Source: Petrotogaceae bacterium
GTDB taxonomy: Bacteria > Thermotogota > Thermotogae > Petrotogales > Kosmotogaceae
Direction of reading: 5' to 3'
Length of the DNA: 64,000 bases
NCBI GenBank assembly: GCA_963664675.2
Contig: CAXXLB010000002.1
Coordinates: 235,114 to 299,113, forward strand
The translations under genes and the position numbers were made by a program. This document shows positions 1 through 64,000 of this stretch, piece by piece (positions within the stretch are counted from its first letter, which is position 1; every line of letters begins with the position of its first letter). The notes beneath the pieces are model-generated. The model ran no database searches and was not told the origin of the DNA. It saw only the letters and a list, made by a program, of their open reading frames with translations.

Positions 1-8
1 CTCATGAT

Positions 9-605
9 TTACACCTCGTTTTCTCTAATATAATCAATGGTTTTTTCAATAGATTCAGTCAGAAAATCTTTGCTTGCAGATGCTATATTTGGATTATCAG
101 TAACTTGTTCTGTTAAAAAAGGTAAATGGATGAAAATTACTTTAATAGACTGATTATATGACATTATATAATTCAAAACGCAATAATACAAATAATTACA
201 TACATACGTACCCGCAGAATAGGAAATATAACAGGGAATCTGTATTTTTTTTAAATGATGAGTCATTTTCTCTAAATCTACATTGGAAAAATATCCTTCC
301 GGGGTATCACTGAATATTTTTTCATTTGTTGGTTTAGAGCCATTATTATCAGGAATTCTGGCACTGATAAGATTAAGCGCGACTTTTTCAAAGGATATGG
401 AGGTTCTCCCGCCTGCCTGTCCCATCATTATTATTGCGGATGGATTGATCTTTTCTATTTTCTTTTTTATAATGTTGAAGGATTCAATGAATTTTGTTGG
501 TAAAATCAATGTAGTGATTTGTCGGGTGTTCAATTTTTTAAGAACTTCCATAGATGAATTAATCGTATTTTTTCCAAAAACATCGAATGCAGTTAATAGA
601 ATCAT
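9..605 (-). CDS. pcp: pyrrolidone-carboxylate peptidase (pyroglutamyl peptidase I)
   Basis: 198-aa ORF with family-typical blocks: MILLTAFDVFG at the N-terminus, MGQAGGR..FEKVALN, the catalytic-Cys context SAGTYVCNYLYY, and IHLP. Confidence 0.9.
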   Translation of the reverse strand: MILLTAFDVFGKNTINSSMEVLKKLNTRQITTLILPTKFIESFNIIKKKIEKINPSAIIMMGQAGGRTSISFEKVALNLISARIPDNNGSKPTNEKIFSDTPEGYFSNVDLEKMTHHLKKIQIPCYISYSAGTYVCNYLYYCVLNYIMSYNQSIKVIFIHLPFLTEQVTDNPNIASASKDFLTESIEKTIDYIRENEV

Positions 606-935
606 ATTTTAACCTCGCAAAATATTGTCGTTATATCTTATTGATTGATTTTGAGGCGAATTGGTTTGAAATTAAAATAATAAGCCCAAATAATAAGATA
701 TCTCATTGTATAGATTTTATCATAACAAGTTTCCAATATACTGAAGTTAATTTTGGCTGATTAAGAATTGATTTGCTGGTTTGCTGGCAAAAAGCAAAAC
801 TATTTTTTAGACTTTACGTCTAATTTTATTGCTTATTGAAAAATTTGGACTGATGAAATACTTATGTTTTATAAAAGGTTTTTGATATTATTTATCATAG
901 AATGAAAGAACTAAATATATTTAGGAGGGAGTGTT

Positions 936-3900
936 ATGAAAAAATTTATTTTTTTTATCTTGTTTTTGGTTATTTCATTTATTGGTGTTGGAAATAACAT
1001 TTACGATTATGTTCCTGGTGGAACGGAGTTTGTTTTAAGTGTGGGTAATGTTGATCCTCTTTTGGAAGCGGTTGAAGGTCTTTCGACCTATATGGGAGAA
1101 AGTACAATGGATGAAAATTTGCAAAATGCTTTAAATACGGCGCAGGGAGCGGAGATATTGCTGTTTGGTAATACTTCTCTGGCTCTGTCTTCAGGCTTAT
1201 TAAATTCTGATTTTGATTTTAAAGATGAGGAAGCGATAATACCGTTTATTTTAACTCAAGATCTAGTTTTAATAAATAATGTTTTCAATTCAGAATTTAT
1301 TGATAATTTTGTTCAAAGTACTTTTAAACCATTTATTGAAAGTAAGGGAACATTTGAAAGAGAAGAAATAAACATGCAGGATTATCCAATTTTGATTTAT
1401 AGAATTACTATAAACGGAAAAACCGAAAACCTTTACCTTATGCAGGATAATGATTATGCGATTCTATCGACAGATGAACACCTTCTTAGAAAGTCAATGG
1501 ATGCAAAAGAGTTTGAAGACAAAAGATTGAAAACGAATTATCCTTTTTTCAAAAATATAATAGAAAAAGATGGATTGATAACTTTTATGAACAGAGGATT
1601 TCAAATTAATGGGATTTTTCTGAAAGCGGCCGATATCATATATGGTTTTCCTGTGGCGGAATCTTTTGTGATATCTGTTGATAAAGAGATGAACTTTTAT
1701 TTTGATTTTCTTGCCGATTTGGAATACGATACAGATGTTGATAGAATTTATACAATAAACAGTGCAAGAGATACAGATACGTATGGAAATCTACCCGTTC
1801 CGGAAGGATTCAATCTGTTAATTTCAACGGGTAAAATTAATTTTTCACCTGAAAATATTTCAGATGTGCTGGGTAATTTTGATCCGCTGGACGATGTTCT
1901 TGATGCTGTAGAAAGTATAGAATCATTGGATATACTTTCGGAAATAATTCCTGTTTTTTTAAAATTTGCTAATTATCCTGAAATATGGTTTGACACCACA
2001 GGAGAAAAAGATTTAGAGATTTTCTTTAAAACTGATAACGCCTCTGAAGCAATTGAATTATTATCGGAAGAATTGGGTTCGGAAATAGAATTGAATGATG
2101 GGTTATACTTCATGTCTGATGGAAACGCATATATTATGGGACGTGACTCCGGAAATTGGCTTGAGATAGGGGCACCCGTTCCGGATGAGAGACCGTTGTA
2201 TGAAAACTCTCCAAAATTATCGGAAGTTCATCCTGCGTTTTTTGAAAAGCTGGAGGAATCGTACGCTTCAATAAACTCTTTAATATTTGCAGAAGAATAT
2301 GGAGAAGGAGCGTTAGGCTTCAACGGTGAAGGTGATTTAAAAATAAATCTGCATTTGAATTTGAAAAAATTTATAGAAATGTATCTTACGTTAGCTAACG
2401 ATTTCAGCATTACAGATTACAGTAATTCAAATGCTTCTGGAAATGAAGAAATTCTGAATATGATAATCGATGGAGAATTAGAATCATTTAAAAATAAAGT
2501 GAATGAAGGCTTTAACCCAGAATCGATAATAGATGATTGGGACATGGAAACTGCGCTTCATATAGCTGTTATATATGATCAACTTGAAATAGTTAAATAT
2601 TTGCTTGAAGAACTTCATGTATATCCTGATCCTCTTGATTACTATAATCAAACCCCTTTATATCTGGCCGTTTTATATGAAAATTATAATTTTTCAGAAT
2701 TATTGCTCGAAAATGGAGCGGATCCAAACATCGAAAATGATTATGGAGAAACCCCTCTATATATAGCCATTTCTTATGGGTATGATGATATTGCAGGGTT
2801 ATTGAAGGAATATGGAGCTGAAGAAGTGGAAATTCCTGAAACAGAAAAAGTTTTTAATATGGTAATGAATGGGGAATTGGAATCTTTCAGGAATAAAATA
2901 AACGAAGGATTCGATCCCGAAACGGTGATTGATGACTGGAATATGGAAACCGCCCTTCATGTTGCCGCTGCATATGATCAGCTTGAAATAGTTACATATT
3001 TACTTGAAGAACTTGATGTCTATCCGGATGTATTGAATTATTATGGGCAAACGGCATTAATTTTAGCGGCTTCATACGGGGACTATGATCTTTGTGAACT
3101 CTTGCTGAAAAATGATGCCGATCCCAACATTAAAGATGCTTTCGGTGAAAGTGCCCTTTATAATGCTGCAATGTATGGTTATGATGAAGTGGCTGAATTG
3201 TTGAAGGAATACGGGGCAGAAGAAGTGGATATAAATGTGACAGAAGGCAGCGACGAGATTTATAACATAATAATTTCCGGTGATATTGAAGCTTTTAAAA
3301 CAAAAATTGATGAAGGATTTGATCCCGAAGCGATAGTTGATAGCTGGTTAGATGAAAATTCTCTTCATGTTGCAGCAGCCAATTCGCAATACGATATTGC
3401 TGAATATCTTCTTGAGGATTTATGGGTTAATCCTGATCCTCTGAATGTTGATGAACAAACACCTCTTTATTTGGCCGTTATGAACGGTGATTATAATATG
3501 GTGGAACTACTTCTAGATAATTGGGCAAATCCTAACAGTGTTGATTCCTATGGTGACTCGGTGTTGTATATTGCAAAAATCTATGAACTCAGTGATATCG
3601 CTGATCTTTTGATTGAATATGGGGCGAATGATGATATAGATACAAGTGATATTTCATCTGTTATAAGTTCCGGAGATTTTGAAAAATTCAAAGAGGCCGT
3701 GGTAGATAAAGATCCGGATTATATAGTTGATAGTTGGATAGGTGATACTTTATTGATTACAGTGGCTAGATACGGAACACTGGAAATGGCCGAATATCTT
3801 TTGGATATGGGTGCAAATATCGAAATAACAAATCAGGATTTAGAAACCCCTATACTTGCAGCTTCGTATAATGGCAATTATGAAATGGTTGAATTCTTAT

Positions 3901-4997
3901 TGGAAAACGGTGCAAATCCTGATGTTATTGATTCATATGGATATACGCCGCTTTCAAATGCTTATTATGCTGATCCTGATATGATCGAATTGCTTCTCAA
4001 AAATGGTGCAGATCCGGATATTGAAGACGAAAATTACGATAGATTTCTATTTGATGCTATATACAACGAAGACAAAGAACTGGTTGATTTATTATTATAT
4101 TATGGAGCCGACGCTAATAAAGCAAACTCATATGGAGAAACACCGATAATGCTTGCAGAATACTACGGGTATGATGATATTGAGAGAACTTTAATGAATT
4201 ATGGGGCAGAAAGCCAAGCCTATATAGTGGAGTCATTTGAATTAGGGGATCTTGGATTTGTGAAAAAACTCGTTGAAGAGGGAAAGATCGATGAGAAAAT
4301 TAATAATCGAACCCCCATTTATTTGGCAACTTACTACTATCAACCAGAACTGGTAGAGTATCTGGTTGAAAACGGTGCTGATTTGAATATCCTTTCAGGA
4401 GAAAACGACGACCCTCCTATTTTCAATGTTATAGACGCCGGAGATACTGAAATGCTTGGTTATTTAATTACGAACGGCGCAGAGGTGAATATTTACAACA
4501 TGAATGGAATAACTCCGCTTTTGCTTGCCGCATCTTATAGCGATAAGGATGTGTACGATTTATTAGTTGAGTATGGGGCCGATGAAGATGTTAGTGATTA
4601 TAGCGGTAATATACCACTTTCTTACGTTATATATTTTGGCGAAGAAGGATATTTGGATTTTGCAAAATATTTAATTGAAAAGGGAGCGGTTTCGGATATA
4701 AATAAACTTTCAGACTACGGAGAGGCACCACTTTATTGGGCTTTGAGTGCAGCGAATTACGAGGGAGCCGATTTATTGATTGAATATGGAGCAAATATAG
4801 ATCTGAAAAATATTTCTGGTAACACTCTATTACACGCCGCTGTAGAAAACAATGATTTGCAGTCTGTAAAGTACCTCGTTGAAAAAGGAGCTAATCTTGA
4901 TCCGGAAAATGAGTGGGGAGAAACTCCTTTACAATTATCTCAAGCGTATGAATTCACTGAAATTTCCGAATATTTGAAGGAAATGGGTGCAAAATAA
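936..4997 (+). CDS. exported ankyrin-repeat protein (about 500-aa N-terminal domain of unknown function plus about 24 ANK repeats)
   Basis: GGAGGG lies 6 nt upstream of the ATG. The N-terminus MKKFIFFILFLVISFIGVG is hydrophobic and signal-like. From about aa 505 there are repeated ANK signatures (TALH.A...LEIV.YLLE, G.TPLY.A...G..D....LL..GADPN). Confidence 0.85.
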   Translation: MKKFIFFILFLVISFIGVGNNIYDYVPGGTEFVLSVGNVDPLLEAVEGLSTYMGESTMDENLQNALNTAQGAEILLFGNTSLALSSGLLNSDFDFKDEEAIIPFILTQDLVLINNVFNSEFIDNFVQSTFKPFIESKGTFEREEINMQDYPILIYRITINGKTENLYLMQDNDYAILSTDEHLLRKSMDAKEFEDKRLKTNYPFFKNIIEKDGLITFMNRGFQINGIFLKAADIIYGFPVAESFVISVDKEMNFYFDFLADLEYDTDVDRIYTINSARDTDTYGNLPVPEGFNLLISTGKINFSPENISDVLGNFDPLDDVLDAVESIESLDILSEIIPVFLKFANYPEIWFDTTGEKDLEIFFKTDNASEAIELLSEELGSEIELNDGLYFMSDGNAYIMGRDSGNWLEIGAPVPDERPLYENSPKLSEVHPAFFEKLEESYASINSLIFAEEYGEGALGFNGEGDLKINLHLNLKKFIEMYLTLANDFSITDYSNSNASGNEEILNMIIDGELESFKNKVNEGFNPESIIDDWDMETALHIAVIYDQLEIVKYLLEELHVYPDPLDYYNQTPLYLAVLYENYNFSELLLENGADPNIENDYGETPLYIAISYGYDDIAGLLKEYGAEEVEIPETEKVFNMVMNGELESFRNKINEGFDPETVIDDWNMETALHVAAAYDQLEIVTYLLEELDVYPDVLNYYGQTALILAASYGDYDLCELLLKNDADPNIKDAFGESALYNAAMYGYDEVAELLKEYGAEEVDINVTEGSDEIYNIIISGDIEAFKTKIDEGFDPEAIVDSWLDENSLHVAAANSQYDIAEYLLEDLWVNPDPLNVDEQTPLYLAVMNGDYNMVELLLDNWANPNSVDSYGDSVLYIAKIYELSDIADLLIEYGANDDIDTSDISSVISSGDFEKFKEAVVDKDPDYIVDSWIGDTLLITVARYGTLEMAEYLLDMGANIEITNQDLETPILAASYNGNYEMVEFLLENGANPDVIDSYGYTPLSNAYYADPDMIELLLKNGADPDIEDENYDRFLFDAIYNEDKELVDLLLYYGADANKANSYGETPIMLAEYYGYDDIERTLMNYGAESQAYIVESFELGDLGFVKKLVEEGKIDEKINNRTPIYLATYYYQPELVEYLVENGADLNILSGENDDPPIFNVIDAGDTEMLGYLITNGAEVNIYNMNGITPLLLAASYSDKDVYDLLVEYGADEDVSDYSGNIPLSYVIYFGEEGYLDFAKYLIEKGAVSDINKLSDYGEAPLYWALSAANYEGADLLIEYGANIDLKNISGNTLLHAAVENNDLQSVKYLVEKGANLDPENEWGETPLQLSQAYEFTEISEYLKEMGAK
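2444..4994 (+). repeat. ankyrin-repeat region organised in roughly 133-aa (about 400-bp) super-repeats
   Basis: The unit (I/V).N(M/I)(I/V)..G(E/D)(L/I)E.F..K(I/V).EGF(D/N)PE..(I/V)D.W...(T/S)(A/L)LH recurs starting near 2444, 2839 and 3249, with a degenerate copy near 3652. Each unit is followed by 3-4 ANK repeats ending EYGAEE. Confidence 0.75.
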
Positions 4998-5024
4998 AAA
5001 AATACAAAATTTAATTTTTAAAAA

Positions 5025-5052
5025 TGCTGCCTTACTCGGCAGTATTTTTTTT
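5025..5052 (+). terminator. rho-independent terminator after the ankyrin gene
   Basis: Stem TGCTGCC / GGCAGTA (one G-U pair), loop TTACTC, followed by T8. Confidence 0.7.
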
Positions 5053-5228
5053 GATAGTAAAATTAAAAAAAAAATTTTAAAAAGAAAGAAAAATACGATT
5101 CAAATCATTGATTCATTCGTATTTTTTTGGTTTTAACATACAGTTCACAGTTTTTTTCTTTTAGGTTGTTTAAATCATGTTAACATAAAATATATAAGTG
5201 TTATTTTTGGTTTACTGAGGAGTTTTTA

Positions 5229-6152
5229 ATGGAATGTAGGGGTAACATTCGAAAAATATTTGAAGGACTTCCCTTTTCGGCTTTTGATGGAAAAAGTTAT
5301 TGCTATACGGATATAAGCTTGAATTTTGAAAATTATAAGCTTTTATTCGATATGAACATACCATTGAAACAATTTTCCTTTTTTAAAAAGTTACAGAATA
5401 GTTCTTTGAAATCATTTTTTAATGGGATTAAAAGAGTAACTGTTATGTCTTATAACTTTTATAAAGTGGGTTTGGTAAATGTTGTCATTGAAAACCAACA
5501 GAGTGACATTCAAATTTTTGATCTGAATGATTTTGTATTGATCTGCAAATTTTTCTTTTACATAATAATTGCTTTGGAATACGATTTAGATTTTAGTCAG
5601 GAATCGGAGATAATAACAGAGCTTGTAAATATTTGGGAATCAAGAAATTTTTTCGAATTTTCCCATAGTAGAAGAGTTGCATTTTATTCTAAAACTTTTG
5701 CTGAAAAACTAAAAATGTCAAAAAGAGAAGTAAATGAGATTTATTGGGCGGCATTGGCACACGATTTAGGTAAAATCTTAGTGCCGGTAAAAATCTTGAA
5801 TAAGCCCGGACCTCTTTCCGATTCTGAATACAGGATTATAAAAAAACACAGTGAGAATGCGGATGTAATATTTTTTTATTTTAATACTTTCTCTAAATTT
5901 ATGCCAATAATAAAGCACCATCATGAGAAGTGGGATGGAACAGGTTATCCCGATCATTTGCTTGAAAATAATATTCCATTTTATTCGAGAATAATAAGTC
6001 TGGCAGATTCATACGACGCTATGACAAACTTTAGAGTGTACAAATTTGCAAAAACCACGCTTGAAGCTCTTAAAGAAATACATGAGGGTAGTGGAACCCA
6101 TTTCGATCCGGATTTATCGAGAGAATTTCTAAAATATGAAAAATTTTTGTAG
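5229..6152 (+). CDS. HD-GYP domain protein (putative c-di-GMP phosphodiesterase) with an uncharacterised N-terminal domain
   Basis: Motifs HDLGKILVP and HHHEKWDGTGYPDH, plus ADSYDAMT. It is a paralog of 10186-11106 over its whole length. Confidence 0.85.
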   Translation: MECRGNIRKIFEGLPFSAFDGKSYCYTDISLNFENYKLLFDMNIPLKQFSFFKKLQNSSLKSFFNGIKRVTVMSYNFYKVGLVNVVIENQQSDIQIFDLNDFVLICKFFFYIIIALEYDLDFSQESEIITELVNIWESRNFFEFSHSRRVAFYSKTFAEKLKMSKREVNEIYWAALAHDLGKILVPVKILNKPGPLSDSEYRIIKKHSENADVIFFYFNTFSKFMPIIKHHHEKWDGTGYPDHLLENNIPFYSRIISLADSYDAMTNFRVYKFAKTTLEALKEIHEGSGTHFDPDLSREFLKYEKFL

Positions 6153-6161
6153 GTGTAAAAA

Positions 6162-6842
6162 ATGTGTAGAATAGTGGCTTTTAAAAGTGATATAAAAATG
6201 AATACAGAACCGTTTTTGAATTATTTAACTTTTATTTCAAAATATGGTTATAATTATCCTCACAGAGATGGATATGGATATGTTGTTTTTGATGAATTGA
6301 ATTCATGGACTTTCAGATCTATGAATTGTATTTATGAGGAAGAAAAAACAGACAGCAAGATGGCTAATGCAGGAATATTTCATTCAAGAAAGGCATCGAC
6401 TTCGAATGGTTATAAACCGAGATTCAATCATGTTCATCCCTTCACAGGAATTGCAAATGGTATAAATTATGCTTTTATCCACAATGGAACAATAAATGAT
6501 TTTTCTAACTGCCCAGGTGAAATCGATACTCAAAAATATTTCAGGATATTGTTATCGAATTTAATTAATCAGAGCCCCGAGGAAGCTTTGAGGAGTACTT
6601 CAGATTTTATTTCGGAAAGATATAAGTATACATCTTTAATTTCTGTTCTTACGGACTACAAAAACATATGGTGTATCAAAAAGGTATACGATGAACATGA
6701 TTATAAACACGATCTTTTTTTGATAGAATTCAACAATTTTAGGATGATAGCCAGTGAAAAAGTCGAAGAAAAATTTTGCTATTTTGATATTAACCCATTA
6801 GGGTGCAGAAGAATACCAAATGGTAAAGTTATAAAATTATGA
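6162..6842 (+). CDS. class II (Ntn-type) glutamine amidotransferase-like protein
   Basis: Starts MCRIVAF (Cys2 nucleophile position). Contains HSRKAS......HPF and FIHNGTI blocks typical of YafJ-like GATase-2 domains. It begins 9 nt after the HD-GYP gene. Confidence 0.65.
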   Translation: MCRIVAFKSDIKMNTEPFLNYLTFISKYGYNYPHRDGYGYVVFDELNSWTFRSMNCIYEEEKTDSKMANAGIFHSRKASTSNGYKPRFNHVHPFTGIANGINYAFIHNGTINDFSNCPGEIDTQKYFRILLSNLINQSPEEALRSTSDFISERYKYTSLISVLTDYKNIWCIKKVYDEHDYKHDLFLIEFNNFRMIASEKVEEKFCYFDINPLGCRRIPNGKVIKL

Positions 6843-8522
6843 ATTACAGTATACTATTTTGCTTTTTTCTACAAGAGTAATTTCTTCCAAAAAATTGAAA
6901 ACACGTTTTCTTTCGGTTTTGCTTTTAAAACAAAACAATGAAATAATACCAGGTTGAATTTTCAAGCCTAAGATTTTGAAGATTTCTTTGTAATCTTCAT
7001 TGTCAATTTTTATTCCCCATTTTCTGGAATATCTGACATAGTTTCTGATGAAATTATCTATGGATTCCCTGATATCTTCTTCGAGAAAAAAATATCTGTT
7101 AATAAACTTTTCTTTGTATTTCTTGTTTAAATCGGCGAAAAAATTGTCTATCAGGGAAAATCTGGCTTTTTCAAATGTGTTCAGGTTACTTATTAAATAA
7201 AGAAATTTGATCCATTCACTTCTATTTTCCAGATAATCAATATTTTTAGTTCCAGAGATGATAATTTTTACAAAGAAATCAATGGATCCTTTCCTACATA
7301 GTTTTTTTATGAAGTGTTTTCTTTTGTATAAACAACTGTAAGTTTTAAAGATTAGAAATAATCTGTCTGTTTTTGGTAATGAGTTCAGATATTTCAGGTT
7401 CATTTTTGCACTGAACAGCTCTCTGGACTTAAATGATTCTCGTGCTACCGCAAAGGGTAAATGAAGAATATCCTTTTCAATATTAATGTTACTCAATAAC
7501 CCATTTAAAGTAGCGGAATTAATTGTTTTCTTTTTTCCGTTTATTATTTCAGAGATAGTTTTTCTTTGAATACCCGTTTTTCTACTGAATTCAGATATAT
7601 TATCAATTTTGCTTAAAAGGAATTTCTGAAGTTTTTTAGTATTTTTATAAGTATTGCTCTCACTACATGTTATTTGATCTAATTCGATGGATTTATTTAT
7701 AACATTTTTTGTCATTTCTTTTTCCTGTTTGGATATTTCTTTAGAAAAGGAGATGATTAAACGGGATATCTTGATCAATTCATCGCAATTATTGATAAGA
7801 AGAACACTGAAGTATGTATGAATTATATAGAAATGTCTTTGGCTATCAAAAAATCTCCCAAATATTGTAACGGCTTTTTCAATTATTATGCGGGAAAGAA
7901 GAGGATGACTCTGATAAATATACCATGCAATTGCATTCAGGGATAAAAGCATACCCGAAACGTGGAAACATTTATTTGAAACTTTATAAGCGGTTATAAA
8001 ATCTTGGATTCCACTTCTGCTATTTCCTTTTTTCATTTTTTCTCTTCCAAGATTGATCTTTACAAAAGCCAGAGCGCTGTCCTTAACACTTTTTAATTTA
8101 AGCTTACCGAGACAATTTTCATAAGAATCGTTGAGAGAACAATATCCCAAAGTTGTTACGACAACCGAATCATATCTTATATTTGGAGGAACATTGTGTA
8201 GATTTTTTCTTAAATAGTTGTATAGCCTGTCTCCATTTTTAAAATCTTTCATTTTCAAATACATATTTAATTTTCTGGAATTAATTAAAAACTCTAATGA
8301 TTTCGATTTTTCGAAATGTTCTGCTGTCTCAATGTACTTGAAGCTTTTCTCATAATTACGCGTGTGTTCCACGTTTAAAGCCTTTATGAAAAATTTCCAT
8401 GATTTTTCCTCGTCCGAAGAACAATTCTTTAACTCAACTTCAAGTAAATATATTATAAACGGATTCGAAAAAGAACCGTTATCAAAAAGTAATTTTGCGA
8501 AATTGAAAAGTCTGTTATTCAA
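6837..8522 (-). CDS. putative transcriptional regulator with a helical-repeat N-half and a central XRE-type HTH
   Basis: 561-aa ORF. An HTH-like segment, ISEFSRKTGIQRKTISEIINGKKKTINSATLNGLL, lies near aa 308-345. The rest has no motif I recognise. It is divergent from the repeat-protein gene. Confidence 0.45.
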   Translation of the reverse strand: MNNRLFNFAKLLFDNGSFSNPFIIYLLEVELKNCSSDEEKSWKFFIKALNVEHTRNYEKSFKYIETAEHFEKSKSLEFLINSRKLNMYLKMKDFKNGDRLYNYLRKNLHNVPPNIRYDSVVVTTLGYCSLNDSYENCLGKLKLKSVKDSALAFVKINLGREKMKKGNSRSGIQDFITAYKVSNKCFHVSGMLLSLNAIAWYIYQSHPLLSRIIIEKAVTIFGRFFDSQRHFYIIHTYFSVLLINNCDELIKISRLIISFSKEISKQEKEMTKNVINKSIELDQITCSESNTYKNTKKLQKFLLSKIDNISEFSRKTGIQRKTISEIINGKKKTINSATLNGLLSNINIEKDILHLPFAVARESFKSRELFSAKMNLKYLNSLPKTDRLFLIFKTYSCLYKRKHFIKKLCRKGSIDFFVKIIISGTKNIDYLENRSEWIKFLYLISNLNTFEKARFSLIDNFFADLNKKYKEKFINRYFFLEEDIRESIDNFIRNYVRYSRKWGIKIDNEDYKEIFKILGLKIQPGIISLFCFKSKTERKRVFNFLEEITLVEKSKIVYCNS

Positions 8523-8701
8523 AAAACACCTCTATAAGCTAATTACAGATTATGCCTGAGTAATTATACTACAATTTTACAAAAAAAATCAAACGTATAA
8601 ATTTGCTGCTTTTGCATCGCCCATGAACAAAGAGTTATGAAAGGCTATAAAATTGACAATCAAAATAAGAGTTGTATCCTTAGAATAAGGGAGGTGTCGA
8701 T

Positions 8702-9871
8702 GTGAGAAGGTTTTTCTTAAAATCGACGAAAATATTTTTATTTTTGTTTGTATTTTTGTCTTTTCAATTTTTGTTTTTTTCTGATGCTGTTAGTTTAGAT
8801 TTGTTTTCGAGTAATTATGATTATCTTAATAGGGTTTATGATCCACCTGACATAGATAACCTTGAGTCCGGAAGAGGATTGCTTGCCTACGATCCACCTG
8901 ATATAGATAACCTTGAGTCCGGAAGAGGATTGCTTGCCTACGATCCACCTGATATAGATAACCTTGAGTCCGGAAGAGGATTGCTCGCCTACGATCCACC
9001 TGACATAGATAACCTTGAGTCCGGAAGAGGATTGCTCGCCTACGATCCGCCTGATATAGATAACCTTGAGTCCGGAAGAGGATTGCTTGCCTATGATCCT
9101 GATGATATAGACAATATCGGGGCGAAAATGTTCTCGGAAAGATTTGAGGGAGCACTTGCCTATGATCCTGATGATATAGACAATATCGGTGCGAAAATGT
9201 TCTCGGAAAGATTTGAAGGAGCGCTTGCCTATGATCCTGATGATATAGACAATATCGGAGCGAAAATGTTCTCGGAAAGATTTGAGGGAGCGCTTGCCTA
9301 TGATCCTGATGATATAGACAATATCGGGGCGAAAATGTTCTCGGAAAGATTTGAAGGAGCGCTTGCCTATGATCCTGATGATATAGATAATATCGGGGCG
9401 AAAATGTTCTCGGAAAGATTTGAGGGAGCGCTTGCCTATGATCCTGATGATATAGACAATATCGGGGCGAAAATGTTCTCGGAAAGATTTGAAGGAGCGC
9501 TTGCCTATGATCCTGATGATATAGACAATATCGGAGCGAAAATGTTCTCGGAAAGATTTGAGGGAGCGCTTGCCTATGATCCTGATGATATAGACAATAT
9601 CGGGGCGAAAATGTTCTCGGAAAGATTTGAAGGAGCGCTTGCCTATGATCCTGATGATATAGATAATATCGGGGCGAAAATGTTCTCGGAAAGATTTGAG
9701 GGAGCGCTTGCCTATGATCCTGATGATATAGACAATATCGGGGCGAAAATGTTCTCGGAAAGATTTGAAGGAGCACTTGCCTATGATCCTGATGATATAG
9801 ATAATCTTGAATCTGTGAGAGATCTTGCTTGTTTGAAATTTGAAGGGAGAGAATATTTATGGAGAATATAG
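8702..9871 (+). CDS. exported tandem-repeat protein (5 x 17 aa plus 10 x 23 aa)
   Basis: GGGAGGTG lies upstream of a GTG start. The N-terminus KIFLFLFVFLSFQFLFF is signal-peptide-like. About 90 percent of the mature protein is perfect repeats. All nucleotide differences between units are synonymous. Confidence 0.75.
   Translation: MRRFFLKSTKIFLFLFVFLSFQFLFFSDAVSLDLFSSNYDYLNRVYDPPDIDNLESGRGLLAYDPPDIDNLESGRGLLAYDPPDIDNLESGRGLLAYDPPDIDNLESGRGLLAYDPPDIDNLESGRGLLAYDPDDIDNIGAKMFSERFEGALAYDPDDIDNIGAKMFSERFEGALAYDPDDIDNIGAKMFSERFEGALAYDPDDIDNIGAKMFSERFEGALAYDPDDIDNIGAKMFSERFEGALAYDPDDIDNIGAKMFSERFEGALAYDPDDIDNIGAKMFSERFEGALAYDPDDIDNIGAKMFSERFEGALAYDPDDIDNIGAKMFSERFEGALAYDPDDIDNIGAKMFSERFEGALAYDPDDIDNLESVRDLACLKFEGREYLWRI
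8837..9091 (+). repeat. tandem repeat A: 5 x 51 bp encoding YDPPDIDNLESGRGLLA
   Basis: Five head-to-tail in-frame copies. They differ only at synonymous sites (tat/tac, gac/gat, cca/ccg, ctt/ctc). Confidence 0.95.
9092..9781 (+). repeat. tandem repeat B: 10 x 69 bp encoding YDPDDIDNIGAKMFSERFEGALA
   Basis: Ten in-frame copies with identical amino-acid sequence. gag and gaa alternate strictly. Units 3-6 are repeated in units 7-10 (a 276-bp higher-order repeat), apart from one synonymous gcg/gca difference in unit 10. Confidence 0.95.
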
Positions 9872-9963
9872 ATTTAAAAAATACGGAAGAATCGATTGTA
9901 AAAGAAACAAAGAAAATAATGGAAAATGTATACAGTTCAGAAGAGTTAATTTTAGAGTGGTAG
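9859..9963 (+). CDS. small acidic peptide, 34 aa (MENIDLKNTEESIVKETKKIMENVYSSEELILEW)
   Basis: Not on the ORF track. AAGGGAGAG lies 7 nt upstream of the ATG. It overlaps the repeat-gene 3' end by 13 nt. It has a paralog 17 nt downstream, and many differences between the two are synonymous. Confidence 0.55.
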   Translation: MENIDLKNTEESIVKETKKIMENVYSSEELILEW

Positions 9964-9979
9964 AAGGGGGAAATAATTA

Positions 9980-10084
9980 ATGGAAAATATAGATTTAAAA
10001 AATACTGAGGAACAGATCATCAATGAAACAAAAAATGTTATGGAAAATATTTATAATTCAGAAGAATTAATCATTGAATGGTGA
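9980..10084 (+). CDS. small acidic peptide, 34 aa (MENIDLKNTEEQIINETKNVMENIYNSEELIIEW)
   Basis: Not on the ORF track. GAAGGGGG lies upstream of the ATG. It has the same length as 9859-9963, the same N-terminal 11 aa and the same C-terminal EEL(I)(L/I)EW. Confidence 0.55.
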   Translation: MENIDLKNTEEQIINETKNVMENIYNSEELIIEW

Positions 10085-10185
10085 TTGTTAATTATTTAAG
10101 TTGATTCAGAAATCAAAAAATTATAAGAAATGTGAAAATAGAAAAAAACGGAATAGGGTGAAGTATTACTTAGAAGGAGTTTGAT

Positions 10186-11106
10186 ATGAATAAAGTGCTG
10201 AAAACGTATGAGATTTTTGAAAATTTACCATTTCAAAGTTTTTACAAAGATTCTGTATTATTAAATGACCAGACACAGATAGGGGAATTAGATCTTATTT
10301 TTAGAATTAATATACCTCTCAGGAAATTTGATTTTATAGATGATTTTTATACCTGTAATTTAAGTTGTTATGGTTTGAACAATTCGAGTCAGGTTGTAAT
10401 ACGTTTTGAATGTGATAATATGTCTGCAGTGGACATAAAAATTCTTAAACTGAAAAGAGATCTTGAATTGTATGATCTTAATGATTTCATCCTTCTCAGC
10501 AAATTCTTTTTCTATTCTGTATTGGTATCTAATCAACAATTTACATTCGAAGAAGAATGTCATTTGGTATCGGAACTGGTTAATATCTGGGAATCCAGAA
10601 ATGTTTTTGAATATGCACATAGCAGCAGAGTAGCCTTTTATTCAAAAAGATTTGCGGGAACAATAGGTATGTCTCCAAGTGATCAGAATGAAATATATTG
10701 GGCTGCCTTTGCTCATGATTTGGGGAAGATTTTTGTCCCCAAAAAAATTCTGAACAAATCGGGAGAATTATCTCAAGAAGAGAGAGAACAGTTAAAGAAT
10801 CATACTTATTTGATAGATTGTATATTTGACGCTTTTGATAATTTTAATGCTTTACTTCCTTCCATAAAGCATCACCACGAAAGGTGGGATGGATACGGAT
10901 ATCCTGATCACCTTTCAAGAGAAGAGATACCATTGTATTCAAGAATAATAAATATTGCTGATTCATATGATGCAATGATAAATTTTAGAGTTTATAAAAA
11001 CGCTTTATCTTCCTCTCTGGCCACAAAAGAAATAGAAAAAGGAGCTGGATATCAGTTTGATCCGGATCTTGCAAAAGAATTTATTAAATTTCAAAGAAGG
11101 TTATAA
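10186..11106 (+). CDS. HD-GYP domain protein, paralog of 5229-6152
   Basis: Motifs HDLGKIFVP, HHHERWDGYGYPDH and ADSYDAMI. It shares N-terminal blocks with the first copy (IFENLPF, DLNDFILLSKFFFY, ELVNIWESRNVFE). Confidence 0.85.
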   Translation: MNKVLKTYEIFENLPFQSFYKDSVLLNDQTQIGELDLIFRINIPLRKFDFIDDFYTCNLSCYGLNNSSQVVIRFECDNMSAVDIKILKLKRDLELYDLNDFILLSKFFFYSVLVSNQQFTFEEECHLVSELVNIWESRNVFEYAHSSRVAFYSKRFAGTIGMSPSDQNEIYWAAFAHDLGKIFVPKKILNKSGELSQEEREQLKNHTYLIDCIFDAFDNFNALLPSIKHHHERWDGYGYPDHLSREEIPLYSRIINIADSYDAMINFRVYKNALSSSLATKEIEKGAGYQFDPDLAKEFIKFQRRL

Positions 11107-12003
11107 ATTATTTTTTTCTAAAAAATTGTAGATAGTTTTTTCATATTCTTTTCTGTTTGTTGCAAAAGATTCGACGTGCCTTGCATCATCAACCAGATAT
11201 AATACTTTTTTCCCAATATTTTTTGCGTTGTATAATTCTATACTCATAGAAGTGGGTACAAAATCATCTTTCTTTCCGTGTATTAAAAGAGTAGGAATGG
11301 TGCTATTTTTAATATCTTTTATAGGTGAAACTTCTCCAAAAAAAAATTTAAATTTTATTTTTGAAATTAAACTGGTAATTGGTATTATAAGAAAATAAGG
11401 AAGTTTGTAGTCTTTCTTTAATCTATATCCTAATTGTTTTTTTAAATCTGAATAAGGACAATCGGCTATAATGAAAGATGCTCTATTATCTATGGCAGAA
11501 TATTGAATGACCGTTCCTCCACCAAGGGATTCACCCATAGCACCTATTTTTGCATTTTCGCCCAATTTTTCAAAAAGCCAATTAATGCACGTTTTCAAAT
11601 CATATTTTTCAAAAAAGCCAAAACTTGTAAACTTTCCACCACTAAATCCATGATACCTGTTGTCGAACAGAAGAACATTGTATTCTTTTTTTCTGAACAT
11701 ATCAAGATATTTTATAGTTCCTGCATGGGTCCATGTGTAGCCGTGAACAAGAACGATTGCTTTTTTTGATCCTGGTTTTTCAAAGAATTTGCCATATAGC
11801 TTATAACCAAATTCAGAAGATATATTGACCTCTTCATATTTAAGATTGTCGATATATTCCCGTGTATAATCCCCGTTTTCAACGCCAAAATTAATTGTAT
11901 AGTCATAATCCTTTGTTTTTGGCTTATTTGCCAAATTTGAAAATATTATGCCAATAGAAATAAATGCTCCCAGAAAAATGATTGATACAATAAAAAAAAT
12001 CAT
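11101..12003 (-). CDS. membrane-anchored alpha/beta hydrolase
   Basis: N-terminal TM segment, HGYT oxyanion region, nucleophile elbow GESLGG, and C-terminal D...H (DDARH). Confidence 0.8.
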   Translation of the reverse strand: MIFFIVSIIFLGAFISIGIIFSNLANKPKTKDYDYTINFGVENGDYTREYIDNLKYEEVNISSEFGYKLYGKFFEKPGSKKAIVLVHGYTWTHAGTIKYLDMFRKKEYNVLLFDNRYHGFSGGKFTSFGFFEKYDLKTCINWLFEKLGENAKIGAMGESLGGGTVIQYSAIDNRASFIIADCPYSDLKKQLGYRLKKDYKLPYFLIIPITSLISKIKFKFFFGEVSPIKDIKNSTIPTLLIHGKKDDFVPTSMSIELYNAKNIGKKVLYLVDDARHVESFATNRKEYEKTIYNFLEKNNL

Positions 12004-12018
12004 TTATTATTTAACACC

Positions 12019-13506
12019 TCAGGAAATGTTATAAATTTCGTAATATTTTATATTTAAGTAATTCATAAATGATTCGGAAGATAAAGTGTGGCCTGTAACC
12101 TTTTTAATGAGTTCTTCCGTATCATATAAAGCCCCATGTTTATAAACATTATTTTTGAGCCAGTCTATTACTTCTTCAAAGTTTCCGGTACTTACAGTTT
12201 CGAAAGCATTTTTCTTTTCCGATAACAATTTTTGAAAAAATTGTGAAGAGATCAGGTTCCCAAGCATATACGATGGAAAATATCCAAATTTTCCACCTGC
12301 CCAATGAATATCTTGTAAAATACCTTCCGAATAATTTTCGGGAACGATATTTAAGTATTTATTCATTTTTTCGTTCCATATTTTGGGCAAATCATCCAAA
12401 TTTATATTATTTTTCAAAAGGGCACTTTCGAGTTCGAATCTTATAAATATATGTAAATTATAGGTGACTTCATCAGCCTCGATTCTTATTGGTTGTTTTT
12501 TAACGGCGTTGATGGCTTTATAAAAGTCCATTAATTTTATCTGTTGCATATTTTCAAAATAAAATTTTATTTTGTCAAATAGATATTTGATGAAGGGAAA
12601 GCTTTTTCCTATGAGATTTTCCAAGAGTCTTGATTGAGATTCATGAACAGAAAAAGATGCGCCCTGGGAAATCGGAGTCCATTTATAACTTTTATCGATA
12701 TTCATTTCATATAAAGCATGTCCGCATTCGTGAATCGTTCCATAAAGAGATGAAGTAAAGTTATTGGGATTGAATTTTGTTGTTATTCTCACATCATCTC
12801 TTGTTATTGAAATTGTAAAAGGGTGTTCTGATTCATCATATCTGCCGTTATTAAAATCGAACAGAAATTTTTTTAAAATATGTTTGCAGAGTTTTTTCTG
12901 AGTCTCGATTGAATAATTATTATACAGAAAAGAATCATCAACTTGCCTGGAAGCAAAAATTCTTTTTGTTAAATCGATGAGATCATCTTTAAAGGTAGAA
13001 ATAAGATTTTCTATTTTGCTTTCTGTTATTCCATAATCATAAATATCCAGAAAATAATCATATGGATTTTCAACGTATCCATTCGCGGCAGCAATTTCTT
13101 TAGATAGTTCAATGTTGTCCTTTAAATAGGGTTTAAAAATTTCGTAATTTTCTTCTTTTTTTGCCTTTAACCAATAAAACTGAGCTCTGGAAATTGCTTT
13201 TGTATATTTTAAGTAAAGTTCAGGAGGAATATTTTTGAGTTTTTTGTAATTTCTGAAAATCAAGCTATAAATTCTTTTATTCACTTGATTCAATTCATCC
13301 GGATTGATTTTATCCATTATTTCTTCTGTTTCATTAGAAGTGCTTTTTCTCTGATATTCAGAAGAAAGATATCCTATGACTTCCGACCTGTCACTTCCCG
13401 AATCCGGAGGAAGATAAGTTCTTTGATCCCATTGAAGAAGTGATAGAGCGGAATTCAAATAAGAAATTTCATTAAATTTTTTCAACAGCTTTTCGATATT
13501 TTCCAT
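12019..13506 (-). CDS. carboxypeptidase Taq family metallopeptidase (M32)
   Basis: 495 aa. Contains HPF, the HEXXH site HECGHALYE, and DIHWAGGKFGYFPSY, all hallmarks of M32. Confidence 0.9.
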   Translation of the reverse strand: MENIEKLLKKFNEISYLNSALSLLQWDQRTYLPPDSGSDRSEVIGYLSSEYQRKSTSNETEEIMDKINPDELNQVNKRIYSLIFRNYKKLKNIPPELYLKYTKAISRAQFYWLKAKKEENYEIFKPYLKDNIELSKEIAAANGYVENPYDYFLDIYDYGITESKIENLISTFKDDLIDLTKRIFASRQVDDSFLYNNYSIETQKKLCKHILKKFLFDFNNGRYDESEHPFTISITRDDVRITTKFNPNNFTSSLYGTIHECGHALYEMNIDKSYKWTPISQGASFSVHESQSRLLENLIGKSFPFIKYLFDKIKFYFENMQQIKLMDFYKAINAVKKQPIRIEADEVTYNLHIFIRFELESALLKNNINLDDLPKIWNEKMNKYLNIVPENYSEGILQDIHWAGGKFGYFPSYMLGNLISSQFFQKLLSEKKNAFETVSTGNFEEVIDWLKNNVYKHGALYDTEELIKKVTGHTLSSESFMNYLNIKYYEIYNIS

Positions 13507-13858
13507 AAAATTTGATCACCTCATTCGATTATAATATATATCTTAAAGCGAAAAATAAAATTTACAGCGATTTTTGGATGAGAAATATTTGTATTACTAT
13601 TTTTAAATATCTACGATTAAAGATAGTTATAGCCTATTATTGATAATATTCGTTGTTTTTGAAATAAAAGTGAAAGAATACGCATGTTATTTTAACAAAA
13701 CGTAAAATTACGGTAATCGAAAATAATCAATTGTAGATTACAATAATCATGAAATAGGAGAAATAGTTGAACCCCAATGTCACGATTAATGTATAAATGC
13801 TAACCCCACCCCTGTTCGAAAAGATATTTCCCCGTTGTGGAAAATTGATTTTACGACC

Positions 13859-13890
13859 AAAGCGATCCCTTCCCCAGGATCGCTTTTTTA
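13859..13890 (+). terminator. orphan rho-independent terminator (no upstream plus-strand CDS)
   Basis: Stem AAAGCGATCC / GGATCGCTTT, loop CTTCCCCA, then a T run. It lies 55 nt upstream of ruvC. Confidence 0.55.
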
Positions 13891-13944
13891 ATTATTAATT
13901 TTTTTCTTCAATTATTATGATTTAATATAATTGGAGGTGTCAGT

Positions 13945-14487
13945 TTGAGTAATTATAATTATAAAATACTTGGAATCGATCCGGGATTTGGAAGAATGGG
14001 CTATGGAATAATAGGAATAACCGGCTCCAGGGTTTCCTGTTTGAATTACGGAGTAATAGAAACCGATCCTAGCTGGGAACTGCCGGAAAGGATAGTATAT
14101 ATATATAACGATATAAAAAAAATAATCAGAGAGTTTGAACCCGAAGAATCGGCGATCGAAAAACTTTTTTTCTTCAGGAATGTTACCACTGCGATTCATG
14201 TCAGCCAGGCTACGGGAGTTGCTATTTTGGCTTTGCAACAGGCCAAAATTCCTATTTATGAATATACTCCTTACCAGATAAAACAATCTGTTACAGGATA
14301 TGGAAAAGCCGAAAAAGGACAGATTCAAAGAACACTGAAGCTTTTTTTCAATTTAGAAAAAACACCGAAACCTGATGATGCTTCCGATGCTTTAGCGGCA
14401 GCGTGGTGCAGATACACATCTAGATCTACATTGGGGGGTGAAAAAGTTGGTAATAAGTTTAGAATTAAAAAACAGGGAACTGAGTGA
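13945..14487 (+). CDS. ruvC: crossover junction endodeoxyribonuclease RuvC
   Basis: GGAGGTG plus a TTG start. Contains ILGIDPGFGRMGYGII, IEKLFFFRN, GYGKAEK.Q and PDDASDALAAA. Confidence 0.9.
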   Translation: MSNYNYKILGIDPGFGRMGYGIIGITGSRVSCLNYGVIETDPSWELPERIVYIYNDIKKIIREFEPEESAIEKLFFFRNVTTAIHVSQATGVAILALQQAKIPIYEYTPYQIKQSVTGYGKAEKGQIQRTLKLFFNLEKTPKPDDASDALAAAWCRYTSRSTLGGEKVGNKFRIKKQGTE

Positions 14488-17400
14488 TTTATATGAAAAA
14501 ATTACAGGATATTTACCTGATGAAAATTATAACGAACTTAAAGTTGAGAAAATTAATATAAATACCAATAGAAGAGAAATAGTTTTTTATGTTCAAAAGA
14601 GGAATAAAGAGTTGAATTTAGAGAAACTGAATGATGAATTTAAAGGTTTTTTTAAAAAAAATTTCAATTCCTTCGTGAAAGTGATCGATCTGGAAAACAG
14701 AAATGAAAATATGGAATTTAACATAGAGAGTTTTTATGAAATGTTACCCAGAATTTTAGTTGACAATCTCATGGTATCTAAAGTTGAGTTGAAAGAAGAT
14801 AAATTTTTTATAGGATGCCCCAATGAATTTATAAAGGATTTTATAATCAAACACGAAAAAGAACTTGAGGAAAATCTTCAGAAATACTTTTCCAGGAGCA
14901 TAAGTTACAAAATATATTTGGAAGAAAACAAATTAAAAGAAGAAGATATAATTCCCCCCGAAATTGCAAAGGAAATCAGAACGGTTAAAAAAGAGAAATC
15001 CAAGAAAATTATATTGGGAAGAAGGATAAATGAGATTCCCAGACCATTGAACAGGATAAATGAAAACGACCAGAAAGTAACCGTTTCCGGAGAAATTGTT
15101 GAAATAGATTCAAGAACGGGGAGGTTCAATGTTATAACATTTGTTTTAACGGATTATACGAGTTCGATTACTTGTAAAGCTGTGGGTGAAGATGCGAAAA
15201 TTCTTATTGACAATCTTTCAGAAGGGGATGAAGTTATCATTAGAGGTTTTCTGGATAATAATGATAAATATATAAAGGAAAGATACATAAGTGTTAAAGA
15301 TTTGAGCAAATCATCTCTTAAAAAAAGAAAGGATCTGAGTGAAGAGAAAAGAGTAGAACTACATTTACATACGAAAATGAGTATGGTCGATGCTACTACG
15401 GATATAAAAAAGTTGTTTAAAACCTTAAAGGACTGGGGACATGATTCGGTAGCACTGACTGATCACGGTGTGGTTCAATCAATACCTGAATTTTATTTTA
15501 CGGCGAAGGAATTTGATATAAAGCCTATTTTTGGAATGGAAGGGTATTTAGTGAACGATTCTGAACCGATTTATAAATATTTCACAGATGAAAGAATGAG
15601 AATGGATGAGGCGGTTTATACCGTTTTCGATTTGGAAACAACGGGGTTTGAATCAATAGATAACGAAATAATTGAGGTTGGAGCGGTGAAAATGCAGGGT
15701 GAAAAAATAATTGAAACCTTTTCCGCTTTCGTAAAGCCCAAACAGGAAATACCTCAAAAAGTAACGGAAATAACGGGAATAAATTATGAAATGGTAAAAG
15801 ATGCTGAGTCCGATGAAAAAGTATTGAGAGATTTTCTGGACTTTTCTAAAAATACCATTCTTGTCGCTCACAATGCGAATTTTGATTATTCATTCATAAA
15901 GAATGTAATAAGAAGTAAAATAAATGATGAATGGGATATGCCTATAATAGATACATTAATTCTTTCACGATCACTTGTGAATTTAAAAAGTCATTCGTTG
16001 GATAGACTGATAAATTATTTTAAATTGGGAGATTTCGAACATCACAGGGCAAGTGAAGATGCGCGAGTGACCGCACAAATGTTTTTAAAATTACAGGAAA
16101 TTGCTAAAAAAAAGGGAATTGAAAAAATTTGGGACTTTGATTCTCTGAGAAACAAAGAAGCTTATAAGAAAGCTCCAAGATACCATATCACAATGTTGGC
16201 AGCAAATGAGACCGGTCTCAAAAATCTTTACAAATTAGTCAGTATATCTCATACGGAGGATTTCTATTTCACTCCGAGAGTTTTTAAGAGTATTCTTGAT
16301 AAATACAGAAATGGTCTTCTGATTGGATCGGCTTGTGTAAGTGGATTGCTTTCTCAGACGTATCTTTCATCGGTGTCCGAAAAGGAATTGGAAGAAACGG
16401 CAAAATATTTTGATTACATAGAAATTATGCCTCTTGATATTTATGGAGGTGTCAAGAAAGAAACTATGAAAGATATGTACATAGAATTTTATCGTATTGG
16501 GAAAAAATTTAATATTCCCGTTGTAATGACTGGGGATGTTCATTATATAGAACCTCATGAGGAATTATTCAGATCTGTTATACAAGCCGCAGAAAAAGGA
16601 AGAGAGAAAACTTTTGACAAGCAACCTCCTTTATATTTAAGGACAACGGAAGAGATGCTTGAAAAAGCATATGAAATCTTCGAAGATGAAAAAATTGCAA
16701 AAGAGATAGTAATTGATAACACCAGAAAAATAGTTTCAAGAATAAAAGAATTAGTTCCAGTGAAAGGTGTTTTGAATCCCCCGAAAATAGATGGTGCCGA
16801 AGAAAAAGTAAGAAATATAACGTATGAAACTGCCAGGAAAATATACGGGGAGCCTCTTCCGGAAATTATTCAGGAAAGAATAGAAGTTGAACTTCATGCG
16901 ATTATAGATAATGGTTATGCCGTACTGTATTTGATAGCAGCCGATATGGTAAAAAAATCTAATGAGGATGGATATATAGTCGGTTCCAGAGGTTCAGTAG
17001 GGAGTTCGTTGGTGGCCAATTTAATGGGAATCACCGAGGTTAATCCTTTGTTACCCCATTACGTTTGTCCAAATTGCAAATATTCAGAGTTCATAGAAGA
17101 ACCATATTATGAATCCGGTTATGATCTACCCAGAAAGGAATGCCCGCATTGCGGGATGGATTTGCAGAAAAACGGTCAGAGAATCCCGTTCGAAACTTTT
17201 TTGGGTTTTGGAGGGGGAAAAGTACCGGATATCGATTTGAATTTTTCGGGAGAATATCAGGAAAGAGCACATAGATTTTTAGAAGAAATGTTCGGCAGAG
17301 ATCACGTTTTTAGAGCCGGAACGATAGGAACTCTGGCGGAAAAAACGGCGTATGGATTCATCAATGCCTATACAGAATTGAAAGGAACATACTTTACCAA

Positions 17401-18649
17401 CGCGGAAAAAAGGACGATTGTAAAAAATCTTGTTGGTGTAAAAAGAACGACCGGACAACATCCCGGTGGATTGGTTATCGTTCCAAAAGACAGAGAAATT
17501 TATGAATTTTCTCCATATCAATTTCCCGCCAATGATAAAAATTCAAGAACATACACGACCCATTTTGCATATGAGTATATACACAACGATTTAATAAAAA
17601 TGGATGCACTGGGACATGACGACCCAACGTTTATTAAGATGCTGGGTGATCTAACAGGGGTAGATCCCACGAAGATACCCATGGACGACAGCGATACGCT
17701 TTCTATATTCAATTCTCTGGACAAATTGAATCTCCAGGCAAAAAATATAAATACCACTGTTGGAACACTGGGCGTACCGGAATTTGGTACATATTTTGTT
17801 AGAAGTATGTTGGAAGATACGAGGCCTAAATCTTTTGGTGAACTGGTTAGAATATCAGGATTATCTCACGGAACGAATGTTTGGGTTAGTAATTCAAAAG
17901 ATCTTATTGCATCAAAGAGGGTAACACTATCTCAAGTAATAGCTTGTAGAGACGATATAATGAACTACTTGATAAGTAAAAAGATAGATCCCGAAAAATC
18001 CTTTAAAATAATGGAAAAAGTGAGAAAAGGCAAAGGTTTGAATGATGAGGAAATAAAATTAATGCAAAAGTACAATGTGCCCGAGTGGTTTATCGATTCC
18101 TGTCATAAGATCAAATATCTTTTTCCAAAAGCACACGCGGCAGCTTATGTAAGTATGGGTTATAGAGTTGCATATTTTAAAGTTCATTATCCTATAGCAT
18201 ATTACGCTTCTTATTTTTCGATAAGGGGTTCGGAGTTCGATGTAAAGCTTGCAATAAACGGGGTTAGTGCTATTAATAATGAATTATCAAGGTTGAGGGC
18301 CCTTTCGGATAAAAATGTTAAGGACTTTTCAAGAGAATCGTGTTTGGAGGTAACGAGGGAAATGCTTCTCAGGGGGTACAATTTTTTACCGGTTGATCTT
18401 TATAAATCGGAAGCGAATAATTTTGTTATAGAAGATGAAAAATATCTGCGTATTCCTTTTAACAGATTACCAAATTTGGGAACCAAGGCCGCTTTTTCAA
18501 TAATTGATGAGAGAGACAAAAGACCTTTCAGTTCTGTTGAGGATCTTTTGAAAAGAACACTTGTCAATAAAACAGCCCTTGAGGTTTTGCGTGAATTCGA
18601 TTCATTGAAAGGGATGCCAGAACTTGATCAATTGAATCTTTTTGGGTAA
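14438..18649 (+). CDS. polC: DNA polymerase III PolC-type alpha subunit
   Basis: 1403 aa. Contains a PHP region (ELHLHTKMS), an inserted 3'-5' exonuclease (VFDLETTG, HNANFDYSF, HRASEDA), a Zn-finger CPNC...CPHC and the polymerase core. The start is uncertain: GTG at 14438 or TTG at 14447. Confidence 0.95.
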   Translation: MKKLVISLELKNRELSDLYEKITGYLPDENYNELKVEKININTNRREIVFYVQKRNKELNLEKLNDEFKGFFKKNFNSFVKVIDLENRNENMEFNIESFYEMLPRILVDNLMVSKVELKEDKFFIGCPNEFIKDFIIKHEKELEENLQKYFSRSISYKIYLEENKLKEEDIIPPEIAKEIRTVKKEKSKKIILGRRINEIPRPLNRINENDQKVTVSGEIVEIDSRTGRFNVITFVLTDYTSSITCKAVGEDAKILIDNLSEGDEVIIRGFLDNNDKYIKERYISVKDLSKSSLKKRKDLSEEKRVELHLHTKMSMVDATTDIKKLFKTLKDWGHDSVALTDHGVVQSIPEFYFTAKEFDIKPIFGMEGYLVNDSEPIYKYFTDERMRMDEAVYTVFDLETTGFESIDNEIIEVGAVKMQGEKIIETFSAFVKPKQEIPQKVTEITGINYEMVKDAESDEKVLRDFLDFSKNTILVAHNANFDYSFIKNVIRSKINDEWDMPIIDTLILSRSLVNLKSHSLDRLINYFKLGDFEHHRASEDARVTAQMFLKLQEIAKKKGIEKIWDFDSLRNKEAYKKAPRYHITMLAANETGLKNLYKLVSISHTEDFYFTPRVFKSILDKYRNGLLIGSACVSGLLSQTYLSSVSEKELEETAKYFDYIEIMPLDIYGGVKKETMKDMYIEFYRIGKKFNIPVVMTGDVHYIEPHEELFRSVIQAAEKGREKTFDKQPPLYLRTTEEMLEKAYEIFEDEKIAKEIVIDNTRKIVSRIKELVPVKGVLNPPKIDGAEEKVRNITYETARKIYGEPLPEIIQERIEVELHAIIDNGYAVLYLIAADMVKKSNEDGYIVGSRGSVGSSLVANLMGITEVNPLLPHYVCPNCKYSEFIEEPYYESGYDLPRKECPHCGMDLQKNGQRIPFETFLGFGGGKVPDIDLNFSGEYQERAHRFLEEMFGRDHVFRAGTIGTLAEKTAYGFINAYTELKGTYFTNAEKRTIVKNLVGVKRTTGQHPGGLVIVPKDREIYEFSPYQFPANDKNSRTYTTHFAYEYIHNDLIKMDALGHDDPTFIKMLGDLTGVDPTKIPMDDSDTLSIFNSLDKLNLQAKNINTTVGTLGVPEFGTYFVRSMLEDTRPKSFGELVRISGLSHGTNVWVSNSKDLIASKRVTLSQVIACRDDIMNYLISKKIDPEKSFKIMEKVRKGKGLNDEEIKLMQKYNVPEWFIDSCHKIKYLFPKAHAAAYVSMGYRVAYFKVHYPIAYYASYFSIRGSEFDVKLAINGVSAINNELSRLRALSDKNVKDFSRESCLEVTREMLLRGYNFLPVDLYKSEANNFVIEDEKYLRIPFNRLPNLGTKAAFSIIDERDKRPFSSVEDLLKRTLVNKTALEVLREFDSLKGMPELDQLNLFG

Positions 18650-18659
18650 TATTTATTAT

Positions 18660-19727
18660 ATGGAATTCAGTATAAAAAATGTTGATTTGATAAGAATTAT
18701 TGAGATATGTGAAAATTTTTCGGGTACGATAGAGCCTGGGTACAGGTTCATGAGTCTGTATTACAATAAAGGACTGAAAATCTTTTCATCTGAAGGATGT
18801 GCAAAGATCGAAATAAACTTTCCAACGGTTAATATAGTCCCTTTTAGCGGGACATACATAATTTCGATAGATTACATAAAATCCCTGGTAGACAAAAAAG
18901 GTTCCGATGATGAGTACATTTCTTTTCAGGGAGATAAAAGGGATCTCAGAATTAAGACCTCTGAGGACCAATTGATTTTAAAAAATTGCTGTTTGGAAGG
19001 ATTTCCCGAAATGGAAAGAAAATTCGAAAAATTGTTTAAAATAAGTCGAAGAGATTTTATTGATAAATTAAATTTTGTTTCTTCTATTAATTATGATGAA
19101 GTACCTGCTGATATTGAAAGAATAGGGGACAAAGTATTATTTTCGAGTAATAGTGGAAATATAACTCTTCTATCTTTTTATGAGTATTCTTTTGAAAAAG
19201 ATGATAATTTCAATTTTGTTTTACCATACACCACTTCCAGGCATTTAGTGAAATCAATGGAAAAGATAAAAACCGAAGAGCTTTTTTTTGGAGAAGGAAT
19301 TTCTGAGGGTGGTATAAAAACAGGTAAAATTCTCATTTCTTTTTGTACTGATAAAAATCTTCATGAATCTAGTTTTAAAGATCTGGAAATTTTTAATGAT
19401 AGACAATCAAGAGTAATTAAGAAAAAGGTTTTTTCGGATTGTTTAAAAAAGGTGGGTAATTTTATCAGAAGAGGATATAAAGCTATCTTGATATCGGATA
19501 AAGATGGCTTAAGAGTTTATTTGAAATTGGGTGAAACGGAATTTCAAACGTTTATCTCAAGAGATAGATTCGAAGATTTTGTAACCATAATTCAACCACA
19601 TTTATTGCGTTCTGCCATAAGCAGATTAAAAACACAAAATCTTTATCTCTTTAAAAGAGGAGATTTTCTGTATATTTCTAACAAAAACAGAGAAAAAGTG
19701 ATAATAATACCTATAATGAAAAATTAA
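18660..19727 (+). CDS. hypothetical protein, possibly a divergent DnaN (beta sliding clamp)-like fold
   Basis: The ATG is 10 nt after the polC stop. 355 aa is about clamp length. N-terminal, middle and C-terminal segments resemble DnaN as I recall it (see findings). No search was done. Confidence 0.45.
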   Translation: MEFSIKNVDLIRIIEICENFSGTIEPGYRFMSLYYNKGLKIFSSEGCAKIEINFPTVNIVPFSGTYIISIDYIKSLVDKKGSDDEYISFQGDKRDLRIKTSEDQLILKNCCLEGFPEMERKFEKLFKISRRDFIDKLNFVSSINYDEVPADIERIGDKVLFSSNSGNITLLSFYEYSFEKDDNFNFVLPYTTSRHLVKSMEKIKTEELFFGEGISEGGIKTGKILISFCTDKNLHESSFKDLEIFNDRQSRVIKKKVFSDCLKKVGNFIRRGYKAILISDKDGLRVYLKLGETEFQTFISRDRFEDFVTIIQPHLLRSAISRLKTQNLYLFKRGDFLYISNKNREKVIIIPIMKN

Positions 19728-20125
19728 GTATATATAAAATCAACATCGTAATCAATTTTTGCGACAGAAGATATTGTGCTGAATACGGAACAATATTTGG
19801 CCGCTAAATCAACGGCCTGAATCAACCCCTTTTCTTTTTCGGCATTTGTGATGATTATATTTATTTTGACTTCTTTAAGCGTTGTCGGAATTTCTTCTCT
19901 TTTTTCTCCCGATATTTTTATTTCTACGGATTTAAAATCTATTCTTTTTTTATTGGCGATTCCTAAGAAAGTTGCATAAAGGCAGGAGCCCAATGATCCC
20001 AGGAGCATATCATAAGGTACGACTTCTCCCTTTTCGATTCCTATTTTTATTTCTCCATTTTTTGCATACAATATGCCTTTAAATTTGTTTGAAAATTCCA
20101 GTTTTACATTTGTTTTTGCACCCAT
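19724..20125 (-). CDS. OsmC/Ohr family protein
   Basis: 133 aa. PYDMLLGSLGSCL and a second Cys in AAKYCSVF are spaced as in the OsmC family. Confidence 0.75.
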   Translation of the reverse strand: MGAKTNVKLEFSNKFKGILYAKNGEIKIGIEKGEVVPYDMLLGSLGSCLYATFLGIANKKRIDFKSVEIKISGEKREEIPTTLKEVKINIIITNAEKEKGLIQAVDLAAKYCSVFSTISSVAKIDYDVDFIYT

Positions 20126-20137
20126 TAAAAATCTCCT

Positions 20138-20443
20138 CTATACATATTCTTCAAAAATAAATTTAAGAAGATCCATTGTATTTTCCTTTCCGGTGTTTCC
20201 TATTAAGATCAGATAGAATCTTTGAAAATCTAAAAGCATAGGAATTACGGTTACAGGAATATTGTTAACATTTGTTGTGCTTCTTGAATTTGTTCCTCTG
20301 GCCAGAGAGATGGACATTGGAGGAATTTTTACCGGGGGTAAATCCAGGATGGGAATTTCATTTTCATCGAGCACATAAACATCTAAACCTGTACTTATTT
20401 TCAATTTAGAAATTAATTCAATAATTCTATCTGTAATATTCAA
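20138..20443 (-). CDS. hypothetical protein
   Basis: 101-aa ORF tightly packed between the QueH-like and OsmC genes. No motif recognised. Confidence 0.45.
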   Translation of the reverse strand: MNITDRIIELISKLKISTGLDVYVLDENEIPILDLPPVKIPPMSISLARGTNSRSTTNVNNIPVTVIPMLLDFQRFYLILIGNTGKENTMDLLKFIFEEYV

Positions 20444-20447
20444 GGGA

Positions 20448-21245
20448 TCATCTCCTAATTTCTACTCGGCAACTGTAACCAGGACATTTTAACCATTTAG
20501 AATATAATTCAAGTTTTCTTGAATTATATTCATCTATAATGAGTTTACCAGGTTTTACTATTCCTAACAATTGTTTTAAGTTCGTCAGATGAGGAGGTAA
20601 ATAATCGGAATAAACGAGGGATTTACCTCTGAATTTCCATAAATTTTTAAAAGAAAAAAAATGCTCGTATAAATTTTTAAAGTCCTTTTTATCTCTTTCT
20701 ATACTTTTTAAATTTTGATTTATGAGTCCGTATAAACAACCGCAATAATTCTGTATATAAATTTTCTCCTTCATTTGATTTCTGGCAAGTGATTGAGGAA
20801 ATATTTTTTTGTAATTTTCAGAAAAGAACTTTATTTTATATTTTTTCGAGATCTCATTACCTATGGAAGAAATTTTTTCATAGATCTTTTTGGGACTTGC
20901 CATTAAAGTGGTAGAAAAGGAATAATAATTATTTTCCAGGGCCTTTTTCGCAGTATTTTCCAACCTGAGTTGAATACACTTCTCGCATCTTGATGAATTT
21001 TCTTCCTGCCTGTAAAATTCTTTTGTCTTTTCTATAAAAAAATTTTTATCGTATGTACTTTCAATTTTTTTTAAATTAAATTCATTATTCAAAAAATCCA
21101 CATCACGATATCTTTTGATATATTCTTCGTATGGAAATATATTTGGATTATAAAAATATGTTTTTATTTCCAGTTTTTTGTTTTCAATAGCTTTTAATGT
21201 TACATATTCATCAATCGCACAGCATATATGTAAAAATAATTTCAT
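20448..21245 (-). CDS. queH: epoxyqueuosine reductase QueH-like (DUF208) protein
   Basis: LHICCA at the N-terminus, CEKCIQLR in the middle, and QNYCGCLYG. The N-terminal motif reads CCAID rather than the CCAPC I recall for this family. Confidence 0.6.
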   Translation of the reverse strand: MKLFLHICCAIDEYVTLKAIENKKLEIKTYFYNPNIFPYEEYIKRYRDVDFLNNEFNLKKIESTYDKNFFIEKTKEFYRQEENSSRCEKCIQLRLENTAKKALENNYYSFSTTLMASPKKIYEKISSIGNEISKKYKIKFFSENYKKIFPQSLARNQMKEKIYIQNYCGCLYGLINQNLKSIERDKKDFKNLYEHFFSFKNLWKFRGKSLVYSDYLPPHLTNLKQLLGIVKPGKLIIDEYNSRKLELYSKWLKCPGYSCRVEIRR

Positions 21246-21250
21246 ACTTT

Positions 21251-22045
21251 TCAGAATGTTATATAATCGTGTATTTTTTGTATGGTTGCATTGTCGATTC
21301 CATTTATATTTTTTAATTCTTCCTCATCATGTATTTTTCCGAAAATTTCTCTGTATTTAACTATTCTATTAGAAAGTATACCATCAATACCGGGGATTTC
21401 TCTAAGTTCTTCAACGTTGCATTTATTTATATTTATCTTCGGTATATAATCTTTTTTTATAGTACCTGAAGAGTTGTAAGTACGTGATATACATATTTTG
21501 TTTTTTAAATTTTCCAGGGTTTTTTCTCCTATCCCGTTTACTTCAAGTAATTCCTCCGGTTTTGTAAATTTGTGATTTTTTCTGTAATTTAGAATATTTT
21601 TTGCCTTTACTTCGCCTATACCCGGAAGTGATTGCAATTCCTTATTTGATGCAGTGTTTATGTTTATCAGATTTTCATTTTTGAATGTACTTTGACCGGT
21701 TTCTTCTATACAAATAAGATCTTTCATTTTTGAGAGGGTGGATTCTCCAATTCCCTTCACGAGGAGTAAATCATTAAGATTTGAAAATTTACCGAGTTCT
21801 TCTCTTTTTTCTAATATTAAATTTGCTTTGCTCTCTCCAATACCGGGAAGTTTTATTAAAGTTTTCAGGTCGGCTTCATTTATATCTATGGGGAAAATTT
21901 GTTCGTTATCCTCAGAATTATTTTCTAAAACCTTTTCAGGTTTTTGATTTAAGTTATCTAAAGAATTCACCAGAACGAGGGCAATTATAAGGGAAAAAAG
22001 AATTACCCCGATAAAACGGGCTTCCCTTAAAGTGATTTTTTTCAT
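21251..22045 (-). CDS. comEA: ComEA family helix-hairpin-helix DNA-binding protein (three HhH modules)
   Basis: N-terminal TM anchor. L(P/R)(G/E)IPGIG(E)..A..I(L/V).(Y/K)R occurs three times, each followed by (V/I)(K/N)GIGE(S/K)TL. Confidence 0.8.
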   Translation of the reverse strand: MKKITLREARFIGVILFSLIIALVLVNSLDNLNQKPEKVLENNSEDNEQIFPIDINEADLKTLIKLPGIGESKANLILEKREELGKFSNLNDLLLVKGIGESTLSKMKDLICIEETGQSTFKNENLININTASNKELQSLPGIGEVKAKNILNYRKNHKFTKPEELLEVNGIGEKTLENLKNKICISRTYNSSGTIKKDYIPKININKCNVEELREIPGIDGILSNRIVKYREIFGKIHDEEELKNINGIDNATIQKIHDYITF

Positions 22046-22590
22046 TCTTTTATTTGAGATCTTTCAAATTCAGTGGAAAGAATATCCATATATATGATAT
22101 CGTGATATTTTCCAGCGTAGAAATAAGCCTTTCTCCTTTTTCCTATGCTTTTAAAACCACATTTTTGATAACAATTGATAGCCCTTACATTGTAAGAAAA
22201 AACTCTCAGCATAATATTTTTCAAATTTAATATATTGAAACTGTAATCAAGCAGAAGGCCTATAGCTTCTGTACCATATCCTTTGCTAAGAAAATCTTTG
22301 TTGCCTATAAATATTCCAAGTTCTGCCGATCTGTTTATATTGCTTATATCCATAAGCCCAATATTTCCTATCAGTTTATCTGTTTCGCAATCTATAATTG
22401 CGTAATTGTGACCCTTGGATAAGGTTTCCAGCGCTTTTTTCTCAGATTCCAGGGTAATATTAACTGAAGAAAGTGATAAGTATTTAGTTATATTTAGATC
22501 GTTTAACCACTCAGTATATTGGTCAAAATCATTTTCGTTTATTGGTGAAAGATAACATTTTTTCCCGGAAATTTTTTTGAAATATTTCAT
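22042..22590 (-). CDS. GNAT family N-acetyltransferase (RimJ/RimL-like)
   Basis: 182 aa. Contains the GYGTEA acetyl-CoA loop region and the usual GNAT length and pattern. Confidence 0.8.
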   Translation of the reverse strand: MKYFKKISGKKCYLSPINENDFDQYTEWLNDLNITKYLSLSSVNITLESEKKALETLSKGHNYAIIDCETDKLIGNIGLMDISNINRSAELGIFIGNKDFLSKGYGTEAIGLLLDYSFNILNLKNIMLRVFSYNVRAINCYQKCGFKSIGKRRKAYFYAGKYHDIIYMDILSTEFERSQIKE

Positions 22591-22871
22591 TATGTGTCCC
22601 TCTTTCTTAGGCTCATATAAACGAGTTATATTAAACTCACCTGTTCTACTATAAACCTTTCTTTCCGATTTTCATAAAAATCGTATATATTTATTATATT
22701 AAGTAAAATCTTTTCTTGCAACCTTTACAATTCGTGATATTGCAAATAAATATCTTATGTTTTCAAGAAATGCGTATTATTTTAGAGGGAATAGTGAAGT
22801 GACAGAAATGATTTGCCAATAACATATTCATATTTCCCGCTTTCCGGTCCTATAATATGATTTTGAAGAAT

Positions 22872-22900
22872 AAAAAAGCACCATTACCGGGAGGTAATGG
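22872..22900 (-). terminator. rho-independent terminator on the minus strand
   Basis: Minus strand reads CCATTACC-TCCC-GGTAATGG, then TGC and T6. Confidence 0.55.
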
Positions 22901-23441
22901 CGATACATGAAAAAGATAGTAAAGTTAGTATTTTTTATTATACCAAACATGCCATTTAAAAATTGACACAAAAAAATTAAAGAAGATATTTCTTCTTTTC
23001 ATAAAAATATTTGAAATTTAGGAAGTATGATTATAAAACGTTGTTATCAACTTCTAAATCGGCAATATTTCTATTAATTTTTGGTTGCTTTGTTTTCTTT
23101 TCATCTTTGCATTGATTTTCTGAAAAAACCATAAATCCACCTCAATATATATGATTTATTTTAGTTTTTTCCATATTATGACCTGCAAAAAACAATTTTG
23201 TAAATGATAGTTTTTTTATTGAACTAGTAATTGGGCTGAAAATAGACAATTATATTTGTTCCACCCCTTAAAAGGGAAATTTTAACAGTAAAATTTTTAT
23301 ATATTATTTTGAATTTTATGAGAGTTCAAAAACAATCTGAGGAATTTGAAAAAACTCTTTGGTATGGGAAAAATTGCATTTTAATTTTTAGGTGAAAAAT
23401 TTATAATCGGAAATTTTATTTTTAAAGATTTGAACCAAAAT

Positions 23442-23470
23442 AAAAAACGCCCTTTGAGAGGACGTTTTTT
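23442..23470 (-). terminator. terminator downstream of the tRNA cluster
   Basis: Minus strand reads AAAAAACGTCC-TCTCAAA-GGGCGTTTTTT (one mismatch). It starts 23 nt after the tRNA-Gly 3' end. Confidence 0.65.
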
Positions 23471-23492
23471 ATACGAGATAATATTATTTAAT

Positions 23493-23567
23493 TGGAGCGA
23501 AAGACGGGATTCGAACCCGCGACCCCCTGCTTGGCAAGCAGGTGCTCTACCACTGAGCTACATTCGC
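23493..23567 (-). tRNA. tRNA-Gly (anticodon GCC)
   Basis: Reverse complement reads GCGAATGTAGCTCAGTGGTAGAGCACCTGCTTGCCAAGCAGGGGGTCGCGGGTTCGAATCCCGTCTTTCGCTCCA. Cloverleaf fits, the anticodon loop is TTGCCAA, and CCA is encoded. Confidence 0.88.
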
Positions 23568-23591
23568 ATACCCTTTCACGAGTGGCAAAAC

Positions 23592-23679
<88 letters not shown>

Positions 23680-23755
23680 TGGTGACTCGCCCGGGGCTCG
23701 AACCCGGGACCCCTTGATTAAAAATCAAGTGCTCTGCCTTCTGAGCTAGCGAATC
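23680..23755 (-). tRNA. tRNA-Lys (anticodon TTT)
   Basis: Reverse complement reads GATTCGCTAGCTCAGAAGGCAGAGCACTTGATTTTTAATCAAGGGGTCCCGGGTTCGAGCCCCGGGCGAGTCACCA. The anticodon loop is TTTTTAA. Confidence 0.88.
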
Positions 23756-23955
23756 AAACGAGTGTTATAACTCATTAGCGAAAACATTATATCATCTAAA
23801 AAAAGATAATGCAACAATAATTCCGAACATAAAAAAATATATTATCTCATTTTATAATTGTCTAAAACAAAAGGATATAAACATCCCAAAATTATCTTTA
23901 ATTTTCTATTATGATATAATATTTCTGAATTTTGTATATTTTTCTGGAGGGATAA

Positions 23956-24759
23956 TTGAAAAATAAAATTTCCGATTTTAGGATTTTGCTTTTGTTTTTT
24001 TTAACAACCTTTATCCTTTCATGGTTGCTATGGATTCCTTCTGCTCTGAATTCAAATAGAATGAATACAGACGGTACTTTTCTTTTTTTGGGAATATTTG
24101 CGAATTTCATGCCATTTTTTTCCGCTTTCGTTATTACAGGGATATTTTATGGAAAATCCGGTATTAGAAAATTATTGAAAAAGGGATTCAGAATGGAATT
24201 CAATAATCAAATTCTCTTTTTTATTTTTGGATTGCCTCTAACAATAGCATTCGTTGGTTATATTTTTTCTCTTTTTTTTAATCAAAATCTTTATTCGGAT
24301 TTTTTGACGAATCCTTTATCCGTATTTCCAACCTTCTTCATATTGTTTTTCACAGGAGGAGCAATAGGCGAAGAATTCGGGTGGAGAGGTTTTGCGTTGG
24401 AAAAACTTCAAAAGAAGTTTAATGCCTTCAATTCAAGTTTGATTTTAGGAATACTCACCAGTCTCTGGTGTTTGCCACTTTTTTTCGTTATGGGAACTGT
24501 TCAATACTATGTTCCAATATGGGAATTTATCATTTTAACTATGACCATCTCATTGATTTACACGTGGATATATAATAATTCTAAAGGAAGTGTTCTGGCT
24601 ACCATTCTATATCATAATATGATCAGTCTTACGGCGTGGATGTTCCCCTTCTGGAAAATTGCCATAGGAAGATATATAGTGTTTTTACTCAATTTGGTGA
24701 TTGTTTTGTATTTAGTAAAAGTTTATGGGTATAAAAAATTGGTTAAAAATGAGTCATAA
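23956..24759 (+). CDS. CPBP family intramembrane glutamic endopeptidase (CAAX protease/Abi-like)
   Basis: Polytopic membrane protein with the EEFGWRGF motif and a later H..(N) motif region (YHNM). Confidence 0.8.
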   Translation: MKNKISDFRILLLFFLTTFILSWLLWIPSALNSNRMNTDGTFLFLGIFANFMPFFSAFVITGIFYGKSGIRKLLKKGFRMEFNNQILFFIFGLPLTIAFVGYIFSLFFNQNLYSDFLTNPLSVFPTFFILFFTGGAIGEEFGWRGFALEKLQKKFNAFNSSLILGILTSLWCLPLFFVMGTVQYYVPIWEFIILTMTISLIYTWIYNNSKGSVLATILYHNMISLTAWMFPFWKIAIGRYIVFLLNLVIVLYLVKVYGYKKLVKNES

Positions 24760-25300
24760 AGATAAATATAGTTTCTACATTTATTTTTTCAGATGTTTTT
24801 TTGTGATTGTTCTCCTGTACAGTATTTTTAATGACAATTTGTATACGGTTGTCCCTTCCTTTTTTTCTCTGTTCATTGGTTTTTTATCCAGAGAAAATCT
24901 AAGTTTTCTGGATAGAATAAAAATTCTTCAGATAATAGTAGTTTCCTTTTTCATATCCTTTTTTTTATTGATAATAACGGATTTTTTCCCCATCAGTTTA
25001 TGGTGGTGGGATTTAATGCTCCATACTCTATTCGGATTCATGCTGGGATTTCTTGGATATCTTCTTCTTTTTTTGCTGGATAAGGATAGCAAATCATATA
25101 TTTTGATTGCTCTTTTTGTGATCATGTTTTCTACATTTTCCGGATTCGTTTGGGAATCCTATGCTTATATAAGTGATTTGATTGTTAAGAGTGAAGCTAT
25201 AAGAACCCTGGATGACACGATCACCGACATGATGGCCGATGCTGTGGGAGGATCTATAGCGTGTTTATACGTTATTTTCAGATTAAAAAAGAATATTTAG
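24725..25300 (+). CDS. hypothetical integral membrane protein
   Basis: About 5 hydrophobic segments and no recognised motif. The true start may be the ATG at 24749. Confidence 0.5.
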   Translation: MGIKNWLKMSHKDKYSFYIYFFRCFFVIVLLYSIFNDNLYTVVPSFFSLFIGFLSRENLSFLDRIKILQIIVVSFFISFFLLIITDFFPISLWWWDLMLHTLFGFMLGFLGYLLLFLLDKDSKSYILIALFVIMFSTFSGFVWESYAYISDLIVKSEAIRTLDDTITDMMADAVGGSIACLYVIFRLKKNI

Positions 25301-25377
25301 CTTTAGAAACTATTTCGACAGAAAAATCATTTTTGATATAATTGAATACGAAGAATCGATAAAGGAGAGTGTAACCT

Positions 25378-26502
25378 ATGAAATACAGAACGTTGGGAAA
25401 AACAGGTGAAGTTGTTTCGGTACTTGGGTTCGGATGTATGAGACTTCCTACGGGGAAAGATGGGGAAATCGAAAGAAGAGAAGCAAAAAAAATGATTCAA
25501 TATGCCATCGAAAATGGAATAAATTATTATGATACCGCCTATCCTTATCACAAAGGTGAAAGTGAGCCTTTTGTTGGAGAAGTTCTTGAAAATGGCCTGA
25601 GAGAAAAAGTTCTGTTGGCAACCAAGTATCCAAGCTGGTTGACCAAAAAATACGATGATTTTAACTATTTTCTTGAAGAACAGTTGAAAAGGTTGAAAAC
25701 GGATTATTTTGATTTTTATCTCATTCATTCGATAAACAGAAATTTTTGGGAAACCATGAAAGAAAATGGATTGTTCAAATTTCTCGAAAATTTGAAAAGA
25801 GATGGAAGAGTGAAACATATAGGTTTTTCCTTTCATGATGATTTAGATCTTTATAAGGAGATAGTTGACAGCTTTGATTGGGAATTTTCACAAATTATGT
25901 ATAACTATTATGATACAGATTTTCAGGCGGGGCAGGAAGGGCTAAAATACGCTTATGATAAAGGAATGGGTATAGTCATAATGGAACCTCTCAGAGGGGG
26001 AAAATTGGTGAATAACATTCCCAAAGATATCAATGGTGAATGGGACAAAGCAAAAATCAAAAGAACGCCGGTTGAATGGGCTTTAAAATGGCTCTGGAAC
26101 GATCCCAGAATATCCATCGTGCTCAGTGGGATGTCTTCAATGGAACAACTGAGGGAAAATGTTGAAATTGCTAATAGAGCTGAAAAAAGCGAATTAACGG
26201 TGGAAGAGTTAAAGTTAATAAATAAAGTCAGAGAGCTTTATAAATCTAAAATTCAAGTTCCGTGCACCGACTGCAAATACTGCATGCCCTGTCCGTCAGG
26301 AGTAAATATTCCGGAGTGTTTCACGCAATACAACAATGCGTTCATTTTTAATGATGAAGAAGGTTCCAGAAAGTCATATTTGCAATTCATCAAAGATGAA
26401 AATAAAGCTTCCAATTGTATACAATGCAAATTATGCGAAACGAAATGTCCCCAACAAATTATTATTTCCGAAGAGTTGAAAAAAGGTAGTGAATTTGTTT
26501 GA
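25378..26502 (+). CDS. aldo/keto reductase with a C-terminal 4Fe-4S ferredoxin-type domain
   Basis: AKR N-terminus MKYRTLGKTGEVVSVLGFGCMRL. Cys clusters CTDCKYCMPCP and CIQCKLCETKCP near the C-terminus. Confidence 0.85.
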   Translation: MKYRTLGKTGEVVSVLGFGCMRLPTGKDGEIERREAKKMIQYAIENGINYYDTAYPYHKGESEPFVGEVLENGLREKVLLATKYPSWLTKKYDDFNYFLEEQLKRLKTDYFDFYLIHSINRNFWETMKENGLFKFLENLKRDGRVKHIGFSFHDDLDLYKEIVDSFDWEFSQIMYNYYDTDFQAGQEGLKYAYDKGMGIVIMEPLRGGKLVNNIPKDINGEWDKAKIKRTPVEWALKWLWNDPRISIVLSGMSSMEQLRENVEIANRAEKSELTVEELKLINKVRELYKSKIQVPCTDCKYCMPCPSGVNIPECFTQYNNAFIFNDEEGSRKSYLQFIKDENKASNCIQCKLCETKCPQQIIISEELKKGSEFV

Positions 26503-26519
26503 AAACAGAGGAGGAAAAC

Positions 26520-28218
26520 ATGAATAAATTTAGTGATATGGAATATATCAGACCGGACATGAATGTCCTTGGCTCATATATGCAAAATTTATTAGAAGAT
26601 TTTGAAGAAGCGGAGACTACAGTTGAACAGATAAAAATAATAGATAAGATGAATGAAGCGAGAGGACACATAGAAACCATGATGACGCTTTCTTCTGTAA
26701 GACATTCGATAGATACGATGGACAAGTTTTATGATGAAGAGAATAAGTTCTTTGATGAAAATTCTCCTAAGTTTCAGGATCTGGAGCATAAATTCTATTT
26801 TGCGTTGAATAATTCCAAATTTAAAAAAGAACTGAAAGGTCACTATGGTGATCATCTGTTCAATTTAATTGAAGTAAAACTGAAAACATTTGACCCAGCC
26901 GTCATGGAGGATTTGAAAGAAGAAAATCTCCTTGTGAGTGAATATGTTAAATTAACTTCTTCGGCTCAAATTGAGTATAAGGGAGAGAAGTACAATTTAT
27001 CTCAGATGACGCCTTTTTTGGAATCTAAGAACAGAGCGGAAAGGAAAGAGGCATATGAAATTTATATGAATTTCTTCAAAGAAAATGAGGGGAAATTTGA
27101 TGAAATATATGATAAATTGGTTAAAATCAGAGATAAAATTGCGAAAAAATTAGGATTTAAAAATTTTATTCAGTTAGCTTATTACAGATTGGAAAGAACC
27201 GATTATAATGCTGATGATGTGAAAAATTTCAGAGAACAGGTATTAAAGGATCTTGTTCCACTTGCGACAGGACTCAGAGAAAAACAGAGAAAAAGATTGG
27301 AACTTTCTGAATTAAAATATTATGATGAAAAAATAAATTTCAAAACGGGAAAATGCTACCCCAAAAGGAACATCCGAATGGATAATGGATAATGGTAAAA
27401 AAATGTATCACGAGTTATCCACAGAGACCGACGAATTTTTTAAATTCATGAACGATAATGAACTCCTTGATCTTCTGGCAAAAAAAGGGAAAGCTCCGGG
27501 AGGATACTGCACGTTTATATATGATTTCAAAGCTCCTTTCATATTTTCAAATTTTAATGGAACTGCCGGTGATATAGGGGTTTTAACACATGAAGCCGGA
27601 CATGCTTTTCAAATATTTTCCAGTAGAGACAAGAATGTTCCTGAATATTTGGCTCCAACTCTTGAAGCGTGTGAAATCCATTCGATGAGCATGGAATTTT
27701 TTACCTGGCCCTGGATGAAACTTTTTTTCAAAGATGAGGAACTTAAATACAAATATGCCCATTTAGCAGATGCGGTACTGTTCATTCCCTATGGCGTCAC
27801 TGTAGACGAATTTCAGCATTATGTCTATGAGAATCCGGAGGTTACGCCAGAGAAAAGAAAGGAAAAATGGAGGGAAATTGAAAAAAAATATTTGCCTCAT
27901 AGAGATTACGAAGATAATGATTTTCTCAACAGGGGAGGAATGTGGTTCAGACAGGGGCATATTTTTCAGGTTCCATTTTATTACATAGACTATACCCTTG
28001 CGCAGATCTGTGCTTTGCAGTTCTGGGTTAAGAATAATAAAAATCATGAAAACGCGTGGAAAGACTATTTAAAATTATGTAAAGAAGGAGGAGCGAAATC
28101 GTTCACGAAATTACTTCAAGTTGCCGGTTTAAAGAATCCTTTCAATGAAGGTTCCATAGTTGAAGTTTCAGATGAAGTCAGAAAGTGGTTGGAAAATGTG
28201 AATGATTTGGAATTATAA
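26520..28218 (+). pseudogene. pepF: oligoendopeptidase F-like M3 metallopeptidase, interrupted by a +1 frameshift
   Basis: Two adjacent ORFs (to 27392, and from 27385) form one M3B protein. HEAGHAF is in the second part. The frames overlap over 27337-27392, and an A4 run at 27350-27353 is the likely indel site. Confidence 0.7.
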
Positions 28219-28220
28219 TT

Positions 28221-29045
28221 GTGAATACCGATAAGATAATGGAACTCGCCTTACAGATGGCGGGTTTGAATTACATACCTGAAGATACGGAAATATATGT
28301 GAAAGGCAGTGAGATAAAGAAAATTCTTTTTGGAATTGATATAGATAATGCCACCCTGTTTTATGCGAAAAATAAAGGTTATGATCTCGTGATAGGACAT
28401 CATCCAACGGGGAGCAGAATAGGATTATCTGAAGTTTATAAGAGAAATATTGAAATGATGATCAATAATGGTGTATCCATTGAAGATGCCGAATCAGCGG
28501 TAAAAGAAAAGGCTTTGGCAATCGAATTTGGTAATCACAGCTCTAATTATGCCATTATTCCGGATTTTGCAAAGGCGGTAGAAATGCCGTATATGAATAT
28601 ACACATGCCGTGTGATGAAATTGGAAGAAAAATTATTCAAGACAAAATAGACGATGCATGTCTTATTGATAAAGAAATAAATCTGGAAAGATTGAATAAT
28701 ATGCTGAATGATATTTCCGAAATAAAAAATGCCAAAACTGATTCTGTGATCAGAATAGGAAATCCATTGTCCAAAGCCGGAAGAGTTATTTTTTCACATG
28801 GAAGAGGAACCAATGGTGGTGTTGAGATAGCGAAAGCCTATTATAAAGCAGGATTTGATACTGTTATTTATATACATATTTCCTATGTAGATTATTTGAA
28901 GCTTAAAAAAATAAACGAGGGAAACCTCATTATAACCGGTCACATCGCTTCGGATTCTGTGGGGATAAATCCTTTTATACAGGAACTTGAAAAAAGAGGT
29001 ATTGTTGTGGATACGATCAGCGGGATAATTAAAAACAAACGGTGA
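28221..29045 (+). CDS. hypothetical protein, possibly NIF3 (DUF34)-like metal-binding protein
   Basis: GYDLVIGHHP near the N-terminus and ITGHIASDS near the C-terminus recall NIF3 family metal ligands. This is a weak, memory-based call. Confidence 0.4.
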   Translation: MNTDKIMELALQMAGLNYIPEDTEIYVKGSEIKKILFGIDIDNATLFYAKNKGYDLVIGHHPTGSRIGLSEVYKRNIEMMINNGVSIEDAESAVKEKALAIEFGNHSSNYAIIPDFAKAVEMPYMNIHMPCDEIGRKIIQDKIDDACLIDKEINLERLNNMLNDISEIKNAKTDSVIRIGNPLSKAGRVIFSHGRGTNGGVEIAKAYYKAGFDTVIYIHISYVDYLKLKKINEGNLIITGHIASDSVGINPFIQELEKRGIVVDTISGIIKNKR

Positions 29046-29064
29046 TTTCACCGTTTGTTTTTTG
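29033..29064. terminator. hairpin terminator between convergent genes
   Basis: Perfect 12-bp stem AAACAAACGGTG / CACCGTTTGTTT, loop ATTT. It spans the stop codon of 28221-29045 and is T-rich 3' and A-rich 5'. Confidence 0.7.
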
Positions 29065-29114
29065 TTCTTAATAAAAAATTTTGAAATTTCTGAAATATAA
29101 ACTGTTCGATTTTT

Positions 29115-29981
29115 TTATTTGCTGTCATAATCTTTTTTATTCAATATGATATCCTGAATATCTGATATAGACTCATATGTAAATCTTCCAAAATTTCCTT
29201 CATTTAATTCCTTGAAAAAGTTTATAACTCCTCTTGAAATATCGTAAGTTCCGCTTTTTCCTAAAAAACGTTTTATGGAGCAATAATTTTCTACCAGCTT
29301 TTCATAGTCATTATCAAATATATTCTCTTCGCCAAAAATATGTTTTATTTTATCGAAAGAATACATGTTTATCAAAAGATCAATGACCAGTTTAAAACTT
29401 TCCATTAGATCCGTTTTGTCAACGGGAATAGAACCAACAGCCAGTAATTTAGCCAGAATACTTTTGTTGTAAACATTTTTATAAAGTATACCTGGGGTGT
29501 CAAGAATCATCAGTTCTTTATTGAGAGACAACCACTGGACTCCCCGCGTAACTCCGGGTCTGTTACCAACGGAAAGAGCCTTTTTTCCCTTCAGTCTGTT
29601 GATGAAAGTTGATTTTCCAACGTTAGGCATTCCAACGACCATTATTCTTTTTTCAATAAATTTACTTTTTATCAGAGGAGACACTTTTTTTATAAGAAAC
29701 GATTTTGCATCGGATTTTTTCAAATTAGCTTTTATTATTTTATCGGTTTTTTTGAAATATTTTACCCATTCCGATGTGAGTTTTTCGTCTGAAAGATCAA
29801 TTTTGTTCAGAATAATAATTTTTTGTTTGTCGCCGAATATTTTTTCGTACTCATAAGCTCTGCTTGTATAAGGAATTCGTGAATCCAAAATCTCTATTAT
29901 CGCATCTACACCTTTTAAATTTTTCCTTATTTGATTTTTCGCCTTTTCAATATGACCGGGGTACCACATAAAAATCACCAT
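29115..29981 (-). CDS. rbgA: ribosome biogenesis GTPase A (YlqF/RbgA)
   Basis: Circularly permuted GTPase order: NKIDL (G4), then GMPNVGKSTFIN (G1), then DTPGIL (G3). N-terminal WYPGHIEKA. Confidence 0.9.
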   Translation of the reverse strand: MVIFMWYPGHIEKAKNQIRKNLKGVDAIIEILDSRIPYTSRAYEYEKIFGDKQKIIILNKIDLSDEKLTSEWVKYFKKTDKIIKANLKKSDAKSFLIKKVSPLIKSKFIEKRIMVVGMPNVGKSTFINRLKGKKALSVGNRPGVTRGVQWLSLNKELMILDTPGILYKNVYNKSILAKLLAVGSIPVDKTDLMESFKLVIDLLINMYSFDKIKHIFGEENIFDNDYEKLVENYCSIKRFLGKSGTYDISRGVINFFKELNEGNFGRFTYESISDIQDIILNKKDYDSK

Positions 29982-30163
29982 TCCCTGTTATTAGGATAAT
30001 ATTCTATCATATAAAAGAGATAACTTTTTCGAATATGATATCAAAAAAGTTCGGATGACTTCTTAAAAAGATTTAAAACAAAGAAAATATTATTTAATTA
30101 CCATTATTTTGGGTAGATTAAATTTCTTGAGATCATAGGGGTCCTCTTGCGGGTTGATTTCTT

Positions 30164-30442
30164 GTGAAAAGAAAAGTATTTGTGAAAATTTTTGAAAATT
30201 ATTCGTATTTTTTGGGATTGTCTTTAAAAAATATAATTAACCTGTTTTCCCCGGATTACATTTTAATAGGAGGAGAAGCCATGGAATTTAAAGAATACTT
30301 TCTGGAAAGATCAATTGAGATAGCTAAAAAGAATTCATTTGGCAGACTCTCACTGAAAATAGTTTTTGATCAGGATAAATTAGGGGAAGATTCCTGGGTA
30401 CTTGGAGGAATATACAGGGTTATAGAATCTAATCTTTTTTAG
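30164..30442 (+). pseudogene. 5'-truncated ROK family gene remnant (C-terminal about 90 aa only)
   Basis: SLKNIINLFSPDYILIGGE matches the ROK C-terminal region. There is no N-terminal ATPase or HTH part and no room for one upstream (rbgA starts at 29981). Confidence 0.55.
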
Positions 30443-30459
30443 AGCAGGAGTTGATAGTT

Positions 30460-32736
30460 GTGATAGAAATTAATCATTTCCCATTTGGAATGAATGATCC
30501 TTATATAAAAATTAATGGATGCGAAAGAACTCCTAATGACCCGCTGGAAGGGGAAAATGTTTTAATAGAATTTTCTGTCAGTACAGGTGGTGCAGGAGAG
30601 CGTGCCTGGATCGAATTTCCGGATTCCGTAAAAAAAGATATCAGGGCACAGTTCCAGTATTCCAGAGATGGGAAAGCATATTGGCTGGCCACATTTGTTA
30701 ATGGGCAAGCGGGTGAGAAAATAAAATACAGGATATGCACCGGACAGGGAAAAAAGAGTGCAACTAAATCAGCAATATTTGAATACACCGTTAAAAAGTG
30801 GAAGGATATCGATATAAATTCTCTGGATAATTTGTTCAATTTCAACGGAGATTTTAAAAAGGAGTTGTTGAAACTTCAAGCGTTGACGGATGGTAAGAAT
30901 ATATTTTCTGTTAAATTGTCGCTTAAAAAAACTGAAGACGAATCATTTTATGGTTTTGGAGAACACTACGAATCATTGAAAGCAAGGGAAAATGACAAAC
31001 GTTACCTTTGGGTTTTCGATCAGTACAAAGTTCAAAGGAAAAGAGGATATGCACCCGTTCCATTTTTCTTTTCCAAAAAAGGAAGGGGTATATTCATAGA
31101 TACAGGTTATATGTTGGAAATAGAAATTGTGAATGACAGAGTGGATATACATATAAATACGCAGGGAGATATCTGGAAAAAAACGAACTTGCATTACTGG
31201 AATGAAAAGAATCCTGTCGATATTATTAAACGTATTCAGAGTATTTCGAACCCCTGTATTCCTCCGAGTTGGGCTTTCGGACCCTGGCTTTCAGCTAATG
31301 AGTGGAACTCTCAGGAAAAAATTGAAAGAGTTCTTAAAATCATCAAGGATTTGGATTTACCTTCTTCGGTTATTGTGATAGAAGCGTGGACAGATGAACA
31401 GACATATTATATCTTCAATGGTGCCGAATATGAGCCGGGAAATGGCGACAAGTTTTTCAAACTTGAAGATTTTAAATTTGAACATCCCTGGCCCGATCCG
31501 AAGGGAATGGTGGAAAAATTATCTTCAGAAGGAATCAAACTTGTTTTATGGAATATCCCTATTTTAAAAAAGGAAAAATTCGAAGAATGTGAACAGTTGA
31601 AAAATGATAAAAAATACGTTTCCGAAAAAAACTTTTCGGTAAAAAATGGTGAGAAAGATTTCGAGATTCCTGAAGGGCGCTGGTTTGAAGGAAGTTATGT
31701 GGTCGATTTTTTTAACGAAAAGGCTCGCGAATGGTGGATTGAAAAAAGAAAATATTTGGATGATTTAGGTATATCCGGATTTAAAACTGACGGGGGAGAA
31801 CATTTATATTTAAGAGGCACCAGAGGTAAGAATTTATCACAGGCAAAGATGAAAAATCTCTATCCGGAAAAATATTTTGAAAGTGCGAAGAAAATTTTAA
31901 ATGAAGACTCTCTCCTGTTCAGCAGATCCGGCTATACAAGATCGCCATCAAATTCTCTTTTCTGGGTTGGAGATGAAGATTCTAATTTTGATGCGCTAAG
32001 AGCGAATATAACAGCAGGACTGAATGTATCAATTTCCGGAAATCCTTTCTGGGGATGGGATATTGCGGGATTCAGTGGGGAACTTCCAAGTGTTGATCTA
32101 TATATAAGATCCCTTCAGATTGCGCTTTTCACGCCGATTTTTCAGTGGCACTCCGAGACCTCCGGCGATCCGGAACCATCTGCGGAAAGATCCCCCTGGA
32201 ACATAGAAAAGTATTGGAACAAAAGAGGGATTGTAGATTATTACAGAAAAATAGTTTCAATAAGAATGGCCATGATGCCTTATATTGAAAAAGAAGTTAA
32301 ATATGCCCTGGATAATAAGATTCCGTTGACCGTTCCCATAGAAATTATCACCGAAGAAAATGATGAAAATCTCGCGTATTTGTTTGGCAGAGACATATTG
32401 GTTGTTCCATTTGTAAGTGAAGAGATAAAGAGTGTGGAAATTCAATTTCCGGAAGGTGAATGGATAGATTTCAGGACGGGTGATATTTTTAGAGAAGGCG
32501 GGATAACGAAAGCCAGTTTAGAAAAATTCATACCGGTTTATCTGAGAAAAGGAGCATATATACCGATCAGTCTGCCAAAAAGTAAAAATATACTTGATAC
32601 TCAATGGCATCCTTATCACAATGCATGGTTACATTGTCGGATGCATGAAGGAAATATGGATGAGGGATTTGAAACCGGACATTTAACGAATGATTTAAAT
32701 GAATTAGGACTTTTAAAAGTGAAATGGAGAAATTAA
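30460..32736 (+). CDS. glycoside hydrolase family 31 protein (alpha-glucosidase/xylosidase-like)
   Basis: IEAWTDEQ, GFKTDGGE and WVGDEDSNF blocks are typical of GH31. The GTG at 30460 is 9 nt after AGGAG (the track start at 30451 abuts the SD). Confidence 0.75.
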   Translation: MIEINHFPFGMNDPYIKINGCERTPNDPLEGENVLIEFSVSTGGAGERAWIEFPDSVKKDIRAQFQYSRDGKAYWLATFVNGQAGEKIKYRICTGQGKKSATKSAIFEYTVKKWKDIDINSLDNLFNFNGDFKKELLKLQALTDGKNIFSVKLSLKKTEDESFYGFGEHYESLKARENDKRYLWVFDQYKVQRKRGYAPVPFFFSKKGRGIFIDTGYMLEIEIVNDRVDIHINTQGDIWKKTNLHYWNEKNPVDIIKRIQSISNPCIPPSWAFGPWLSANEWNSQEKIERVLKIIKDLDLPSSVIVIEAWTDEQTYYIFNGAEYEPGNGDKFFKLEDFKFEHPWPDPKGMVEKLSSEGIKLVLWNIPILKKEKFEECEQLKNDKKYVSEKNFSVKNGEKDFEIPEGRWFEGSYVVDFFNEKAREWWIEKRKYLDDLGISGFKTDGGEHLYLRGTRGKNLSQAKMKNLYPEKYFESAKKILNEDSLLFSRSGYTRSPSNSLFWVGDEDSNFDALRANITAGLNVSISGNPFWGWDIAGFSGELPSVDLYIRSLQIALFTPIFQWHSETSGDPEPSAERSPWNIEKYWNKRGIVDYYRKIVSIRMAMMPYIEKEVKYALDNKIPLTVPIEIITEENDENLAYLFGRDILVVPFVSEEIKSVEIQFPEGEWIDFRTGDIFREGGITKASLEKFIPVYLRKGAYIPISLPKSKNILDTQWHPYHNAWLHCRMHEGNMDEGFETGHLTNDLNELGLLKVKWRN

Positions 32737-32737
32737 A

Positions 32738-33766
32738 TTGAATTATTTAGACAAATCAGTGCAGATAATAAAAGAATTTCAAGATGAATCTGGGGCCTAT
32801 ATGGCTTCGCCCAATTTCAGTCAGTATAAATATTGTTGGTTCAGAGATGGAGCGTTTATAGCGGATGCTATGAACTCAGTGGGTGAAAAAGAATCGGCAT
32901 TCAGGTTCTTTGAATGGGGCTTGAAAGTTATACTCAATAATAAAGAAAAAATAGAAAAAATAATTTCAAAGAAATTGGAAGACATCGTTCTGGAAGATTT
33001 TCTTCCCACGAGATATCGAAAAGACGGGTCTTCCGATACGGGAAAGTGGACTGATGAACAGACGGATGGCTACGGAATATTTTTGTGGGCGTTTGAGAGA
33101 TTTTTGAACAGGGAAATGAACGAAAATGAAAAAAGTGGTATTGAATACATAACCGGATATCTTCAAAAAATATGGAAGTTGCCCTGCTATGATGTGTGGG
33201 AAGAGTCTTCTGACGATATTCATACTTCAACATTACTGTCGATAGCCGCAGGTTTGAAAGCTGCGGAAAAATTACTTGAAAGAAAAACAGGATGGGAAAG
33301 TGTTGTAAAATTTATAAAAGAAAATCACACCGAAAATAATAGATTAATAAAATCCTCCAGCAACTATGGTGTTGATGGTAGTCTTATCTGGTGTATTTCT
33401 CCCTTTGAACTTTTTACTTCTGAAAGCGATTTGACAAGAAACACATGTGAGAAAATATATAAAGATTTATGTATAGGAGGAGGAGTAAAAAGATATCTGG
33501 AAGACAGTTATTTTGGAGGGGGAAGCTGGATACTTCTTTCCTGTTATCTGGGAAAATATTATAAAGATATTGGAGATTACGAAAAATCAGAGTTTATTAT
33601 GAATTGGGTCGAAAAAAACTTCGATGAAAATGGATATTTAGCTGAACAAATACCTCAGAATTTACTGAGGCCCGAATCTTATAAACCCTGGGTGGAAAAA
33701 TGGGGAAAAATCGCCTCTCCTCTTTTATGGTCACACGCCGCATATATTTATTTTAAGAAATCATGA
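32738..33766 (+). CDS. glycoside hydrolase family 15 (glucoamylase-like catalytic domain)
   Basis: YCWFRDGAF, TDGYG, YDVWEE and LAEQ blocks. It begins 2 nt after the GH31 stop. Confidence 0.75.
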   Translation: MNYLDKSVQIIKEFQDESGAYMASPNFSQYKYCWFRDGAFIADAMNSVGEKESAFRFFEWGLKVILNNKEKIEKIISKKLEDIVLEDFLPTRYRKDGSSDTGKWTDEQTDGYGIFLWAFERFLNREMNENEKSGIEYITGYLQKIWKLPCYDVWEESSDDIHTSTLLSIAAGLKAAEKLLERKTGWESVVKFIKENHTENNRLIKSSSNYGVDGSLIWCISPFELFTSESDLTRNTCEKIYKDLCIGGGVKRYLEDSYFGGGSWILLSCYLGKYYKDIGDYEKSEFIMNWVEKNFDENGYLAEQIPQNLLRPESYKPWVEKWGKIASPLLWSHAAYIYFKKS

Positions 33767-34441
33767 AGTTTTCTTTCCCGGAGCTTTGTGCTTGAGAAAA
33801 AAAGCGATTAGAATATTTTTTTCACTGCTTTTATTACGTCTGATATGAATAAAAATGTTTTGTCGTATTTTTTCTATTTTACTTCTGAATTTTTGATAAC
33901 TTTTCTTTGAAAGTCACGGGTATTTTCAATATCCTTCACTTTGAAAAATTCTCTTTGATGGAAAAAAATGAAATAAAGATAGTTTATAGAATAGTGATAA
34001 GTGTATAAATCCACCTGAATTTTCAGTTATAATTGTGGAAGAAATGATTCACAGGCAGTCAATCGTTATAAAGAAAATATGAAAAATCTGTTGTTTCGGT
34101 TTTTCGGATAATCGATCAGGATATAAAATATTATAGAGAATAATCCCATAAAAAAAGAAGACCAGGATTCATATTAGAATAAATCCTAGTTTAAACTTAC
34201 ATAAGGGGGGTGTAAGGTTTAAGACGAACAAATATATTTGTTCTGAAAGGTTAAAAATAATTTTTTATAGACCTGATAGTTATACTTAACTATTTTTATC
34301 TGATATTATGACTGATATATGATAAAAAAGGTTCAAATTAAATGACGATATTTAAAATTATTTTAAAAATATGGTTAAAAGCTTATTGGAGGCGATATTA
34401 TTAAAGAAAACAAAAATATTCTTATCCCCATTTTCCTGATA

Positions 34442-35425
34442 TTGTTGATTATTATCACAGGAACGGTCGGATATTTATTAACCGAAGAATGGAATTTTTT
34501 TGATTCTTTCTTTATGACTATAATAACGATTTCCACTGTTGGGTACGGAACCCCCGATAATCTTTCCAATACCGGAAAAGTTTTTACAAGTGTTTTGATT
34601 CTTTTGAGTCTCACAGTAGTAGTATATGCATTTTCCAAGATTACGGCCTTTTTTGTTGAGGGTAATATGAATAGATATTTAAGGAGGAGAAAGCTTTTGA
34701 AAGAAATCGATAAGTTGAGAAATCATTATATTATTGTCGGTGGTGGAAACCTCGGCTTGAATGTATTGAGAGAACTGATAAAATACGGCAAGAAAGTGGT
34801 TATTATTGAAAATAATGATTCAAAAATAAACGAAATAAAGATTTTGTACAGTGAATATGATAATTTAACGATACTTGCAGGAAATGCAAAAAATGAGGAG
34901 ATACTTGAAGAGGCGAATATAAAAAATGCTGAAGGCTTGGTGGCAACTTTAAACAGCGATTCCGAAAATGTTTTTGTTGTTCTTACCGCAAGGAATTTGA
35001 ACAGGGATTTGAAAATAATATCCCTTGTGAATGATCACGTGAATTCGAAAAAACTTGAATTTGCAGGTGCGAACCGGACGATTCCTCTGGATGAAATCGG
35101 TGCAAATAGAATCAGGAATTTAATGCTTAACCCGGAAATAGTAGGATTTTTGGATTCTATTAATAAAACCGGTGATGTAGAAATAATGTTTGAACAGATA
35201 GATATTCCGGATTACTTTCCGGATAATTTAACACTTTCAGATTTAAAAATACCTCAGAAAGCAGGATTGATAGTCATAGCCATGTACAGAGAAGGAAAGA
35301 GTTTTTTTAATCCTTCTGCGAGTACCCGAGTTGATAACAAGTGTTCTCTTATGGTTTTGGGAAGCAGAGAGAAAATATCGAAGCTGAGAGATTTGATGAG
35401 TTCAAAGAAGATATTGGAAAACTAG
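34442..35425 (+). CDS. potassium channel with a C-terminal RCK/TrkA-N domain
   Basis: Selectivity filter TISTVGYGT, and the Rossmann motif IIVGGGNLG. The reading frame is open from 34379 and the first TM helix extends upstream of the TTG at 34442 (see finding). Confidence 0.85.
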   Translation: MLIIITGTVGYLLTEEWNFFDSFFMTIITISTVGYGTPDNLSNTGKVFTSVLILLSLTVVVYAFSKITAFFVEGNMNRYLRRRKLLKEIDKLRNHYIIVGGGNLGLNVLRELIKYGKKVVIIENNDSKINEIKILYSEYDNLTILAGNAKNEEILEEANIKNAEGLVATLNSDSENVFVVLTARNLNRDLKIISLVNDHVNSKKLEFAGANRTIPLDEIGANRIRNLMLNPEIVGFLDSINKTGDVEIMFEQIDIPDYFPDNLTLSDLKIPQKAGLIVIAMYREGKSFFNPSASTRVDNKCSLMVLGSREKISKLRDLMSSKKILEN

Positions 35426-35486
35426 AAAACCGCCGGATAGATAATGATTTAAATTTTGTTATAGATTGAAAAAATTGTATCATTGA

Positions 35487-36107
35487 ATGAAAAGTGAGGA
35501 AAGACCAGGAGATGATGCAATGAATTTTTATGATGGTTTTATGAAGGGATTTGAAGAAAGCTCTCTCAAAAGAGAAAGAAAGGAATTGATACAGAGGGCT
35601 CATGGAAATGTGCTTGAAATAGGTGCCGGAACGGGAGCTAATCTGAAATATTACGATTTTAAAAAAATAAAAACACTTGAATTAACCGATAGAGTGATAA
35701 AGAATTCCCTAGTTCAAAATCTGAAAAATTTGGAAGATAAAGAAAAAATAAGAACGAGAAATGTGGATGTGATCTCTCTTCCCTATCCGGATAAAGTTTT
35801 TGATACGGTTGTATTCACTCTTGTTTTTTGTTCAGTTGTCGATGTTTCAATGGGTATTCAGGAAGTAAAAAGGGTTTTAAAGGATGATGGAGAAGTTGTT
35901 TTTATTGAGCACGTTTTACCTGATAATATACCCCTGAAGTATATGTTTAATTTTATAAATCCCGCCTGGAAAATTATGGCAAACGGATGTAATTTGAATA
36001 GGAACTTCATACATTCCTTTGAGGAGGAGGAATTTAAAATAAAATGTTTAAACAAATTTGGAATAACAGTATTTATTTCAGGATGTGCAGTCAAAGCAAA
36101 AGTTTAG
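35487..36107 (+). CDS. class I SAM-dependent methyltransferase
   Basis: Motif I VLEIGAGTGANL and a post-I acidic residue pattern. The alternative ATG at 35520 has the better SD. Confidence 0.75.
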   Translation: MKSEERPGDDAMNFYDGFMKGFEESSLKRERKELIQRAHGNVLEIGAGTGANLKYYDFKKIKTLELTDRVIKNSLVQNLKNLEDKEKIRTRNVDVISLPYPDKVFDTVVFTLVFCSVVDVSMGIQEVKRVLKDDGEVVFIEHVLPDNIPLKYMFNFINPAWKIMANGCNLNRNFIHSFEEEEFKIKCLNKFGITVFISGCAVKAKV

Positions 36108-36655
36108 AGAATTAATTTTTTCCCGAGGGAATAAACCTCCTCAAGCGACTCCGCCTTTTCAGCAGGTCCTATTTCGGAACTTGTACCATAATGTTGAACA
36201 AAATCCATTTTCAAAAAATCCGCAAAATATTTGAATATATTTATCACATTAACAGCTCCCGAAAGTTTTTCATCTTTATCTCCGAATGTCATGAGTAAAA
36301 CGAGTTTCTTATTCACAGGGAATTTTTTGAAATTCAACGCGTACAATCTGTCGATAAAAATCTTCGTTTGTGCAGACATATTGAACCAGTAAATAGGGGT
36401 GGCAAAAATCAGAAGATCGGCATTCTCCACCTTTCCGTAATATTTTTGCATATCATCATTTATTTTACATTCTGCATCGTCACCTTTTTTACAGACATTA
36501 CAGGCTTTACATGGCTGTATTTTTTCCCCCTGTAAAAAAATCTTATCTACAGAAACATCTTTGTGATTTTCTTTTATTCCTTCCAAATATTTTTTCAAAA
36601 GTTCGGAAGTGTTTCCTTTTTTTCTCGGACTTCCGAGAATAGTCAATATATTCAT
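36104..36655 (-). CDS. flavodoxin-like / NAD(P)H-dependent FMN reductase family (iron-sulfur flavoprotein-like)
   Basis: MNILTILGSPRKKGNT FMN-binding N-terminus. Cys cluster CKACNVCKK...C. Confidence 0.7.
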   Translation of the reverse strand: MNILTILGSPRKKGNTSELLKKYLEGIKENHKDVSVDKIFLQGEKIQPCKACNVCKKGDDAECKINDDMQKYYGKVENADLLIFATPIYWFNMSAQTKIFIDRLYALNFKKFPVNKKLVLLMTFGDKDEKLSGAVNVINIFKYFADFLKMDFVQHYGTSSEIGPAEKAESLEEVYSLGKKLIL

Positions 36656-36710
36656 TTACTCGCCTCCAAAATATATGTATATATATCAATTATAATCCAT
36701 ATTGAGATAT

Positions 36711-37487
36711 TTATAGATTTTCATAGAGAATTCGATAAAAATCTTCTCTGGCATATTTTTCATTCCAGGGAGAATGGCCGCATTTTTTTAAAAGATAAAA
36801 CGAAAAATTTTCCAACACATTTGATAATGGTTTTTCCACTCCCTCGTAGGGATGTGGGTCATCTTCCCCGTGAATTGCTATAACCGGGCATTTAATATCG
36901 CGTCCGATGTTTAACAAATCTCCGCTGGTTCTCAACAGATTTATTTCTTCCATGCAATTTTTAAAAACCTCCGGTTGAAAATCGATAGCGTAACTCTTAT
37001 TTTCGATCGGGCAAAACGAATCGGCTTTACCCATCAATTTACCGAATTCATTTAGGATTTCCCCTCTGTTTTCAGAGGAGGCGTTCAGAAGTTTTTTGTA
37101 AATGATCGATGCCTTTTTGTTTTCTTCAGGCGTGAGATTATTCTTTCTTTTTTTATGCATTAATGAAAGATATTTGTCCTCGAAAGAACCACAGTTTATC
37201 AATATTAACTTTCTGACAACATCCGGATAAGATGCTGAAAAAATAAAACTCAGCCAGGCTCCCCATGAATGACCAACGAGCGTTACCGGAACATTTGCAT
37301 TGACAGCGATTTGTTCCTTCAATTCAGAAAGCTGTCCCTTTATAGAATTTTTTGACTGAAAAGGTTCCAGTATTCCATATTTTCCGGATAGTTCAAGTGC
37401 AACTGGAGCCATACTACCTGGAGCTCCGGGACCTCCATGTACTAAAACAATGGAAAATGGAGATGTTCCATATTTTCTCAAATTCAT
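36711..37487 (-). CDS. alpha/beta hydrolase
   Basis: HGGPG oxyanion region, nucleophile elbow GHSWGA, and late D..H (CGHSPW). Confidence 0.8.
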   Translation of the reverse strand: MNLRKYGTSPFSIVLVHGGPGAPGSMAPVALELSGKYGILEPFQSKNSIKGQLSELKEQIAVNANVPVTLVGHSWGAWLSFIFSASYPDVVRKLILINCGSFEDKYLSLMHKKRKNNLTPEENKKASIIYKKLLNASSENRGEILNEFGKLMGKADSFCPIENKSYAIDFQPEVFKNCMEEINLLRTSGDLLNIGRDIKCPVIAIHGEDDPHPYEGVEKPLSNVLENFSFYLLKKCGHSPWNEKYAREDFYRILYENL

Positions 37488-37920
37488 CTGATCTTTTCAC
37501 TCCTCAAGTAATTTTATAATATGATTATACGTCAAAAGTGGATGTGGTTTTGATATTTTTTTATGAATAATAGTACCCGGGTATCTATGATTTGAGGGAA
37601 ATTTTTGTATTTATACTTTTTTATCCGATTTTGAATCCCGGATCAATTTAAATATAGTTTGTATTTGTATATGAATAAAAATAATTTTGAAGTTACGAGT
37701 ATAGACATGGAAAAAAATGAATGTTGCAGATAAAAATAAGATAATTTGAAATAAAAAGATAATTTAATGTAATAAATATTAATCGAATTAGAATGACTCT
37801 GATGCCGTATAAAATCCAAATTTTGTCGTTGATTTGAAAAGTTATATATGATAAGTTTGTTATAACAATATAAACTTATAAACATATAAATATATAATAT
37901 ATGTTTTTAAGGAGGGAAAA

Positions 37921-38685
37921 ATGGATTTTACAAAAGAAAATATATATATAGATCAGAATTCCGCAATGCCCCTGTTTCAACAGATATTTGAGTGGTTTAA
38001 AAATGCTATCAATAACAACTTAATAAATGAGGGGGAAAAACTACCTTCCGAAGTGGAGTTATGCAATAAATTTAATGTGAGCAGAATTACGATAAGGCAG
38101 GCCTTGACGAAATTAAAAAATGAAGGGTTTATTGAAAGAAAACAAGGAAAAGGAACGATTGTCGTTAACAACAGCAAGCTGGAATTTTCTTATATAAATC
38201 AATTTTTCGGTGTTGGGGAAGAGCTTAAGAGAAAAGGTGTTCAGTTGTCGGATAAAGTTCTTTTGTGCAAAGTTCTGAAGGCGAATGAAGAGTTGGCAAC
38301 AAAACTTTTTATCAACCCTAAAGAAAAGGTTTTTGTTCTGAAAAGGGTGAGAATAATTAATAAAATTCCTTCAATCCTCTCTTATAATTACGTTCCCTAT
38401 AAATTTGTGCCCGATATAGAGAAAATAGATTTTACCAAGAATTTTTTGTACACGGTCCTGGAAAAAAATTACAATATGCATATCGATAATTATATCAGAA
38501 CGTTCAAACCGGTGATAATAAACAAAGAAGAAGCAAAATTACTGGATTATAAATCCGATGAACCGGTTATGAAGATGTTGAGTACATCATATGATTCTAA
38601 AAATAATATAGTTGAATATTATTATGGAATTCAAAGGGGAGATATAGGTAATTTAACTATCAAAATGAAAAGAGTCAGGTATTAG
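37921..38685 (+). CDS. GntR family transcriptional regulator (HutC/UTRA subtype)
   Basis: LPSEVELCNKFNVSRITIRQALTKLKNEGFIERKQGKGTIV winged helix plus an effector domain of about 170 aa. Confidence 0.85.
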   Translation: MDFTKENIYIDQNSAMPLFQQIFEWFKNAINNNLINEGEKLPSEVELCNKFNVSRITIRQALTKLKNEGFIERKQGKGTIVVNNSKLEFSYINQFFGVGEELKRKGVQLSDKVLLCKVLKANEELATKLFINPKEKVFVLKRVRIINKIPSILSYNYVPYKFVPDIEKIDFTKNFLYTVLEKNYNMHIDNYIRTFKPVIINKEEAKLLDYKSDEPVMKMLSTSYDSKNNIVEYYYGIQRGDIGNLTIKMKRVRY

Positions 38686-38728
38686 TTTTTTTTGGAATAA
38701 AAATTGGGAGTTCGGTGGGGAGTTTGAA

Positions 38729-40213
38729 ATGAATGATTTTATTTTAGCGATTGACCAGGGAAGTACTGGGACTAAGGTTTTGTGTGTTGATAAAAATGGG
38801 AAAATAATAGAGTCCACTTATCAAAAAATAAAATCTTATTACCCAAAAGAAGGGTGGGTCGAACATGACGCAGAAGACATCTGGGATTCTGTTGAAACAT
38901 GTTTGAGAAATTTATCCAAAAAAATCGATTTTTCAAAAATAGCTGCGTTGGGTATAACTAATCAAAGAGAAAGTACTTTGCTATGGAACAGGAAAACCGG
39001 AGAATCCATTGGTCCGGTTGTCAGCTGGCAGTGTCACAGATCGGAAGACATCTGTTCAGAATGGAAAAGAGCGGGTTTGGAATCGGTGGTAAGAGAAAAA
39101 ACGGGTCTGAACATCGATGGATATTATTCCGCTTCAAAAATAAAATGGCTGCTTAACAGATTTCCTGATACGAAAGAATTAATTTACAAAGATGAACTGT
39201 GTTTTGGAAATATAAATACATGGATAATATGGAAACTGACATCGAAAAAGGAATTCAAAACGGATTACTCGAATGCCGCGCGAACTCTTTTGTTTAATAT
39301 AAAGGATTTGAAGTGGGACGGGTATCTGGGAAAACTTTTCGATATTCCTTTGGAAATATTTCCGGAACCTGTCGAATGTGATGGTTATTTTGGTGAAGCG
39401 GTGTATCCAGAAGAAGTCTTTAAGAAAAAAATCCCAATACTGGCTTCGTTGGGGGATCAACAGTCTTCACTTTTTGGCCAGAATTGTTTTGATAATAAAA
39501 CGGTTAAGTGTTCATTTGGTACTTGTTTGAATCTGGGCTTTTTCACCGGAGGCGAGATTCAGTTCGATTTGAAGGGTATTATTCCGACCATAGCCTGGAG
39601 TTATAAAGGGAAAATCAATTATGCTGTAGAAGGAGGTGTATATGTAGCCGGGTCTATGTTCGACTGGCTTATGGAAAAATTAAATTTATCCGACAATATC
39701 GGTGAACTCACCGAATTTGCAAAAGAAGTGAAAATAGAAAATTTGTACCTGGTTCCGGCCTTTGTCGGGCTGGCAGCACCTTATTGGGATCCGAAAGCAC
39801 GTGCGCTTCTGATAGGGCTTACATTTAATCACGATAAAAGACATATTGTAAGAGCGGCCTTTGAATCAATAGCTTTTCAGACCAACGATGTTCTTGAAGA
39901 AGAGAAGAGAATGATAAATTCTGATCTGGTTATCAGGGTTGACGGTGGTATGACAAAAAATGATTTTTTGATGCAGATTTTATCGGATTATACGAATTGT
40001 AAGATTGAAAGACCTGTAAACCAGGAATGTACTTCTCTGGGAGTTGCTTATCTGGCGGGTTTGTCTCATGGCCTTTGGAAAGATTTAAATGAAATAAAGA
40101 AACTCTGGGTGGTAGATAAAACTTTTTACCCAAAACTCAATAAAGAAGCGAGAATCAAAACAATAAACAAATGGAAAAAGGCGGTATTGAAATCTTTAAG
40201 CTGGATTGAATAA
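38729..40213 (+). CDS. FGGY family kinase, glycerol kinase-like
   Basis: AIDQGSTGTK, EGWVEHDAEDIW, GITNQRESTLLW and VSWQC.RS blocks, as in GlpK. Confidence 0.8.
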   Translation: MNDFILAIDQGSTGTKVLCVDKNGKIIESTYQKIKSYYPKEGWVEHDAEDIWDSVETCLRNLSKKIDFSKIAALGITNQRESTLLWNRKTGESIGPVVSWQCHRSEDICSEWKRAGLESVVREKTGLNIDGYYSASKIKWLLNRFPDTKELIYKDELCFGNINTWIIWKLTSKKEFKTDYSNAARTLLFNIKDLKWDGYLGKLFDIPLEIFPEPVECDGYFGEAVYPEEVFKKKIPILASLGDQQSSLFGQNCFDNKTVKCSFGTCLNLGFFTGGEIQFDLKGIIPTIAWSYKGKINYAVEGGVYVAGSMFDWLMEKLNLSDNIGELTEFAKEVKIENLYLVPAFVGLAAPYWDPKARALLIGLTFNHDKRHIVRAAFESIAFQTNDVLEEEKRMINSDLVIRVDGGMTKNDFLMQILSDYTNCKIERPVNQECTSLGVAYLAGLSHGLWKDLNEIKKLWVVDKTFYPKLNKEARIKTINKWKKAVLKSLSWIE

Positions 40214-40229
40214 AAAGTGGGGTTTTTAA

Positions 40230-41750
40230 ATGAATAAAAATGTTATCTTATCTTTAAAAGGTATAAATAAGATATTTAGTTCTGTTCAGGCCTTGAATGA
40301 TATAAATTTAGATATTTTAAGTGGAGAAACTCATTCGCTGGTTGGTGCGAATGGTGCTGGAAAATCCACTCTTATTAAAATTCTTGCAAGGGTATATAAA
40401 GAGAGTTCAGGAGAAATATTTTTAAACGGTAACAACATAAATCAAGTTACTTCTGAGTATATCAGAAATTATGGTATAGATTTCATATTTCAGGAACTGG
40501 AATTGATTGAGAATTTTTCGGTGGCCCAAAACATATTACTCGGAATAGAACCGACAAAAAATGGATTTATTAATTGGAATAATATGGAAAAACAGGCTCA
40601 AAAATATCTTGATATGCTTATTCCCGGCTTTATTAAAGCCAGAGAAAAAGTGAGGAATCTCACTATAGCTCAGAAACAACTGGTCTGTATAGCGAGGGCA
40701 CTGTATAGAAATCCAAGAGTACTGGTTTTGGATGAACCGACATCAAGGTTGAGTAAAACAGAAACAGAGGCGTTATTCGAAGTGATAAACAAATTGAAAA
40801 GAGAACAGAATATCACGGTCATTTTCGTTTCTCACAGAATGGAAGAAATATTTGAAATTTCCGATCGAATTACTATTTTAAAGGATGGGAAAAAAGTGGG
40901 AACCTTTGAAAAAAGCGATATCACACATGATCAAGTTGTAGAACACATGGTTGGTAAAGATATATTTTATAATAAAGAAGAAATAGATTTTTCAACTGTA
41001 AAGTCCGATTCAACACCTTTACTTGAAATAAATAATCTTGATATTGACAATATGTACGGTCCGGTTTCTTTTAAAGTATTCCCCGGCGAAATATTCGGGA
41101 TAACGGGTGCGGTTGGTAGTAAAAAAACCGAAATCATCGAGACTATCTTTGGCCTGAGAAAAAAAGACGGTGGAAAAATTATAATAAATGGAAAAGATGT
41201 TAAAAGTATTAATCCCAGAAAAGCCATATCTATGAATATTTCATTGGTTCCCGAAGACAGAAGGAATTCAGGGATTATATATGATTTTTCTGTGAAAAAT
41301 AATTCGACTTTATCTTATTTAAAAAATTACACAAAATTACGCTTGTTTTTAGATTTTAATAAAGAGAAGAAAGATTCCATGAAGATGATAGACCGTTTAT
41401 CAATTAAAACTACTTCTGAAAAAAAATTGTTGAGATATTTGAGTGGAGGTAATCAGCAAAAAGTTGTTATTGCAAAATGGTTGCTTGGGAAAGCGAAGAT
41501 ATATTTTTTTGATGAACCTACTATTGGAATAGATGTGAAGGGAAAGGAAGAAATATATAAAATAATAAGAGAACTGTCCAGAGAAGGAAATGCTGTTGTG
41601 GTTGCTTCCAGTGATATAGATGAAATTCTTCCGCTTGTTCACAGAACTATAGTCTTATTCAAGGGAAAACAGATGAAGGAGTTTTCAACGAATGATGTTG
41701 ATAAAAAAACTTTACTTTATTTAACAATGGGGGGAAACAATAATGAATAA
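40230..41750 (+). CDS. sugar ABC transporter ATP-binding protein (tandem ABC domains, RbsA/LsrA-like)
   Basis: GANGAGKST Walker A, an LSGGNQQK signature in domain 2, and two Walker B sites (LVLDEPT, YFFDEPT). Confidence 0.9.
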   Translation: MNKNVILSLKGINKIFSSVQALNDINLDILSGETHSLVGANGAGKSTLIKILARVYKESSGEIFLNGNNINQVTSEYIRNYGIDFIFQELELIENFSVAQNILLGIEPTKNGFINWNNMEKQAQKYLDMLIPGFIKAREKVRNLTIAQKQLVCIARALYRNPRVLVLDEPTSRLSKTETEALFEVINKLKREQNITVIFVSHRMEEIFEISDRITILKDGKKVGTFEKSDITHDQVVEHMVGKDIFYNKEEIDFSTVKSDSTPLLEINNLDIDNMYGPVSFKVFPGEIFGITGAVGSKKTEIIETIFGLRKKDGGKIIINGKDVKSINPRKAISMNISLVPEDRRNSGIIYDFSVKNNSTLSYLKNYTKLRLFLDFNKEKKDSMKMIDRLSIKTTSEKKLLRYLSGGNQQKVVIAKWLLGKAKIYFFDEPTIGIDVKGKEEIYKIIRELSREGNAVVVASSDIDEILPLVHRTIVLFKGKQMKEFSTNDVDKKTLLYLTMGGNNNE

Positions 41751-42699
41751 ACAATTTTCAAAATTTTTGGATAAATTTGGAACTATTTTTTCCTTTGCCG
41801 TTGTATGGATAATTTTCTGCATTTTATCTCCCCATTTTCGTACCGGTAATAATTTTGTGAATATATTAATTCAAATTTCTCCTCTGCTGGTGTCGGCACT
41901 GGGAATGACATTTGTGAATATGGCAGGTGAAAGTGATTTATCTATCGGGGGAACATTCGGATTATGTACAACTCTGTTCTGTCTTTTACTGCAAAAAAAT
42001 ATAAATCCTTTTTTGAGTGTACTTATAACTATAGCTGCTTCACTTGTAATAGGTCTGCTCAATGGGTACCTTATAGCGTATAGAAAAATGTCATCGTTCA
42101 TTGTGACGGTCGGGACCATGTTTATTGCTATGGGTATTGAAAGAACGTTGAATGGTGGATTCAGTATATGGATAAGAAATAACGATGTTCTGGAATTTTC
42201 CGGGGGAAGCACACTGGGAATACCGAATCTCATTATAGTTTCTGTTGTATTTTTCATCTCCGTATATTTTGTATTGCATCAGACGAAGTATGGGTCACAC
42301 ATTCAGTCTGTGGGAGAGAATTTGGAAACGGCAAATCTTGCCGGAATAGCGGTTAAAAAATTGAAATTCGGAACATTTTTAATCGCCAGTTCATTTTATG
42401 CGGTAGGAGGGATATTGTACGCTCTCAGAGGATCAGGTGCAATATGTTACGCAGGTCAAAAGGTTCTTCTGCCGGTTATGGCGATAACATTTATTGGTAA
42501 AACTTTCCTGGGGTATAAAAGACCTAATGTGATTGGGATATATATCGGAACTTTAATTTTGGGAGCAATAAGCAATGCTTTTACTCTTATTGGAATAGAA
42601 TTTTATTTTACACCGATTGCTCAGGGAATAGTGCTCGCTTTAGCAGCCGCGGTATCTTCCGCTAACAAAGACTACATTCTCCAGGAAAAACTAGATTAG
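41743..42699 (+). CDS. sugar ABC transporter permease (RbsC/LsrC-like)
   Basis: 318-aa polytopic protein with the BPD_transp_2-like pattern. It overlaps the ATPase stop. Confidence 0.85.
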   Translation: MNKQFSKFLDKFGTIFSFAVVWIIFCILSPHFRTGNNFVNILIQISPLLVSALGMTFVNMAGESDLSIGGTFGLCTTLFCLLLQKNINPFLSVLITIAASLVIGLLNGYLIAYRKMSSFIVTVGTMFIAMGIERTLNGGFSIWIRNNDVLEFSGGSTLGIPNLIIVSVVFFISVYFVLHQTKYGSHIQSVGENLETANLAGIAVKKLKFGTFLIASSFYAVGGILYALRGSGAICYAGQKVLLPVMAITFIGKTFLGYKRPNVIGIYIGTLILGAISNAFTLIGIEFYFTPIAQGIVLALAAAVSSANKDYILQEKLD

Positions 42700-42714
42700 G
42701 TGAAGGAGCAAATT

Positions 42715-43692
42715 ATGTCTGAAAATATACTTAAAAACGAAAAGAATCGTTTTAACAACTTTTTATCAATAATGATCAGAAGATATTTGATATTTATAAT
42801 ATTTATCGCGATGGTGGTCGTATTCAGTGTGATTAACCCTATATTTTTATCTCCGAGAAATTTCAAGATGATACTAACCCAGGCGAGCTTTCTTGGGATA
42901 GTATCCTTCGGTATGACCATAGTTATGATAACCGGTGGTGTAGATCTTTCCGTAGGAGCTGTGGCAGGACTGGCGACTATTTTTGGTGTGGATTTAATGC
43001 TGTATTCTGGTTTTAGCGGTTTGGAAGGAATATTATTTGGAATCTTTTGCGGTGCATTTATAGGTGCTATAAGTGGATTGTTTGTTGGAAGGTTGGGCGT
43101 AGCACCATTTGTGGCAACATTGAGTACTATGTTCATTGCTCAGGGATTACAGTATGCTGTGAATGGCGGAGAAAGTATGGGCTATGGTTTCCCGAGTTCA
43201 TATTTATTTATAGGTTCAGGTGAATTGTTGAATATTCCTTTTCCGATAATTATTTTTGTTGTGATATTCTTAGTATTTCTGGTGTTAACTGAATTTACAA
43301 AATGGGGAAGATATATACGTGCTGTTGGTTTAAATCAATTCACTTCAAAGCTTTCCGGATTGAGAATAAGAGCTTTGACTTTCTCAACGTATGTTATAGC
43401 AGGAGGTCTTGCTGCCGTTTCAGGATTGATGCTCGGCGCAAGCCAATCTTACATTCAACCGAATCTTGGTGACAGTTTTTTATTAGATGCTTTAGTTGTG
43501 ACATTATTGGGAAAAGCTACATTTGGAGGAAAACCCTCTATATTGGGAACCGCCTTTGGGGTAATATTCATAAAGACATTTGAGACAGGTATGTCAATGC
43601 TGGGAACCCCCATCATGATGATGAATATTTTAAAAGGGTTCCTGCTCTTGGGTGTTCTTCTGTTGGGCTCTTTTCAGAGAAAGATGGATTGA
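42715..43692 (+). CDS. sugar ABC transporter permease (RbsC/LsrD-like)
   Basis: Polytopic paralog of the preceding permease. The ATG at 42715 follows GAAGGAG (the track start at 42700 is a GTG at the stop of the previous gene). Confidence 0.85.
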   Translation: MSENILKNEKNRFNNFLSIMIRRYLIFIIFIAMVVVFSVINPIFLSPRNFKMILTQASFLGIVSFGMTIVMITGGVDLSVGAVAGLATIFGVDLMLYSGFSGLEGILFGIFCGAFIGAISGLFVGRLGVAPFVATLSTMFIAQGLQYAVNGGESMGYGFPSSYLFIGSGELLNIPFPIIIFVVIFLVFLVLTEFTKWGRYIRAVGLNQFTSKLSGLRIRALTFSTYVIAGGLAAVSGLMLGASQSYIQPNLGDSFLLDALVVTLLGKATFGGKPSILGTAFGVIFIKTFETGMSMLGTPIMMMNILKGFLLLGVLLLGSFQRKMD

Positions 43693-45245
43693 TTATGAGT
43701 TGTAAAGATTACATAATCAATATCGATTGTGGATCCAGCAGTTTCAGGAGTATTGTTTTCGATGTAAAAACGGGTAAAAAAGTTAACGTCTCTCAGGAAC
43801 AATGGTATAGAGAATCCGGAGAAAAGCAGTATTTCGACACGGAGAAGAATTGGAAATTGATATGTAAATGTATAAGAAACTCCATAAGAAATATAGATAA
43901 AAACCGAATAATCGGAATAACCGCAACGAGTTTCAGACATGGATTCGTATGCATAGACAAGCAGGGAGAAGTTATTTTTGCGTGTACCAATACGAGTAAA
44001 AGTTCCGAAGAAGAGATCAGATTTCTTAACGAAAGTGGGTTATCAGAAAAAATTTATAAAATTGGAGGAGATTGGCCGAGTGTACATGCGCTACCCGTTT
44101 TGTTGTGGCTCAAAAAAGAGAAATCGGAGATATATGAAAATATATGGAAAATATTGATGATTTCGGACTGGATTATTTTCAAATTATCCGGAAAGACTTT
44201 TACAGAGCCGGCCAATGCTTCAAGTACTCTGTTGTTCAATGTGAAAAACAGGAATTGGTCAGAAGAAATAATCGAAGAGGTGGGTTTAAATCGCGACATT
44301 CTTCCGGAATGTGTAGATGGCGGAACGGTGATCGGTAATGTTACCCCTGAGGTTTCCGGTTATACAGATTTAAATAAAAGTACCCCTGTTTTAGTGGGAT
44401 TGGCCGATACACAAGCGGGATTAATAGGTATCGGAGCGATTGAAGATGGAAAATCATCTATTATTGCCGGAACTTTCTGGTTGTGCAATCAGCTTAGAAA
44501 TGAGCATTTAATAGATAAAATGGAAAAGATAAGAACTCAAAATCATTGTTTGAAAGATATTTGGATGTACGAAACATGTATCTTTTTGCCTGGCGCTTCA
44601 GTAAGATGGTTTAAAGATTCGTTCTGCAAGATCGAGAATTTTTTGGAAAAAGAATTCGGTTACAACGCCTATGATTTATTAAATATGAAGGCGAAACAGG
44701 TACCGGTTGGATCTAATGGAATTCAAGTAACCTTTTCAGACGTAACGAACGTTAAAAATTGGAAACACGCTTCGCCATCTTTTTTGAACTGGGATGTTTT
44801 AGCTTCGGAAAATTCAGGTCCGGAAGTATTCTACAGGGCGATTTTAGAAAATATAGCTTATGTATCCTACGGAGATTTTTTAAATATAAATGATGTCTGT
44901 GGGAATAAATCGGAAAGGGTTTATTTTTCGGGAGGTGGTTCTTACAGTATTTTATGGGCGAAAATACTGGCGGATGTACTGAATACTGAAATAGTGCTGA
45001 TGACAGAAAATGAATGTACTTCACTTGGAGCTTTTATAATGTCTTCTTATGGTTTACAGGTATACAAAAATATAGAAGATGCCGTGGCAGACTATACTTC
45101 GGAAAGGATGATAATAAAACCTAACAGAGAGAACAATCTGATTTATATGGATTTATACAAAAAATGGAGAGAGATATACAAAAATTCACTAGAAGCCGCA
45201 GATAGGAATCTTACTAAATATATGTGGAAAGCTGCAGGAATTTAA
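43689..45245 (+). CDS. FGGY family kinase, LsrK (autoinducer-2 kinase)-like
   Basis: 518 aa. Segments FDTEKNWKLICKCIR, MISDWIIFKLSG, SVRWFKDSFC, ASPSFLNW and the C-terminal YMWKAAGI resemble E. coli LsrK as I recall it. Confidence 0.6.
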   Translation: MIMSCKDYIINIDCGSSSFRSIVFDVKTGKKVNVSQEQWYRESGEKQYFDTEKNWKLICKCIRNSIRNIDKNRIIGITATSFRHGFVCIDKQGEVIFACTNTSKSSEEEIRFLNESGLSEKIYKIGGDWPSVHALPVLLWLKKEKSEIYENIWKILMISDWIIFKLSGKTFTEPANASSTLLFNVKNRNWSEEIIEEVGLNRDILPECVDGGTVIGNVTPEVSGYTDLNKSTPVLVGLADTQAGLIGIGAIEDGKSSIIAGTFWLCNQLRNEHLIDKMEKIRTQNHCLKDIWMYETCIFLPGASVRWFKDSFCKIENFLEKEFGYNAYDLLNMKAKQVPVGSNGIQVTFSDVTNVKNWKHASPSFLNWDVLASENSGPEVFYRAILENIAYVSYGDFLNINDVCGNKSERVYFSGGGSYSILWAKILADVLNTEIVLMTENECTSLGAFIMSSYGLQVYKNIEDAVADYTSERMIIKPNRENNLIYMDLYKKWREIYKNSLEAADRNLTKYMWKAAGI

Positions 45246-45269
45246 ATTCTTTAAAAGGAGAGGTTCATT

Positions 45270-45677
45270 TTGGAAAAAATCACCATTGGAAAATTACCAA
45301 TTTATCGTGCTGCACCGCCTAATGTAAGAGACAATCTTATAGTTATCGATAAGGAAATAGGTGCAAAAAATCTTTCGGTTGGAATAGGTATTTACTCTAA
45401 AGGGCAAACATCCGAGTTTCATGTTCATTCCGAAGAAGAAGAAGTAATGATTTATACCAAGGGAAAGGGAATCATGAAGACAATTGATGGAAAGGAGGTT
45501 GAGTTAAAAGAAGGGGATGTTACATATGTACCAGCTGGGGAGAAACACCAACTCATAAATACGGGCGATGAGGATTTCGTGTTTCTATTTATTTACACAC
45601 CAGCTGGCCCTGAAAAGAATATCAGGAAATGGAACATTGTCGAAGATGGAAATTATTCTATCAAAGAATTGTTTTAA
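45270..45677 (+). CDS. cupin domain protein
   Basis: 135 aa. Contains the cupin motifs (F)HVHSEEEEV and GDVTYVPAGEKHQLIN. Confidence 0.75.
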   Translation: MEKITIGKLPIYRAAPPNVRDNLIVIDKEIGAKNLSVGIGIYSKGQTSEFHVHSEEEEVMIYTKGKGIMKTIDGKEVELKEGDVTYVPAGEKHQLINTGDEDFVFLFIYTPAGPEKNIRKWNIVEDGNYSIKELF

Positions 45678-45701
45678 AAATGTTAAAAAGGGGGCAAAAT
45701 C

Positions 45702-46661
45702 ATGAAAAAAAATTTAATGTTAATTAGTTTGTTACTTTTGTTCGTTTCAACATTTATGTTTGGAGAATTCGTAATAGGGGTTGCGAGCCAACATTTGGGA
45801 AACGACTGGAACAGGGGAGTTGTAAAAGGAATTAAGGATGAAATGGAAGCGCTGAATTTGGAGTATATTCATACCAATGCCAGAGGAGATACAAATCAGC
45901 AGGTGAATGATGTGGAAAACTTTTTGCTCAGAGGAGTAGATGCGGTTATCATTGCCGGAGGAGAAGGTCCGGCATTTGCGCCTGTAATGAAAAAGCTCAA
46001 TGATGCTGGCATTCCTGTTGTAACAATAGATATCGCTTCTGAGTACGCTTTGACAAATATAACTTCCGATAACTTTAATGCCGGTGAAAAATTATCACTT
46101 TATACCGTTAACAAATTAAGAGCAAGCGGACAGATAGTCGTTTTTGATACACCGGGATGGCAGAGTCTCCTGATAAGAGGAAGAATGCTTGATGCAGTTT
46201 TAGTTGATTATCCAAATGTAGAAGTCGTCGCAAGGTTTGAATGCTCAGTTATTGATTCAGTCAACAACAGTTATCAGCAGATGAAAAGTTATTTGTTATC
46301 GAATCCCAATGTTGGAGCAGTATACTGCACATGGGGATTACCTGCAATAGGCGCTTCAAAAGCCATAAAAGAATTGGGAATGGAGGATGAAATATTTGTC
46401 GTTTGTGTTGACGCCGACCAGGCAATACTTCAAGAAATGATGTCGGAAAATTCTCCACTCACAGGTGTAATAGGACAGTATCCGGAACTGCTGGGAAAAT
46501 TATCGGTAGATATGTCAAAACTTGCTCTGGAAGGTAAGGGCGATCAGATTCCAGTTGAGGTTTATGCTCCAATTATTTGTATTGAGCAGACGGATCCCGA
46601 TGCATGGTTCGCCGGTACCGAAAATAAAACTCCTGGAGATGCCTGGGAAACATTGTACTAA
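45702..46661 (+). CDS. sugar ABC transporter substrate-binding protein (RbsB/LsrB class)
   Basis: Signal peptide. Periplasmic-binding-protein type I pattern (VDAVIIAG, IPVVTID). Confidence 0.85.
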   Translation: MKKNLMLISLLLLFVSTFMFGEFVIGVASQHLGNDWNRGVVKGIKDEMEALNLEYIHTNARGDTNQQVNDVENFLLRGVDAVIIAGGEGPAFAPVMKKLNDAGIPVVTIDIASEYALTNITSDNFNAGEKLSLYTVNKLRASGQIVVFDTPGWQSLLIRGRMLDAVLVDYPNVEVVARFECSVIDSVNNSYQQMKSYLLSNPNVGAVYCTWGLPAIGASKAIKELGMEDEIFVVCVDADQAILQEMMSENSPLTGVIGQYPELLGKLSVDMSKLALEGKGDQIPVEVYAPIICIEQTDPDAWFAGTENKTPGDAWETLY

Positions 46662-46723
46662 TTTTAATTGGTTCCGGAGGTTTCTCCGGAATCATCTTTA
46701 TATAATTTTTAGGAGTATTTTTT

Positions 46724-47452
46724 ATGAATAAGACAGCGATAATAACCGGTGGAGCGGACGGAATAGGGAAAAGTATTTTCGAATTATTTTTATCGCAGGA
46801 TTATAACTCTGTTGTCATAGACAAAGATAGTGAAAGAATTGAAGATTTAAGAAGTAAATACAAAGAAAAAACGTTGTTTTTTAATGCGGATGTATCAGAT
46901 TACACGATGATGGAAAGGGTATTTGAAGAGATTTATGACACTTTCAACAACATTTTTGTTTTAGTTAATAATGCCGGGATACATACGCATGATTTGTTGG
47001 AGAACATGTCTGAAGAGAAGTGGAAAAATACTATAAACATTAATTTAAACAGTGTATTTAATTGTAGTAAATTTGCGGTCAGATACATGAAAAGAGAAAA
47101 GTGTGGAAGAATAATAAATATTTCTTCGATGTCGGCGGAGAGAGGATCGTACAAACACACACATTATTGTGCATCTAAGGCCGGCATTGTAGGCTTTACA
47201 AGGGCTTTAGCGAAAGAAGTGGGAGTTTATAATATAACTGTTAATTCAGTTTGCCCGGGAATAGTTGTAACCAAAATGCAGACTGATAATTTGTTTTATG
47301 AAAAGAAAGATCAATGGATGAAAGAAATGACGATAAAAAGATTTGGAAAACCATCTGATATAGCTAACGCAGTTTATTTCCTATCATCCGAAGATGCAGG
47401 GTGGATTACCGGACAATCACTACATGTAAATGGTGGAATAGTAATGCATTAA
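46724..47452 (+). CDS. SDR family oxidoreductase
   Basis: TGGADGIGKS, NNAG, and the catalytic S...YCASK. Confidence 0.9.
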   Translation: MNKTAIITGGADGIGKSIFELFLSQDYNSVVIDKDSERIEDLRSKYKEKTLFFNADVSDYTMMERVFEEIYDTFNNIFVLVNNAGIHTHDLLENMSEEKWKNTININLNSVFNCSKFAVRYMKREKCGRIINISSMSAERGSYKHTHYCASKAGIVGFTRALAKEVGVYNITVNSVCPGIVVTKMQTDNLFYEKKDQWMKEMTIKRFGKPSDIANAVYFLSSEDAGWITGQSLHVNGGIVMH

Positions 47453-47466
47453 TGAAAGGAGAAAAT

Positions 47467-48117
47467 ATGGATAAAAGAGAATTAGCAAAGTATATTGATT
47501 CATCATTGTTAAATGTCGATTCGACCTATGATGATCTGGTTAAGATTTGTGAACTGGCAAAAAAATATGAATTTGCAACGGTGGCTATAGCGAATTCATG
47601 GATTCCTTACGCGAAAAAACTACTTGAGGGCAGTCCTGTCGGAATTGATTCTCCGGTTGGTTTTCCAAATGGATATTCAACCACAGAAGCCAAAAAATAT
47701 GAAATTATTGACATTCTGGAAAAGGGAGCCACGGAAGTGGATGTGGTTATGAATATCACGTGGCTGAAGAGCAGAATGTATAATAAGATCGAAAACGAAC
47801 TGGAAATACTGAGAAACGCATGTAAAAAAAATGTATTCAAAGTGATAATAGAAGCTTATTATTTAACAGATGAAGAAAAAGCTATTGCAGCCGAACTGGT
47901 AGTAAAAGCGAAGGCAGATTTTGTAAAAACATCGACTGGATTTGCTCAGGGCGGAGCGACCGTAGAAGATGTAAAGCTTCTTTACGATAAAGTTGGCAGT
48001 AAAATAAAGGTGAAAGCTTCCGGAGGAATAAAAACCTATGATGAAGCAATGAAATTCATAGAAATCGGAGCATCCAGATTGGGAGCGAGTAACGCACATC
48101 TATTAATGGAAGATTGA
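47467..48117 (+). CDS. deoC: deoxyribose-phosphate aldolase family (DeoC/LsrF class I aldolase)
   Basis: The ATG at 47467 follows AAAGGAG. Contains the Schiff-base Lys context DFVKTSTGF and later KASGGI(K)T. Confidence 0.8.
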   Translation: MDKRELAKYIDSSLLNVDSTYDDLVKICELAKKYEFATVAIANSWIPYAKKLLEGSPVGIDSPVGFPNGYSTTEAKKYEIIDILEKGATEVDVVMNITWLKSRMYNKIENELEILRNACKKNVFKVIIEAYYLTDEEKAIAAELVVKAKADFVKTSTGFAQGGATVEDVKLLYDKVGSKIKVKASGGIKTYDEAMKFIEIGASRLGASNAHLLMED

Positions 48118-48245
48118 AGTAAAAGCGTGAAAAAACACCGATGTTTCTTTATTAAACTCAAAAATATTGAAATGCATTGTGCTATGTGAGATAAATGTTT
48201 GGAAAATATTGTTTTGACCGGAAGAAACTCAATTCTATGAAGAAT

Positions 48246-48280
48246 AAAGAAATCCGTAGATAAGGATTTCTTTATTTTTA
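48246..48280. terminator. bidirectional hairpin terminator between convergent operons
   Basis: Perfect 10-bp stem AAAGAAATCC / GGATTTCTTT, loop GTAGATAA, A-rich 5' and T-rich 3'. Confidence 0.7.
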
Positions 48281-48337
48281 TAATAATACTTTGATTTTGT
48301 ACTTGATTCATGTTTTGGAATTTTTTAAGAATTATTG

Positions 48338-50674
48338 TTACTTTAAGGTTATTGAGAAAATATGTGTGTTTATACTATCAGAAAAAATTATTCCTTTTAT
48401 TTTTCCTTCGGGAATTTTTACTTTCTGGATGTAAAGATAGCAGTTGATGTTCTGTTTATTACCGTTGGATTCGTACCTGAATGAGAATTCCTTCGCTATT
48501 TTTTCTCCGAATGAAGGTCCCGAACACCAATCGGAAAACGATAAAATTTTCGATTCAAATGAATCGTCCTCATAAATGATTTTTATTTCAGAACTGTAGT
48601 TACCGTGATTTGCAGAACCCAAAAAGTATATTTCATTTACCGGTAAAGGTTCGAATTCAATTGCCTGATTCTGCAATCTGAAATTGTTTAATTCATCTGT
48701 TTGAACGATAAAGGGAACAGTATCGCGGAAAAGAAGAGAAATTGAAGAATATTGATTTTCATCTCCACTCTTCATGAATTCGTTTATTTTTAAATCACTT
48801 TTCAGTTCTTCCAGCGGGTATCCTGCTCCGAGTGTGCCCTGAATGTTGTCGAAATTACCCCTCGTTCTTTGAATATCTGATGCGAATCCATCGTTGTTAA
48901 ATATCCCATTTAATTGAATGAGAGTATAATCGTCATATTTTTTATAGAGGACTCTTTCTGGAGTATCCATTTGAATTTTATTCTGATTCATTTCAAAAAT
49001 CTTCCCGTTAACTTCTTTCAGAAAATTTTCGTCGGGAGAAATATAAATTGTTTTATCCAGATTTTCCGAATATATAACGGGATTTTCAGGGATAATTATG
49101 ACCTGGTCCAGAACGATCGATTCATCGGAATTGTATGAGAAGCCGATTGAAAATTTTTCTTCTTTGCCATTTCCGGATATGTTTCCCAGAAATACAATTT
49201 TTTCATTCTGTATATTTATTGTGTTTTTATTTTTGTTTTCTCCACATCTTATGGAAACCGATAACTCTCCAGAATAATTTCCTTTTCCAAACACACCATA
49301 AATTTCATAAGAGAGAGGAGACAATTCCATCTCTTCTTTTATTCCGGAACTTCCGTTAAACGATAATGCCGCATTCCCCGAATAAGAAGTGTTCTGCAAT
49401 ATTTCAACCGGAGACAATCCCCAGTCGAATTTTTCTGCTTCCACGGTTAATGAGGGATTCAAAACTTTGTTGTCCTTCGATAAATATATTTTATACTCTT
49501 TCGGTAAGGTTTCGATAGCTGAAAGTGACAACAGATAACTTATCGTAGATTCAGCACCGGAGTTTTTATTCACGTGTGTTATCTCCATTCCATCATATCC
49601 CTGATTTGATGGACCAATCATCGCTTCCTGAAGGCCGTTCATCCCGATGAACCAGCTCATAAAGAGTTCCATAACTGTTGAGGTTTCTTCAGCCTTTTTT
49701 ACATCTTTGAAATGAACGGAGGCTTTATTTAAAGAAAGAGCCGAATTGATGAATACTTCCATTCCATAAGCCAGTTGGGGATATGAATCCACCCTGTCCC
49801 AGAATCTGTAAACGGGTCCGAACGAAATGATAAAAGCCGTTAATTTTTCAAAAATCCTGTATGTTTTTTCAAATAAAGTTTCATCGTTTAAAATAATGGA
49901 GGATTCCGCAAGGCCCTCAAGTTGTCTGGACCCCCAGCTGTGCCAGTTGAAATCTTCATTTCCCTCGTCTATCAGTCCAAAGTTTTTGTATGGGTTTTCA
50001 CTTTTATCCATCAAAGCGTCTGAAATCTGTTTTATGGTTTCCAGAATTTCATCATTTTTACTCGTTTTATACAGATCGCAACAGGCGAGCAGGAAAACTG
50101 ATGAAATATCACTGTAATTATTCAGAAGACCGTTTTGAATCTGTTTTTTCAGATGACTATATGTTCTCAGGGATTTTTCCAGAAGAATATTCGAATAGTC
50201 AAGATCTATGCTTTTAAAAACTTCAGAACCTAGCGATGTTGCCCACACAGCCCTGACTGCCCACCAGTTGGAATCCGGTCTGGAAGTTATTCCGTTTTTA
50301 TTTATACTTCCGTTTTCATAGATAAAATTATAATAATCACCATTTGAAAGTCCCATAGACAATACAAAATCCAGTGCTTCCCTTGCCCTCAATACAAAAA
50401 AATCTTCGCTGTTACCCCTTTGAATCTCCCTCAAATATAAAATTGCCGCCCTTGCAACGTCGTCTACACAGGTAATACCCTCTTCGGAAGCTTCAACATG
50501 ACTGTAAGTTCCATCAGGTTTGAGGTCTGCGTAAATCCAATAACCAGTCTGGGGAATTCCTTCAACGCTGAATTCATCTCTTAAGAATTCCAGGTGTTGA
50601 AATGATGAAATCGGGATTGCCGAAAAAACAGCAATCCCAATTAAAACAAATAATATCAGAAAAAAATTCTTCAT
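48338..50674 (-). CDS. exported protein of unknown function (778 aa)
   Basis: Signal-like N-terminus MKNFFLILFVLIGIAVFSA. Its start overlaps the stop of the upstream gene (TAATG). No motif recognised. Confidence 0.6.
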   Translation of the reverse strand: MKNFFLILFVLIGIAVFSAIPISSFQHLEFLRDEFSVEGIPQTGYWIYADLKPDGTYSHVEASEEGITCVDDVARAAILYLREIQRGNSEDFFVLRAREALDFVLSMGLSNGDYYNFIYENGSINKNGITSRPDSNWWAVRAVWATSLGSEVFKSIDLDYSNILLEKSLRTYSHLKKQIQNGLLNNYSDISSVFLLACCDLYKTSKNDEILETIKQISDALMDKSENPYKNFGLIDEGNEDFNWHSWGSRQLEGLAESSIILNDETLFEKTYRIFEKLTAFIISFGPVYRFWDRVDSYPQLAYGMEVFINSALSLNKASVHFKDVKKAEETSTVMELFMSWFIGMNGLQEAMIGPSNQGYDGMEITHVNKNSGAESTISYLLSLSAIETLPKEYKIYLSKDNKVLNPSLTVEAEKFDWGLSPVEILQNTSYSGNAALSFNGSSGIKEEMELSPLSYEIYGVFGKGNYSGELSVSIRCGENKNKNTINIQNEKIVFLGNISGNGKEEKFSIGFSYNSDESIVLDQVIIIPENPVIYSENLDKTIYISPDENFLKEVNGKIFEMNQNKIQMDTPERVLYKKYDDYTLIQLNGIFNNDGFASDIQRTRGNFDNIQGTLGAGYPLEELKSDLKINEFMKSGDENQYSSISLLFRDTVPFIVQTDELNNFRLQNQAIEFEPLPVNEIYFLGSANHGNYSSEIKIIYEDDSFESKILSFSDWCSGPSFGEKIAKEFSFRYESNGNKQNINCYLYIQKVKIPEGKIKGIIFSDSINTHIFSITLK

Positions 50675-51999
50675 TATTCCCCTATTGAATAAGATTGAAT
50701 CTCATGAGTTAATTCCTCAATAGTATTTATAGCTTCCGCAATTCCTTCCGAATGGAAAAGTTTGAAACATCTGTAAAATTCCACTTCATCTCCAGCCTTG
50801 AAATGCATTACATAATCTTCCCAACCACCTGCTGCAATGCCTTCTGTTGAAGGATAGGCCTGAAATTCTCCTGGGATCCACATGAAATATCCATCTCTGA
50901 ATTCTCTGCTTTCGTATACCCATTGAGGTCCACGAATCCACTTTTCATAATCGGCATAAACGAGGGGTTTTTCAGGAAGAATTTCTGCAACACCTATTTT
51001 CATAGATGGAGAGTAATTGGATCTCCAGTTTTCCTCCGAAGCATAAATATACGTTGCGCCCCACCATAACGGTCTCATCGCATCGGTGGCGGGGAAAACG
51101 GTGAATAATTTGTCATTGAGTTTCAGAGAAGCGCCTCTGTCTGACCAGTATTCCCAGGGAGTCGAATTGAGTTGATCGGCCCATAACAATCTTCTGAATG
51201 TGGGTAAGATATGAACGGAATCATCGGAAATATCCGTGATTGGTCTTGTAACCATGGGCTGTAGCTTCATGAGATCCTGGTAATTTTCAAATTCGAATGT
51301 AGTATCGACAATGATGTAACCGTTTTTGAAAATTGTGGTTTTGATTATCTGATTGAGACCCACAAACTGTGGCGATCTCAATTTCGCGTATACCGTAACA
51401 CCTACGTTACCGGCGGGATTTACATCCATATTTTCAACAATAAACTCTCCCGAAGTTTTTTCCTGATGACTGTTCCCATAACTTCCGTCGATATAATATG
51501 TTGAACCTACCCAACCTGCAACACGCGCCGTTCCGATTTCGTCAACTATCGTTCCTTCGTTTCCCATGAACTCAACTATTCTTACCAGACCGGATCTATT
51601 GACCAGCGCTTTGAAATTGTCAAAAGTGATCAGTATTCCGTCTTCGGTATCTTCGATTGTGGCGCATGGGGTGATTTCCTGTGCGAAATCATCTTCGGAT
51701 AGTACGATTTTCGCTGGGCCTTCCAGTAAGGTCATCAGAATGTCATCCGAGGATAGTTTTTCGTTTTTGTCCAGATCGTCGATTTGAAATTGTATAACAT
51801 TTTCTTCTCCGTCAACGATTTTTAAAGAATTCCAGTTTACATCCACATCGAATCCGACGATATCTAATAGATCCTCCAGATTTATCGTTACAGGTACCGG
51901 ATCGTCTGTAACTTTTGTAATGTTTAAGGGAATTTCCACTACTTCAGCCGTGAGTACTATACCAATAAGTAAAATAAAAAGAATTAACAGTCTTTTCAT
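50674..51999 (-). CDS. exported protein of unknown function (441 aa)
   Basis: AGGAGG precedes the start. Signal-like MKRLLILFILLIGIVLTA. A LacI-type operator lies 26 nt upstream. Confidence 0.6.
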   Translation of the reverse strand: MKRLLILFILLIGIVLTAEVVEIPLNITKVTDDPVPVTINLEDLLDIVGFDVDVNWNSLKIVDGEENVIQFQIDDLDKNEKLSSDDILMTLLEGPAKIVLSEDDFAQEITPCATIEDTEDGILITFDNFKALVNRSGLVRIVEFMGNEGTIVDEIGTARVAGWVGSTYYIDGSYGNSHQEKTSGEFIVENMDVNPAGNVGVTVYAKLRSPQFVGLNQIIKTTIFKNGYIIVDTTFEFENYQDLMKLQPMVTRPITDISDDSVHILPTFRRLLWADQLNSTPWEYWSDRGASLKLNDKLFTVFPATDAMRPLWWGATYIYASEENWRSNYSPSMKIGVAEILPEKPLVYADYEKWIRGPQWVYESREFRDGYFMWIPGEFQAYPSTEGIAAGGWEDYVMHFKAGDEVEFYRCFKLFHSEGIAEAINTIEELTHEIQSYSIGE

Positions 52000-52024
52000 A
52001 AAGTGATACCTCCTAATATTTATA

Positions 52025-52038
52025 TGGAAACGCTTTCA
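52025..52038. promoter_or_regulatory. LacI-family operator TGGAAACGCTTTCA
   Basis: Fits the TGnAAnCGnTTnCA palindrome. It sits directly upstream of the minus-strand 441-aa gene. Confidence 0.6.
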
Positions 52039-52290
52039 TACTTATATTAATTGAATAGGCAATTGTTGTCACGCGCTGTTATGAGCGTATATCAGTAATT
52101 ATGAGCGGTTAAGATAAAATATCAGAGCAATTCATCATATTCTGCAATGTTTTTTATTTAAATATTCCACATTGCTTTGGAAATTATTGTAATGAAGAGT
52201 TTTTGGCGTTTATTTGTATATAATCCCGTTTAATCAGCTATCACTGGAATTGTTTGCGTATGTAAAACATAAATATAATGTCAGTATATA

Positions 52291-52304
52291 TGAAAGCGCT
52301 TCCA
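52291..52304. promoter_or_regulatory. LacI-family operator TGAAAGCGCTTCCA
   Basis: Its reverse complement, TGGAAGCGCTTTCA, differs by 1 nt from the site at 52025. It lies 20 nt upstream of the lacI-family gene. Confidence 0.6.
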
Positions 52305-52323
52305 TATTTTAGGAGAGATAAAT

Positions 52324-53301
52324 GTGAGTAAAAAAATTGCCGATGTTGCAAAGATAGCCGGAGTATCAATTGCCACAGTATCGAGAATAATAAACAAATC
52401 GGGTTACGTTTCCGAAAAAACCAGAAAAAAGGTCCTGAAAGCGATAGAAGAAGTGGGTTATAAACCGAGTCAGGTGGCCTCATATCTTGCGAGTAAAAGA
52501 AATTCTTTCAATTGTGTGGTTATTGGAGGAAATTTAACGTATAAATCAATTACTCAGGAACCGGACGAATTTTATACCGTTATTCTCAAAGGAATTCAGG
52601 ATTATTGTAATAACAACAATATGAATCTGGATATAAAAAAAATCGGAGATGATATAGAGGAATATGACGGGTATATCCTGATCGGGGGAGAGATCACAGA
52701 AAAGGATGTTCAGAATATACGATTTTTCAACAAACCCATAGTTGTTGTGGATCAATATTTACCGTCTTTAAAGGTGGATTTCATTCTGACGGACGGGTTC
52801 GATGCAGGTGTATATGCGGTGAGATACCTTTACGAAAGAGGAATAAGAAGAATATATCACATAAGGGGACCGTTGGCTCACACGGGTTTCAAAGATAGAT
52901 ATGAAGGATATTCCTCTGCTATGGAGGAACTTGGATATTTTCCGAAGTGCTACGAATTCAATGAACAGAGTGATAACACCGATGAAATTTTAGATAAAGC
53001 ATTTGCAGAAATAAGGAAACCTCAGGCTTTCTTCTGCTGTAACGATACCGCCGCAAGAAGAGTGATCTTATCTTTGAAAAAGAGAAAGATAAAAGTTCCC
53101 GAAGAGATTTCCGTTATTGGTTTTGATGACATTTTAAGTGCTTCAATTGAAGAACCTGAATTGACCACATTTAAAATTTTTAAATATGAAATGGGCGATA
53201 TAGCCGCAAAAAGGTTATTCAATTTGCTTATAAAGGAGGATACTCATCCCGTTAAAACTTATATATTCACCGAATTCATAAAGAGGGGGAGCAGTATCTG
53301 A
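52324..53301 (+). CDS. LacI family transcriptional regulator
   Basis: IADVAKIAGVSIATVSRIINKSGYVSEKTRKKVLKAIEEVGYKPS HTH plus a PBP-type effector domain. Confidence 0.9.
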   Translation: MSKKIADVAKIAGVSIATVSRIINKSGYVSEKTRKKVLKAIEEVGYKPSQVASYLASKRNSFNCVVIGGNLTYKSITQEPDEFYTVILKGIQDYCNNNNMNLDIKKIGDDIEEYDGYILIGGEITEKDVQNIRFFNKPIVVVDQYLPSLKVDFILTDGFDAGVYAVRYLYERGIRRIYHIRGPLAHTGFKDRYEGYSSAMEELGYFPKCYEFNEQSDNTDEILDKAFAEIRKPQAFFCCNDTAARRVILSLKKRKIKVPEEISVIGFDDILSASIEEPELTTFKIFKYEMGDIAAKRLFNLLIKEDTHPVKTYIFTEFIKRGSSI

Positions 53302-53323
53302 AACTCAAAAGGGAGGTATATAT

Positions 53324-54595
53324 ATGAAAAAACTTTTAGTTGTTCTGGTTATTTTATTAACTATCAGTTTTGCTTTTGGAACGATTAATTTCTGGACGGC
53401 TCCAAATCCTCAACAGGAGGAATTTTGGAAAGAAATGGTTGGAGAATGGAATGCAAACAATCCTGATGCACAGATCAAATGGAAAGTAATTCCTGCAACG
53501 GGAAGCTCCGAAGAATCTATACTGACAGCAATAGCTTCGGGAGAAGGTCCTGATCTCTGTACGAATATTTTCAGTGGATTCGCAGCACAATTGATAGAAG
53601 CTGGTGTTCTGGTACCGTGGAATGATTTCGATGGATATGAGGAATTATTGGAAAAAAGAGGAATGGTTGAGGCCATTAAAGGATGGGAATTCGGTGGAAA
53701 TTCATACGTAATTCCTATTTATTCGAATCCTATGCTCGTCTGGTGGAGAAGTGATATTTTAGAAGAAGCCGGGTTCGATAATCCACCGAGAACTTACAGT
53801 GAAGTTCTGGCCCTTGGAGAAAAAGTAGCAATCCCAAAGGAAAGATACGCTTATGCATTCATAAAGGGTAAAAACTGGTGGGACAGATGGTACGATTTCA
53901 TCACTCATTATTACGCAGCAGGCGATGGAGCACCGTATTTTGATGTTCAGAATAACAAATGTCTTTTTAACAAAGAAGAAGGTTCCAGTGGAGAAGCGAT
54001 AGGTTATGAGGTTGCAAATTTTATAGAAGAATTGTTTGATAAAGATTACGATGCCATATCTATGATTGACAACGCTTTGTATCTTGGGGCTGTTGTAGGT
54101 CAGATAAACGGTCCCTGGGATATGCCGACAGCTGCCAGTGTTTTTCCGGACGTTTACCCGGAACACATAGTTTTCAGCGCTCCACCTGTGCCGGATAGTT
54201 ATCCCGCCGATAAGCCGGTTAAAACTTTTGCCGATACGAAGGGAATGGTTTTATTCAATTTTGCCAAAGATAAGGATAAGATATGGGAATTTGTAAAGTG
54301 GGTATACTCTAATCCGGAACATGACAAAAAATGGTTGGAATTGACTAATCTTCCTCCGGTAAGAGATGATTTGACAACGAATGAATTATTTGCGTCGATC
54401 TTTGAAAATAACGTAGGATTGAAAGCATATGCCGAGTATGTTCCTTATGCGGTTCCGCCGGCACTGACAACTTTTACAACCGAAATACAGGATTTGATGA
54501 CTCAATTCTTAATTGAACCATTATCACTTCAAAAAGAAACCGCCAAAGATGCTGTAGATAGAACTGTCAATGAAATAAACAAAGAATTGTTCTAA
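53324..54595 (+). CDS. ABC transporter extracellular solute-binding protein (family 1, oligosaccharide type)
   Basis: Signal peptide, 423 aa, and a MalE-like pattern. It is the first gene of the SBP-permease-permease unit. Confidence 0.85.
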   Translation: MKKLLVVLVILLTISFAFGTINFWTAPNPQQEEFWKEMVGEWNANNPDAQIKWKVIPATGSSEESILTAIASGEGPDLCTNIFSGFAAQLIEAGVLVPWNDFDGYEELLEKRGMVEAIKGWEFGGNSYVIPIYSNPMLVWWRSDILEEAGFDNPPRTYSEVLALGEKVAIPKERYAYAFIKGKNWWDRWYDFITHYYAAGDGAPYFDVQNNKCLFNKEEGSSGEAIGYEVANFIEELFDKDYDAISMIDNALYLGAVVGQINGPWDMPTAASVFPDVYPEHIVFSAPPVPDSYPADKPVKTFADTKGMVLFNFAKDKDKIWEFVKWVYSNPEHDKKWLELTNLPPVRDDLTTNELFASIFENNVGLKAYAEYVPYAVPPALTTFTTEIQDLMTQFLIEPLSLQKETAKDAVDRTVNEINKELF

Positions 54596-54653
54596 AAAAT
54601 ATTTGAGGAAAGAGTTTTAATGCTCTTTCCTCCTTATTTATTGAGGAGTGTTT

Positions 54654-55589
54654 ATGAAATTTTTTAATCGGAAGCGAGAAGAAGCTAGTAATCTTAATTA
54701 CTCATTGGGAAAACTCCATAGAAAACAAGCGAGTAAAGGATGGTTATTGATCTCGCCTTATATTATACATCAGGGGATATTTTTTGGAATACCACTTGGG
54801 TGGCTTATTTACCTCATGTTCGTTAAATGGAATTACCTGTCTCCCGCTAAATTTTATGGATTGAAGAACTTTGTAAATTTATTCACAGACGACACTTTTT
54901 GGCTGGTGTTGGGAAATACATTCAACATGATGGCATATTTTATACCGATTTCAATGATCGGGGCAATTTTTCTTGCTCTGGCATTGAATAAACTGAAATA
55001 CTTCAGAACGATGGTCGCTTTGTCCTTTCTTGTAGCGAATGTATCTTCGGGGGTCGGCTATTCAATAGTATTTCAAAAAATACTCGCAGAAAACGGTCCG
55101 ATAAATAAAGTTTTGTATAATTTATTTGGAATAACGATACCTTGGTTCAAAGAACCCCAACTCGCGATTTTGAGTATTGCTTTGATGATTTCATGGAAAT
55201 TCATAGGTTATTACGGTTTGATATTGCTGGCAGGAATAGGTGCCGTTCCAAAGAATCTTTACGAGGCGGCAAAGCTGGACGGTGCAACTAAGAGGACACA
55301 GTTTTTCAAAATAACTCTTCCCCTTATAAATCCTGCTCTCGTCATGGTTTTGGTAATGCAGATAACGCTGACCTTCGGTATATTCACCGAACCATATATG
55401 ATAACCGGCGGTGGTCCTATGAAGAGAACATACACTTTCATGATGTTCATATATGATAATGCCTTCAGGACATTTACAAGGACCGGTCCGGGTTATGCAG
55501 CAACTATAAGTGTTATAACCGCCGCGGTCAGTTTCAGCTGTATTTTCTTTGTCAGAAAGATCATTGAAAGAAAGGTGGATTTAACATGA
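54654..55589 (+). CDS. carbohydrate ABC transporter permease (MalF-like)
   Basis: EAA-loop YEAAKLDGATKRTQFFKITLP. The ATG at 54654 is 5 nt after GAGGAG. Confidence 0.85.
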   Translation: MKFFNRKREEASNLNYSLGKLHRKQASKGWLLISPYIIHQGIFFGIPLGWLIYLMFVKWNYLSPAKFYGLKNFVNLFTDDTFWLVLGNTFNMMAYFIPISMIGAIFLALALNKLKYFRTMVALSFLVANVSSGVGYSIVFQKILAENGPINKVLYNLFGITIPWFKEPQLAILSIALMISWKFIGYYGLILLAGIGAVPKNLYEAAKLDGATKRTQFFKITLPLINPALVMVLVMQITLTFGIFTEPYMITGGGPMKRTYTFMMFIYDNAFRTFTRTGPGYAATISVITAAVSFSCIFFVRKIIERKVDLT

Positions 55590-56410
55590 AGAAAGGTAAA
55601 GTTGGAATCTGGATATTTGAAATATTAATGCTGGGAATTGCGTTGATCTGGCTTTATCCTTATATATGGCTTTTACTTTCGAGTTTCAAGCCACAGAATG
55701 AAATATATACGACTATTATTCCCTCATCGCTGACGCTGGAACATTATGAATTCATATTCAGCTCCGCCGAGAAAATGGAGAGACCTTTTCTGAGAGCGTT
55801 GGGAAATAGTTTATTCATATCTGTCGTGGTGACTTTCAGCGTAATAATAACTTCGGCGTTTGTCGGTTATGCCATAGCAAAAATTAAGTTCAGAGGCGGC
55901 AGGTTTTTAAACCATTTCACCATTTTTCAGATGTTGTTTCCGGGATTCATGTTTATTTTGCCCTTATACATAGTTATTAAGAATCTTGGAATGTACAACA
56001 GCCTTGCCGGATTGATTGTTCCGAGTCTTTTTGGTGCATGGGGTGCCTTCATGTTTGCCCAGAGTTTAAGGGCCCTGCCGGATGCCTATATCGAGTCGGC
56101 AAGAATAGAAGGGGCCAGCGAGTGGAAAATAATAATGAAAATAATGTTTCCCCTCGTAAGATCCACTGCCAGTATTGTGGGATTGTTCACATTTATCGGG
56201 ATCTGGGATAATTTTCTATGGCCTTTGATTGTCATACAGGACTATGATAAAATGCCCCTTTCTGTTTTACTGGCAAGTTTCAACCATGAGTATGCCAGTT
56301 ATATAGGGCCACTACTGGCCGGATCGGTTATACAGACTATACCTATGGTATTATTGTTTTTGGTTTTCAGAAAGTATTTCCTTAAAGGAATATCAGTTTC
56401 ATTAAAATAA
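55586..56410 (+). CDS. carbohydrate ABC transporter permease (MalG-like)
   Basis: EAA-loop ESARIEGASEWKIIMKIMFP. It overlaps the previous gene by 4 nt. Confidence 0.85.
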   Translation: MKKGKVGIWIFEILMLGIALIWLYPYIWLLLSSFKPQNEIYTTIIPSSLTLEHYEFIFSSAEKMERPFLRALGNSLFISVVVTFSVIITSAFVGYAIAKIKFRGGRFLNHFTIFQMLFPGFMFILPLYIVIKNLGMYNSLAGLIVPSLFGAWGAFMFAQSLRALPDAYIESARIEGASEWKIIMKIMFPLVRSTASIVGLFTFIGIWDNFLWPLIVIQDYDKMPLSVLLASFNHEYASYIGPLLAGSVIQTIPMVLLFLVFRKYFLKGISVSLK

Positions 56411-56430
56411 AATAATTTAGGAGGAAAATT

Positions 56431-57315
56431 ATGGAACTCAAACTTAAAAGACATCCTTTAAACCCTTTATTATCACCAGTATTTAATCACAGCTGGGAAA
56501 ATAAGTATGTGTTTAATCCCGCTGTGATAAAAGATAACGGTTTGTTCCATATGTTGTACAGAGCGCAGGGAGAGGATATGGTATCGAGATTTGGTTATGC
56601 GGTCAGTTCAGATGGAATTCACTTTAACAGACTCGAAAAACCCGTTTTTTCACCGGCGAATAGAGACGAGTTGTACGGTGTTGAAGATCCGAGAATAACG
56701 AAAATAAATGATGAGTATTATATTCAATATACCGCATATGCTCCGGGAAGTATAAGAATCGCTCAGGCCCACACCAGGAATTTTATCATTTGGGAGAGGG
56801 ACGGAATAATAATACCCGAATCGCCGAATAAAGATGCAGCGCTTTTTCCTGAAAAAACAAACGGAAAATATGTGATGTTTCATAGATTGGAACCCGACTT
56901 ATGGCTGGCTTTTTCAGATGATTTAATTCACTGGGGCGATTACAGAAAGGTCGCTTCGCCACGCGAAGGCTATTGGGATAATGAGAAAATAGGAATAGCC
57001 GGATCTCCGATAAAGAAGGAATACGGATGGCTGGTTCTTTATCATGGAGTGGAAAAAGGACCAAGGCTGACGTATAGATTGGGATTCATGGTACTGGATA
57101 AAGAAGATCCGTGCAAAGTATTGAAAAGAACGGAAGGGCCGATTCTGGAACCTAAGGAAGAATGGGAAGTTTTTGGAGGAGTTCCGACGGTTGTCTTTTC
57201 CGATGCAATCGTTGAGCATGATGAACAATTTTATGTATATTATGGTGCTGCAGATAATCATATCGCTCTGGCGACGATAGAAACTCAAGAGGTAAAAAAA
57301 TGGGCAGAAAGTTAA
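56431..57315 (+). CDS. glycoside hydrolase family 130 protein (beta-mannoside phosphorylase/hydrolase family), cytoplasmic
   Basis: FNPAVIKDNGLFHMLYRAQG, GVEDPRITKINDEYYIQYTAY and YYGAADN blocks. No signal peptide. Confidence 0.8.
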   Translation: MELKLKRHPLNPLLSPVFNHSWENKYVFNPAVIKDNGLFHMLYRAQGEDMVSRFGYAVSSDGIHFNRLEKPVFSPANRDELYGVEDPRITKINDEYYIQYTAYAPGSIRIAQAHTRNFIIWERDGIIIPESPNKDAALFPEKTNGKYVMFHRLEPDLWLAFSDDLIHWGDYRKVASPREGYWDNEKIGIAGSPIKKEYGWLVLYHGVEKGPRLTYRLGFMVLDKEDPCKVLKRTEGPILEPKEEWEVFGGVPTVVFSDAIVEHDEQFYVYYGAADNHIALATIETQEVKKWAES

Positions 57316-58253
57316 TAATTTTATTTTTGATAGTTTTTTTAAGTTCTTTAGCCTTTGGAATTTCAATAGATTTCGATAAAATGGAAAAATTTATCAGAGT
57401 TTCAAATGAGCCTATTTTGATGCCTGAGGGTATAGGGTTTGAGTGCAAAGCGGTTTTCAATCCGACGATTGTTGAAGAGAACGGAAAATTCTATCTTTTT
57501 TACAGAGCGGAGAATTGGGAAGGCGAAAATAAATGGAACGGAACGTCTTCAATAGGTCTGGCGGTGAGCAACGACGGGATCAATTTCGAGAAGAGGTCCG
57601 ATCCGGTAATTTTTCCAACTGAAGACTATGAGATCCCCGGTGGATGCGAAGATCCGAGAATAGTGAAGATCGAAGACAAATTCGTCCTGACCTACACGGG
57701 ATATAACGGAAAGGTAGCCAGACTTTGTCTGGCTATTTCCGATGATTTAATAAACTGGGAAAAACTTGGACCGGTTTTCAAGGGAGAATCCTGGACCAAA
57801 TCCGGAGCAATTGTTCCGGAGAAAATAAATGGAAAATACTACATGTACTACGGTGATACCAATATATACTTGGCCACTTCGGAGAATTTAACGGATTGGA
57901 AAATTTCATTATCCCCCGTTCTGGAAAAAAGGATAATCAATTTTGATTCCGCGCTAGTTGAACCAGGTCCAACACCGTTGATCACTGATGAAGGAATTTT
58001 GTTGATATACAACAGTGCGGATTATTCAAAAATTTATAGAGCCGGTGCCGCACTCTTCGACATAAAAGATCCGGGAAAACTCGTAAAGAGAACGGAAGAT
58101 TTCCTGATTGAACCGGAATTCAGTTGGGAAAAATATGGACAGGTACCGAACGTCGTTTTCATTGAAGGTGCAGTGATAATAAATAACAGATTGTATGTTT
58201 ACTACGGAGCTGCGGACACTTATATCGGAGCTGCCTATATCGAATTGAATTAA
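57300..58253 (+). CDS. glycoside hydrolase family 130 protein with an N-terminal signal/anchor
   Basis: MGRKLIILFLIVFLSSLAFG, then FNPTIVEENGKFYLFYRA, GCEDPRIVKIEDKFVLTYTGY and YYGAADT. Confidence 0.8.
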   Translation: MGRKLIILFLIVFLSSLAFGISIDFDKMEKFIRVSNEPILMPEGIGFECKAVFNPTIVEENGKFYLFYRAENWEGENKWNGTSSIGLAVSNDGINFEKRSDPVIFPTEDYEIPGGCEDPRIVKIEDKFVLTYTGYNGKVARLCLAISDDLINWEKLGPVFKGESWTKSGAIVPEKINGKYYMYYGDTNIYLATSENLTDWKISLSPVLEKRIINFDSALVEPGPTPLITDEGILLIYNSADYSKIYRAGAALFDIKDPGKLVKRTEDFLIEPEFSWEKYGQVPNVVFIEGAVIINNRLYVYYGAADTYIGAAYIELN

Positions 58254-58271
58254 AATACAGAAAGAAGAGGA

Positions 58272-60086
58272 TCAGTCACTCAAACTGTTTTCTATAACTA
58301 TCTTTTCCTGTTTGAGATTTTCTATTTCTTCCAGCTGGAAGATCACCTTTTCTTCCTTTTCTTTTTTCGTTTTATTAAACTGCTCTATTTTTTCGTAGTC
58401 GGAGCCGAAAGTAAACATCTTCTTATTCAGTATTTCGAGTTCCCTCTCCAATTCAGTTGAAGATTCTGTTAGTTCTTCTATTTTTCTTATTATCGATTTA
58501 TACCTGTTCTGCATCTTTTTTCTTTCTTTATATGAGATTTTGGATCCGCTTTTTTCTTTTTTCGTTTCGTTGTTGTCGAAGATGTGTTTCAGATAGTAAT
58601 CCAGCGAACCGATCTTTTTCAGTTTTTGATTTTCTATAAGAACGTATTTATCACAGATGTTCTCGACGAAATCCCTGTCGTGTGAAACCAGAATAATGGC
58701 ACCTTTGAATTCTTTCAAAACTTTTTCAAGACTTTCGATAGTCCAGATATCAAGGTTATTTGTGGGCTCGTCCATTATCAGGACATTGGGAGCCTGAAGT
58801 ATTACTTTGCTCAGTGCCAGTCTCGTTTTCTCTCCTCCGCTCAAATCACTCACATTTTTGAAAACATCGTCTCCGGTAAATCCGAATCTTCCTATATATT
58901 TTCTGATTTCAAAATCCGGCCAGTAGGGTTTAATTTTCCAGATTTCTTTGAGAACATCATTATCTCTGTTCAAATCTTCCTTCATCTGGGATAGATACTT
59001 CCATTTGACATTGTATCCCCATTCTATTTCCCCGGTTTTTTTTGGAATGTTATCGGTGATCAGGTTTAAAAGGGTAGTTTTACCACTTCCGTTTATTCCC
59101 AGAATCGAAAGTTTTTCTCTTCTGTTGAGTTCGAGATGGACTTTTTTAAATATTTTTTTATCCCCGTAATTGTACGATAAATCCTCGATGCTGAGAACCA
59201 CATAACCCGTTCTGCTGGGTTCGGGTATGGAGATTTTTTGCTCTTTTATTTCTTCATCCGGCAGATTTATTTCATTCATCTGTGCTTTTAATTTTTCTGC
59301 CTGCCTTTCCTTGCTCTTCGCCTGCTTGATGAATTTATCTTCGCCCCATATTCTGTATCTTTTTGCGATGGCGGTCAATCTGTCTATTTCCTTTTCCATA
59401 TTCGCTCTCTGTCTCAAACCGCTTTTAAGGAGCACTTCTCTTTCTTTTCTGTAAAGTTCGAAATCACCTTTAAAATCCCAGAGAGATCCTGAATTCAATT
59501 CCCAGAAACGATTTCCTACTTTTCTCAGCAGATATCTGTCATGAGTAACCAGAATTACTGCCCCGTTGTAACTTTTTATGAAGTTCAACAACCATTGAAC
59601 CGATTCTATATCGAGATGGTTGGTGGGCTCGTCCAGTATTAAAAGGTCGTAGTCCACGAGGAGTAATTTTCCGAGCGAAATCCTCGTTATCTCGCCTCCC
59701 GAGAAGCTGGAGATCTTTCTTTCCCATGTTTTTTCGGGGAATTCCAGACCTGTGAGAATTGATCTGACCCTTCTCTCAAAACTGTAAAACTCTTCGGTAT
59801 CCTTTAAAACCAGATTTATACTTTCCATATAATAATCGAAAAGTTTTTGATCCATATTTTTAATTCTTTCCTGCGTCTGATAGCCTATCTTTAAGTTGGA
59901 TGAAATATAAAGTGATCCTTCCGACTGCTCGAGTTTTCCGGATAAAATTTTCAGAAGAGTTGTTTTACCACTTCCATTTTTTCCTATCAGTACTATTTTG
60001 TCCTTTTTATATAATGAGGAAGAAACATTTTCAAAAAGAAAACCGTTTCCGTAATCGTGCCCAATTTTTTCCATAGTAAGTAACAT
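58272..60086 (-). CDS. ABC-F family ATPase
   Basis: Two ABC cassettes (GKNGSGKTTLL and GINGSGKTTLL, each with an LSGGE signature). A charged linker and a coiled-coil C-terminus. No TM domain. Confidence 0.85.
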   Translation of the reverse strand: MLLTMEKIGHDYGNGFLFENVSSSLYKKDKIVLIGKNGSGKTTLLKILSGKLEQSEGSLYISSNLKIGYQTQERIKNMDQKLFDYYMESINLVLKDTEEFYSFERRVRSILTGLEFPEKTWERKISSFSGGEITRISLGKLLLVDYDLLILDEPTNHLDIESVQWLLNFIKSYNGAVILVTHDRYLLRKVGNRFWELNSGSLWDFKGDFELYRKEREVLLKSGLRQRANMEKEIDRLTAIAKRYRIWGEDKFIKQAKSKERQAEKLKAQMNEINLPDEEIKEQKISIPEPSRTGYVVLSIEDLSYNYGDKKIFKKVHLELNRREKLSILGINGSGKTTLLNLITDNIPKKTGEIEWGYNVKWKYLSQMKEDLNRDNDVLKEIWKIKPYWPDFEIRKYIGRFGFTGDDVFKNVSDLSGGEKTRLALSKVILQAPNVLIMDEPTNNLDIWTIESLEKVLKEFKGAIILVSHDRDFVENICDKYVLIENQKLKKIGSLDYYLKHIFDNNETKKEKSGSKISYKERKKMQNRYKSIIRKIEELTESSTELERELEILNKKMFTFGSDYEKIEQFNKTKKEKEEKVIFQLEEIENLKQEKIVIENSLSD

Positions 60087-60111
60087 TTCTTCACCTCTTA
60101 TTTATAATATC

Positions 60112-60141
60112 AAAAAAAGAAGCGGTTATTAACCACTTCTT
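60112..60141 (-). terminator. rho-independent terminator ending the ABC-2 operon
   Basis: Minus strand reads AAGAAGTGGT-TAATA-ACCGCTTCTT (one mismatch), then T7. The loop contains the permease stop codon. Confidence 0.65.
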
Positions 60142-60959
60142 TTTAAGACACCCTTTCTTTTTGCCCATTTTTCCATTATAGAAAAGATTTTCAGACCTGT
60201 GGGCAACAAAACCACTCCCATTAAAATGAGAGGCCATATATTACTCCACTGGCTGGAAAAATCCTGTCCTTCTAAAATTGAAGCCCGCATTCCTCTGAGA
60301 GCATACGTTGCGGGTGATAGTTTTGCAACGTTCTGCATCCATGCAGGCAGTACGTCAATTTCATAATAAACACCCGAAAACATTAGCAGCAGCGCCTGAA
60401 ATATATGGACGACCTGAACACCCTTTTCCGGAGAAATGAGCGGCAGTATGGCTGCCACCACCCCAAGCCCTATAAAAGAGAAACTGGCTACGAAAAGGAT
60501 ACCTATGGCCGAAATGAAATTTGCTCCAACCAGATTCAGATCGAAGAAGAAGGACACTATTACAAGTATAACCACGCTTCTTAAAAGTCCGTATAAAATG
60601 GCGTATCCACAGGTGCTCAGAAGGTGAGTTGATCTTCTAACCGGGGCCATGAATGTATATTCGATGGTTTCTTCCCATCTTTCCCATGCGACGGTTTCGG
60701 CAACTATTTCGAAAAGTATAGAAAGATACCCCCACAAAATAGAACCAATAAGCATGTAAAGTATCAGATAATTTGTATCAACAGCCGTTCCAGAAAAGGC
60801 TTCTACTCCCTTTCCGATGAACCCCATGGTTATAGAATTGGCTATTGTATATAAGAAAAAAACCACTTCCCATTTCCAATACCTCTTCGTGAGATTGAAA
60901 TTTCTTTCTATAAAAGCCAGAGAAGCTCTCAACTCTCTGACCAAAGGTTTTACACTCAT
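60129..60959 (-). CDS. ABC-2 type transporter permease
   Basis: 276 aa, 6 predicted TM segments, ABC-2 pattern. It overlaps the ATPase stop by 4 nt. Confidence 0.8.
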   Translation of the reverse strand: MSVKPLVRELRASLAFIERNFNLTKRYWKWEVVFFLYTIANSITMGFIGKGVEAFSGTAVDTNYLILYMLIGSILWGYLSILFEIVAETVAWERWEETIEYTFMAPVRRSTHLLSTCGYAILYGLLRSVVILVIVSFFFDLNLVGANFISAIGILFVASFSFIGLGVVAAILPLISPEKGVQVVHIFQALLLMFSGVYYEIDVLPAWMQNVAKLSPATYALRGMRASILEGQDFSSQWSNIWPLILMGVVLLPTGLKIFSIMEKWAKRKGVLKRSG

Positions 60960-61762
60960 GCGGATACAACCTCCCCGGAACTTTTCCCGTATTCGGCATC
61001 TTCAAAAGACAAACCAGTGAATTCAATGAATACATCTTCAAATGTCGGATTGGATATTTTACTCACCAGCTTTCTTTTTAGTTCCTGAGGGTTACCGGTT
61101 ATCATTATTCTTCCGTTATGAATTATTGAAACCCTGTCACACAGTTTTTCTGCTTCACTCATATCGTGAGTCGTCAGTAAAATAGTTGCCTTCGTTCTGG
61201 CTCTCAGGTCGAGAATTAATTTCTGAACATCCTTTTTCGCTCTGGGATCCAATCCTGTTGTCGGTTCGTCAAGCAATAATATTTTTGGATCGGTTATGAA
61301 TGCCCTCGCTATGGCAACTTTTTGTTGCATTCCCCTCGAAAAGTCTTCAAGGGGATCTTTGAGTCTTTTTCTGTCCAGACCGACTTTATCTATCAAATTT
61401 TCTATCTTATTTAAAGCTTCTTTTTTACTTATTCCGTGAATACCTGCAGAATAAAACAGATTTTCATAAGCGGATAGTTTTCTGAAGAAACTGGCCTCCA
61501 CCGAAACTCTGTTCATTATTTCCTGTACATATTTCTGGTGTTTCTTCACATCATGATCGAAGATCTCGATCTCGCCTTCATCCGGAAAAAGTAATGTAGA
61601 AGCAATTCTTATGAATGTTGATTTACCTGAACCGTTGGGCCCCAGTAATCCGTATATTTCACCTTCGTAAATATCGATGTCTATACCTTTTAAGGCCGTG
61701 ACGATTTTTTTGTTCTTCTTAAACCTTTTAACTATATTTTTCGCGTGAATGGCAATTGCCAT
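60956..61762 (-). CDS. ABC transporter ATP-binding protein (DrrA/ABC-2 partner type)
   Basis: GPNGSGKST, FSRGMQQK and LLLDEPTTGLD. The ATG at 61762 is 8 nt after GGGAGG (the track start at 61771 is a GTG inside the SD). Confidence 0.9.
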   Translation of the reverse strand: MAIAIHAKNIVKRFKKNKKIVTALKGIDIDIYEGEIYGLLGPNGSGKSTFIRIASTLLFPDEGEIEIFDHDVKKHQKYVQEIMNRVSVEASFFRKLSAYENLFYSAGIHGISKKEALNKIENLIDKVGLDRKRLKDPLEDFSRGMQQKVAIARAFITDPKILLLDEPTTGLDPRAKKDVQKLILDLRARTKATILLTTHDMSEAEKLCDRVSIIHNGRIMITGNPQELKRKLVSKISNPTFEDVFIEFTGLSFEDAEYGKSSGEVVSA

Positions 61763-61792
61763 GAAATTCACCTCCCAGATAAATTGGAAAAA

Positions 61793-61930
61793 CTATTCGA
61801 ACTTTACTCTCTGTTCCCGGTAAAGGGCAAAATCTGAGATAATTATCGATTCCGCATTACATAATCCTGAACATTCTCCGCGTTTTTCGTTGATAGTGTT
61901 TCTTAAACCTATTTTTCCTGCATATAACAT
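61793..61930 (-). CDS. small protein P4, 45 aa (MLYAGKIGLRNTINEKRGECSGLCNAESIIISDFALYREQRVKFE)
   Basis: Not on the ORF track. GGGGGTG lies 6 nt upstream of the ATG. It shares the C-terminal ISDF(A/L).Y..Q(R/K) motif with three upstream ORFs. Confidence 0.55.
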   Translation of the reverse strand: MLYAGKIGLRNTINEKRGECSGLCNAESIIISDFALYREQRVKFE

Positions 61931-61966
61931 TTCTTCACCCCCTGAACATGTTTCAGACTTTCTCGC

Positions 61967-62083
61967 TCATATCTTGAATCTCTGATTGTTGTAAGAGAGA
62001 AAATCTGAGACAGCATCCGCTTTTGCTTTACTCAAATCCAAATACCTTAAATCTCTTCTTCTTTTTTTATTTTTTAAAGACAT
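61967..62083 (-). CDS. small protein P3, 38 aa (MSLKNKKRRRDLRYLDLSKAKADAVSDFLSYNNQRFKI)
   Basis: Not on the ORF track. GGAGGG lies 6 nt upstream. It carries the shared VSDFL.YN.Q motif. Its Ser codon is tca, against agt in P2, which argues for selection at the protein level. Confidence 0.55.
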   Translation of the reverse strand: MSLKNKKRRRDLRYLDLSKAKADAVSDFLSYNNQRFKI

Positions 62084-62111
62084 AAAAATCCCTCCTGTAT
62101 TTAATCGATTT

Positions 62112-62234
62112 TTATAAATCTATTTTTTGAATGTTATAGGGTAGAAAATCACTCACTATTTCAGCCCTTGTCCCTTTTATAATTTTGTTTACACCCGTCT
62201 TTCCTTTGTAGATTTTTTTATTTATATTGAACAT
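62112..62234 (-). CDS. small protein P2, 40 aa (MFNINKKIYKGKTGVNKIIKGTRAEIVSDFLPYNIQKIDL)
   Basis: Not on the ORF track. GGGGAGGT lies 7 nt upstream. It carries the shared motif. Confidence 0.55.
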   Translation of the reverse strand: MFNINKKIYKGKTGVNKIIKGTRAEIVSDFLPYNIQKIDL

Positions 62235-62420
62235 AAACTTACCTCCCCGGATCTGTGATAATAAATCTTAATGATCTGATGCTCCCGGCCCGCTTTGGAA
62301 CAGAGCGCCTGCCGTCATAAACATCAACACTGAGAATTCCTTGTATACAACTCCGACGTTCACATTTTCAGAATACCCGTTCTCTTTTCTGTCATTTTTT
62401 ACCTCCTTAGCCATGGATTC

Positions 62421-62540
62421 TTACAGTATTATCTTTTTCACATGATACTTAAAAGAATCTGGTTTAGTGACATTTTTCGACTTCTCTGAACTCTCCTTCT
62501 CCTGCTTCGACTCGTTGATGATTTTTTCTTCAAATAACAT
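62421..62540 (-). CDS. small protein P1, 39 aa (MLFEEKIINESKQEKESSEKSKNVTKPDSFKYHVKKIIL)
   Basis: Not on the ORF track. GGAGGT lies 7 nt upstream, immediately after the leader terminator. It carries a more divergent copy of the motif (PDSFKYHVKKIIL). Confidence 0.45.
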   Translation of the reverse strand: MLFEEKIINESKQEKESSEKSKNVTKPDSFKYHVKKIIL

Positions 62541-62553
62541 AATTCTTACCTCC

Positions 62554-62586
62554 AAAAAAAAACGACCGTGGTCTACGCCACGGTCG
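62554..62586 (-). terminator. leader (attenuator) terminator upstream of the small-ORF/ABC-2 operon
   Basis: Minus strand reads CGACCGTGG-CGTAGA-CCACGGTCG (a perfect 9-bp GC-rich stem), followed by T9 and then directly the SD of P1. Confidence 0.75.
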
Positions 62587-62735
62587 CTATGTATGTAAAA
62601 GAGATCACTCTCAAATTATCACCATACGTTCATACAAGATGCGACGTGGCACACTCATCCCTGCAACAGTATCAACTTTTACTACGGTTCTAAATCTCAA
62701 AATCATCCACTCGCACCTCCTTTTCTCAAAAATTC
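62587..62735 (-). promoter_or_regulatory. 5' leader with mutually exclusive helices (attenuator-like) and an SD-preceded 31-codon leader ORF (62611-62706)
   Basis: Segment 62640-62650 can pair either with 62707-62715 or with the terminator 5' arm at 62577-62587. The leader ORF is MILRFRTVVKVDTVAGMSVPRRILYERMVII. Confidence 0.5.
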
Positions 62736-62741
62736 AAAAGT

Positions 62742-62769
62742 ATTATACCACCATTTGAAAAAAAATCAA
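62742..62769 (-). promoter_or_regulatory. sigma-70-type promoter (TTGATT, 16-nt spacer, TGgTATAAT extended -10)
   Basis: Minus strand reads TTGATTTTTTTTTCAAATGGTGGTATAAT. It lies about 30 nt upstream of the leader SD. Confidence 0.65.
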
Positions 62770-63011
62770 TAGTGACCCAAGTCATAAATGTGTTTTTTCA
62801 GTTACAATCAATTTTTCATTATGGTGTAATAAACTTTTTTTACAGAAAACGAAGGATATATGAGTTGCTTTCAATCAAGTTTACATGAACAGAGAAAAAA
62901 CATAATAATTGATAATAAACGGAAATAATTATTTAATGTGACCAAATTTGGTGTTTGAAATTTAGTAAGGATTAGTAATAAAATCCATATATACTATATA
63001 GGAGGGGTTTT

Positions 63012-63620
63012 ATGAAATCTTTAAAAGTTTTATTTCTTTTTGTTGCTATTTTGATGGTATTCAATACCTTTGTACTGGCTGCGGTCACGGGTGATGAACC
63101 TATAAAGGGTGAAACACCATTTTTATTGACCAATGCGGGACAGGGTCCAGGCGGTAAAATGGCCAGATTGCTCATGTTTCAATCCAAAGCATTGTTGCCC
63201 ACAGATTTCGATTACAATGCAGAGCCATTGAAGGAGGACTCAACGGATCTTACGAAGAAGGATTACGAAATACTCTTTGTAATAATAGGTTCTTCTGCAA
63301 AGGGGTTGGGGGCCTCCGGAATCACAATCGACGATGAAATAAATAGATTGAATCTTATGATTAAAGAAGCCAAGAAATTGGGAATGACAATAGTTGCGGC
63401 TCAGATCGAAGGGGATGCCAGAAGGGGAAAACCCGGAAGTGCGGACGAAAGATCAATCGATGCCATAATTCCATTTGCGGACTATATAATAGTCAAAAAA
63501 GATGGAGACAGTGATGGAAAGTTCACAAATATGGCGCAGGAACTCGGTGTTCCCATAACTTACATCGATGAAACCCTTGATTTTATGCAACTTATGCAAC
63601 AAATGTTTCCAACTGAATAA
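63012..63620 (+). CDS. exported protein of unknown function (202 aa)
   Basis: GGAGGGG precedes the ATG. Signal peptide MKSLKVLFLFVAILMVFNTFVLAA. No motif recognised. Confidence 0.6.
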   Translation: MKSLKVLFLFVAILMVFNTFVLAAVTGDEPIKGETPFLLTNAGQGPGGKMARLLMFQSKALLPTDFDYNAEPLKEDSTDLTKKDYEILFVIIGSSAKGLGASGITIDDEINRLNLMIKEAKKLGMTIVAAQIEGDARRGKPGSADERSIDAIIPFADYIIVKKDGDSDGKFTNMAQELGVPITYIDETLDFMQLMQQMFPTE

Positions 63621-63651
63621 AAGTAAAAAATAATACGGGGGGTAGAAAAAT

Positions 63652-64000
63652 ATGTATTTACAGGCGACCATTGTATTAATCGCAATGATTGCAACCTTCG
63701 CAATTAGCAGTTGGAAACTCAAATCCACCGAATTATCGATGGTAGTAACTGCAATTGTTGGAGCACTGGTAGGGGGATTTGGATTCCCGGCTAGATTGCT
63801 TGTAGAGGGTATGTTTACATTTTTCGATGTGGGGATGACTTTTATCACTGCGGCGATATTTATAAACATATATTCTGCAACCGGTGCTATGGATGCTATA
63901 GTAAGAGCGATTGTACAGAATTTTCATTCGAAGAAATGGGTAGTTTTCATATTGCTTGGAGGCATTATGTTGATCCCGGGTGCTTTGACGGGCGCGGGAA
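63652..64000 (+). CDS. integral membrane transporter, partial (runs off the window; ion-transporter-superfamily-like)
   Basis: Not on the ORF track because no stop lies within the window. GGGGGG precedes the ATG. The frame is open to the window end and the sequence is hydrophobic (MYLQATIVLIAMIATFAIS...LIPGALTGAG). Confidence 0.5.
   Translation, partial: MYLQATIVLIAMIATFAISSWKLKSTELSMVVTAIVGALVGGFGFPARLLVEGMFTFFDVGMTFITAAIFINIYSATGAMDAIVRAIVQNFHSKKWVVFILLGGIMLIPGALTGAG

What the first reader, a model, noticed from the sequence alone, without database searches (positions are those of the whole stretch)
5229..11106. Two HD-GYP paralogs bracket a cassette of an Ntn-amidotransferase-like enzyme, an atypical HTH regulator, an exported 15-unit repeat protein and twin 34-aa ORFs
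Seen in the sequence:
- The two ~306-aa proteins (5229-6152 and 10186-11106) share the HD-GYP half (HDLGKI, HHHE(K/R)WDG.GYPDH).
- They also share an uncharacterised ~130-aa N-terminal half (IFE.LPF, DLNDF.L..KFFFY, ELVNIWESRN.FE).
- Between them lies an MC-initiated class II amidotransferase-like ORF, 9 nt after the first HD-GYP gene.
- Next is a convergent 561-aa ORF with an XRE-like HTH in the middle of a helical protein.
- Divergent from that ORF is a signal-peptide protein that is almost entirely perfect peptide repeats, followed by two SD-preceded 34-aa paralogous ORFs.

Inference: a regulator, an exported repetitive pro-protein, small peptides and c-di-GMP phosphodiesterases together look like a peptide-signal to second-messenger module. 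The architecture does not match the RNPP/Rgg, Phr or RiPP systems I know. This is the most plausible candidate for an undescribed system in the left half of the window.
Basis: partly seen in the sequence, partly recalled or inferred. Interest (0 to 1): 0.7.

Follow-up and report, generated by a model that had tools for sequence, protein, structure and literature searches.

The report
Conserved peptide-signal HD-GYP regulatory cassette
This stretch holds a gene cassette (a TPR/HTH regulator, a secreted pro-peptide expanded here to 16 tandem copies, and cyclic-dinucleotide phosphodiesterases) that recurs in three deep-branching, mostly thermophilic bacterial phyla; it looks like an undescribed peptide cell-to-cell signalling system wired to second-messenger breakdown.

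Summary
Its key test, neighbourhood conservation, comes out positive. The 561-aa regulator belongs to a distinct, unnamed family with about 108 representative clusters. Its layout is a TPR-like N-domain, a central XRE HTH and a helical C-domain.

I examined 14 distinct lineages. In 11 of them a small Sec-signal-peptide gene is transcribed divergently from the regulator. In 8 of the 14 an HD-GYP gene follows that peptide gene, with one small acidic ORF or an SBP_bac_3 gene between them in some lineages. The 8 lineages span Thermotogota, Dictyoglomota and Caldisericota, and the flanking genes differ in every case. In nine lineages, counting one disrupted copy, the mature peptide starts with Asp-Pro.

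The window lineage has expanded this peptide to 5 x 17 aa plus 10 x 23 aa plus one degenerate unit. All 8 variable DNA columns among the units are synonymous. The twin 34-aa ORFs are under purifying selection (pN/pS about 0.14) and have counterparts in two relatives. The second HD-GYP and the Ntn-hydrolase-like gene are found only in this lineage.

Best reading: a quorum-sensing cassette with RRNPP-like logic whose output is cyclic-dinucleotide hydrolysis. All functional steps are inferred. I found no description of it in the searched literature.

The parts
5229..6152 (+). HD-GYP-A: phosphodiesterase paralog with an unassigned ~130-aa N-domain and an HD-GYP domain. It is a lineage-specific extra copy.
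   Evidence: Pfam HD_5 E=2.8e-36 over residues 133-296. HD, HHHExWDGxGYP and ADSYDAM motifs are intact. It is conserved next to the regulator in L002 and L003.
6162..6842 (+). Cys1 (MC...) Ntn-type class-II amidotransferase-like protein, 226 aa, probably in an operon with HD-GYP-A. It is an accessory gene found only in close relatives.
   Evidence: Pfam GATase_4, 27.3 bits (cut-off 23), residues 1-140. PDB 1te5, E=5e-4. Present in L002, L003 and L004 only.
6837..8522 (-). Regulator, 561 aa: TPR-like helical N-domain (~20-290), XRE HTH (~300-350) and a helical C-domain carrying the FIRNYxRYxRKWG motif. It is the founding member in this window of an unnamed family.
   Evidence: HTH_26 E=5.6e-5. 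108 representative clusters at E<=1e-3, mostly 520-580 aa. The family profile hits consensus TPR proteins at E=1.7e-8 and HipB-type HTH. TPR_12 is found in 5 of 42 members. The AF2 model is all-helical but low confidence.
8523..8701 (.). Divergent promoter/operator region between the regulator and the pro-peptide gene. Conserved blocks lie at 8555-8578 and 8653-8701. The second block holds TTGACA-16-TATCCT and a GGAGG Shine-Dalgarno sequence.
   Evidence: Mean column identity is 91% across window, L003 and L004, and the two blocks are nearly invariant, although the L004 proteins are only 77% identical. Promoter-like hexamers.
8702..9871 (+). Exported poly-pro-peptide, 389 aa. It comprises a signal peptide (8702-8788), a spacer, 5 x YDPPDIDNLESGRGLLA (8837-9091), 10 x YDPDDIDNIGAKMFSERFEGALA (9092-9781) and a degenerate last unit (9782-9871).
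   Evidence: 8 of 8 variable columns synonymous. Orthologous repeat genes occur in L003 and L004. Two- to three-unit versions occur in L001 and L015, and single-unit DP peptides in the Marinitoga, Dictyoglomota, Caldisericia, L013 and L014 cassettes.
9859..9963 (+). Small acidic ORF 1 (34 aa, MENIDLKNTEESIVKETKKIMENVYSSEELILEW). It has no signal peptide and its start overlaps the end of the repeat gene.
   Evidence: Shine-Dalgarno sequence present and purifying selection relative to its paralog. Positional counterparts in L001 (36 aa) and L015 (39 aa) share an ES(I/E)(V/I)V.E motif and an aromatic C-terminus.
9980..10084 (+). Small acidic ORF 2 (34 aa, MENIDLKNTEEQIINETKNVMENIYNSEELIIEW), a paralog of ORF 1.
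   Evidence: 121-nt tandem duplication at 80% identity. Differences by codon position are 5/3/16 and pN/pS is about 0.14.
10186..11106 (+). HD-GYP-B: phosphodiesterase in the conserved cassette position, downstream of the peptide gene(s) on the same strand. This is the presumed output enzyme.
   Evidence: HD_5 E=1.3e-32. Best PDB relatives are V-cGAP3 (5z7c), PmGH (4mcw) and PA4781 (4r8z), over residues >=128 only. An HD-GYP gene occupies the same position in L001, L005, L008, L009, L011, L012, L014, L015, L022 and L023.

Best explanation
The region is a peptide-based cell-cell signalling cassette of a previously unnamed family.

Proposed mechanism:
1. A cytoplasmic regulator (TPR-like domain, XRE HTH, C-terminal helical domain) sits divergently from an operon. 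That operon encodes a Sec-exported pro-peptide and an HD-GYP cyclic-dinucleotide phosphodiesterase.
2. The pro-peptide is secreted and cut by signal peptidase. In single-copy relatives this leaves a 20-27-aa peptide beginning Asp-Pro.
3. In this lineage the peptide module has been amplified into a polyprotein. Extracellular proteolysis would release five copies of a 17-mer and ten copies of a 23-mer.
4. At high cell density the peptide is re-imported and bound by the regulator's TPR-like domain. This changes transcription from the shared promoter region, giving autoinduction plus HD-GYP expression.
5. HD-GYP lowers c-di-GMP, or a related cyclic dinucleotide, and switches lifestyle, for example between biofilm/exopolysaccharide and planktonic growth.

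Shown: gene content and order; conservation across three phyla; signal peptides and the DP motif; selection on the peptide units and the small ORFs; TPR-like and HTH signatures; intact HD-GYP catalytic motifs.

Inferred: that the peptide is a signal; that the regulator is its receptor; re-import; the transcriptional effect; the HD-GYP substrate.

The two small acidic proteins, HD-GYP-A and the Ntn-hydrolase-like enzyme are lineage-specific additions of unknown role.
For: - **Regulator family.** It is real and distinct: 108 representative clusters, 35 of them at E<=1e-30. The family profile matches consensus TPR proteins (E=1.7e-8, summed over repeats; no single stretch passes alone) and XRE HTH proteins. 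TPR_12 is detected in 5 of 42 members.
- **Divergent exported peptide.** A signal-peptide small ORF lies divergent from the regulator in the window lineage including its 97%-identical relative L003, L004, L001, L015, L014 and L016, Marinitoga L008/L023, Dictyoglomota L005 and L009-L012, L013, L018 and Caldisericia L022. Kosmotoga olearia L021 has a disrupted copy.
- **Shared peptide motif.** The predicted mature N-termini are DPPDID, DPDDID, DPPDGE, DPPDVD, DPDVYS, DPAPGE, DPSSNS, DPSDTG, DPGEDC and DPDDVV.
- **HD-GYP linkage.** An HD-GYP gene lies downstream of the peptide gene in 8 lineages. Twelve of the 13 HD-GYP ORFs in all fetched loci are in cassette positions. The flanking genes are unrelated in every case.
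- **Regulator-peptide pair without HD-GYP.** The pair persists in L013, L016 and L018 without an HD-GYP. Other members sit next to an OppA-like SBP_bac_5 (L017) or radical-SAM peptide loci (L016, L019). The regulator-peptide pair is therefore the constant element.
- **Selection on the peptides.** The repeat units are identical at protein level while 8 of 8 DNA differences are synonymous. The small ORFs have pN/pS of about 0.14.
- **Promoter region.** The intergenic promoter region is almost invariant in a relative whose proteins are 77% identical.
Against: - There is no experimental or expression evidence at all.
- TPR assignment is weak for the window protein itself. Only sub-threshold hits appear, and the AF2 model has pLDDT 52.6.
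- No RRNPP receptor structure was hit at E<=1.
- No peptide importer is linked in the window.
- Several cassette HD-GYPs carry extracytoplasmic or other sensor domains (SBP_bac_3-TM-GAF, TM-coil, REC-PAS). These could themselves sense the peptide or something unrelated.
- HD-GYP genes are abundant in these phyla (bioRxiv 10.1101/2021.11.05.467447).
- The HD-GYP catalytic domains show no co-phylogeny with the regulators beyond one close pair (Spearman 0.07).
- Some family members have no adjacent peptide or HD-GYP (L017, L020).
Confidence: 0.55

Rival explanations
1. The peptide is a signal, but it is sensed outside the cell or at the membrane by the HD-GYP protein or its partner. Candidates are the SBP_bac_3 periplasmic domain in Kosmotoga and Dictyoglomota and the transmembrane N-terminus in Marinitoga. 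Enzyme activity would then be modulated directly. The HTH protein would only set expression of the operon and would not be the peptide receptor.
For: - SBP_bac_3 is fused to TM-GAF-HD-GYP in the Dictyoglomota cassettes. It is encoded immediately upstream of GAF-HD-GYP in Kosmotoga.
- The Marinitoga cassette HD-GYPs have an N-terminal membrane segment.
- This route needs no importer.
Against: - The window HD-GYPs, the L015 and the Caldisericia HD-GYPs have no Pfam-detected sensor or membrane-associated domain and no hydrophobic N-terminal segment in their translations. The L014 protein is a REC-PAS response-regulator type.
- The sensor domain varies while the regulator is constant.
- The regulator-peptide pair occurs without HD-GYP in L013, L016 and L018.
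Confidence: 0.15
2. The exported product is not a signal but an effector or structural product. It could be an antimicrobial or bacteriocin-like peptide, or a surface or matrix repeat protein. Its production would be controlled by the HTH regulator and coordinated with c-di-GMP turnover.
For: - Some family members regulate loci that look like RiPP or bacteriocin clusters, with radical SAM plus ABC exporter genes (L016, L019).
- K. olearia has Cys-rich exported proteins downstream.
- Perfect tandem repeats are also typical of surface proteins.
- c-di-GMP commonly controls matrix components (general knowledge).
Against: - The single-copy homologues are only 20-27 aa after signal-peptide removal, acidic and non-amphipathic. 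No immunity or dedicated exporter gene accompanies them in the HD-GYP cassettes.
- A repeat array with strictly synonymous variation and a conserved unit start points to release of discrete identical peptides rather than a scaffold.
Confidence: 0.2
3. The genes are adjacent without functional coupling. On this view HD-GYP genes are simply numerous in these phyla, and small signal-peptide ORFs are spurious calls in AT-rich DNA.
For: - HD-GYP domains are over-represented in Thermotogae and Dictyoglomi (bioRxiv 10.1101/2021.11.05.467447).
- Several of the small ORFs were not called by the source annotations (L014, L016).
- There is no co-phylogeny signal.
Against: - The same order and orientation recurs in 8 lineages of 3 phyla with completely different flanks.
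- Twelve of 13 HD-GYP ORFs in the fetched loci are in the cassette.
- The window has only two HD-GYPs in 64 kb, and both are in the cassette.
- The peptides share a signal peptide plus DP motif.
- The repeat units and small ORFs show coding selection.
Confidence: 0.03

Closest known systems
RRNPPA quorum-sensing systems of Bacillota (Rap, Rgg, NprR, PlcR, PrgX, AimR)
   Same: - A cytoplasmic receptor-regulator built from TPR-type repeats plus an HTH.
- It is encoded next to a small Sec-exported pro-peptide gene.
- Pro-peptides with several pheromone copies are known (PMC9765709, PMC11343458).
- The divergent regulator/peptide arrangement is as in Rgg/SHP (own knowledge).
   Different: - No detectable sequence homology: no RRNPPA structure was hit at E<=1.
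- The HTH is central, with the TPR-like part N-terminal to it, plus an extra ~200-aa C-domain. RRNPPA regulators have an N-terminal HTH followed by 5-9 TPRs (PMC9765709).
- The proteins are 520-580 aa, against the 250-500 aa used by RRNPP_detector (PMC10075063).
- The hosts are Thermotogota, Dictyoglomota and Caldisericota, not Bacillota.
- The peptides are 17-27 aa and start with DP.
- There are 16 tandem units.
- The co-transcribed output is an HD-GYP enzyme.
DSF/Rpf quorum sensing in Xanthomonas (RpfC-RpfG)
   Same: A diffusible cell-density signal is coupled to an HD-GYP phosphodiesterase that degrades c-di-GMP. REC-HD-GYP is the RpfG architecture (bioRxiv 10.1101/2021.11.05.467447), and one cassette (L014) has REC-PAS-HD-GYP.
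   Different: - The signal there is a fatty acid made by RpfF and sensed by a histidine kinase.
- Here the linked gene is a ribosomal exported peptide with a TPR/HTH regulator.
- No kinase or RpfF-like gene is present in the cassette.
Eukaryotic and fungal polyprotein peptide precursors (yeast alpha-factor MFalpha1, neuropeptide precursors)
   Same: A signal peptide is followed by many tandem, identical copies of a short peptide, with selection acting on each unit (own knowledge for the comparators; for this gene).
   Different: - No dibasic Kex2-type spacer is present; the units abut directly (..LLA-YDPPD..).
- It sits in a bacterial chromosome, and the processing enzymes are unknown.
- Sixteen units exceeds the bacterial tandemly duplicated pheromone pro-peptides reported in PMC11343458 and PMC9765709, as far as I read those papers.
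Thermotoga maritima TM0504 peptide signalling
   Same: It is the only reported peptide-based density signalling in a member of Thermotogota (Johnson et al. 2005, cited in PMC6022435). From memory, that study also implicated c-di-GMP/GGDEF genes and exopolysaccharide.
   Different: TM0504 is an unrelated small ORF. From memory, it lies opposite the tmRNA gene. No dedicated regulator or HD-GYP neighbour has been described for it. I did not test for sequence relationship.

Membership tests
HD-GYP phosphodiesterases (Pfam HD_5) | HD-superfamily domain with H..HD..H..HHE..DG.GYP and downstream D motifs | tested here: met
   HD_5 E=2.8e-36 and 1.3e-32, both above the cut-off. All motif residues are present in both paralogs. 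PDB relatives are 5z7c, 4mcw and 4r8z.
HD-GYP phosphodiesterases (Pfam HD_5) | Hydrolysis of c-di-GMP (or 3'3'-cGAMP) | not testable with these tools
   The best PDB hit is a cGAMP-specific enzyme (5z7c) and the next hits are c-di-GMP enzymes. Substrate cannot be inferred from sequence here.
RRNPPA peptide receptors | Five to nine TPR or TPR-like repeats forming the peptide pocket | tested here: inconclusive
   The family profile hits consensus TPR proteins (E=1.7e-8, no single stretch significant). TPR_12 is found in 5 of 42 members. The window protein gives only sub-threshold TPR hits, and the AF2 model is too poor to count repeats.
RRNPPA peptide receptors | N-terminal HTH (or 3-helix bundle) followed by a C-terminal TPR domain; sequence or profile similarity to Rap/Rgg/NprR/PlcR/PrgX/AimR | tested here: not met
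   The HTH is at residues ~300-350 of 561, after the TPR-like region. No RRNPPA structure appears among the PDB hits at E<=1.
RRNPPA peptide receptors | Adjacent gene for a small secreted pro-peptide | tested here: met
   A divergent signal-peptide ORF is present in 11 lineages.
RRNPPA peptide receptors | Peptide re-import by oligopeptide permease and binding to the receptor | not testable with these tools
   There is no Opp locus in the cassette. One family member (L017) is divergent from an SBP_bac_5 gene.
Class-II (Ntn) glutamine amidotransferase-like, Pfam GATase_4 | N-terminal catalytic Cys after Met removal and the Ntn fold | tested here: met
   The protein starts MC... It scores 27.3 bits on GATase_4 (cut-off 23), covering profile positions 1-147 of 272 only. 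PDB 1te5, E=5e-4. The fold was not modelled.
XRE/Cro-C1 HTH regulators | Cro/C1-type helix-turn-helix | tested here: met
   HTH_26 at 23.8 bits (cut-off 22) in the window protein and in 22 of 42 family members. AF2 pLDDT is 85-92 over residues 290-340.
GAF domain (as the N-domain of the window HD-GYPs) | Profile similarity to GAF | tested here: not met
   There is no Pfam hit. hhalign against the GAF regions of the other cassette HD-GYPs gives probability 0.13%, and against the L015 N-terminus 0.19%.

The most novel reading that the evidence does not exclude
This would be a phylum-spanning family of peptide quorum-sensing systems outside Bacillota. Its parts are a TPR-HTH receptor-regulator, a Sec-exported Asp-Pro-initiated pheromone and a co-transcribed HD-GYP enzyme, so that cell density is converted directly into cyclic-dinucleotide degradation. 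It occurs in Thermotogota, Dictyoglomota and Caldisericota. The window lineage would encode a 16-unit pheromone polyprotein precursor releasing two peptide species in a 5:10 ratio, plus a second class of leaderless acidic peptides.
Probability: 0.45. Interest if true: 0.88.

Novelty: new variant of a known kind. Interest (0 to 1): 0.77.

Why it matters
- **Gap in knowledge.** Peptide quorum sensing with cytoplasmic TPR/HTH receptors is treated as a Bacillota trait (PMC9765709, PMC10075063). A survey of thermophiles found only one reported peptide system in Thermotoga and none in Dictyoglomi (PMC6022435).
- **What this adds.** A conserved regulator/pro-peptide/HD-GYP cassette in three deep-branching, largely thermophilic phyla would extend this signalling logic to very different cell envelopes. 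It would also give a direct genetic link between density sensing and c-di-GMP turnover. That makes the old question of how Thermotogota coordinate biofilm and exopolysaccharide formation testable.
- **Testability.** Cultured strains carry the cassette, including Marinitoga hydrogenitolerans DSM 16785, M. lauensis LG1 and, with a disrupted peptide gene, Kosmotoga olearia TBF 19.5.1. The peptides are short enough to synthesise.
- **The 16-unit precursor.** Its strictly synonymous variation is a clean natural example of dosage or ratio encoding in a bacterial signal gene.

Tried and rejected
- **Wider homolog search for the regulator.** The word-index search with a 5-sequence alignment returned only the self hit.
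- **HD-GYP N-domain search.** The word-index search returned nothing, not even self. Both searches were uninformative, probably because of AT-rich low-complexity words.
- **AlphaFold2 models.** The regulator model has pLDDT 52.6 and the HD-GYP-B model 48.6. Each used a 2-sequence alignment. Both are too poor for fold searches, so none were run.
- **GAF hypothesis for the HD-GYP N-domain.** MAFFT placed its C-terminal part against GAF C-termini, but hhalign gave no support. The GAF assignment is rejected for now.
- **Operator search.** No shared inverted repeat was found in the divergent intergenic regions of four cassettes.
- **Co-phylogeny of regulator and HD-GYP domains.** The Mantel r of 0.83 is driven by one near-identical pair, and Spearman is 0.07. 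There is no support either way.
- **Known peptide families.** Scans of the small peptides gave only sub-threshold signal-peptide similarities. The Pfam LRR_5 and NCBIfam RpoZ sub-threshold hits on the repeat protein are artefacts of repetition.
- **Non-coding RNA.** Rfam found nothing in the region, only three tRNAs elsewhere.
- **Prepilin-type processing.** This was considered because a Peptidase_A24 gene neighbours the Kosmotoga cassette. It was rejected because the peptides have classical n-h-c signal peptides, not G|F prepilin leaders.
- **The 316-aa ORF at 8826-9776 (-).** It lies opposite the repeats and is a shadow of the repeat array.

Full report
**1. The observation**

- **HD-GYP paralogs.** HD-GYP-A (5229-6152) and HD-GYP-B (10186-11106) both match Pfam HD_5 strongly (E=2.8e-36 and 1.3e-32). 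They are 48% identical end to end. This includes a roughly 130-aa N-terminal half that is 31% identical and has no family assignment.
- **Amidotransferase-like ORF.** The MC-initiated ORF (6162-6842) begins 9 nt after HD-GYP-A. It passes the GATase_4 threshold over its first 140 residues only. Its single PDB relative is 1te5, E=5e-4.
- **Regulator.** The convergent 561-aa ORF (6837-8522, minus strand) has a Cro/C1 HTH at residues 305-350.
- **Repeat gene.** The divergent gene at 8702-9871 encodes a 29-residue signal-peptide-like N-terminus. It is followed by 5 identical 17-mers (YDPPDIDNLESGRGLLA), 10 identical 23-mers (YDPDDIDNIGAKMFSERFEGALA) and one degenerate unit.
- **Small ORFs.** Two 34-aa ORFs preceded by Shine-Dalgarno sequences follow at 9859-9963 and 9980-10084.

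Two selection tests show these are real coding features.

- All eight DNA columns that vary among the repeat units are synonymous third positions. Only 21% of possible changes in the units are synonymous, so the chance is about 4e-6.
- The two small ORFs differ at 5, 3 and 16 sites by codon position, with pN/pS of about 0.14.

The window is ordinary chromosome, carrying PolC, RuvC, tRNAs and sugar metabolism genes. It contains no other HD-GYP gene and no other regulator of this family.

**2. The regulator defines a family**

The first word-index search found only the self cluster and one Kosmotoga protein at 39% identity. An exhaustive HMMER scan of 1.84 billion representative proteins with that two-sequence profile found more. 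It returned 108 clusters at E<=1e-3 and 35 at E<=1e-30, nearly all 520-580 aa and aligned end to end.

Source names are 'hypothetical', 'XRE-family' or 'tetratricopeptide repeat protein'. The organisms include:

- Kosmotoga olearia (Kole_1058)
- Kosmotoga sp. DU53
- Marinitoga hydrogenitolerans
- M. lauensis
- Petrotoga and Petrotogaceae
- Dictyoglomota
- a Caldisericia MAG

A 42-sequence profile (A7) hits designed consensus TPR proteins with its N-terminal part. The best is E=1.7e-8, summed over repeats. It hits HipB-type HTH proteins with positions 304-354. TPR_12 is detected in 5 of the 42 members. No RRNPPA receptor structure is hit.

The AlphaFold2 model of the window protein is all-helical with a confident HTH, but it is otherwise unreliable (pLDDT 52.6).

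The resulting architecture is a TPR-like domain, then an XRE HTH, then a conserved helical C-domain carrying the FIRNYxRYxRKWG motif.

**3. Neighbourhood conservation**

I collected 23 loci and read their small ORFs directly.

| Locus / lineage | Divergent exported peptide | Genes that follow |
|---|---|---|
| L003 (97% id) and L004 (77% id), close relatives | Same YDPPDIDNLE(S/A)G(G)RGLLA repeat gene; these assemblies break or carry Ns inside the array | GATase-like gene present; L003 also has HD-GYP-A |
| L001, Kosmotoga sp. (39% id) | 74-aa exported protein with two DYDPPDGEVVDGV units | 36-aa acidic ORF, SBP_bac_3, GAF-HD-GYP |
| L015 | 88-aa exported protein with ..NDPPDVDNLESV.. twice | 39-aa acidic ORF ending ..FQYW, HD-GYP |
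| L008 / L023, Marinitoga | ..TFG then DPDVYSDSTEITQNAVVFTLNAYDINQ, or GPLDG.. | TM-HD-GYP |
| L005, L009-L012, Dictyoglomota | ..VFA then DPAPGENQTY(T/S)SKPPVEVVVNLSNK | SBP_bac_3-TM-GAF-HD-GYP (not seen in L010, whose contig ends after the peptide gene) |
| L014 | ..ALG then DPSSNSKQVQSVPPVSPVVCVME | REC-PAS-HD-GYP |
| L022, Caldisericia | ..VFA then DPSDTGGSPLKQSTPIELVQE | HD-GYP |
| L013 | ..VFA then DPGEDCLNNTESVNPVVEVY | ankyrin gene, no HD-GYP |
| L018 | ..AGG then DDAVNQSDSVLPPINVTGSVFY | ABC/MFS genes, with GGDEF genes nearby |
| L016 | Exported peptide | radical SAM, ABC exporter |
| L019 | 37-aa Cys peptide with no signal peptide (not an exported peptide) | two radical-SAM genes |
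| L017 | No small ORF seen | OppA-like SBP_bac_5 |
| L021, K. olearia | Signal-peptide ORF interrupted by a stop just before ..LADPDDVV.. | no HD-GYP |
| L020 | Nothing clear | nothing clear |

The constant pair is therefore the regulator plus a divergent Sec-type small peptide whose mature end usually starts Asp-Pro. An HD-GYP gene follows in 8 lineages of 3 phyla.

A local HMM scan shows that 12 of the 13 HD-GYP ORFs in all fetched DNA lie in cassette positions. The genes flanking the cassettes are different in every lineage.

The intergenic promoter region is nearly invariant between the window and the 77%-identity relative. The conserved blocks are 8555-8578 and 8653-8701, the second holding TTGACA-16-TATCCT and GGAGG.

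**4. Lineage-specific parts**

- The second HD-GYP (A) and the amidotransferase-like gene occur only in the window's near relatives.
- The acidic small ORFs occur only in the window, L001 and L015. They share an ES(I/E)(V/I)V.E motif and an aromatic C-terminus, have no signal peptide and match no family.
- The N-domain of the window HD-GYPs is an orphan. There is no hit in the word-index search and no significant hhalign match to the GAF regions or the L015 N-terminus. The model is unusable.
- The sensor module on cassette HD-GYPs varies among orphan, GAF, SBP_bac_3-TM-GAF, TM-coil and REC-PAS. It is therefore not the conserved recognition element.

**5. Mechanism**

The best-supported reading, at confidence about 0.55, is a quorum-sensing cassette with RRNPP-like logic.

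1. The pro-peptide is secreted and processed.
2. The peptide accumulates and is re-imported.
3. It binds the TPR-like domain of the regulator.
4. The regulator controls the divergent promoter, and with it both peptide production and HD-GYP expression.
5. Cyclic-dinucleotide levels fall.

In this lineage the peptide module was amplified into a polyprotein. One codon alternates GAG/GAA between units, which shows that the 23-mer array grew by 138-nt double units. If the array is cut between Tyr and Asp, the units read DP...AY. That matches single-copy peptides that start DP, and two of them (L013, L018) end in Tyr. The true cleavage sites are unknown.

Pro at position 2 would protect the peptide against general aminopeptidases. 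Asp-Pro bonds are also chemically heat-labile. Both points are established peptide chemistry, and their relevance here is speculation.

Shown versus inferred:
- Shown: anatomy, conservation, selection and domain signatures.
- Inferred: signalling, receptor identity, import, transcriptional effect and substrate.

Rivals:
- Extracellular sensing by the HD-GYP-associated SBP_bac_3 or TM modules (0.15).
- A non-signalling exported effector or structural product (0.20).
- Chance adjacency (0.03).

Two caveats weigh against over-reading the HD-GYP link.
- HD-GYP genes are abundant in Thermotogae and Dictyoglomi (bioRxiv 10.1101/2021.11.05.467447).
- The catalytic domains show no co-phylogeny with the regulators beyond one near-identical pair. 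I cannot tell whether the enzyme was inherited with the cassette or recruited repeatedly.

**6. Comparison with known systems**

- **RRNPPA receptors** have an N-terminal HTH or 3-helix bundle followed by 5-9 TPRs and are found almost only in Bacilli (PMC9765709). RRNPP_detector looks for 250-500-aa TPR receptors in Firmicutes (PMC10075063). The present family shares the logic but fails the architecture and homology tests. I therefore describe it as working like RRNPP without filing it as a member.
- **Tandemly duplicated pheromone pro-peptides** are known in Rap-Phr systems (PMC11343458). Sixteen units of two kinds is a much larger expansion.
- **Coupling of a density signal to an HD-GYP enzyme** is known from DSF/RpfG. 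That system uses a fatty-acid signal and a two-component relay.
- **Thermophile survey.** A survey of quorum sensing in thermophiles lists only the T. maritima peptide report and nothing for Dictyoglomi (PMC6022435).
- **Literature searches** found no description of this cassette. The library is limited to open-access papers and preprints, so absence is not proof.

**7. Verdict**

The conserved module is real and apparently undescribed.
- Novelty: a new variant of a known kind, namely peptide quorum sensing through a cytoplasmic TPR/HTH regulator. It has new phyla, a new receptor architecture, a polyprotein precursor and an HD-GYP output.
- Interest: 0.77.

Noticed in passing
window 936-4997 (+); L013 4775-5284 (-): A 1353-aa ankyrin-repeat protein with a signal-peptide-like N-terminus lies directly upstream of HD-GYP-A. 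In the distant cassette L013, an ankyrin-repeat gene lies downstream of the DP-peptide gene on the same strand, where other cassettes have the HD-GYP. This may be a recurrent association with ankyrin proteins.
   Followed up: partly
window 11101-12003 (-) and 12019-13506 (-): A membrane-anchored alpha/beta hydrolase (S33/S9/S15-like hits) and an M32 carboxypeptidase lie immediately downstream of HD-GYP-B. They could be peptide-processing candidates or unrelated neighbours. Their conservation could not be checked because relatives' contigs end at the repeat array.
   Followed up: no
window 8826-9776 (-): A 316-aa ORF on the strand opposite the repeat array is itself perfectly repetitive. It is a shadow ORF created by the repeats, not a gene.
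   Followed up: yes
window 9092-9781: One Glu codon alternates GAG/GAA in successive 23-aa units (pattern GAGAGAGAGA). The array therefore expanded by duplication of 138-nt double units.
   Followed up: partly
L002 (2-172), L003 (1-226), L004 (45-401): All other assemblies of this lineage break off or contain runs of N inside the repeat gene. Copy number cannot be compared, and the gene is probably under-represented in short-read MAGs.
   Followed up: partly
L016 3170-4855; L019 3525-4688 and 6653-8038: Some members of the same regulator family sit next to radical-SAM enzymes, small Cys-containing or exported peptides and an ABC exporter. These are RiPP-like loci and have no HD-GYP. The family may control several kinds of peptide loci.
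   Followed up: partly
L021 (Kosmotoga olearia CP001634, locus coordinates 4563-4847): In the cultured type strain the exported-peptide ORF is interrupted by a stop codon between the signal peptide (..FSILLAD*) and ..LADPDDVV... No HD-GYP follows, and IS21-type genes are nearby. The cassette looks decayed there.
   Followed up: no
L008 (Marinitoga lauensis) 9956-11513: The regulator gene is split into four ORFs by frameshifts in this PacBio unitig assembly. Its ortholog in M. hydrogenitolerans (L023) is intact. This is either a pseudogene or homopolymer sequencing errors.
   Followed up: no
L018 1-181 and 7200-8765: In a 3.98-Mb genome of unknown phylum the regulator/peptide pair has no HD-GYP. 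It is flanked within 5 kb by two GGDEF (diguanylate cyclase) genes. This is another possible link to c-di-GMP.
   Followed up: no

Follow-up and report, generated by a model that had tools for sequence, protein, structure and literature searches.

The window, the whole stretch of DNA analysed here (64,000 nucleotides), comes from a bacterium of a heat-loving lineage, the Kosmotogales. It carries a long repeat gene set among a divergent regulator gene, two very small genes and an enzyme gene, with the following features:

6837-8522, minus strand: predicted all-helical protein of 561 aa with a central Cro/C1-type helix-turn-helix (HTH; residues about 305-350), divergent from the repeat gene and the anchor of the conserved cassette
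8653-8680, plus strand: promoter-like site TTGACA-16-TATCCT upstream of the repeat gene (10/12 match to consensus)
8702-9871, plus strand: ORF of the repeat protein, GTG start, 389 aa
8702-8788, plus strand: start codon GTG and putative Sec-type signal peptide, residues 1-29 (MRRFFLKSTKIFLFLFVFLSFQFLFFSDA), read from the sequence, with a predicted cleavage site
8789-8836, plus strand: short pro-region (VSLDLFSSNYDYLNRV) preceding the first unit
8837-9091, plus strand: A units, 5 x 51 bp, each YDPPDIDNLESGRGLLA (TRF and unit alignment)
9092-9781, plus strand: B units, 10 x 69 bp, each YDPDDIDNIGAKMFSERFEGALA (TRF and unit alignment), with nested 138-bp (GAG/GAA) and 276-bp periodicity
9782-9871, plus strand: degenerate or hybrid terminal unit YDPDDIDNLESVRDL... 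and tail (YDPDDIDNLESVRDLACLKFEGREYLWRI, then stop)
9859-9963, plus strand: acidic peptide gene 1, 34 aa (MENIDLKNTEESIVKETKKIMENVYSSEELILEW), conserved in the related loci L001 and L004, with a 36-aa version in L005
9980-10084, plus strand: acidic peptide gene 2, 34 aa (MENIDLKNTEEQIINETKNVMENIYNSEELIIEW), a 121-bp tandem duplicate of gene 1
10186-11106, plus strand: HD-GYP-type (Pfam HD_5, 1.3e-32) c-di-GMP phosphodiesterase, 306 aa, downstream of the repeat gene

The repeat gene encodes an exported-type protein of 16 back-to-back units, namely five A units of 17 aa, ten B units of 23 aa and a degenerate last one; this copy number (5 + 10 + 1) is that of one assembly, the array being incomplete in every other. 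The coordinates, unit sequences and copy numbers given in an earlier note on this DNA were all reproduced from the ORF layout and by TRF, which returned arrays of period 51 with 5.3 copies and of period 69 with 10.4 copies. Degenerate last units are also found in L001 and L004. The N-terminus consists, by eye, of MRRFFLKSTK, 16 hydrophobic residues and SDA, and from this basic, hydrophobic and small-residue layout, typical of Sec signals, we infer that the protein is exported. The gene starts with GTG in the window versus ATG at the identical site in a 76%-identical relative (L003), its ribosome-binding site GGGAGGTG is conserved in relatives, and the block TTGACAATCAAAATA.GAGTT.TATCC..A.AATAAGGGAGGTGTCGAT is near-invariant in the 94%- and 76%-identical relatives. 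Pfam revealed no additional domain in the repeat protein, and there is no hydrophobic anchor at its C-terminus (...LACLKFEGREYLWRI) and no sorting signal, transmembrane segment or lipobox. The last codons of the gene overlap the ribosome-binding site and start of the next one, and the 13-base overlap of acidic peptide gene 1 with the end of the repeat gene suggests translational coupling. At the boundaries between units the sequence is ...GLLA|YDPP... or ...GALA|YDPD..., free of dibasic KR or RR and of any recognised protease motif. Cut between D and P, the units would read in the frames PPDIDNLESGRGLLAYD and PDDIDN...ALAYD.

Copies of each unit differ from one another in DNA sequence only. 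As had been claimed, all of the differences are synonymous: the eight variable columns, four in the A units (unit offsets 2, 8, 14 and 47) and four in the B units (offsets 20, 29, 56 and 62), all lie at codon position 3. The list of variants drawn up earlier was near-complete, the sole omission being cca/ccg in A5, and the strict alternation of GAG and GAA from B1 to B10 was confirmed, as was the recurrence of the B3-B6 pattern in B7-B10 with the single exception of gcg/gca in B10. The gca codon is common to B1 and B10, the edge units. About nine independent events (eight transitions and one transversion) are needed to produce the differences, and the synonymous share expected in these units is 30-33% for transitions and 14-19% for transversions, which puts the probability that all events would be synonymous at about 1.4e-5. 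A simpler count, with 8/8 columns at the third position, gives (1/3)^8 = 1.5e-4. Since the same DNA differences become amino-acid changes in the antisense ORF (8826-9776), the plus frame is the coding one. Selection acts on the peptide sequence of the units. Purifying selection on each unit is not obviously to be expected given the redundancy of ten copies.

The earlier note had placed the peptide sequence under strong constraint. This holds for the head, YDPPDIDN[LI], which is kept across relatives, but not for the tails of the units, which vary freely and read SGRGLLA, IGAKMFSERFEGALA, AGGRGLLA and AGGFRGMYA among relatives. The 76%-identical relative has the units YDPPDIDNLEAGGRGLLA and YDPPDIDNLEAGGFRGMYA, with the head retained and the tail altered, and in the 94%-identical relative one position, EG[T/A/M]LA, is polymorphic among the B units. 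The Ile/Leu difference is fixed within each genome in all visible units, so concerted evolution also adds to the identity of the units.

True homologs of the repeat protein were found in no more than two close Thermotogota MAGs, whose contigs break inside the array. A word-indexed homolog search with the protein gave no match and a metagenome scan no relative, and an exhaustive HMMER search gave one genuine fragment (P0001) together with hundreds of matches of repeat against repeat. The 561-aa regulator is more widely distributed, with a homolog of 39% identity in Kosmotoga sp. (P0152/L005) and others of 25-30% identity at L008-L012; the L008-type regulator carries the name Dictyoglomus thermophilum/turgidum in UniRef. 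A small signal-peptide ORF lies divergent from the regulator gene in the window, L003, L005, L008-L011 and L012, so that the linkage of the two is conserved. The n-, h- and c-region layout of the signal peptide is common to all of these positional equivalents. The Kosmotoga (L005) peptide has two units, DYDPPDGEVVDGV, in the layout MVKKG...VS-DYDPPDGEVVDGVIFTTPCIV-DYDPPDGEVVDGVSEFRFEL. That of Dictyoglomus has one, DPAPGENQ... (L008-L011 read ...NIVFA|DPAPGENQTYSSKPPVEVVVNLSNK), as has that of a metagenome lineage (L012), DPGEDCLNNTES..., which reads ...GFVFA|DPGEDCLNNTESVNPVVEVY.

An Asp-Pro head is common to the units of the window and all of the positional equivalents, while the Asp-rich DIDN is not kept in the distant members (Dictyoglomus and L012). 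Six-frame translation of the window and of every locus turned up the head motif nowhere else. The two L005 heads differ in 5/13 codons, all synonymously, and are followed by unrelated tails; between the Dictyoglomus species the mature peptide shows six synonymous differences against one non-synonymous. Homology of the peptides across the distant loci is suggested by their position and by this short motif. In the single-unit relatives Asp-Pro stands at the extreme N-terminus of the predicted mature peptide, so that a function as scissile bond between units does not account for its conservation.

The 561-aa HTH protein is the candidate receptor or regulator of the system. Searches of Pfam and NCBIfam with it revealed no family besides the HTH, and no RRNPPA family matches it in sequence. 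Nor did its profile match any PDB sequence (best E 0.035, unrelated), and a profile search with six regulators gave no further proteins. Its AF2 model, built from a 2-row alignment, is all-helical with a pLDDT of 52, and Foldseek places TPR proteins including NprR (5dbk/4gpk) at the top of its matches, all of them non-significant (E at least 7e-3); an hhalign comparison with a consensus TPR returned E 0.0035 at a probability of 9%. Because of the low confidence of the model we take the likeness to TPR proteins and NprR as no more than a hint.

Downstream of the peptide gene comes an HD_5/HD-GYP gene in three lineages out of four: L004 (the window clade), L005 and L008/L010/L011. L012 has no adjacent HD-GYP gene. 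The L005 HD_5 context includes SBP_bac_3 and GAF, and the Dictyoglomus downstream gene is an SBP_bac_3-GAF-HD-GYP fusion; the window clade is without the SBP_bac_3 sensor of these relatives. No oligopeptide permease (Opp) was seen among the window ORFs scanned in a partial survey, no riboswitch or other RNA was detected by Rfam in or around the operon, and PADLOC assigned no defence-system membership. As processing enzymes we considered a membrane-anchored alpha/beta hydrolase (11101-12003) and an M32 carboxypeptidase (12019-13506); both are syntenic in close relatives only and were set aside because they are absent from L005, L010 and L012. An Ntn-type GATase_4-like protein is also encoded near the repeat gene.

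On balance we favour the view that the repeat gene encodes a propeptide amplified in tandem, from which two related peptides would be released in many copies to feed a regulator and c-di-GMP circuit. The gene product would be a Sec-exported pre-pro-polypeptide, and the array an amplified form of the small secreted "Asp-Pro-head" peptide of Kosmotogales, Dictyoglomus and one metagenome lineage. The signal peptide would be removed and cleavage would then occur at every unit boundary or close to it (...[GA]LLA/ALA | YDP...), to give a 17-mer in about five copies, a 23-mer in ten and a single variant peptide, each of them with the head (Y)DP[PD]DIDN. The released peptides would act as extracellular signals, sensed either by the divergently encoded HTH protein after peptide uptake or, in relatives, by a periplasmic SBP_bac_3 sensor joined to GAF-HD-GYP, and as its output the circuit would alter how the operon is transcribed and, through the co-transcribed HD-GYP enzyme, how c-di-GMP is turned over. 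That HD-GYP and sensor domains keep recurring beside the peptide genes speaks for a role in signal transduction. Unequal recombination, in steps from 69 to 138 to 276 bp, may have amplified the array, multiplying the peptide yield per transcript and setting a fixed ratio of the two peptide types. A multi-core precursor had already been proposed in the earlier note, and is favoured by the secreted equivalents of one or two units beside the same regulator family; its processing we infer.

A wider proposal can be put forward only tentatively, and as a whole it is rather doubtful. The locus may represent a hitherto undescribed family of peptide signals between cells, one that lies beyond the Firmicutes, occurs in Thermotogota (Kosmotogales) and Dictyoglomota, and comprises a secreted Asp-Pro-head peptide, a new central-HTH receptor/regulator family with TPR-like flanks and a c-di-GMP (HD-GYP) output, with one 16-unit polyprotein giving two peptides at a fixed 1:2, maybe cut non-enzymatically at the heat- and acid-labile Asp-Pro.

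The main rival holds that the array remains a folded BspA-type LRR-like or other beta-solenoid, exported to the periplasm or toga, which would bind a partner or act as an adhesin or structural fibre, with identical units that reflect a recent expansion. We regard this as unlikely. The exhaustive HMMER search gave 731 matches at E<=1e-3 to long repeat proteins, Pfam LRR_5 proteins made up 9/10 of the sampled top matches, and the register was consistent (PDDIDNIGAKMFSE-RFEGALAY versus P[DE]S[IV]xxIGxxAFSxNxFxGxLxI). Pfam LRR_5 scores 25 bits on the repeat protein, but this value (25.0) is below the gathering threshold of 27.7, no stretch passes, and true members score 218-604 bits. The whole-protein E-values are moreover inflated, as the same query matches RNA polymerase omega at 5.7e-6 with no passing stretch, and spurious matches of NCBIfam/PHROGs type include ten unrelated PHROGs down to 4.7e-8, again with no passing stretch in any. 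The HMMER E-values were not accepted because the query is one 23-aa unit repeated ten times and the same inflation yields such plainly spurious matches. The non-LRR matches are to heterogeneous repeat proteins. A single-sequence AF2 model does show a beta-solenoid with two strands per B unit at pLDDT 75-85 (whole-model mean pLDDT 69), yet with this model Foldseek found nothing in the PDB at E<=0.001 (best E 0.36, TM 0.23), and LRR proteins appeared only at E 0.8-10.

Comparison with the relatives also argues against a solenoid. Neither the A units (17 aa) nor those of relatives (18, 19 and 21 aa) are long enough or contain the IGxxAF core, the positional equivalents have only one or two units and mature peptides of 20-40 aa, unable to form a solenoid, and it is the head rather than the LRR-like insert that is conserved. 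The repeat protein, furthermore, is without an anchor or second domain. The alternative raised earlier of a repetitive surface or Ca-binding fibre finds no support, in view of the missing anchor, the lack of a significant fold match, the absence of DIDN from distant members and the size of the mature peptides, which at 20-25 aa are unable to make up a fibre repeat. Calcium binding of the EF-hand, RTX or dockerin-like kind was rejected, there being no family match and no conservation of the Asp-rich head in distant members.

A role other than signalling for a precursor of multiple secreted peptides is likewise improbable; the peptides might be acidic and bind metal or Ca, be associated with the matrix or toga, or act as an anionic factor in competition or as an antimicrobial, and the regulator would then merely control their expression. 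The evidence for a multi-unit secreted precursor serves this explanation equally well, the Asp-rich heads (YDPDDIDN) would fit metal or calcium binding, and the regulator's part as a peptide receptor, being a proposal, leaves room for it. Asp-richness is, however, absent from the Dictyoglomus and L012 peptides, the conserved cassette is without immunity, transporter or modification genes, the peptides on inspection are net acidic, unlike most membrane-active bacteriocins, and the repeated linkage to HD-GYP and sensor domains argues against a non-signalling role.

A multi-core RiPP precursor is highly improbable. In such a precursor the units would serve as cores, or the heads as recognition sequences, with excision following post-translational modification, as in cyanobactins and further repeat-type RiPPs. 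The many identical cores in one precursor, the two small conserved peptides downstream and the nearby Ntn-type GATase_4-like protein and alpha/beta hydrolase would suit it, but the window cassette, L005, L010 and L012 are without any maturase gene, be it of the radical-SAM, YcaO, lanthipeptide, cyanobactin-protease or another type, the GATase-like and hydrolase genes are missing from these three relatives, and the N-terminus appears to be a Sec signal peptide and not a RiPP leader. All other assemblies of the gene and its relatives (L001/L002, L003/L004, L006 and P0001) end or are N-masked inside the array, which implies that it exceeds the read or insert length there too. It leaves the 5 + 10 copies without cross-validation, and the 276-bp higher-order repeat is a structure that assemblers can duplicate; nevertheless, an array expanded or mis-joined from a short repeat during assembly is hardly credible, as independent assemblies from other samples contain the two ends of the array, its two unit types and its degenerate last unit, and synonymous variants arranged in order, with edge units that stand apart, are what real arrays typically show.

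To our knowledge, quorum sensing through peptides and cytoplasmic receptors has been described for the Firmicutes and their phages only. A search of the literature on peptide signalling in Kosmotoga and Dictyoglomus and on TM0504 found nothing relevant; for the Thermotogota the sole pointer is an old, unresolved hint of peptide signalling in Thermotoga maritima, mentioned in a passage of PMC4187201, which cites Johnson 2005. The locus supplies parts that can be synthesised (defined peptides, a conserved promoter-like site, a candidate receptor and a c-di-GMP enzyme), and peptide communication in deep-branching, mostly thermophilic bacteria becomes directly testable. If the precursor reading is true, the 16-unit array is an extreme natural dosage amplification of a bacterial propeptide, and its concerted evolution with visible per-unit purifying selection makes it useful for studying the evolution of signal strength and identity. 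Were it a solenoid instead, nature would have supplied an unusually clean "designed-repeat" protein, a case of less general interest.

Among known systems, the BspA-type LRR (PF13306, LRR_5) shares with the B units a period of 23 aa and the pattern P-D-x-[IV]-x-x-I-G-x-x-[AM]-F-S-x-x-F-x-G-x-L, but the repeat protein differs in its sub-threshold score, in the 17-21-aa A units and relatives' units without the core, in its 1-2-unit orthologs and in having no significant fold match. Multi-core RiPP precursors such as the cyanobactin precursor PatE carry several identical or similar cores in one chain; here a putative Sec signal takes the place of the leader, maturase genes are lacking, and the cores are not Cys/Ser/Thr-rich. 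Closer in plan are the eukaryotic polyprotein precursors, which include yeast alpha-factor MFalpha1, fungal Kex2-processed repeat proteins and neuropeptide precursors. Like these, the gene begins with a putative signal peptide and a brief pro-region and goes on to a long tandem array of one or two peptides, whose proteolytic release would make copy number a dosage device; unlike them it has a bacterial host, no dibasic sites and no spacer distinct from the unit.

The RRNPPA systems compared were Rap-Phr, NprR-NprX, PlcR-PapR and AimR-AimP, whose propeptides may hold tandem pheromone copies, up to eight of them identical, excised by extracellular proteases (PMC11343458; PMC9765709). The differences are several. 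The present genes belong to Thermotogota and Dictyoglomota rather than Bacillota, the HTH of the 561-aa protein is central whereas RRNPPA receptors usually have an N-terminal HTH followed by C-terminal TPRs, and there are 16 units of 17-23 aa in place of 5-10-aa pheromones. The conserved part is the N-terminal Asp-Pro head of each unit, as opposed to the C-terminal end of the propeptide, and the operon has an HD-GYP c-di-GMP phosphodiesterase and one or two acidic peptides of 34-36 aa. In common are a small gene for a Sec-type propeptide adjoining that of a cytoplasmic HTH regulator (whose helical-repeat nature the models only suggest in our case), internal tandem copies of the mature peptide, identical ones included, a proposed maturation by extracellular proteolysis, and rapid divergence of the peptide between relatives. 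We are somewhat inclined to believe that multi-copy pheromone propeptides are the known kind to which the 16-unit gene would belong.

The repeat gene opens with GTG (ATG in a relative about 75-76% identical) behind the RBS GGGAGGTG, and this RBS and a promoter-like TTGACA-16-TATCCT site are near-invariant among relatives. Its product has a signal-peptide-like N-terminus (MRRFFLKSTK, 16 hydrophobic residues, then SDA), and after it come a 16-residue pro-region, the repeat units and lastly a tail. The ORF read-out and TRF, which recovered both the 51-bp and the 69-bp array, reproduced the units, coordinates and copy numbers of the earlier note.

Features of the repeat gene and its neighbours (window positions)
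6837-8522, minus strand: regulator, 561 aa, all-helical with a central Cro/C1 HTH, divergent from the repeat gene
8702-9871, plus strand: repeat ORF, 389 aa, GTG start
8837-9091, plus strand: A units, 17 aa, five copies, YDPPDIDNLESGRGLLA
9092-9781, plus strand: B units, 23 aa, ten copies, YDPDDIDNIGAKMFSERFEGALA
9782-9871, plus strand: degenerate last unit and tail
9859-9963 and 9980-10084: tandem 34-aa acidic peptide genes (MENIDLKNTEE...EELILEW), directly 3' of the repeat gene

All eight variable DNA columns of the array lie at third codon positions and are synonymous. This confirms the earlier note on the synonymy of the differences, as do the data on GAG alternating with GAA through B1-B10 and on the duplication of B3-B6 as B7-B10 with gcg/gca as sole difference. 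The variation calls for a minimum of about nine mutational events, and since only about one third of transitions and one sixth of transversions in the units would be synonymous, the probability that all nine are so is about 1e-5. These data show an exported-looking precursor whose units are under purifying selection. A 316-aa antisense ORF (8826-9776, minus strand) spans the entire array, being open solely because the repeat unit has no stops in that frame; inter-unit differences are amino-acid changes when read there, so the plus frame is the coding one and the antisense ORF was rejected as a gene.

A word-indexed search with the repeat protein found zero homologues. A genome scan found two relatives, both Thermotogota MAGs: a Kosmotogales bacterium (about 94% DNA identity) and an 'uncultured Thermotogaceae' (about 75-76%). 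B units of the former read DNLGAKMFSERFEG[T/A/M]LA, one position being polymorphic among units, and an Ile-to-Leu change is present in every visible unit of one genome and no unit of the other, an all-or-none pattern which indicates concerted evolution of the units. The other relative has units of 18 and 19 aa (YDPPDIDNLEAGGRGLLA and YDPPDIDNLEAGGFRGMYA). Judged from these sequences, the strong constraint on the peptide claimed earlier holds for the head, YDPPDIDN[LI], and fails for the unit tail, which changes freely. Elsewhere, a PolC-type DNA polymerase III alpha subunit (14438-18649) and a tRNA-Gly/Leu/Lys cluster (23493-23755) are housekeeping genes of the usual kind and fit a Thermotogota chromosome. 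Neither of two adjacent large ORFs (48338-50674 and 50674-51999, minus strand; 778 and 441 aa) matches a Pfam family at E<=1e-5.

It is the genomic context that accounts for the repeat gene. The regulator, whose TPR-like nature is only hinted at, has few homologues: P0152 of Kosmotoga sp. (locus L005, 39% identity) and, from a profile-guided metagenome scan, those of L008-L012 (25-30%), the L008 type being listed in UniRef for Dictyoglomus thermophilum and D. turgidum. Upstream of each of these homologues, and divergent from it, lies a small ORF that combines a Sec-type signal peptide with an Asp-Pro head. The Kosmotoga sp. peptide has two units (MVKKG...ISVS-DYDPPDGEVVDGVIFTTPCIV-DYDPPDGEVVDGVSEFRFEL), while those of Dictyoglomus (...NIVFA/DPAPGENQTYSSKPPVEVVVNLSNK) and of the distant metagenome locus L012 (...GFVFA/DPGEDCLNNTESVNPVVEVY) follow a predicted cleavage site (slash). 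When the window and every locus were translated in all six frames, the head-motif pattern matched these peptide genes only. The two Kosmotoga sp. heads differ in 5 of 13 codons, always synonymously, with unrelated tails, and the mature Dictyoglomus peptide shows six synonymous changes to one non-synonymous between species. On this evidence the window gene appears to be the 16-unit member of a family with a conserved head throughout, the other members carrying one or two units apiece.

The conserved linkage of peptide gene to HTH protein usually extends to c-di-GMP hydrolysis, an HD-GYP (HD_5) gene lying 3' of the peptide gene in most loci. It is present in the window clade; Kosmotoga sp. has SBP_bac_3 and GAF-HD_5 genes, Dictyoglomus a single SBP_bac_3-TM-GAF-HD-GYP protein, and L012 a 168-aa ankyrin protein (4775-5284 of that locus) in its place. 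Over 13 ankyrin repeats (Ank_2, E 5e-116), a number unusual among bacteria, make up much of the interest of a 1353-aa window protein (936-4997), whose N-terminus resembles a signal peptide. HD-GYP paralogues of 306-307 aa (5229-6152 and 10186-11106) stand on both sides of the window cassette and have in common an N-terminal domain of ~130 aa, uncharacterised, where Kosmotoga sp. and Dictyoglomus have GAF/SBP_bac_3 sensors. Convergent with the regulator gene, and overlapping its 3' end, is the gene of a 226-aa protein (6162-6842) starting MCRIVAF (Ntn-type Cys1), with a weak GATase_4 match and one to phrog_13070 (E 1e-6); it is kept in the 76% relative and absent from distant loci.

A further feature of the Kosmotogales loci is one or two conserved acidic peptides of 34-36 aa with an aromatic last residue. 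The window gene at 9859-9963 overlaps the repeat-gene end, the RBS region being common to both. The 34-aa peptides are kept in both close relatives, and Kosmotoga sp. has a 36-aa version (…ESIVEEVYDEQVVF). They have neither a signal peptide nor a match in Pfam or NCBIfam. A role as small effector or as second peptide signal is conceivable; their genes are comparable in position to aimX.

We lean towards the multi-core precursor of the earlier note, here a precursor of secreted signalling peptides, ahead of two equally placed rivals, a folded solenoid and secreted peptides of other function, and of two still less likely ones, a RiPP precursor and an assembly artefact. The relatives' secreted peptides of one or two units favour it; processing, like every functional step, we infer. 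The chain would be cut outside the cytoplasm at ...ALA/YDP and ...LLA/YDP, boundaries like the signal-peptidase site ...VFA/DP of single-unit relatives, the chemically labile Asp-Pro bond being an alternative site. The peptides might report on density or environment to the HTH protein or to periplasmic sensors, with an output including c-di-GMP turnover; unequal recombination would grow the array (69 to 138 to 276 bp), giving more peptide per transcript. Just 3' of the cassette (11101-12003 and 12019-13506, minus strand) lie a membrane-anchored alpha/beta hydrolase with S9/S33/S15-like peptidase matches and an ORF which, from its sequence, we take to be an M32 (Taq-type) carboxypeptidase. Both are syntenic in the 75% relative, and a part in peptide processing is possible but unsupported.

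That the protein is instead a folded solenoid is suggested by an exhaustive HMMER search (731 matches at E<=1e-3), in which nine of ten sampled top matches were BspA-type LRR_5 proteins, and by alignment of the B unit with a 24-aa LRR_5 variant in consistent register. Pfam LRR_5 scores 25 bits against a cut-off of 27.7, however, and not one stretch passes by itself; the other HMMER matches are unrelated repeat proteins; at 17-21 aa, neither the A units nor any of the relatives' units include the LRR-like insert; and AF2 gives a beta-solenoid of generic type (mean pLDDT 69) for which the PDB offers nothing significant (best E 0.36). Since the query is one unit ten times over, weak per-unit similarity is multiplied and whole-protein E-values shrink: it also matches RNA polymerase omega (rpoZ, NCBIfam) at E 5.7e-6 and unrelated PHROGs at E down to 4.7e-8, each with zero passing stretches. 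On these grounds we regard the LRR_5 likeness as resemblance, not membership, and a solenoid as unlikely. Unit peptides secreted for a non-signalling role are similarly doubtful. The cassette includes neither a RiPP maturase nor a transporter, riboswitch or defence gene, and the missing maturase makes a RiPP precursor very improbable. An assembly artefact is scarcely credible, since independent contigs run into the array, its interior being a contig end or masked stretch in both relatives (L001/L002, L003/L004), in the JGI contig L006, whose regulator is identical to that of the window, and in a 75-aa protein fragment (P0001); it is present in several samples, the count of 5 + 10 copies coming from the window assembly alone.

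The case for a signalling-peptide precursor is coherent and experimentally tractable and, if true, would widen the range of peptide signalling to include deep-branching lineages of thermophiles. We found no paper describing this Asp-Pro-head family. Eukaryotic polyprotein pheromone precursors are alike in layout, but their dibasic sites are absent here. The nearest described systems, which work alike on paper, are the RRNPPA propeptides of Firmicutes, tandemly duplicated pheromones with up to 8 identical copies reported (PMC11343458; PMC9765709). The locus is not an RRNPPA member, since its host belongs to another phylum, its regulator has a different domain order and no sequence match to RRNPPA receptors, and its units are longer, with the conserved element N-terminal.

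Follow-up and report, generated by a model that had tools for sequence, protein, structure and literature searches.

The twin 34-aa ORFs that directly follow a repeat-precursor gene in the window (the whole stretch of 64,000 nucleotides from a Petrotogaceae bacterium that was analysed) are, by their substitution pattern, genuine coding genes under purifying selection, and they probably act within the cell as modulators of a cassette for peptide sensing and c-di-GMP. Judged from their predicted products (34-36 aa, charge -5.5 to -7.5, no export signal), these small acidic ORFs (SAO) form a small-protein family so far seen only in Kosmotogaceae, whose members mostly have amphipathic-helix periodicity and an aromatic last residue. 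The cassette would have four parts, i.e. a basic TPR-plus-HTH regulator (REG), a divergent gene for a Sec-exported acidic 'DPPD' precursor (PREC), one or two SAO genes and a downstream HD-GYP gene (Table 1).

Table 1. Features of the cassette, in coordinates of the window
Feature	Position	Strand	Remarks
HD1, 307-aa HD-GYP paralog	5229..6152	+	48% identical to HD2, N-domain shared; on the far side of REG
REG, divergent 561-aa regulator	6837..8522	-	N-terminal TPR-like superhelix, central XRE-type HTH (about residues 296-343), C-terminal helical domain
PREC, secreted repeat precursor	8702..9871	+	signal peptide followed by acidic 'YDP(P/D)DIDN' units, 5 of 17 aa and 10 of 23 aa
Tandem duplication	9842..10071	+	121-nt period, 1.9 copies, 80% matches; takes in the ribosome-binding sites of the twin ORFs
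Shine-Dalgarno of SAO1	9843..9851	+	AAGGGAGAG; 7 nt 5' of ATG1, within the final precursor-gene codons
SAO1, small acidic ORF, 34 aa	9859..9963	+	net charge -5.5, pI 4.3, C-terminal ...EELILEW
Shine-Dalgarno of SAO2	9963..9970	+	GAAGGGGG; 9 nt 5' of ATG2
SAO2, SAO1 paralog, small acidic ORF, 34 aa	9980..10084	+	net charge -7.5, pI 4.05, C-terminal ...EELIIEW
HD2, 306-aa HD-GYP phosphodiesterase	10186..11106	+	genus-specific N-domain of ~130 aa; starts 101 nt after SAO2

A sequence-only reading of this DNA had described two 34-codon ORFs with strong Shine-Dalgarno sequences, and the ORFs, their ribosome-binding sites and the translations it quoted all match at the positions in Table 1. The same is true of the 13 nt that the start of SAO1 shares with the end of the precursor gene, an overlap by which PREC is translationally coupled to the twins in this genus. 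The description of the ORFs as unannotated holds for the 60-aa ORF track but is not strictly true otherwise, because gene callers list both twins (the exact 34-aa genes are called in NCBI, JGI, ENA and Logan assemblies); Kosmotoga olearia has a single-copy counterpart that is annotated too, as Kole_1702. SAO2 is 76% identical to SAO1, and the 121-nt tandem duplication created the twin genes along with their ribosome-binding sites. The 24 nt differences between the two copies are distributed 5:3:16 over codon positions 1:2:3, and the paralogs have a Nei-Gojobori pS of 0.77 versus a pN of 0.11 (Fisher p = 5.6e-7), a contrast seen in neither of the two alternative reading frames. These codon-biased substitutions confirm the earlier view that the twins are truly coding and evolve under purifying selection. 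At the strain level all seven variable sites in the twins lie at third positions, with one amino-acid change, and dN/dS relative to the congeneric genome G001 is 0.15-0.19, with a pN that resembles that of neighbouring genes. Over five other assemblies SAO2 shows 0-1 nt differences, though the next gene is just 95% identical there. Both peptides are free of Cys and Gly and hold no GG/GA cleavage motif; their GRAVY is -0.54 to -0.75, and with hydrophobic runs of 3 residues at the longest the absence of a signal peptide and of Cys, as originally noted, is borne out. The helical hydrophobic moment is larger than in shuffles for the peptides of the window genus and of K. olearia (p = 0.008-0.04); helical amphipathicity is not significant for the peptide of the Kosmotogaceae MAG G017.

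The sequence-only reading had named missing homologues in relatives and substitutions without codon bias as findings that would speak against it; relatives do have homologous ORFs and the substitutions are codon-biased, so neither applies. Indeed, the twins are kept with identical gene order, beside the regulator and an HD-GYP gene, in two congeneric genomes (G001 and G002) and in five other public assemblies. In K. olearia (Kole_1702) and in G017 the same spot holds just one acidic ORF of 36 aa that ends in an aromatic residue; it comes after a short secreted 'DPPD'-unit propeptide gene, opposite a TPR-plus-HTH regulator and before an HD-GYP gene. When 151 Thermotogota genomes were searched with a profile, the small-ORF family turned up in exactly the 5 genomes with a close REG ortholog, and such close orthologs occur only in genomes that also have the small ORF. 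Sequence similarity across genera is marginal (shuffle p = 0.0075 for the window genus versus G017, about 0.04 for the twins versus Kole_1702, and not significant for K. olearia versus G017), and the orthology of SAO between genera is based largely on position and physicochemical type. Conservation covers the whole length of SAO, i.e. both termini and the middle, beyond the C-terminus alone, where an aromatic residue is the conserved feature (EELILEW, QVVF and GFQYW ends). Kole_1702 corresponds to UniProt C5CFP2, an uncharacterised hypothetical 36-aa protein of strain TBF 19.5.1. Like the twins, it follows a propeptide gene (the two-unit Kole_1701, at a distance of 13 nt), lies opposite a REG ortholog (Kole_1700, 39% identity), is acidic with an aromatic C-terminus and has the AGGGAGAG ribosome-binding site that also precedes SAO1; unlike the twins, it is a single copy, ends in VVF and has an SBP_bac_3 gene and a GAF-HD-GYP gene behind it. 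Sequence searches of Pfam, NCBIfam, PHROGs and PDB with the twin peptides gave zero matches, and an HMM search of 1.84 billion representatives returned one spurious match to a eukaryotic repeat and just two further 34-aa variants, both from this genus. Further cassettes did not emerge from a metagenome scan or from two word-index searches with REG as query, which returned nothing but records identical to G017 and K. olearia.

REG, whose HTH matches Pfam HTH_26, is very basic (pI 9.65, charge +39; orthologs pI 9.6-9.9, charge +25 to +45), and its AF2 model (pLDDT 86.7) predicts a TPR superhelix with the HTH. Foldseek matches comprise TPR peptide binders as well as NprR and Rap (E 0.01-0.14, all weaker than 1e-3, with a TM of about 0.3-0.5; NprR and Rap at a weak E of 0.06-0.14), and the solved structures nearest to the model are those of the RRNPP receptors NprR and Rap and of LGN, Hop and KLC, in which TPRs grip C-terminal peptides or peptides of 30-40 aa. 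Elsewhere in the order REG paralogs adjoin Sec propeptides ending in ...EIVSYIEESW or ...VVEEVE, or acidic Cys-rich peptides without a leader, behind which come radical-SAM/SPASM enzymes and ABC transporters; a PqqD-radical SAM-SPASM enzyme is present at one such locus. Homology of SAO to the pro-regions of the Petrotogaceae Sec propeptides (…EIVxxxEESW) was considered and rejected (hhalign probability 0.5%, shuffles not significant). The intergenic regions between REG and PREC, between SAO2 and HD2 and upstream of HD1 have no motif in common. Other neighbours of the cassette encode an Ntn-type amidotransferase-like protein and an alpha/beta hydrolase.

In K. olearia and G017 the position of PREC is taken by a homolog with two units. 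The units are acidic (net charge of PREC -57) and vary in number, the precursor of another strain having 8+4 of them (5+10 here) next to identical SAO proteins. The number of SAO types roughly tracks that of unit types, with two of each in G000, G002 and L113 and one of each in K. olearia and G017; in G001 the SAOs are near-identical and the precursor units belong to one length class, and masking of the central part of this precursor leaves the correlation incomplete. According to a published RNA-seq operon map of K. olearia (PMC5674127 Table S2), one Rockhopper unit (1832229-1832577), a prediction from non-strand-specific data, joins Kole_1701 and Kole_1702, while Kole_1703 and Kole_1704 are absent from the operon table and the HD-GYP gene lies outside the unit. 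Kole_1702 is followed by a T-tract. Propeptide and SAO would be made from one mRNA, by coupled translation in the window and from this single RNA-seq-derived unit in K. olearia.

As a tentative assignment, possible but short of probable, we propose that the SAOs are cytoplasmic acidic helical modulators, co-made with the propeptide in an AimX-like logic, with the basic REG as their likeliest partner. They would remain in the cytoplasm and work through protein binding, as the intracellular arm of the peptide-signalling cassette in feedback or output, and might act on REG as anti-activator, placeholder or co-ligand. The sequence-only reading had left a choice between cytoplasmic modulators and unconventional signal or precursor peptides; we tend towards the former, because there is no export signal, GG leader, Cys or maturase/exporter conserved over the three genera, and because the peptides are conserved over their whole length. 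The pairing of a basic REG with acidic SAO and PREC units fits REG as the partner, charge complementarity being a weak argument.

The closest parallel is the arbitrium system (AimR-AimP-AimX) of Bacillus phages, in which AimX proteins, antirepressors of 29-80 aa, act via protein binding and have their genes 3' of aimP in the same orientation (bioRxiv 10.1101/2025.11.23.689978). Like aimX, the SAO genes are short ORFs (34-36 aa) directly 3' of a secreted propeptide gene and in the same direction, the neighbour is a putative TPR-type cytoplasmic receptor with an HTH, and the sequences are so divergent that homologs are recognised by position; the order REG (divergent), PREC, SAO is seen in three genera and agrees with the placement of an AimX-type gene. 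The two differ in that there is no sequence similarity between them, in the host (a Thermotogota chromosome here, a Bacillus phage there) and in expression, since aimX has its own AimR-dependent promoter, which the mature peptide shuts off, whereas the SAO ORFs are coupled to the propeptide gene. AimX binds the repressor AimC and prevents it from oligomerising; an AimC/AimL-like repressor pair, a second HTH repressor or a cro-like pair is not found in the SAO cassette. Quorum-sensing anti-activators and anti-repressors such as TraM, which acts on TraR, and SinI, which acts on the XRE-type SinR, are small helical proteins encoded beside their transcription factor, which they bind stoichiometrically and thereby set the response threshold. 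TraM is about three times larger than SAO, and SAO differs from SinI in lacking a match to Pfam SinI or any other domain as well as local similarity to REG helices. SinI-like mimicry of a segment of REG, HD-GYP or PREC was rejected, as local alignments were no better than shuffles (SAO-REG p 0.25-0.85).

The propeptides of RRNPP(A) systems (Phr, PapR, NprX, SHP, ComS, AimP) resemble SAO as small ORFs adjoining a TPR-type receptor, a putative one in the case of SAO, and their active peptide is often at the C-terminal end. However, the twins have neither a Sec signal nor an SHP/ComS-type hydrophobic body, the cassette already contains a separate Sec-exported propeptide, and the HTH is N-terminal in RRNPP(A) receptors but predicted to be central in REG. 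RRNPP systems are described from Firmicutes and from mobile elements of these (PMC10075063). RiPP precursors with acidic leaders are likewise small and acidic and have no Sec leader, and some of them adjoin REG paralogs with radical-SAM maturases; the Cys-rich core of these precursors is absent from SAO. No maturase, RRE-containing enzyme or exporter is found in the cassettes of the window, K. olearia and G017, and no C39-peptidase ABC exporter of the double-glycine-leader type near the twins.

The main rival to REG binding, and the leading interpretation of the sequence-only reading, is that SAO binds the N-terminal sensor domains of the downstream HD-GYPs and toggles c-di-GMP hydrolysis, which would couple propeptide expression to c-di-GMP. 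An HD-GYP gene in the same orientation does lie downstream of the small ORF in all three genera, no terminator separates the two in the window (SAO2 and HD2) or in G017, and two divergent SAOs accompany two HD-GYP paralogs with one genus-specific N-domain in G000 and G002, compared with one and one in the K. olearia and G017 cassettes. This two-for-two match is one of G000 and G002, since in G001 only HD2 is visible and HD1 would lie past the contig end; no small ORF is present 5' of HD1. While SAO and REG are conserved, no relation is detectable among the HD-GYP N-domains of different genera (a GAF domain in K. olearia, of no assignable type in the window and in G017); relatives of the HD2 N-domain outside the genus were not found, and its AF2 model has a pLDDT below 50. 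Moreover, in K. olearia the SBP_bac_3 gene intervenes between small ORF and HD-GYP gene and the RNA-seq transcription unit stops after the small ORF, Petrotogaceae cassettes with a REG paralog, a propeptide and an HD-GYP work without any SAO, and the HD-GYP proteins are near neutral or acidic and therefore without charge complementarity to SAO. Thus, of the proposed tie to the neighbouring genes, synteny with the regulator and the HD-GYP gene stands but the link to the HD-GYP N-domains is weaker than assumed there, and we consider HD-GYP binding rather unlikely. An unlikely elaboration of REG binding is that SAO serves as an internal ligand that fills the basic TPR groove in the producer and gives way to 'DPPD' peptides once these are imported; produced in stoichiometric amounts with the exported propeptide, SAO would be a placeholder or antagonist in a self/non-self or threshold device. 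This would explain why acidic ligands meet a basic receptor, why SAO types track unit types and why SAO occurs only with this receptor orthogroup.

That the SAOs are instead leaderless precursors of exported peptides, with a ComS/SHP-like C-terminal pheromone (EELILEW, QVVF, GFQYW) or a RiPP/bacteriocin-like output, would agree with their conserved aromatic C-terminal residue and with the peptides of similar composition next to REG paralogs (the Sec propeptides and the leaderless Cys-rich peptides with radical-SAM/SPASM enzymes and ABC transporters described above). We regard it as quite improbable: the likeness to the Petrotogaceae propeptides is compositional only, SAO lacks a signal peptide, an SHP-like hydrophobic body, a GG leader and residues such as Cys that would be obvious sites of modification; around the small ORF the three genera share no maturase, peptidase-exporter or ABC transporter; and, unlike in diverging pherotypes, conservation extends over both ends and the middle, with nearly identical C-termini in the two paralogs. 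Assistance to the precursor, in which SAO would hold the acidic repeat propeptide export-competent or guide its processing, would account for the coupled translation; the SAO genes overlap the precursor gene or come shortly after it, within its transcription unit, and the number of SAO types roughly follows that of unit types, a correlation left incomplete by the masked G001 precursor. Yet both partners are strongly acidic, Sec substrates of such size need no dedicated chaperone, and unit numbers vary freely by strain with unchanged SAO proteins, which leaves this role very doubtful. Finally, the ORFs might be mere coupling devices or leader uORFs for HD-GYP expression, or evolutionarily transient, their product being functionless. 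Their location between a highly expressed small gene and the gene of a regulatory enzyme, their strong ribosome-binding sites and short spacers would suit such a role, as would the synonymous conservation of SAO2 (0-1 differences versus about 5 expected), which hints at RNA-level constraint. But the amino-acid sequence is clearly under purifying selection, the peptide type is conserved over three genera, and the region after SAO2 contains no riboswitch, attenuator-like structure, terminator or Rfam match (fold of 10075-10200, z = 0.36), which departs from leader-peptide and attenuator uORFs and makes a functionless product extremely improbable.

Proteins of <50 aa are routinely missed or left 'hypothetical', and the SAO family has clear selection signatures. 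Taken without the cassette, the finding would be a modest one, namely a lineage-restricted, uncharacterised small-protein family; what adds to it is the fixed place of the family in a candidate peptide-signalling cassette. We found no described receptor/propeptide systems like this cassette in Thermotogota in the literature. As modulators of the TPR/HTH receptor or of the HD-GYPs, the twins would be a third component of Thermotogota peptide communication, linking peptide signalling to c-di-GMP; should SAO be the internal ligand of REG, this would amount to peptide quorum sensing outside Firmicutes, in Thermotogota, with c-di-GMP turnover as output. With Kosmotoga olearia (Kole_1700-1704) there is a cultivable carrier of the cassette.

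The twin small acidic ORFs of the window, SAO1 and SAO2 (members of the SAO family), are with high confidence genuine genes. Their position, their length of 34 codons and both translations agreed on re-check with the sequence-only reading, as did the 13 nt that the start of SAO1 shares with the end of the 389-aa repeat-protein gene PREC, a secreted repeat precursor. The pair constitutes a tandem unit of 121 nt (1.9 copies, 80% matches; Tandem Repeats Finder), so that the ribosome-binding sites were duplicated along with the ORFs. The ORFs had been called unannotated, which applies to the 60-aa ORF track only: 34-aa gene calls exist in public assemblies and in a large protein collection.

Coordinates of the twin ORFs, their ribosome-binding sites and neighbouring genes in the window
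Feature	Position	Strand	Remark
SAO1	9859-9963	+	34 codons
SAO2	9980-10084	+	34 codons
SAO1 ribosome-binding site AAGGGAGAG	9843-9851	+	7 nt ahead of first ATG
SAO2 ribosome-binding site GAAGGGGG	9963-9970	+	9 nt ahead of second ATG
PREC	8702-9871	+	secreted repeat precursor
REG	6837-8522	-	561-aa TPR-like and HTH regulator
HD2	10186-11106	+	HD-GYP gene downstream of SAO2
HD1	5229-6152	+	paralog of HD2
Ntn-like gene	6162-6842		class-II amidotransferase-like, adjoins REG

Between SAO1 and SAO2, 16 of the 24 nucleotide differences fall on third codon positions, and Nei-Gojobori counts give a pS of 0.77 and a pN of 0.11 (Fisher p = 5.6e-7), a contrast that is absent in both other reading frames. 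Compared with the congeneric genome G001, dN/dS is 0.15-0.19 (pN 0.08 for SAO, 0.07 for the neighbouring HD-GYP gene and 0.14 for REG). The third-position bias and this low dN/dS bear out the earlier claim of coding sequence under purifying selection. Both genes are also present in five more public assemblies, from identical or closely related strains, where seven of seven variable sites are third positions and one alters an amino acid. SAO2 shows 0-1 nt differences in five other assemblies (L113-L117), where about 5 would be expected and the adjacent HD-GYP gene is 95% identical; the synonymous divergence of SAO1 to G001 (pS 0.34) is half that of its neighbours (~0.7). These low values could stem from a further constraint at the RNA level or from gene conversion in the recent past. 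The G001 twins (L005:285-507), both SAO1-like, differ from each other by 5 nt (1 aa), a pattern that points to gene conversion or re-duplication inside the twin array.

Following the proposal to look for homologues and synteny in relatives, we searched 61 relatives and then 151 Thermotogota genomes and found the family in five genomes only, with one gene order across three genera. The carriers are three genomes of the window's genus (all with twins), Kosmotoga olearia TBF 19.5.1, whose exact peptide is Kole_1702 (UniProt C5CFP2), and the Kosmotogaceae MAG G017. Close REG orthologs (E below 1e-100) occur in exactly the same five genomes; remoter REG paralogs are common across the order. From 1.84 billion representatives an HMM search recovered just two additional SAO variants, both of the window's genus, and metagenome and word-index searches yielded no further lineages.

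In the common cassette the basic regulator REG lies on one strand; divergent from it is PREC, a Sec-exported propeptide gene with acidic 'DPPD' units, directly followed by one or two SAO genes and, further downstream, by an HD-GYP gene. PREC holds 15 full units (5 + 10) in the window and two each in K. olearia and G017. The SAO counterparts in these two genomes have 36 aa each and a net charge of -7.5 (window twins: -5.5 and -7.5), and like the twins they are without a hydrophobic stretch. The C-terminus is aromatic in all three genera (W, W or F), and a AGGGAGAG ribosome-binding site is retained ahead of the K. olearia counterpart. Cross-genus sequence similarity is only marginal in shuffle tests (window genus to G017 p = 0.0075, end-to-end; window genus to Kosmotoga ~0.04; Kosmotoga to G017 not significant), so that the orthology, which we consider likely, is drawn from position and physicochemical type together with this weak similarity. 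The REG ortholog of the congener G002 (L104:406-2061), 97% identical, stops ~10 codons earlier, at 551 aa.

The SAO peptides have no matches in Pfam, NCBIfam, PHROG or a PDB sequence search. As claimed previously they contain neither a signal peptide nor Cys, and a GG motif is absent too. The alpha-helical hydrophobic moment exceeds that of shuffled controls for the peptides of the window's genus and K. olearia (p = 0.008-0.04), but not for the G017 peptide. Because conservation extends over N-terminus, middle and C-terminus, SAO looks like a small protein used whole rather than a leader with a variable pheromone.

For K. olearia, Illumina RNA-seq from a temperature transcriptome study yielded a Rockhopper unit of two genes, Kole_1701 and Kole_1702 (1832229-1832577, +; PMC5674127, Table S2). 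Its ends exactly match the propeptide start and the small-ORF stop in the K. olearia genome (G005). The next unit in that table begins at Kole_1705; Kole_1703 (SBP gene) and Kole_1704 (GAF-HD-GYP gene) are in none (PMC5674127). Downstream of Kole_1702 lies a T7 tract with a weak hairpin ahead of it. In the gap between SAO and the HD-GYP gene in the window and G017 we detected no terminator, stable RNA structure or Rfam match, and read-through from SAO2 into HD2 is thus possible in the window.

From gene status, conservation, gene order and the co-transcription in a relative we infer, as the best-supported reading, a cytoplasmic role for the twins as small proteins: SAO would be made together with the propeptide, stay in the cytoplasm and act via binding a cassette protein. 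REG is a tentative candidate for this partner, possible though short of probable. It is favoured because SAO co-occurs exactly with this REG orthogroup, because SAO in K. olearia is coupled to the propeptide gene and not to the HD-GYP gene, and because of complementary charges and the TPR fold of REG. REG, with a pI of 9.6-9.9 and a charge of +25 to +45, is strongly basic. The acidic components of the cassette are SAO and the PREC units; its HD-GYPs are close to neutral. The AF2 model of REG (pLDDT 86.7) is all-helical: its N-terminal part forms a TPR-like superhelix, an HTH occupies the centre, and the C-terminal domain is likewise helical. The nearest solved structures fall into two sets, namely TPR domains whose clamped ligands are C-terminal or long acidic peptides (LGN complexes, Hop, kinesin light chain) and two RRNPP receptors, NprR and Rap; as every match is weak (E 0.01-0.14), the modelled likeness is one of fold class and not of membership.

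That SAO instead binds the HD-GYP proteins seems unlikely. Two divergent SAOs next to two HD-GYP paralogs in the window genome and G002 would fit such a pairing. In G001, whose SAO copies are near-identical, the contig ends before the expected second HD-GYP site, so that the count there covers one. The HD-GYP N-domains show no detectable cross-genus relation, with GAF in K. olearia and no assignable domain in the window; for the ~130-aa N-domain common to both window paralogs (10186-10580, 5229-5630; AF2 pLDDT below 50) no relatives were detected outside the genus. An exported or RiPP-like role would match the output position behind the propeptide gene, yet SAO is without RiPP hallmarks, and we regard it as improbable. 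A role in handling PREC, which we deem very improbable, would agree with the number of SAO types roughly following that of unit types; however, unit numbers differ by strain while the SAO proteins stay unchanged. Thus the precursor of a ~92% DNA-identical strain (L113:2985-3893, ENA ERZ21878204 contig) is 302 aa long and consists of eight 17-aa and four 23-aa units, where the window has 5 + 10, and both its SAO proteins have the same sequences as those of the window. That SAO is a mere coupling uORF is hardly to be expected.

The proposed protein-binding SAO would share its logic with the AimX antirepressors, which are 29-80 aa long, lie just downstream of aimP, are highly divergent and bind proteins (bioRxiv 10.1101/2025.11.23.689978): SAO is likewise small, divergent and located behind a propeptide gene. 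The cassette resembles receptor/propeptide quorum sensing, from which it differs in phylum, receptor architecture and third component, and we found no literature report on Kole_1700-1704 or on RRNPP-type systems in Thermotogota. SAO is an uncharacterised, lineage-restricted small-protein family, a solid gene discovery testable in a cultivable relative; its proposed function would be that of a small modulator attached to a peptide-signalling module.

Petrotogaceae REG paralogs are divergent from 41-53-aa Sec propeptides. In one genus (L060, L061, L062 and L064; e.g. L060:4935-5096) the propeptide has 52-53 aa; behind its gene come a strong terminator and the gene of a membrane-anchored HD-GYP protein of ~450 aa, the N-terminal part of which is membrane or periplasmic. 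The theme of regulator, propeptide and HD-GYP thus recurs there, but a small acidic ORF is absent. In other Petrotogaceae (L073:135-4650, L075, L071, L070) 47-aa propeptides ending in ...VVEEVE or ...YIEESW precede Cys-rich RiPP-like precursors (46-67 aa), radical-SAM enzymes (~430-470 aa) and ABC-transporter-like proteins (~555 aa); the loci resemble gene clusters for RiPPs or bacteriocin-like products that are controlled by peptide sensing. We rejected homology of SAO to the acidic ...EESW tails, as the likeness is compositional only. In the Kosmotogaceae genome G020 (L063:2248-3950) the neighbours of a REG paralog are a PqqD-radical SAM-SPASM enzyme and an acidic peptide of 46 aa that has no leader, contains Cys and ends in W. 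Given these contents, an association with peptides is general in the REG family, and what follows the propeptide gene has the look of an output, a position that SAO occupies in its own cassette. In G040 (L069:6768-7048) a REG paralog neighbours the gene of a 41-aa Sec propeptide, and 27 nt behind that gene lies a 42-aa strongly basic ORF, possibly a second, unrelated small gene at the equivalent position. K. olearia has a homolog (E = 2e-40) of the Ntn-like gene adjoining REG close to its REG paralogs (L056:10250-10990), but none in its orthologous cassette; the Ntn-like gene may be a recurrent companion of the REG family.
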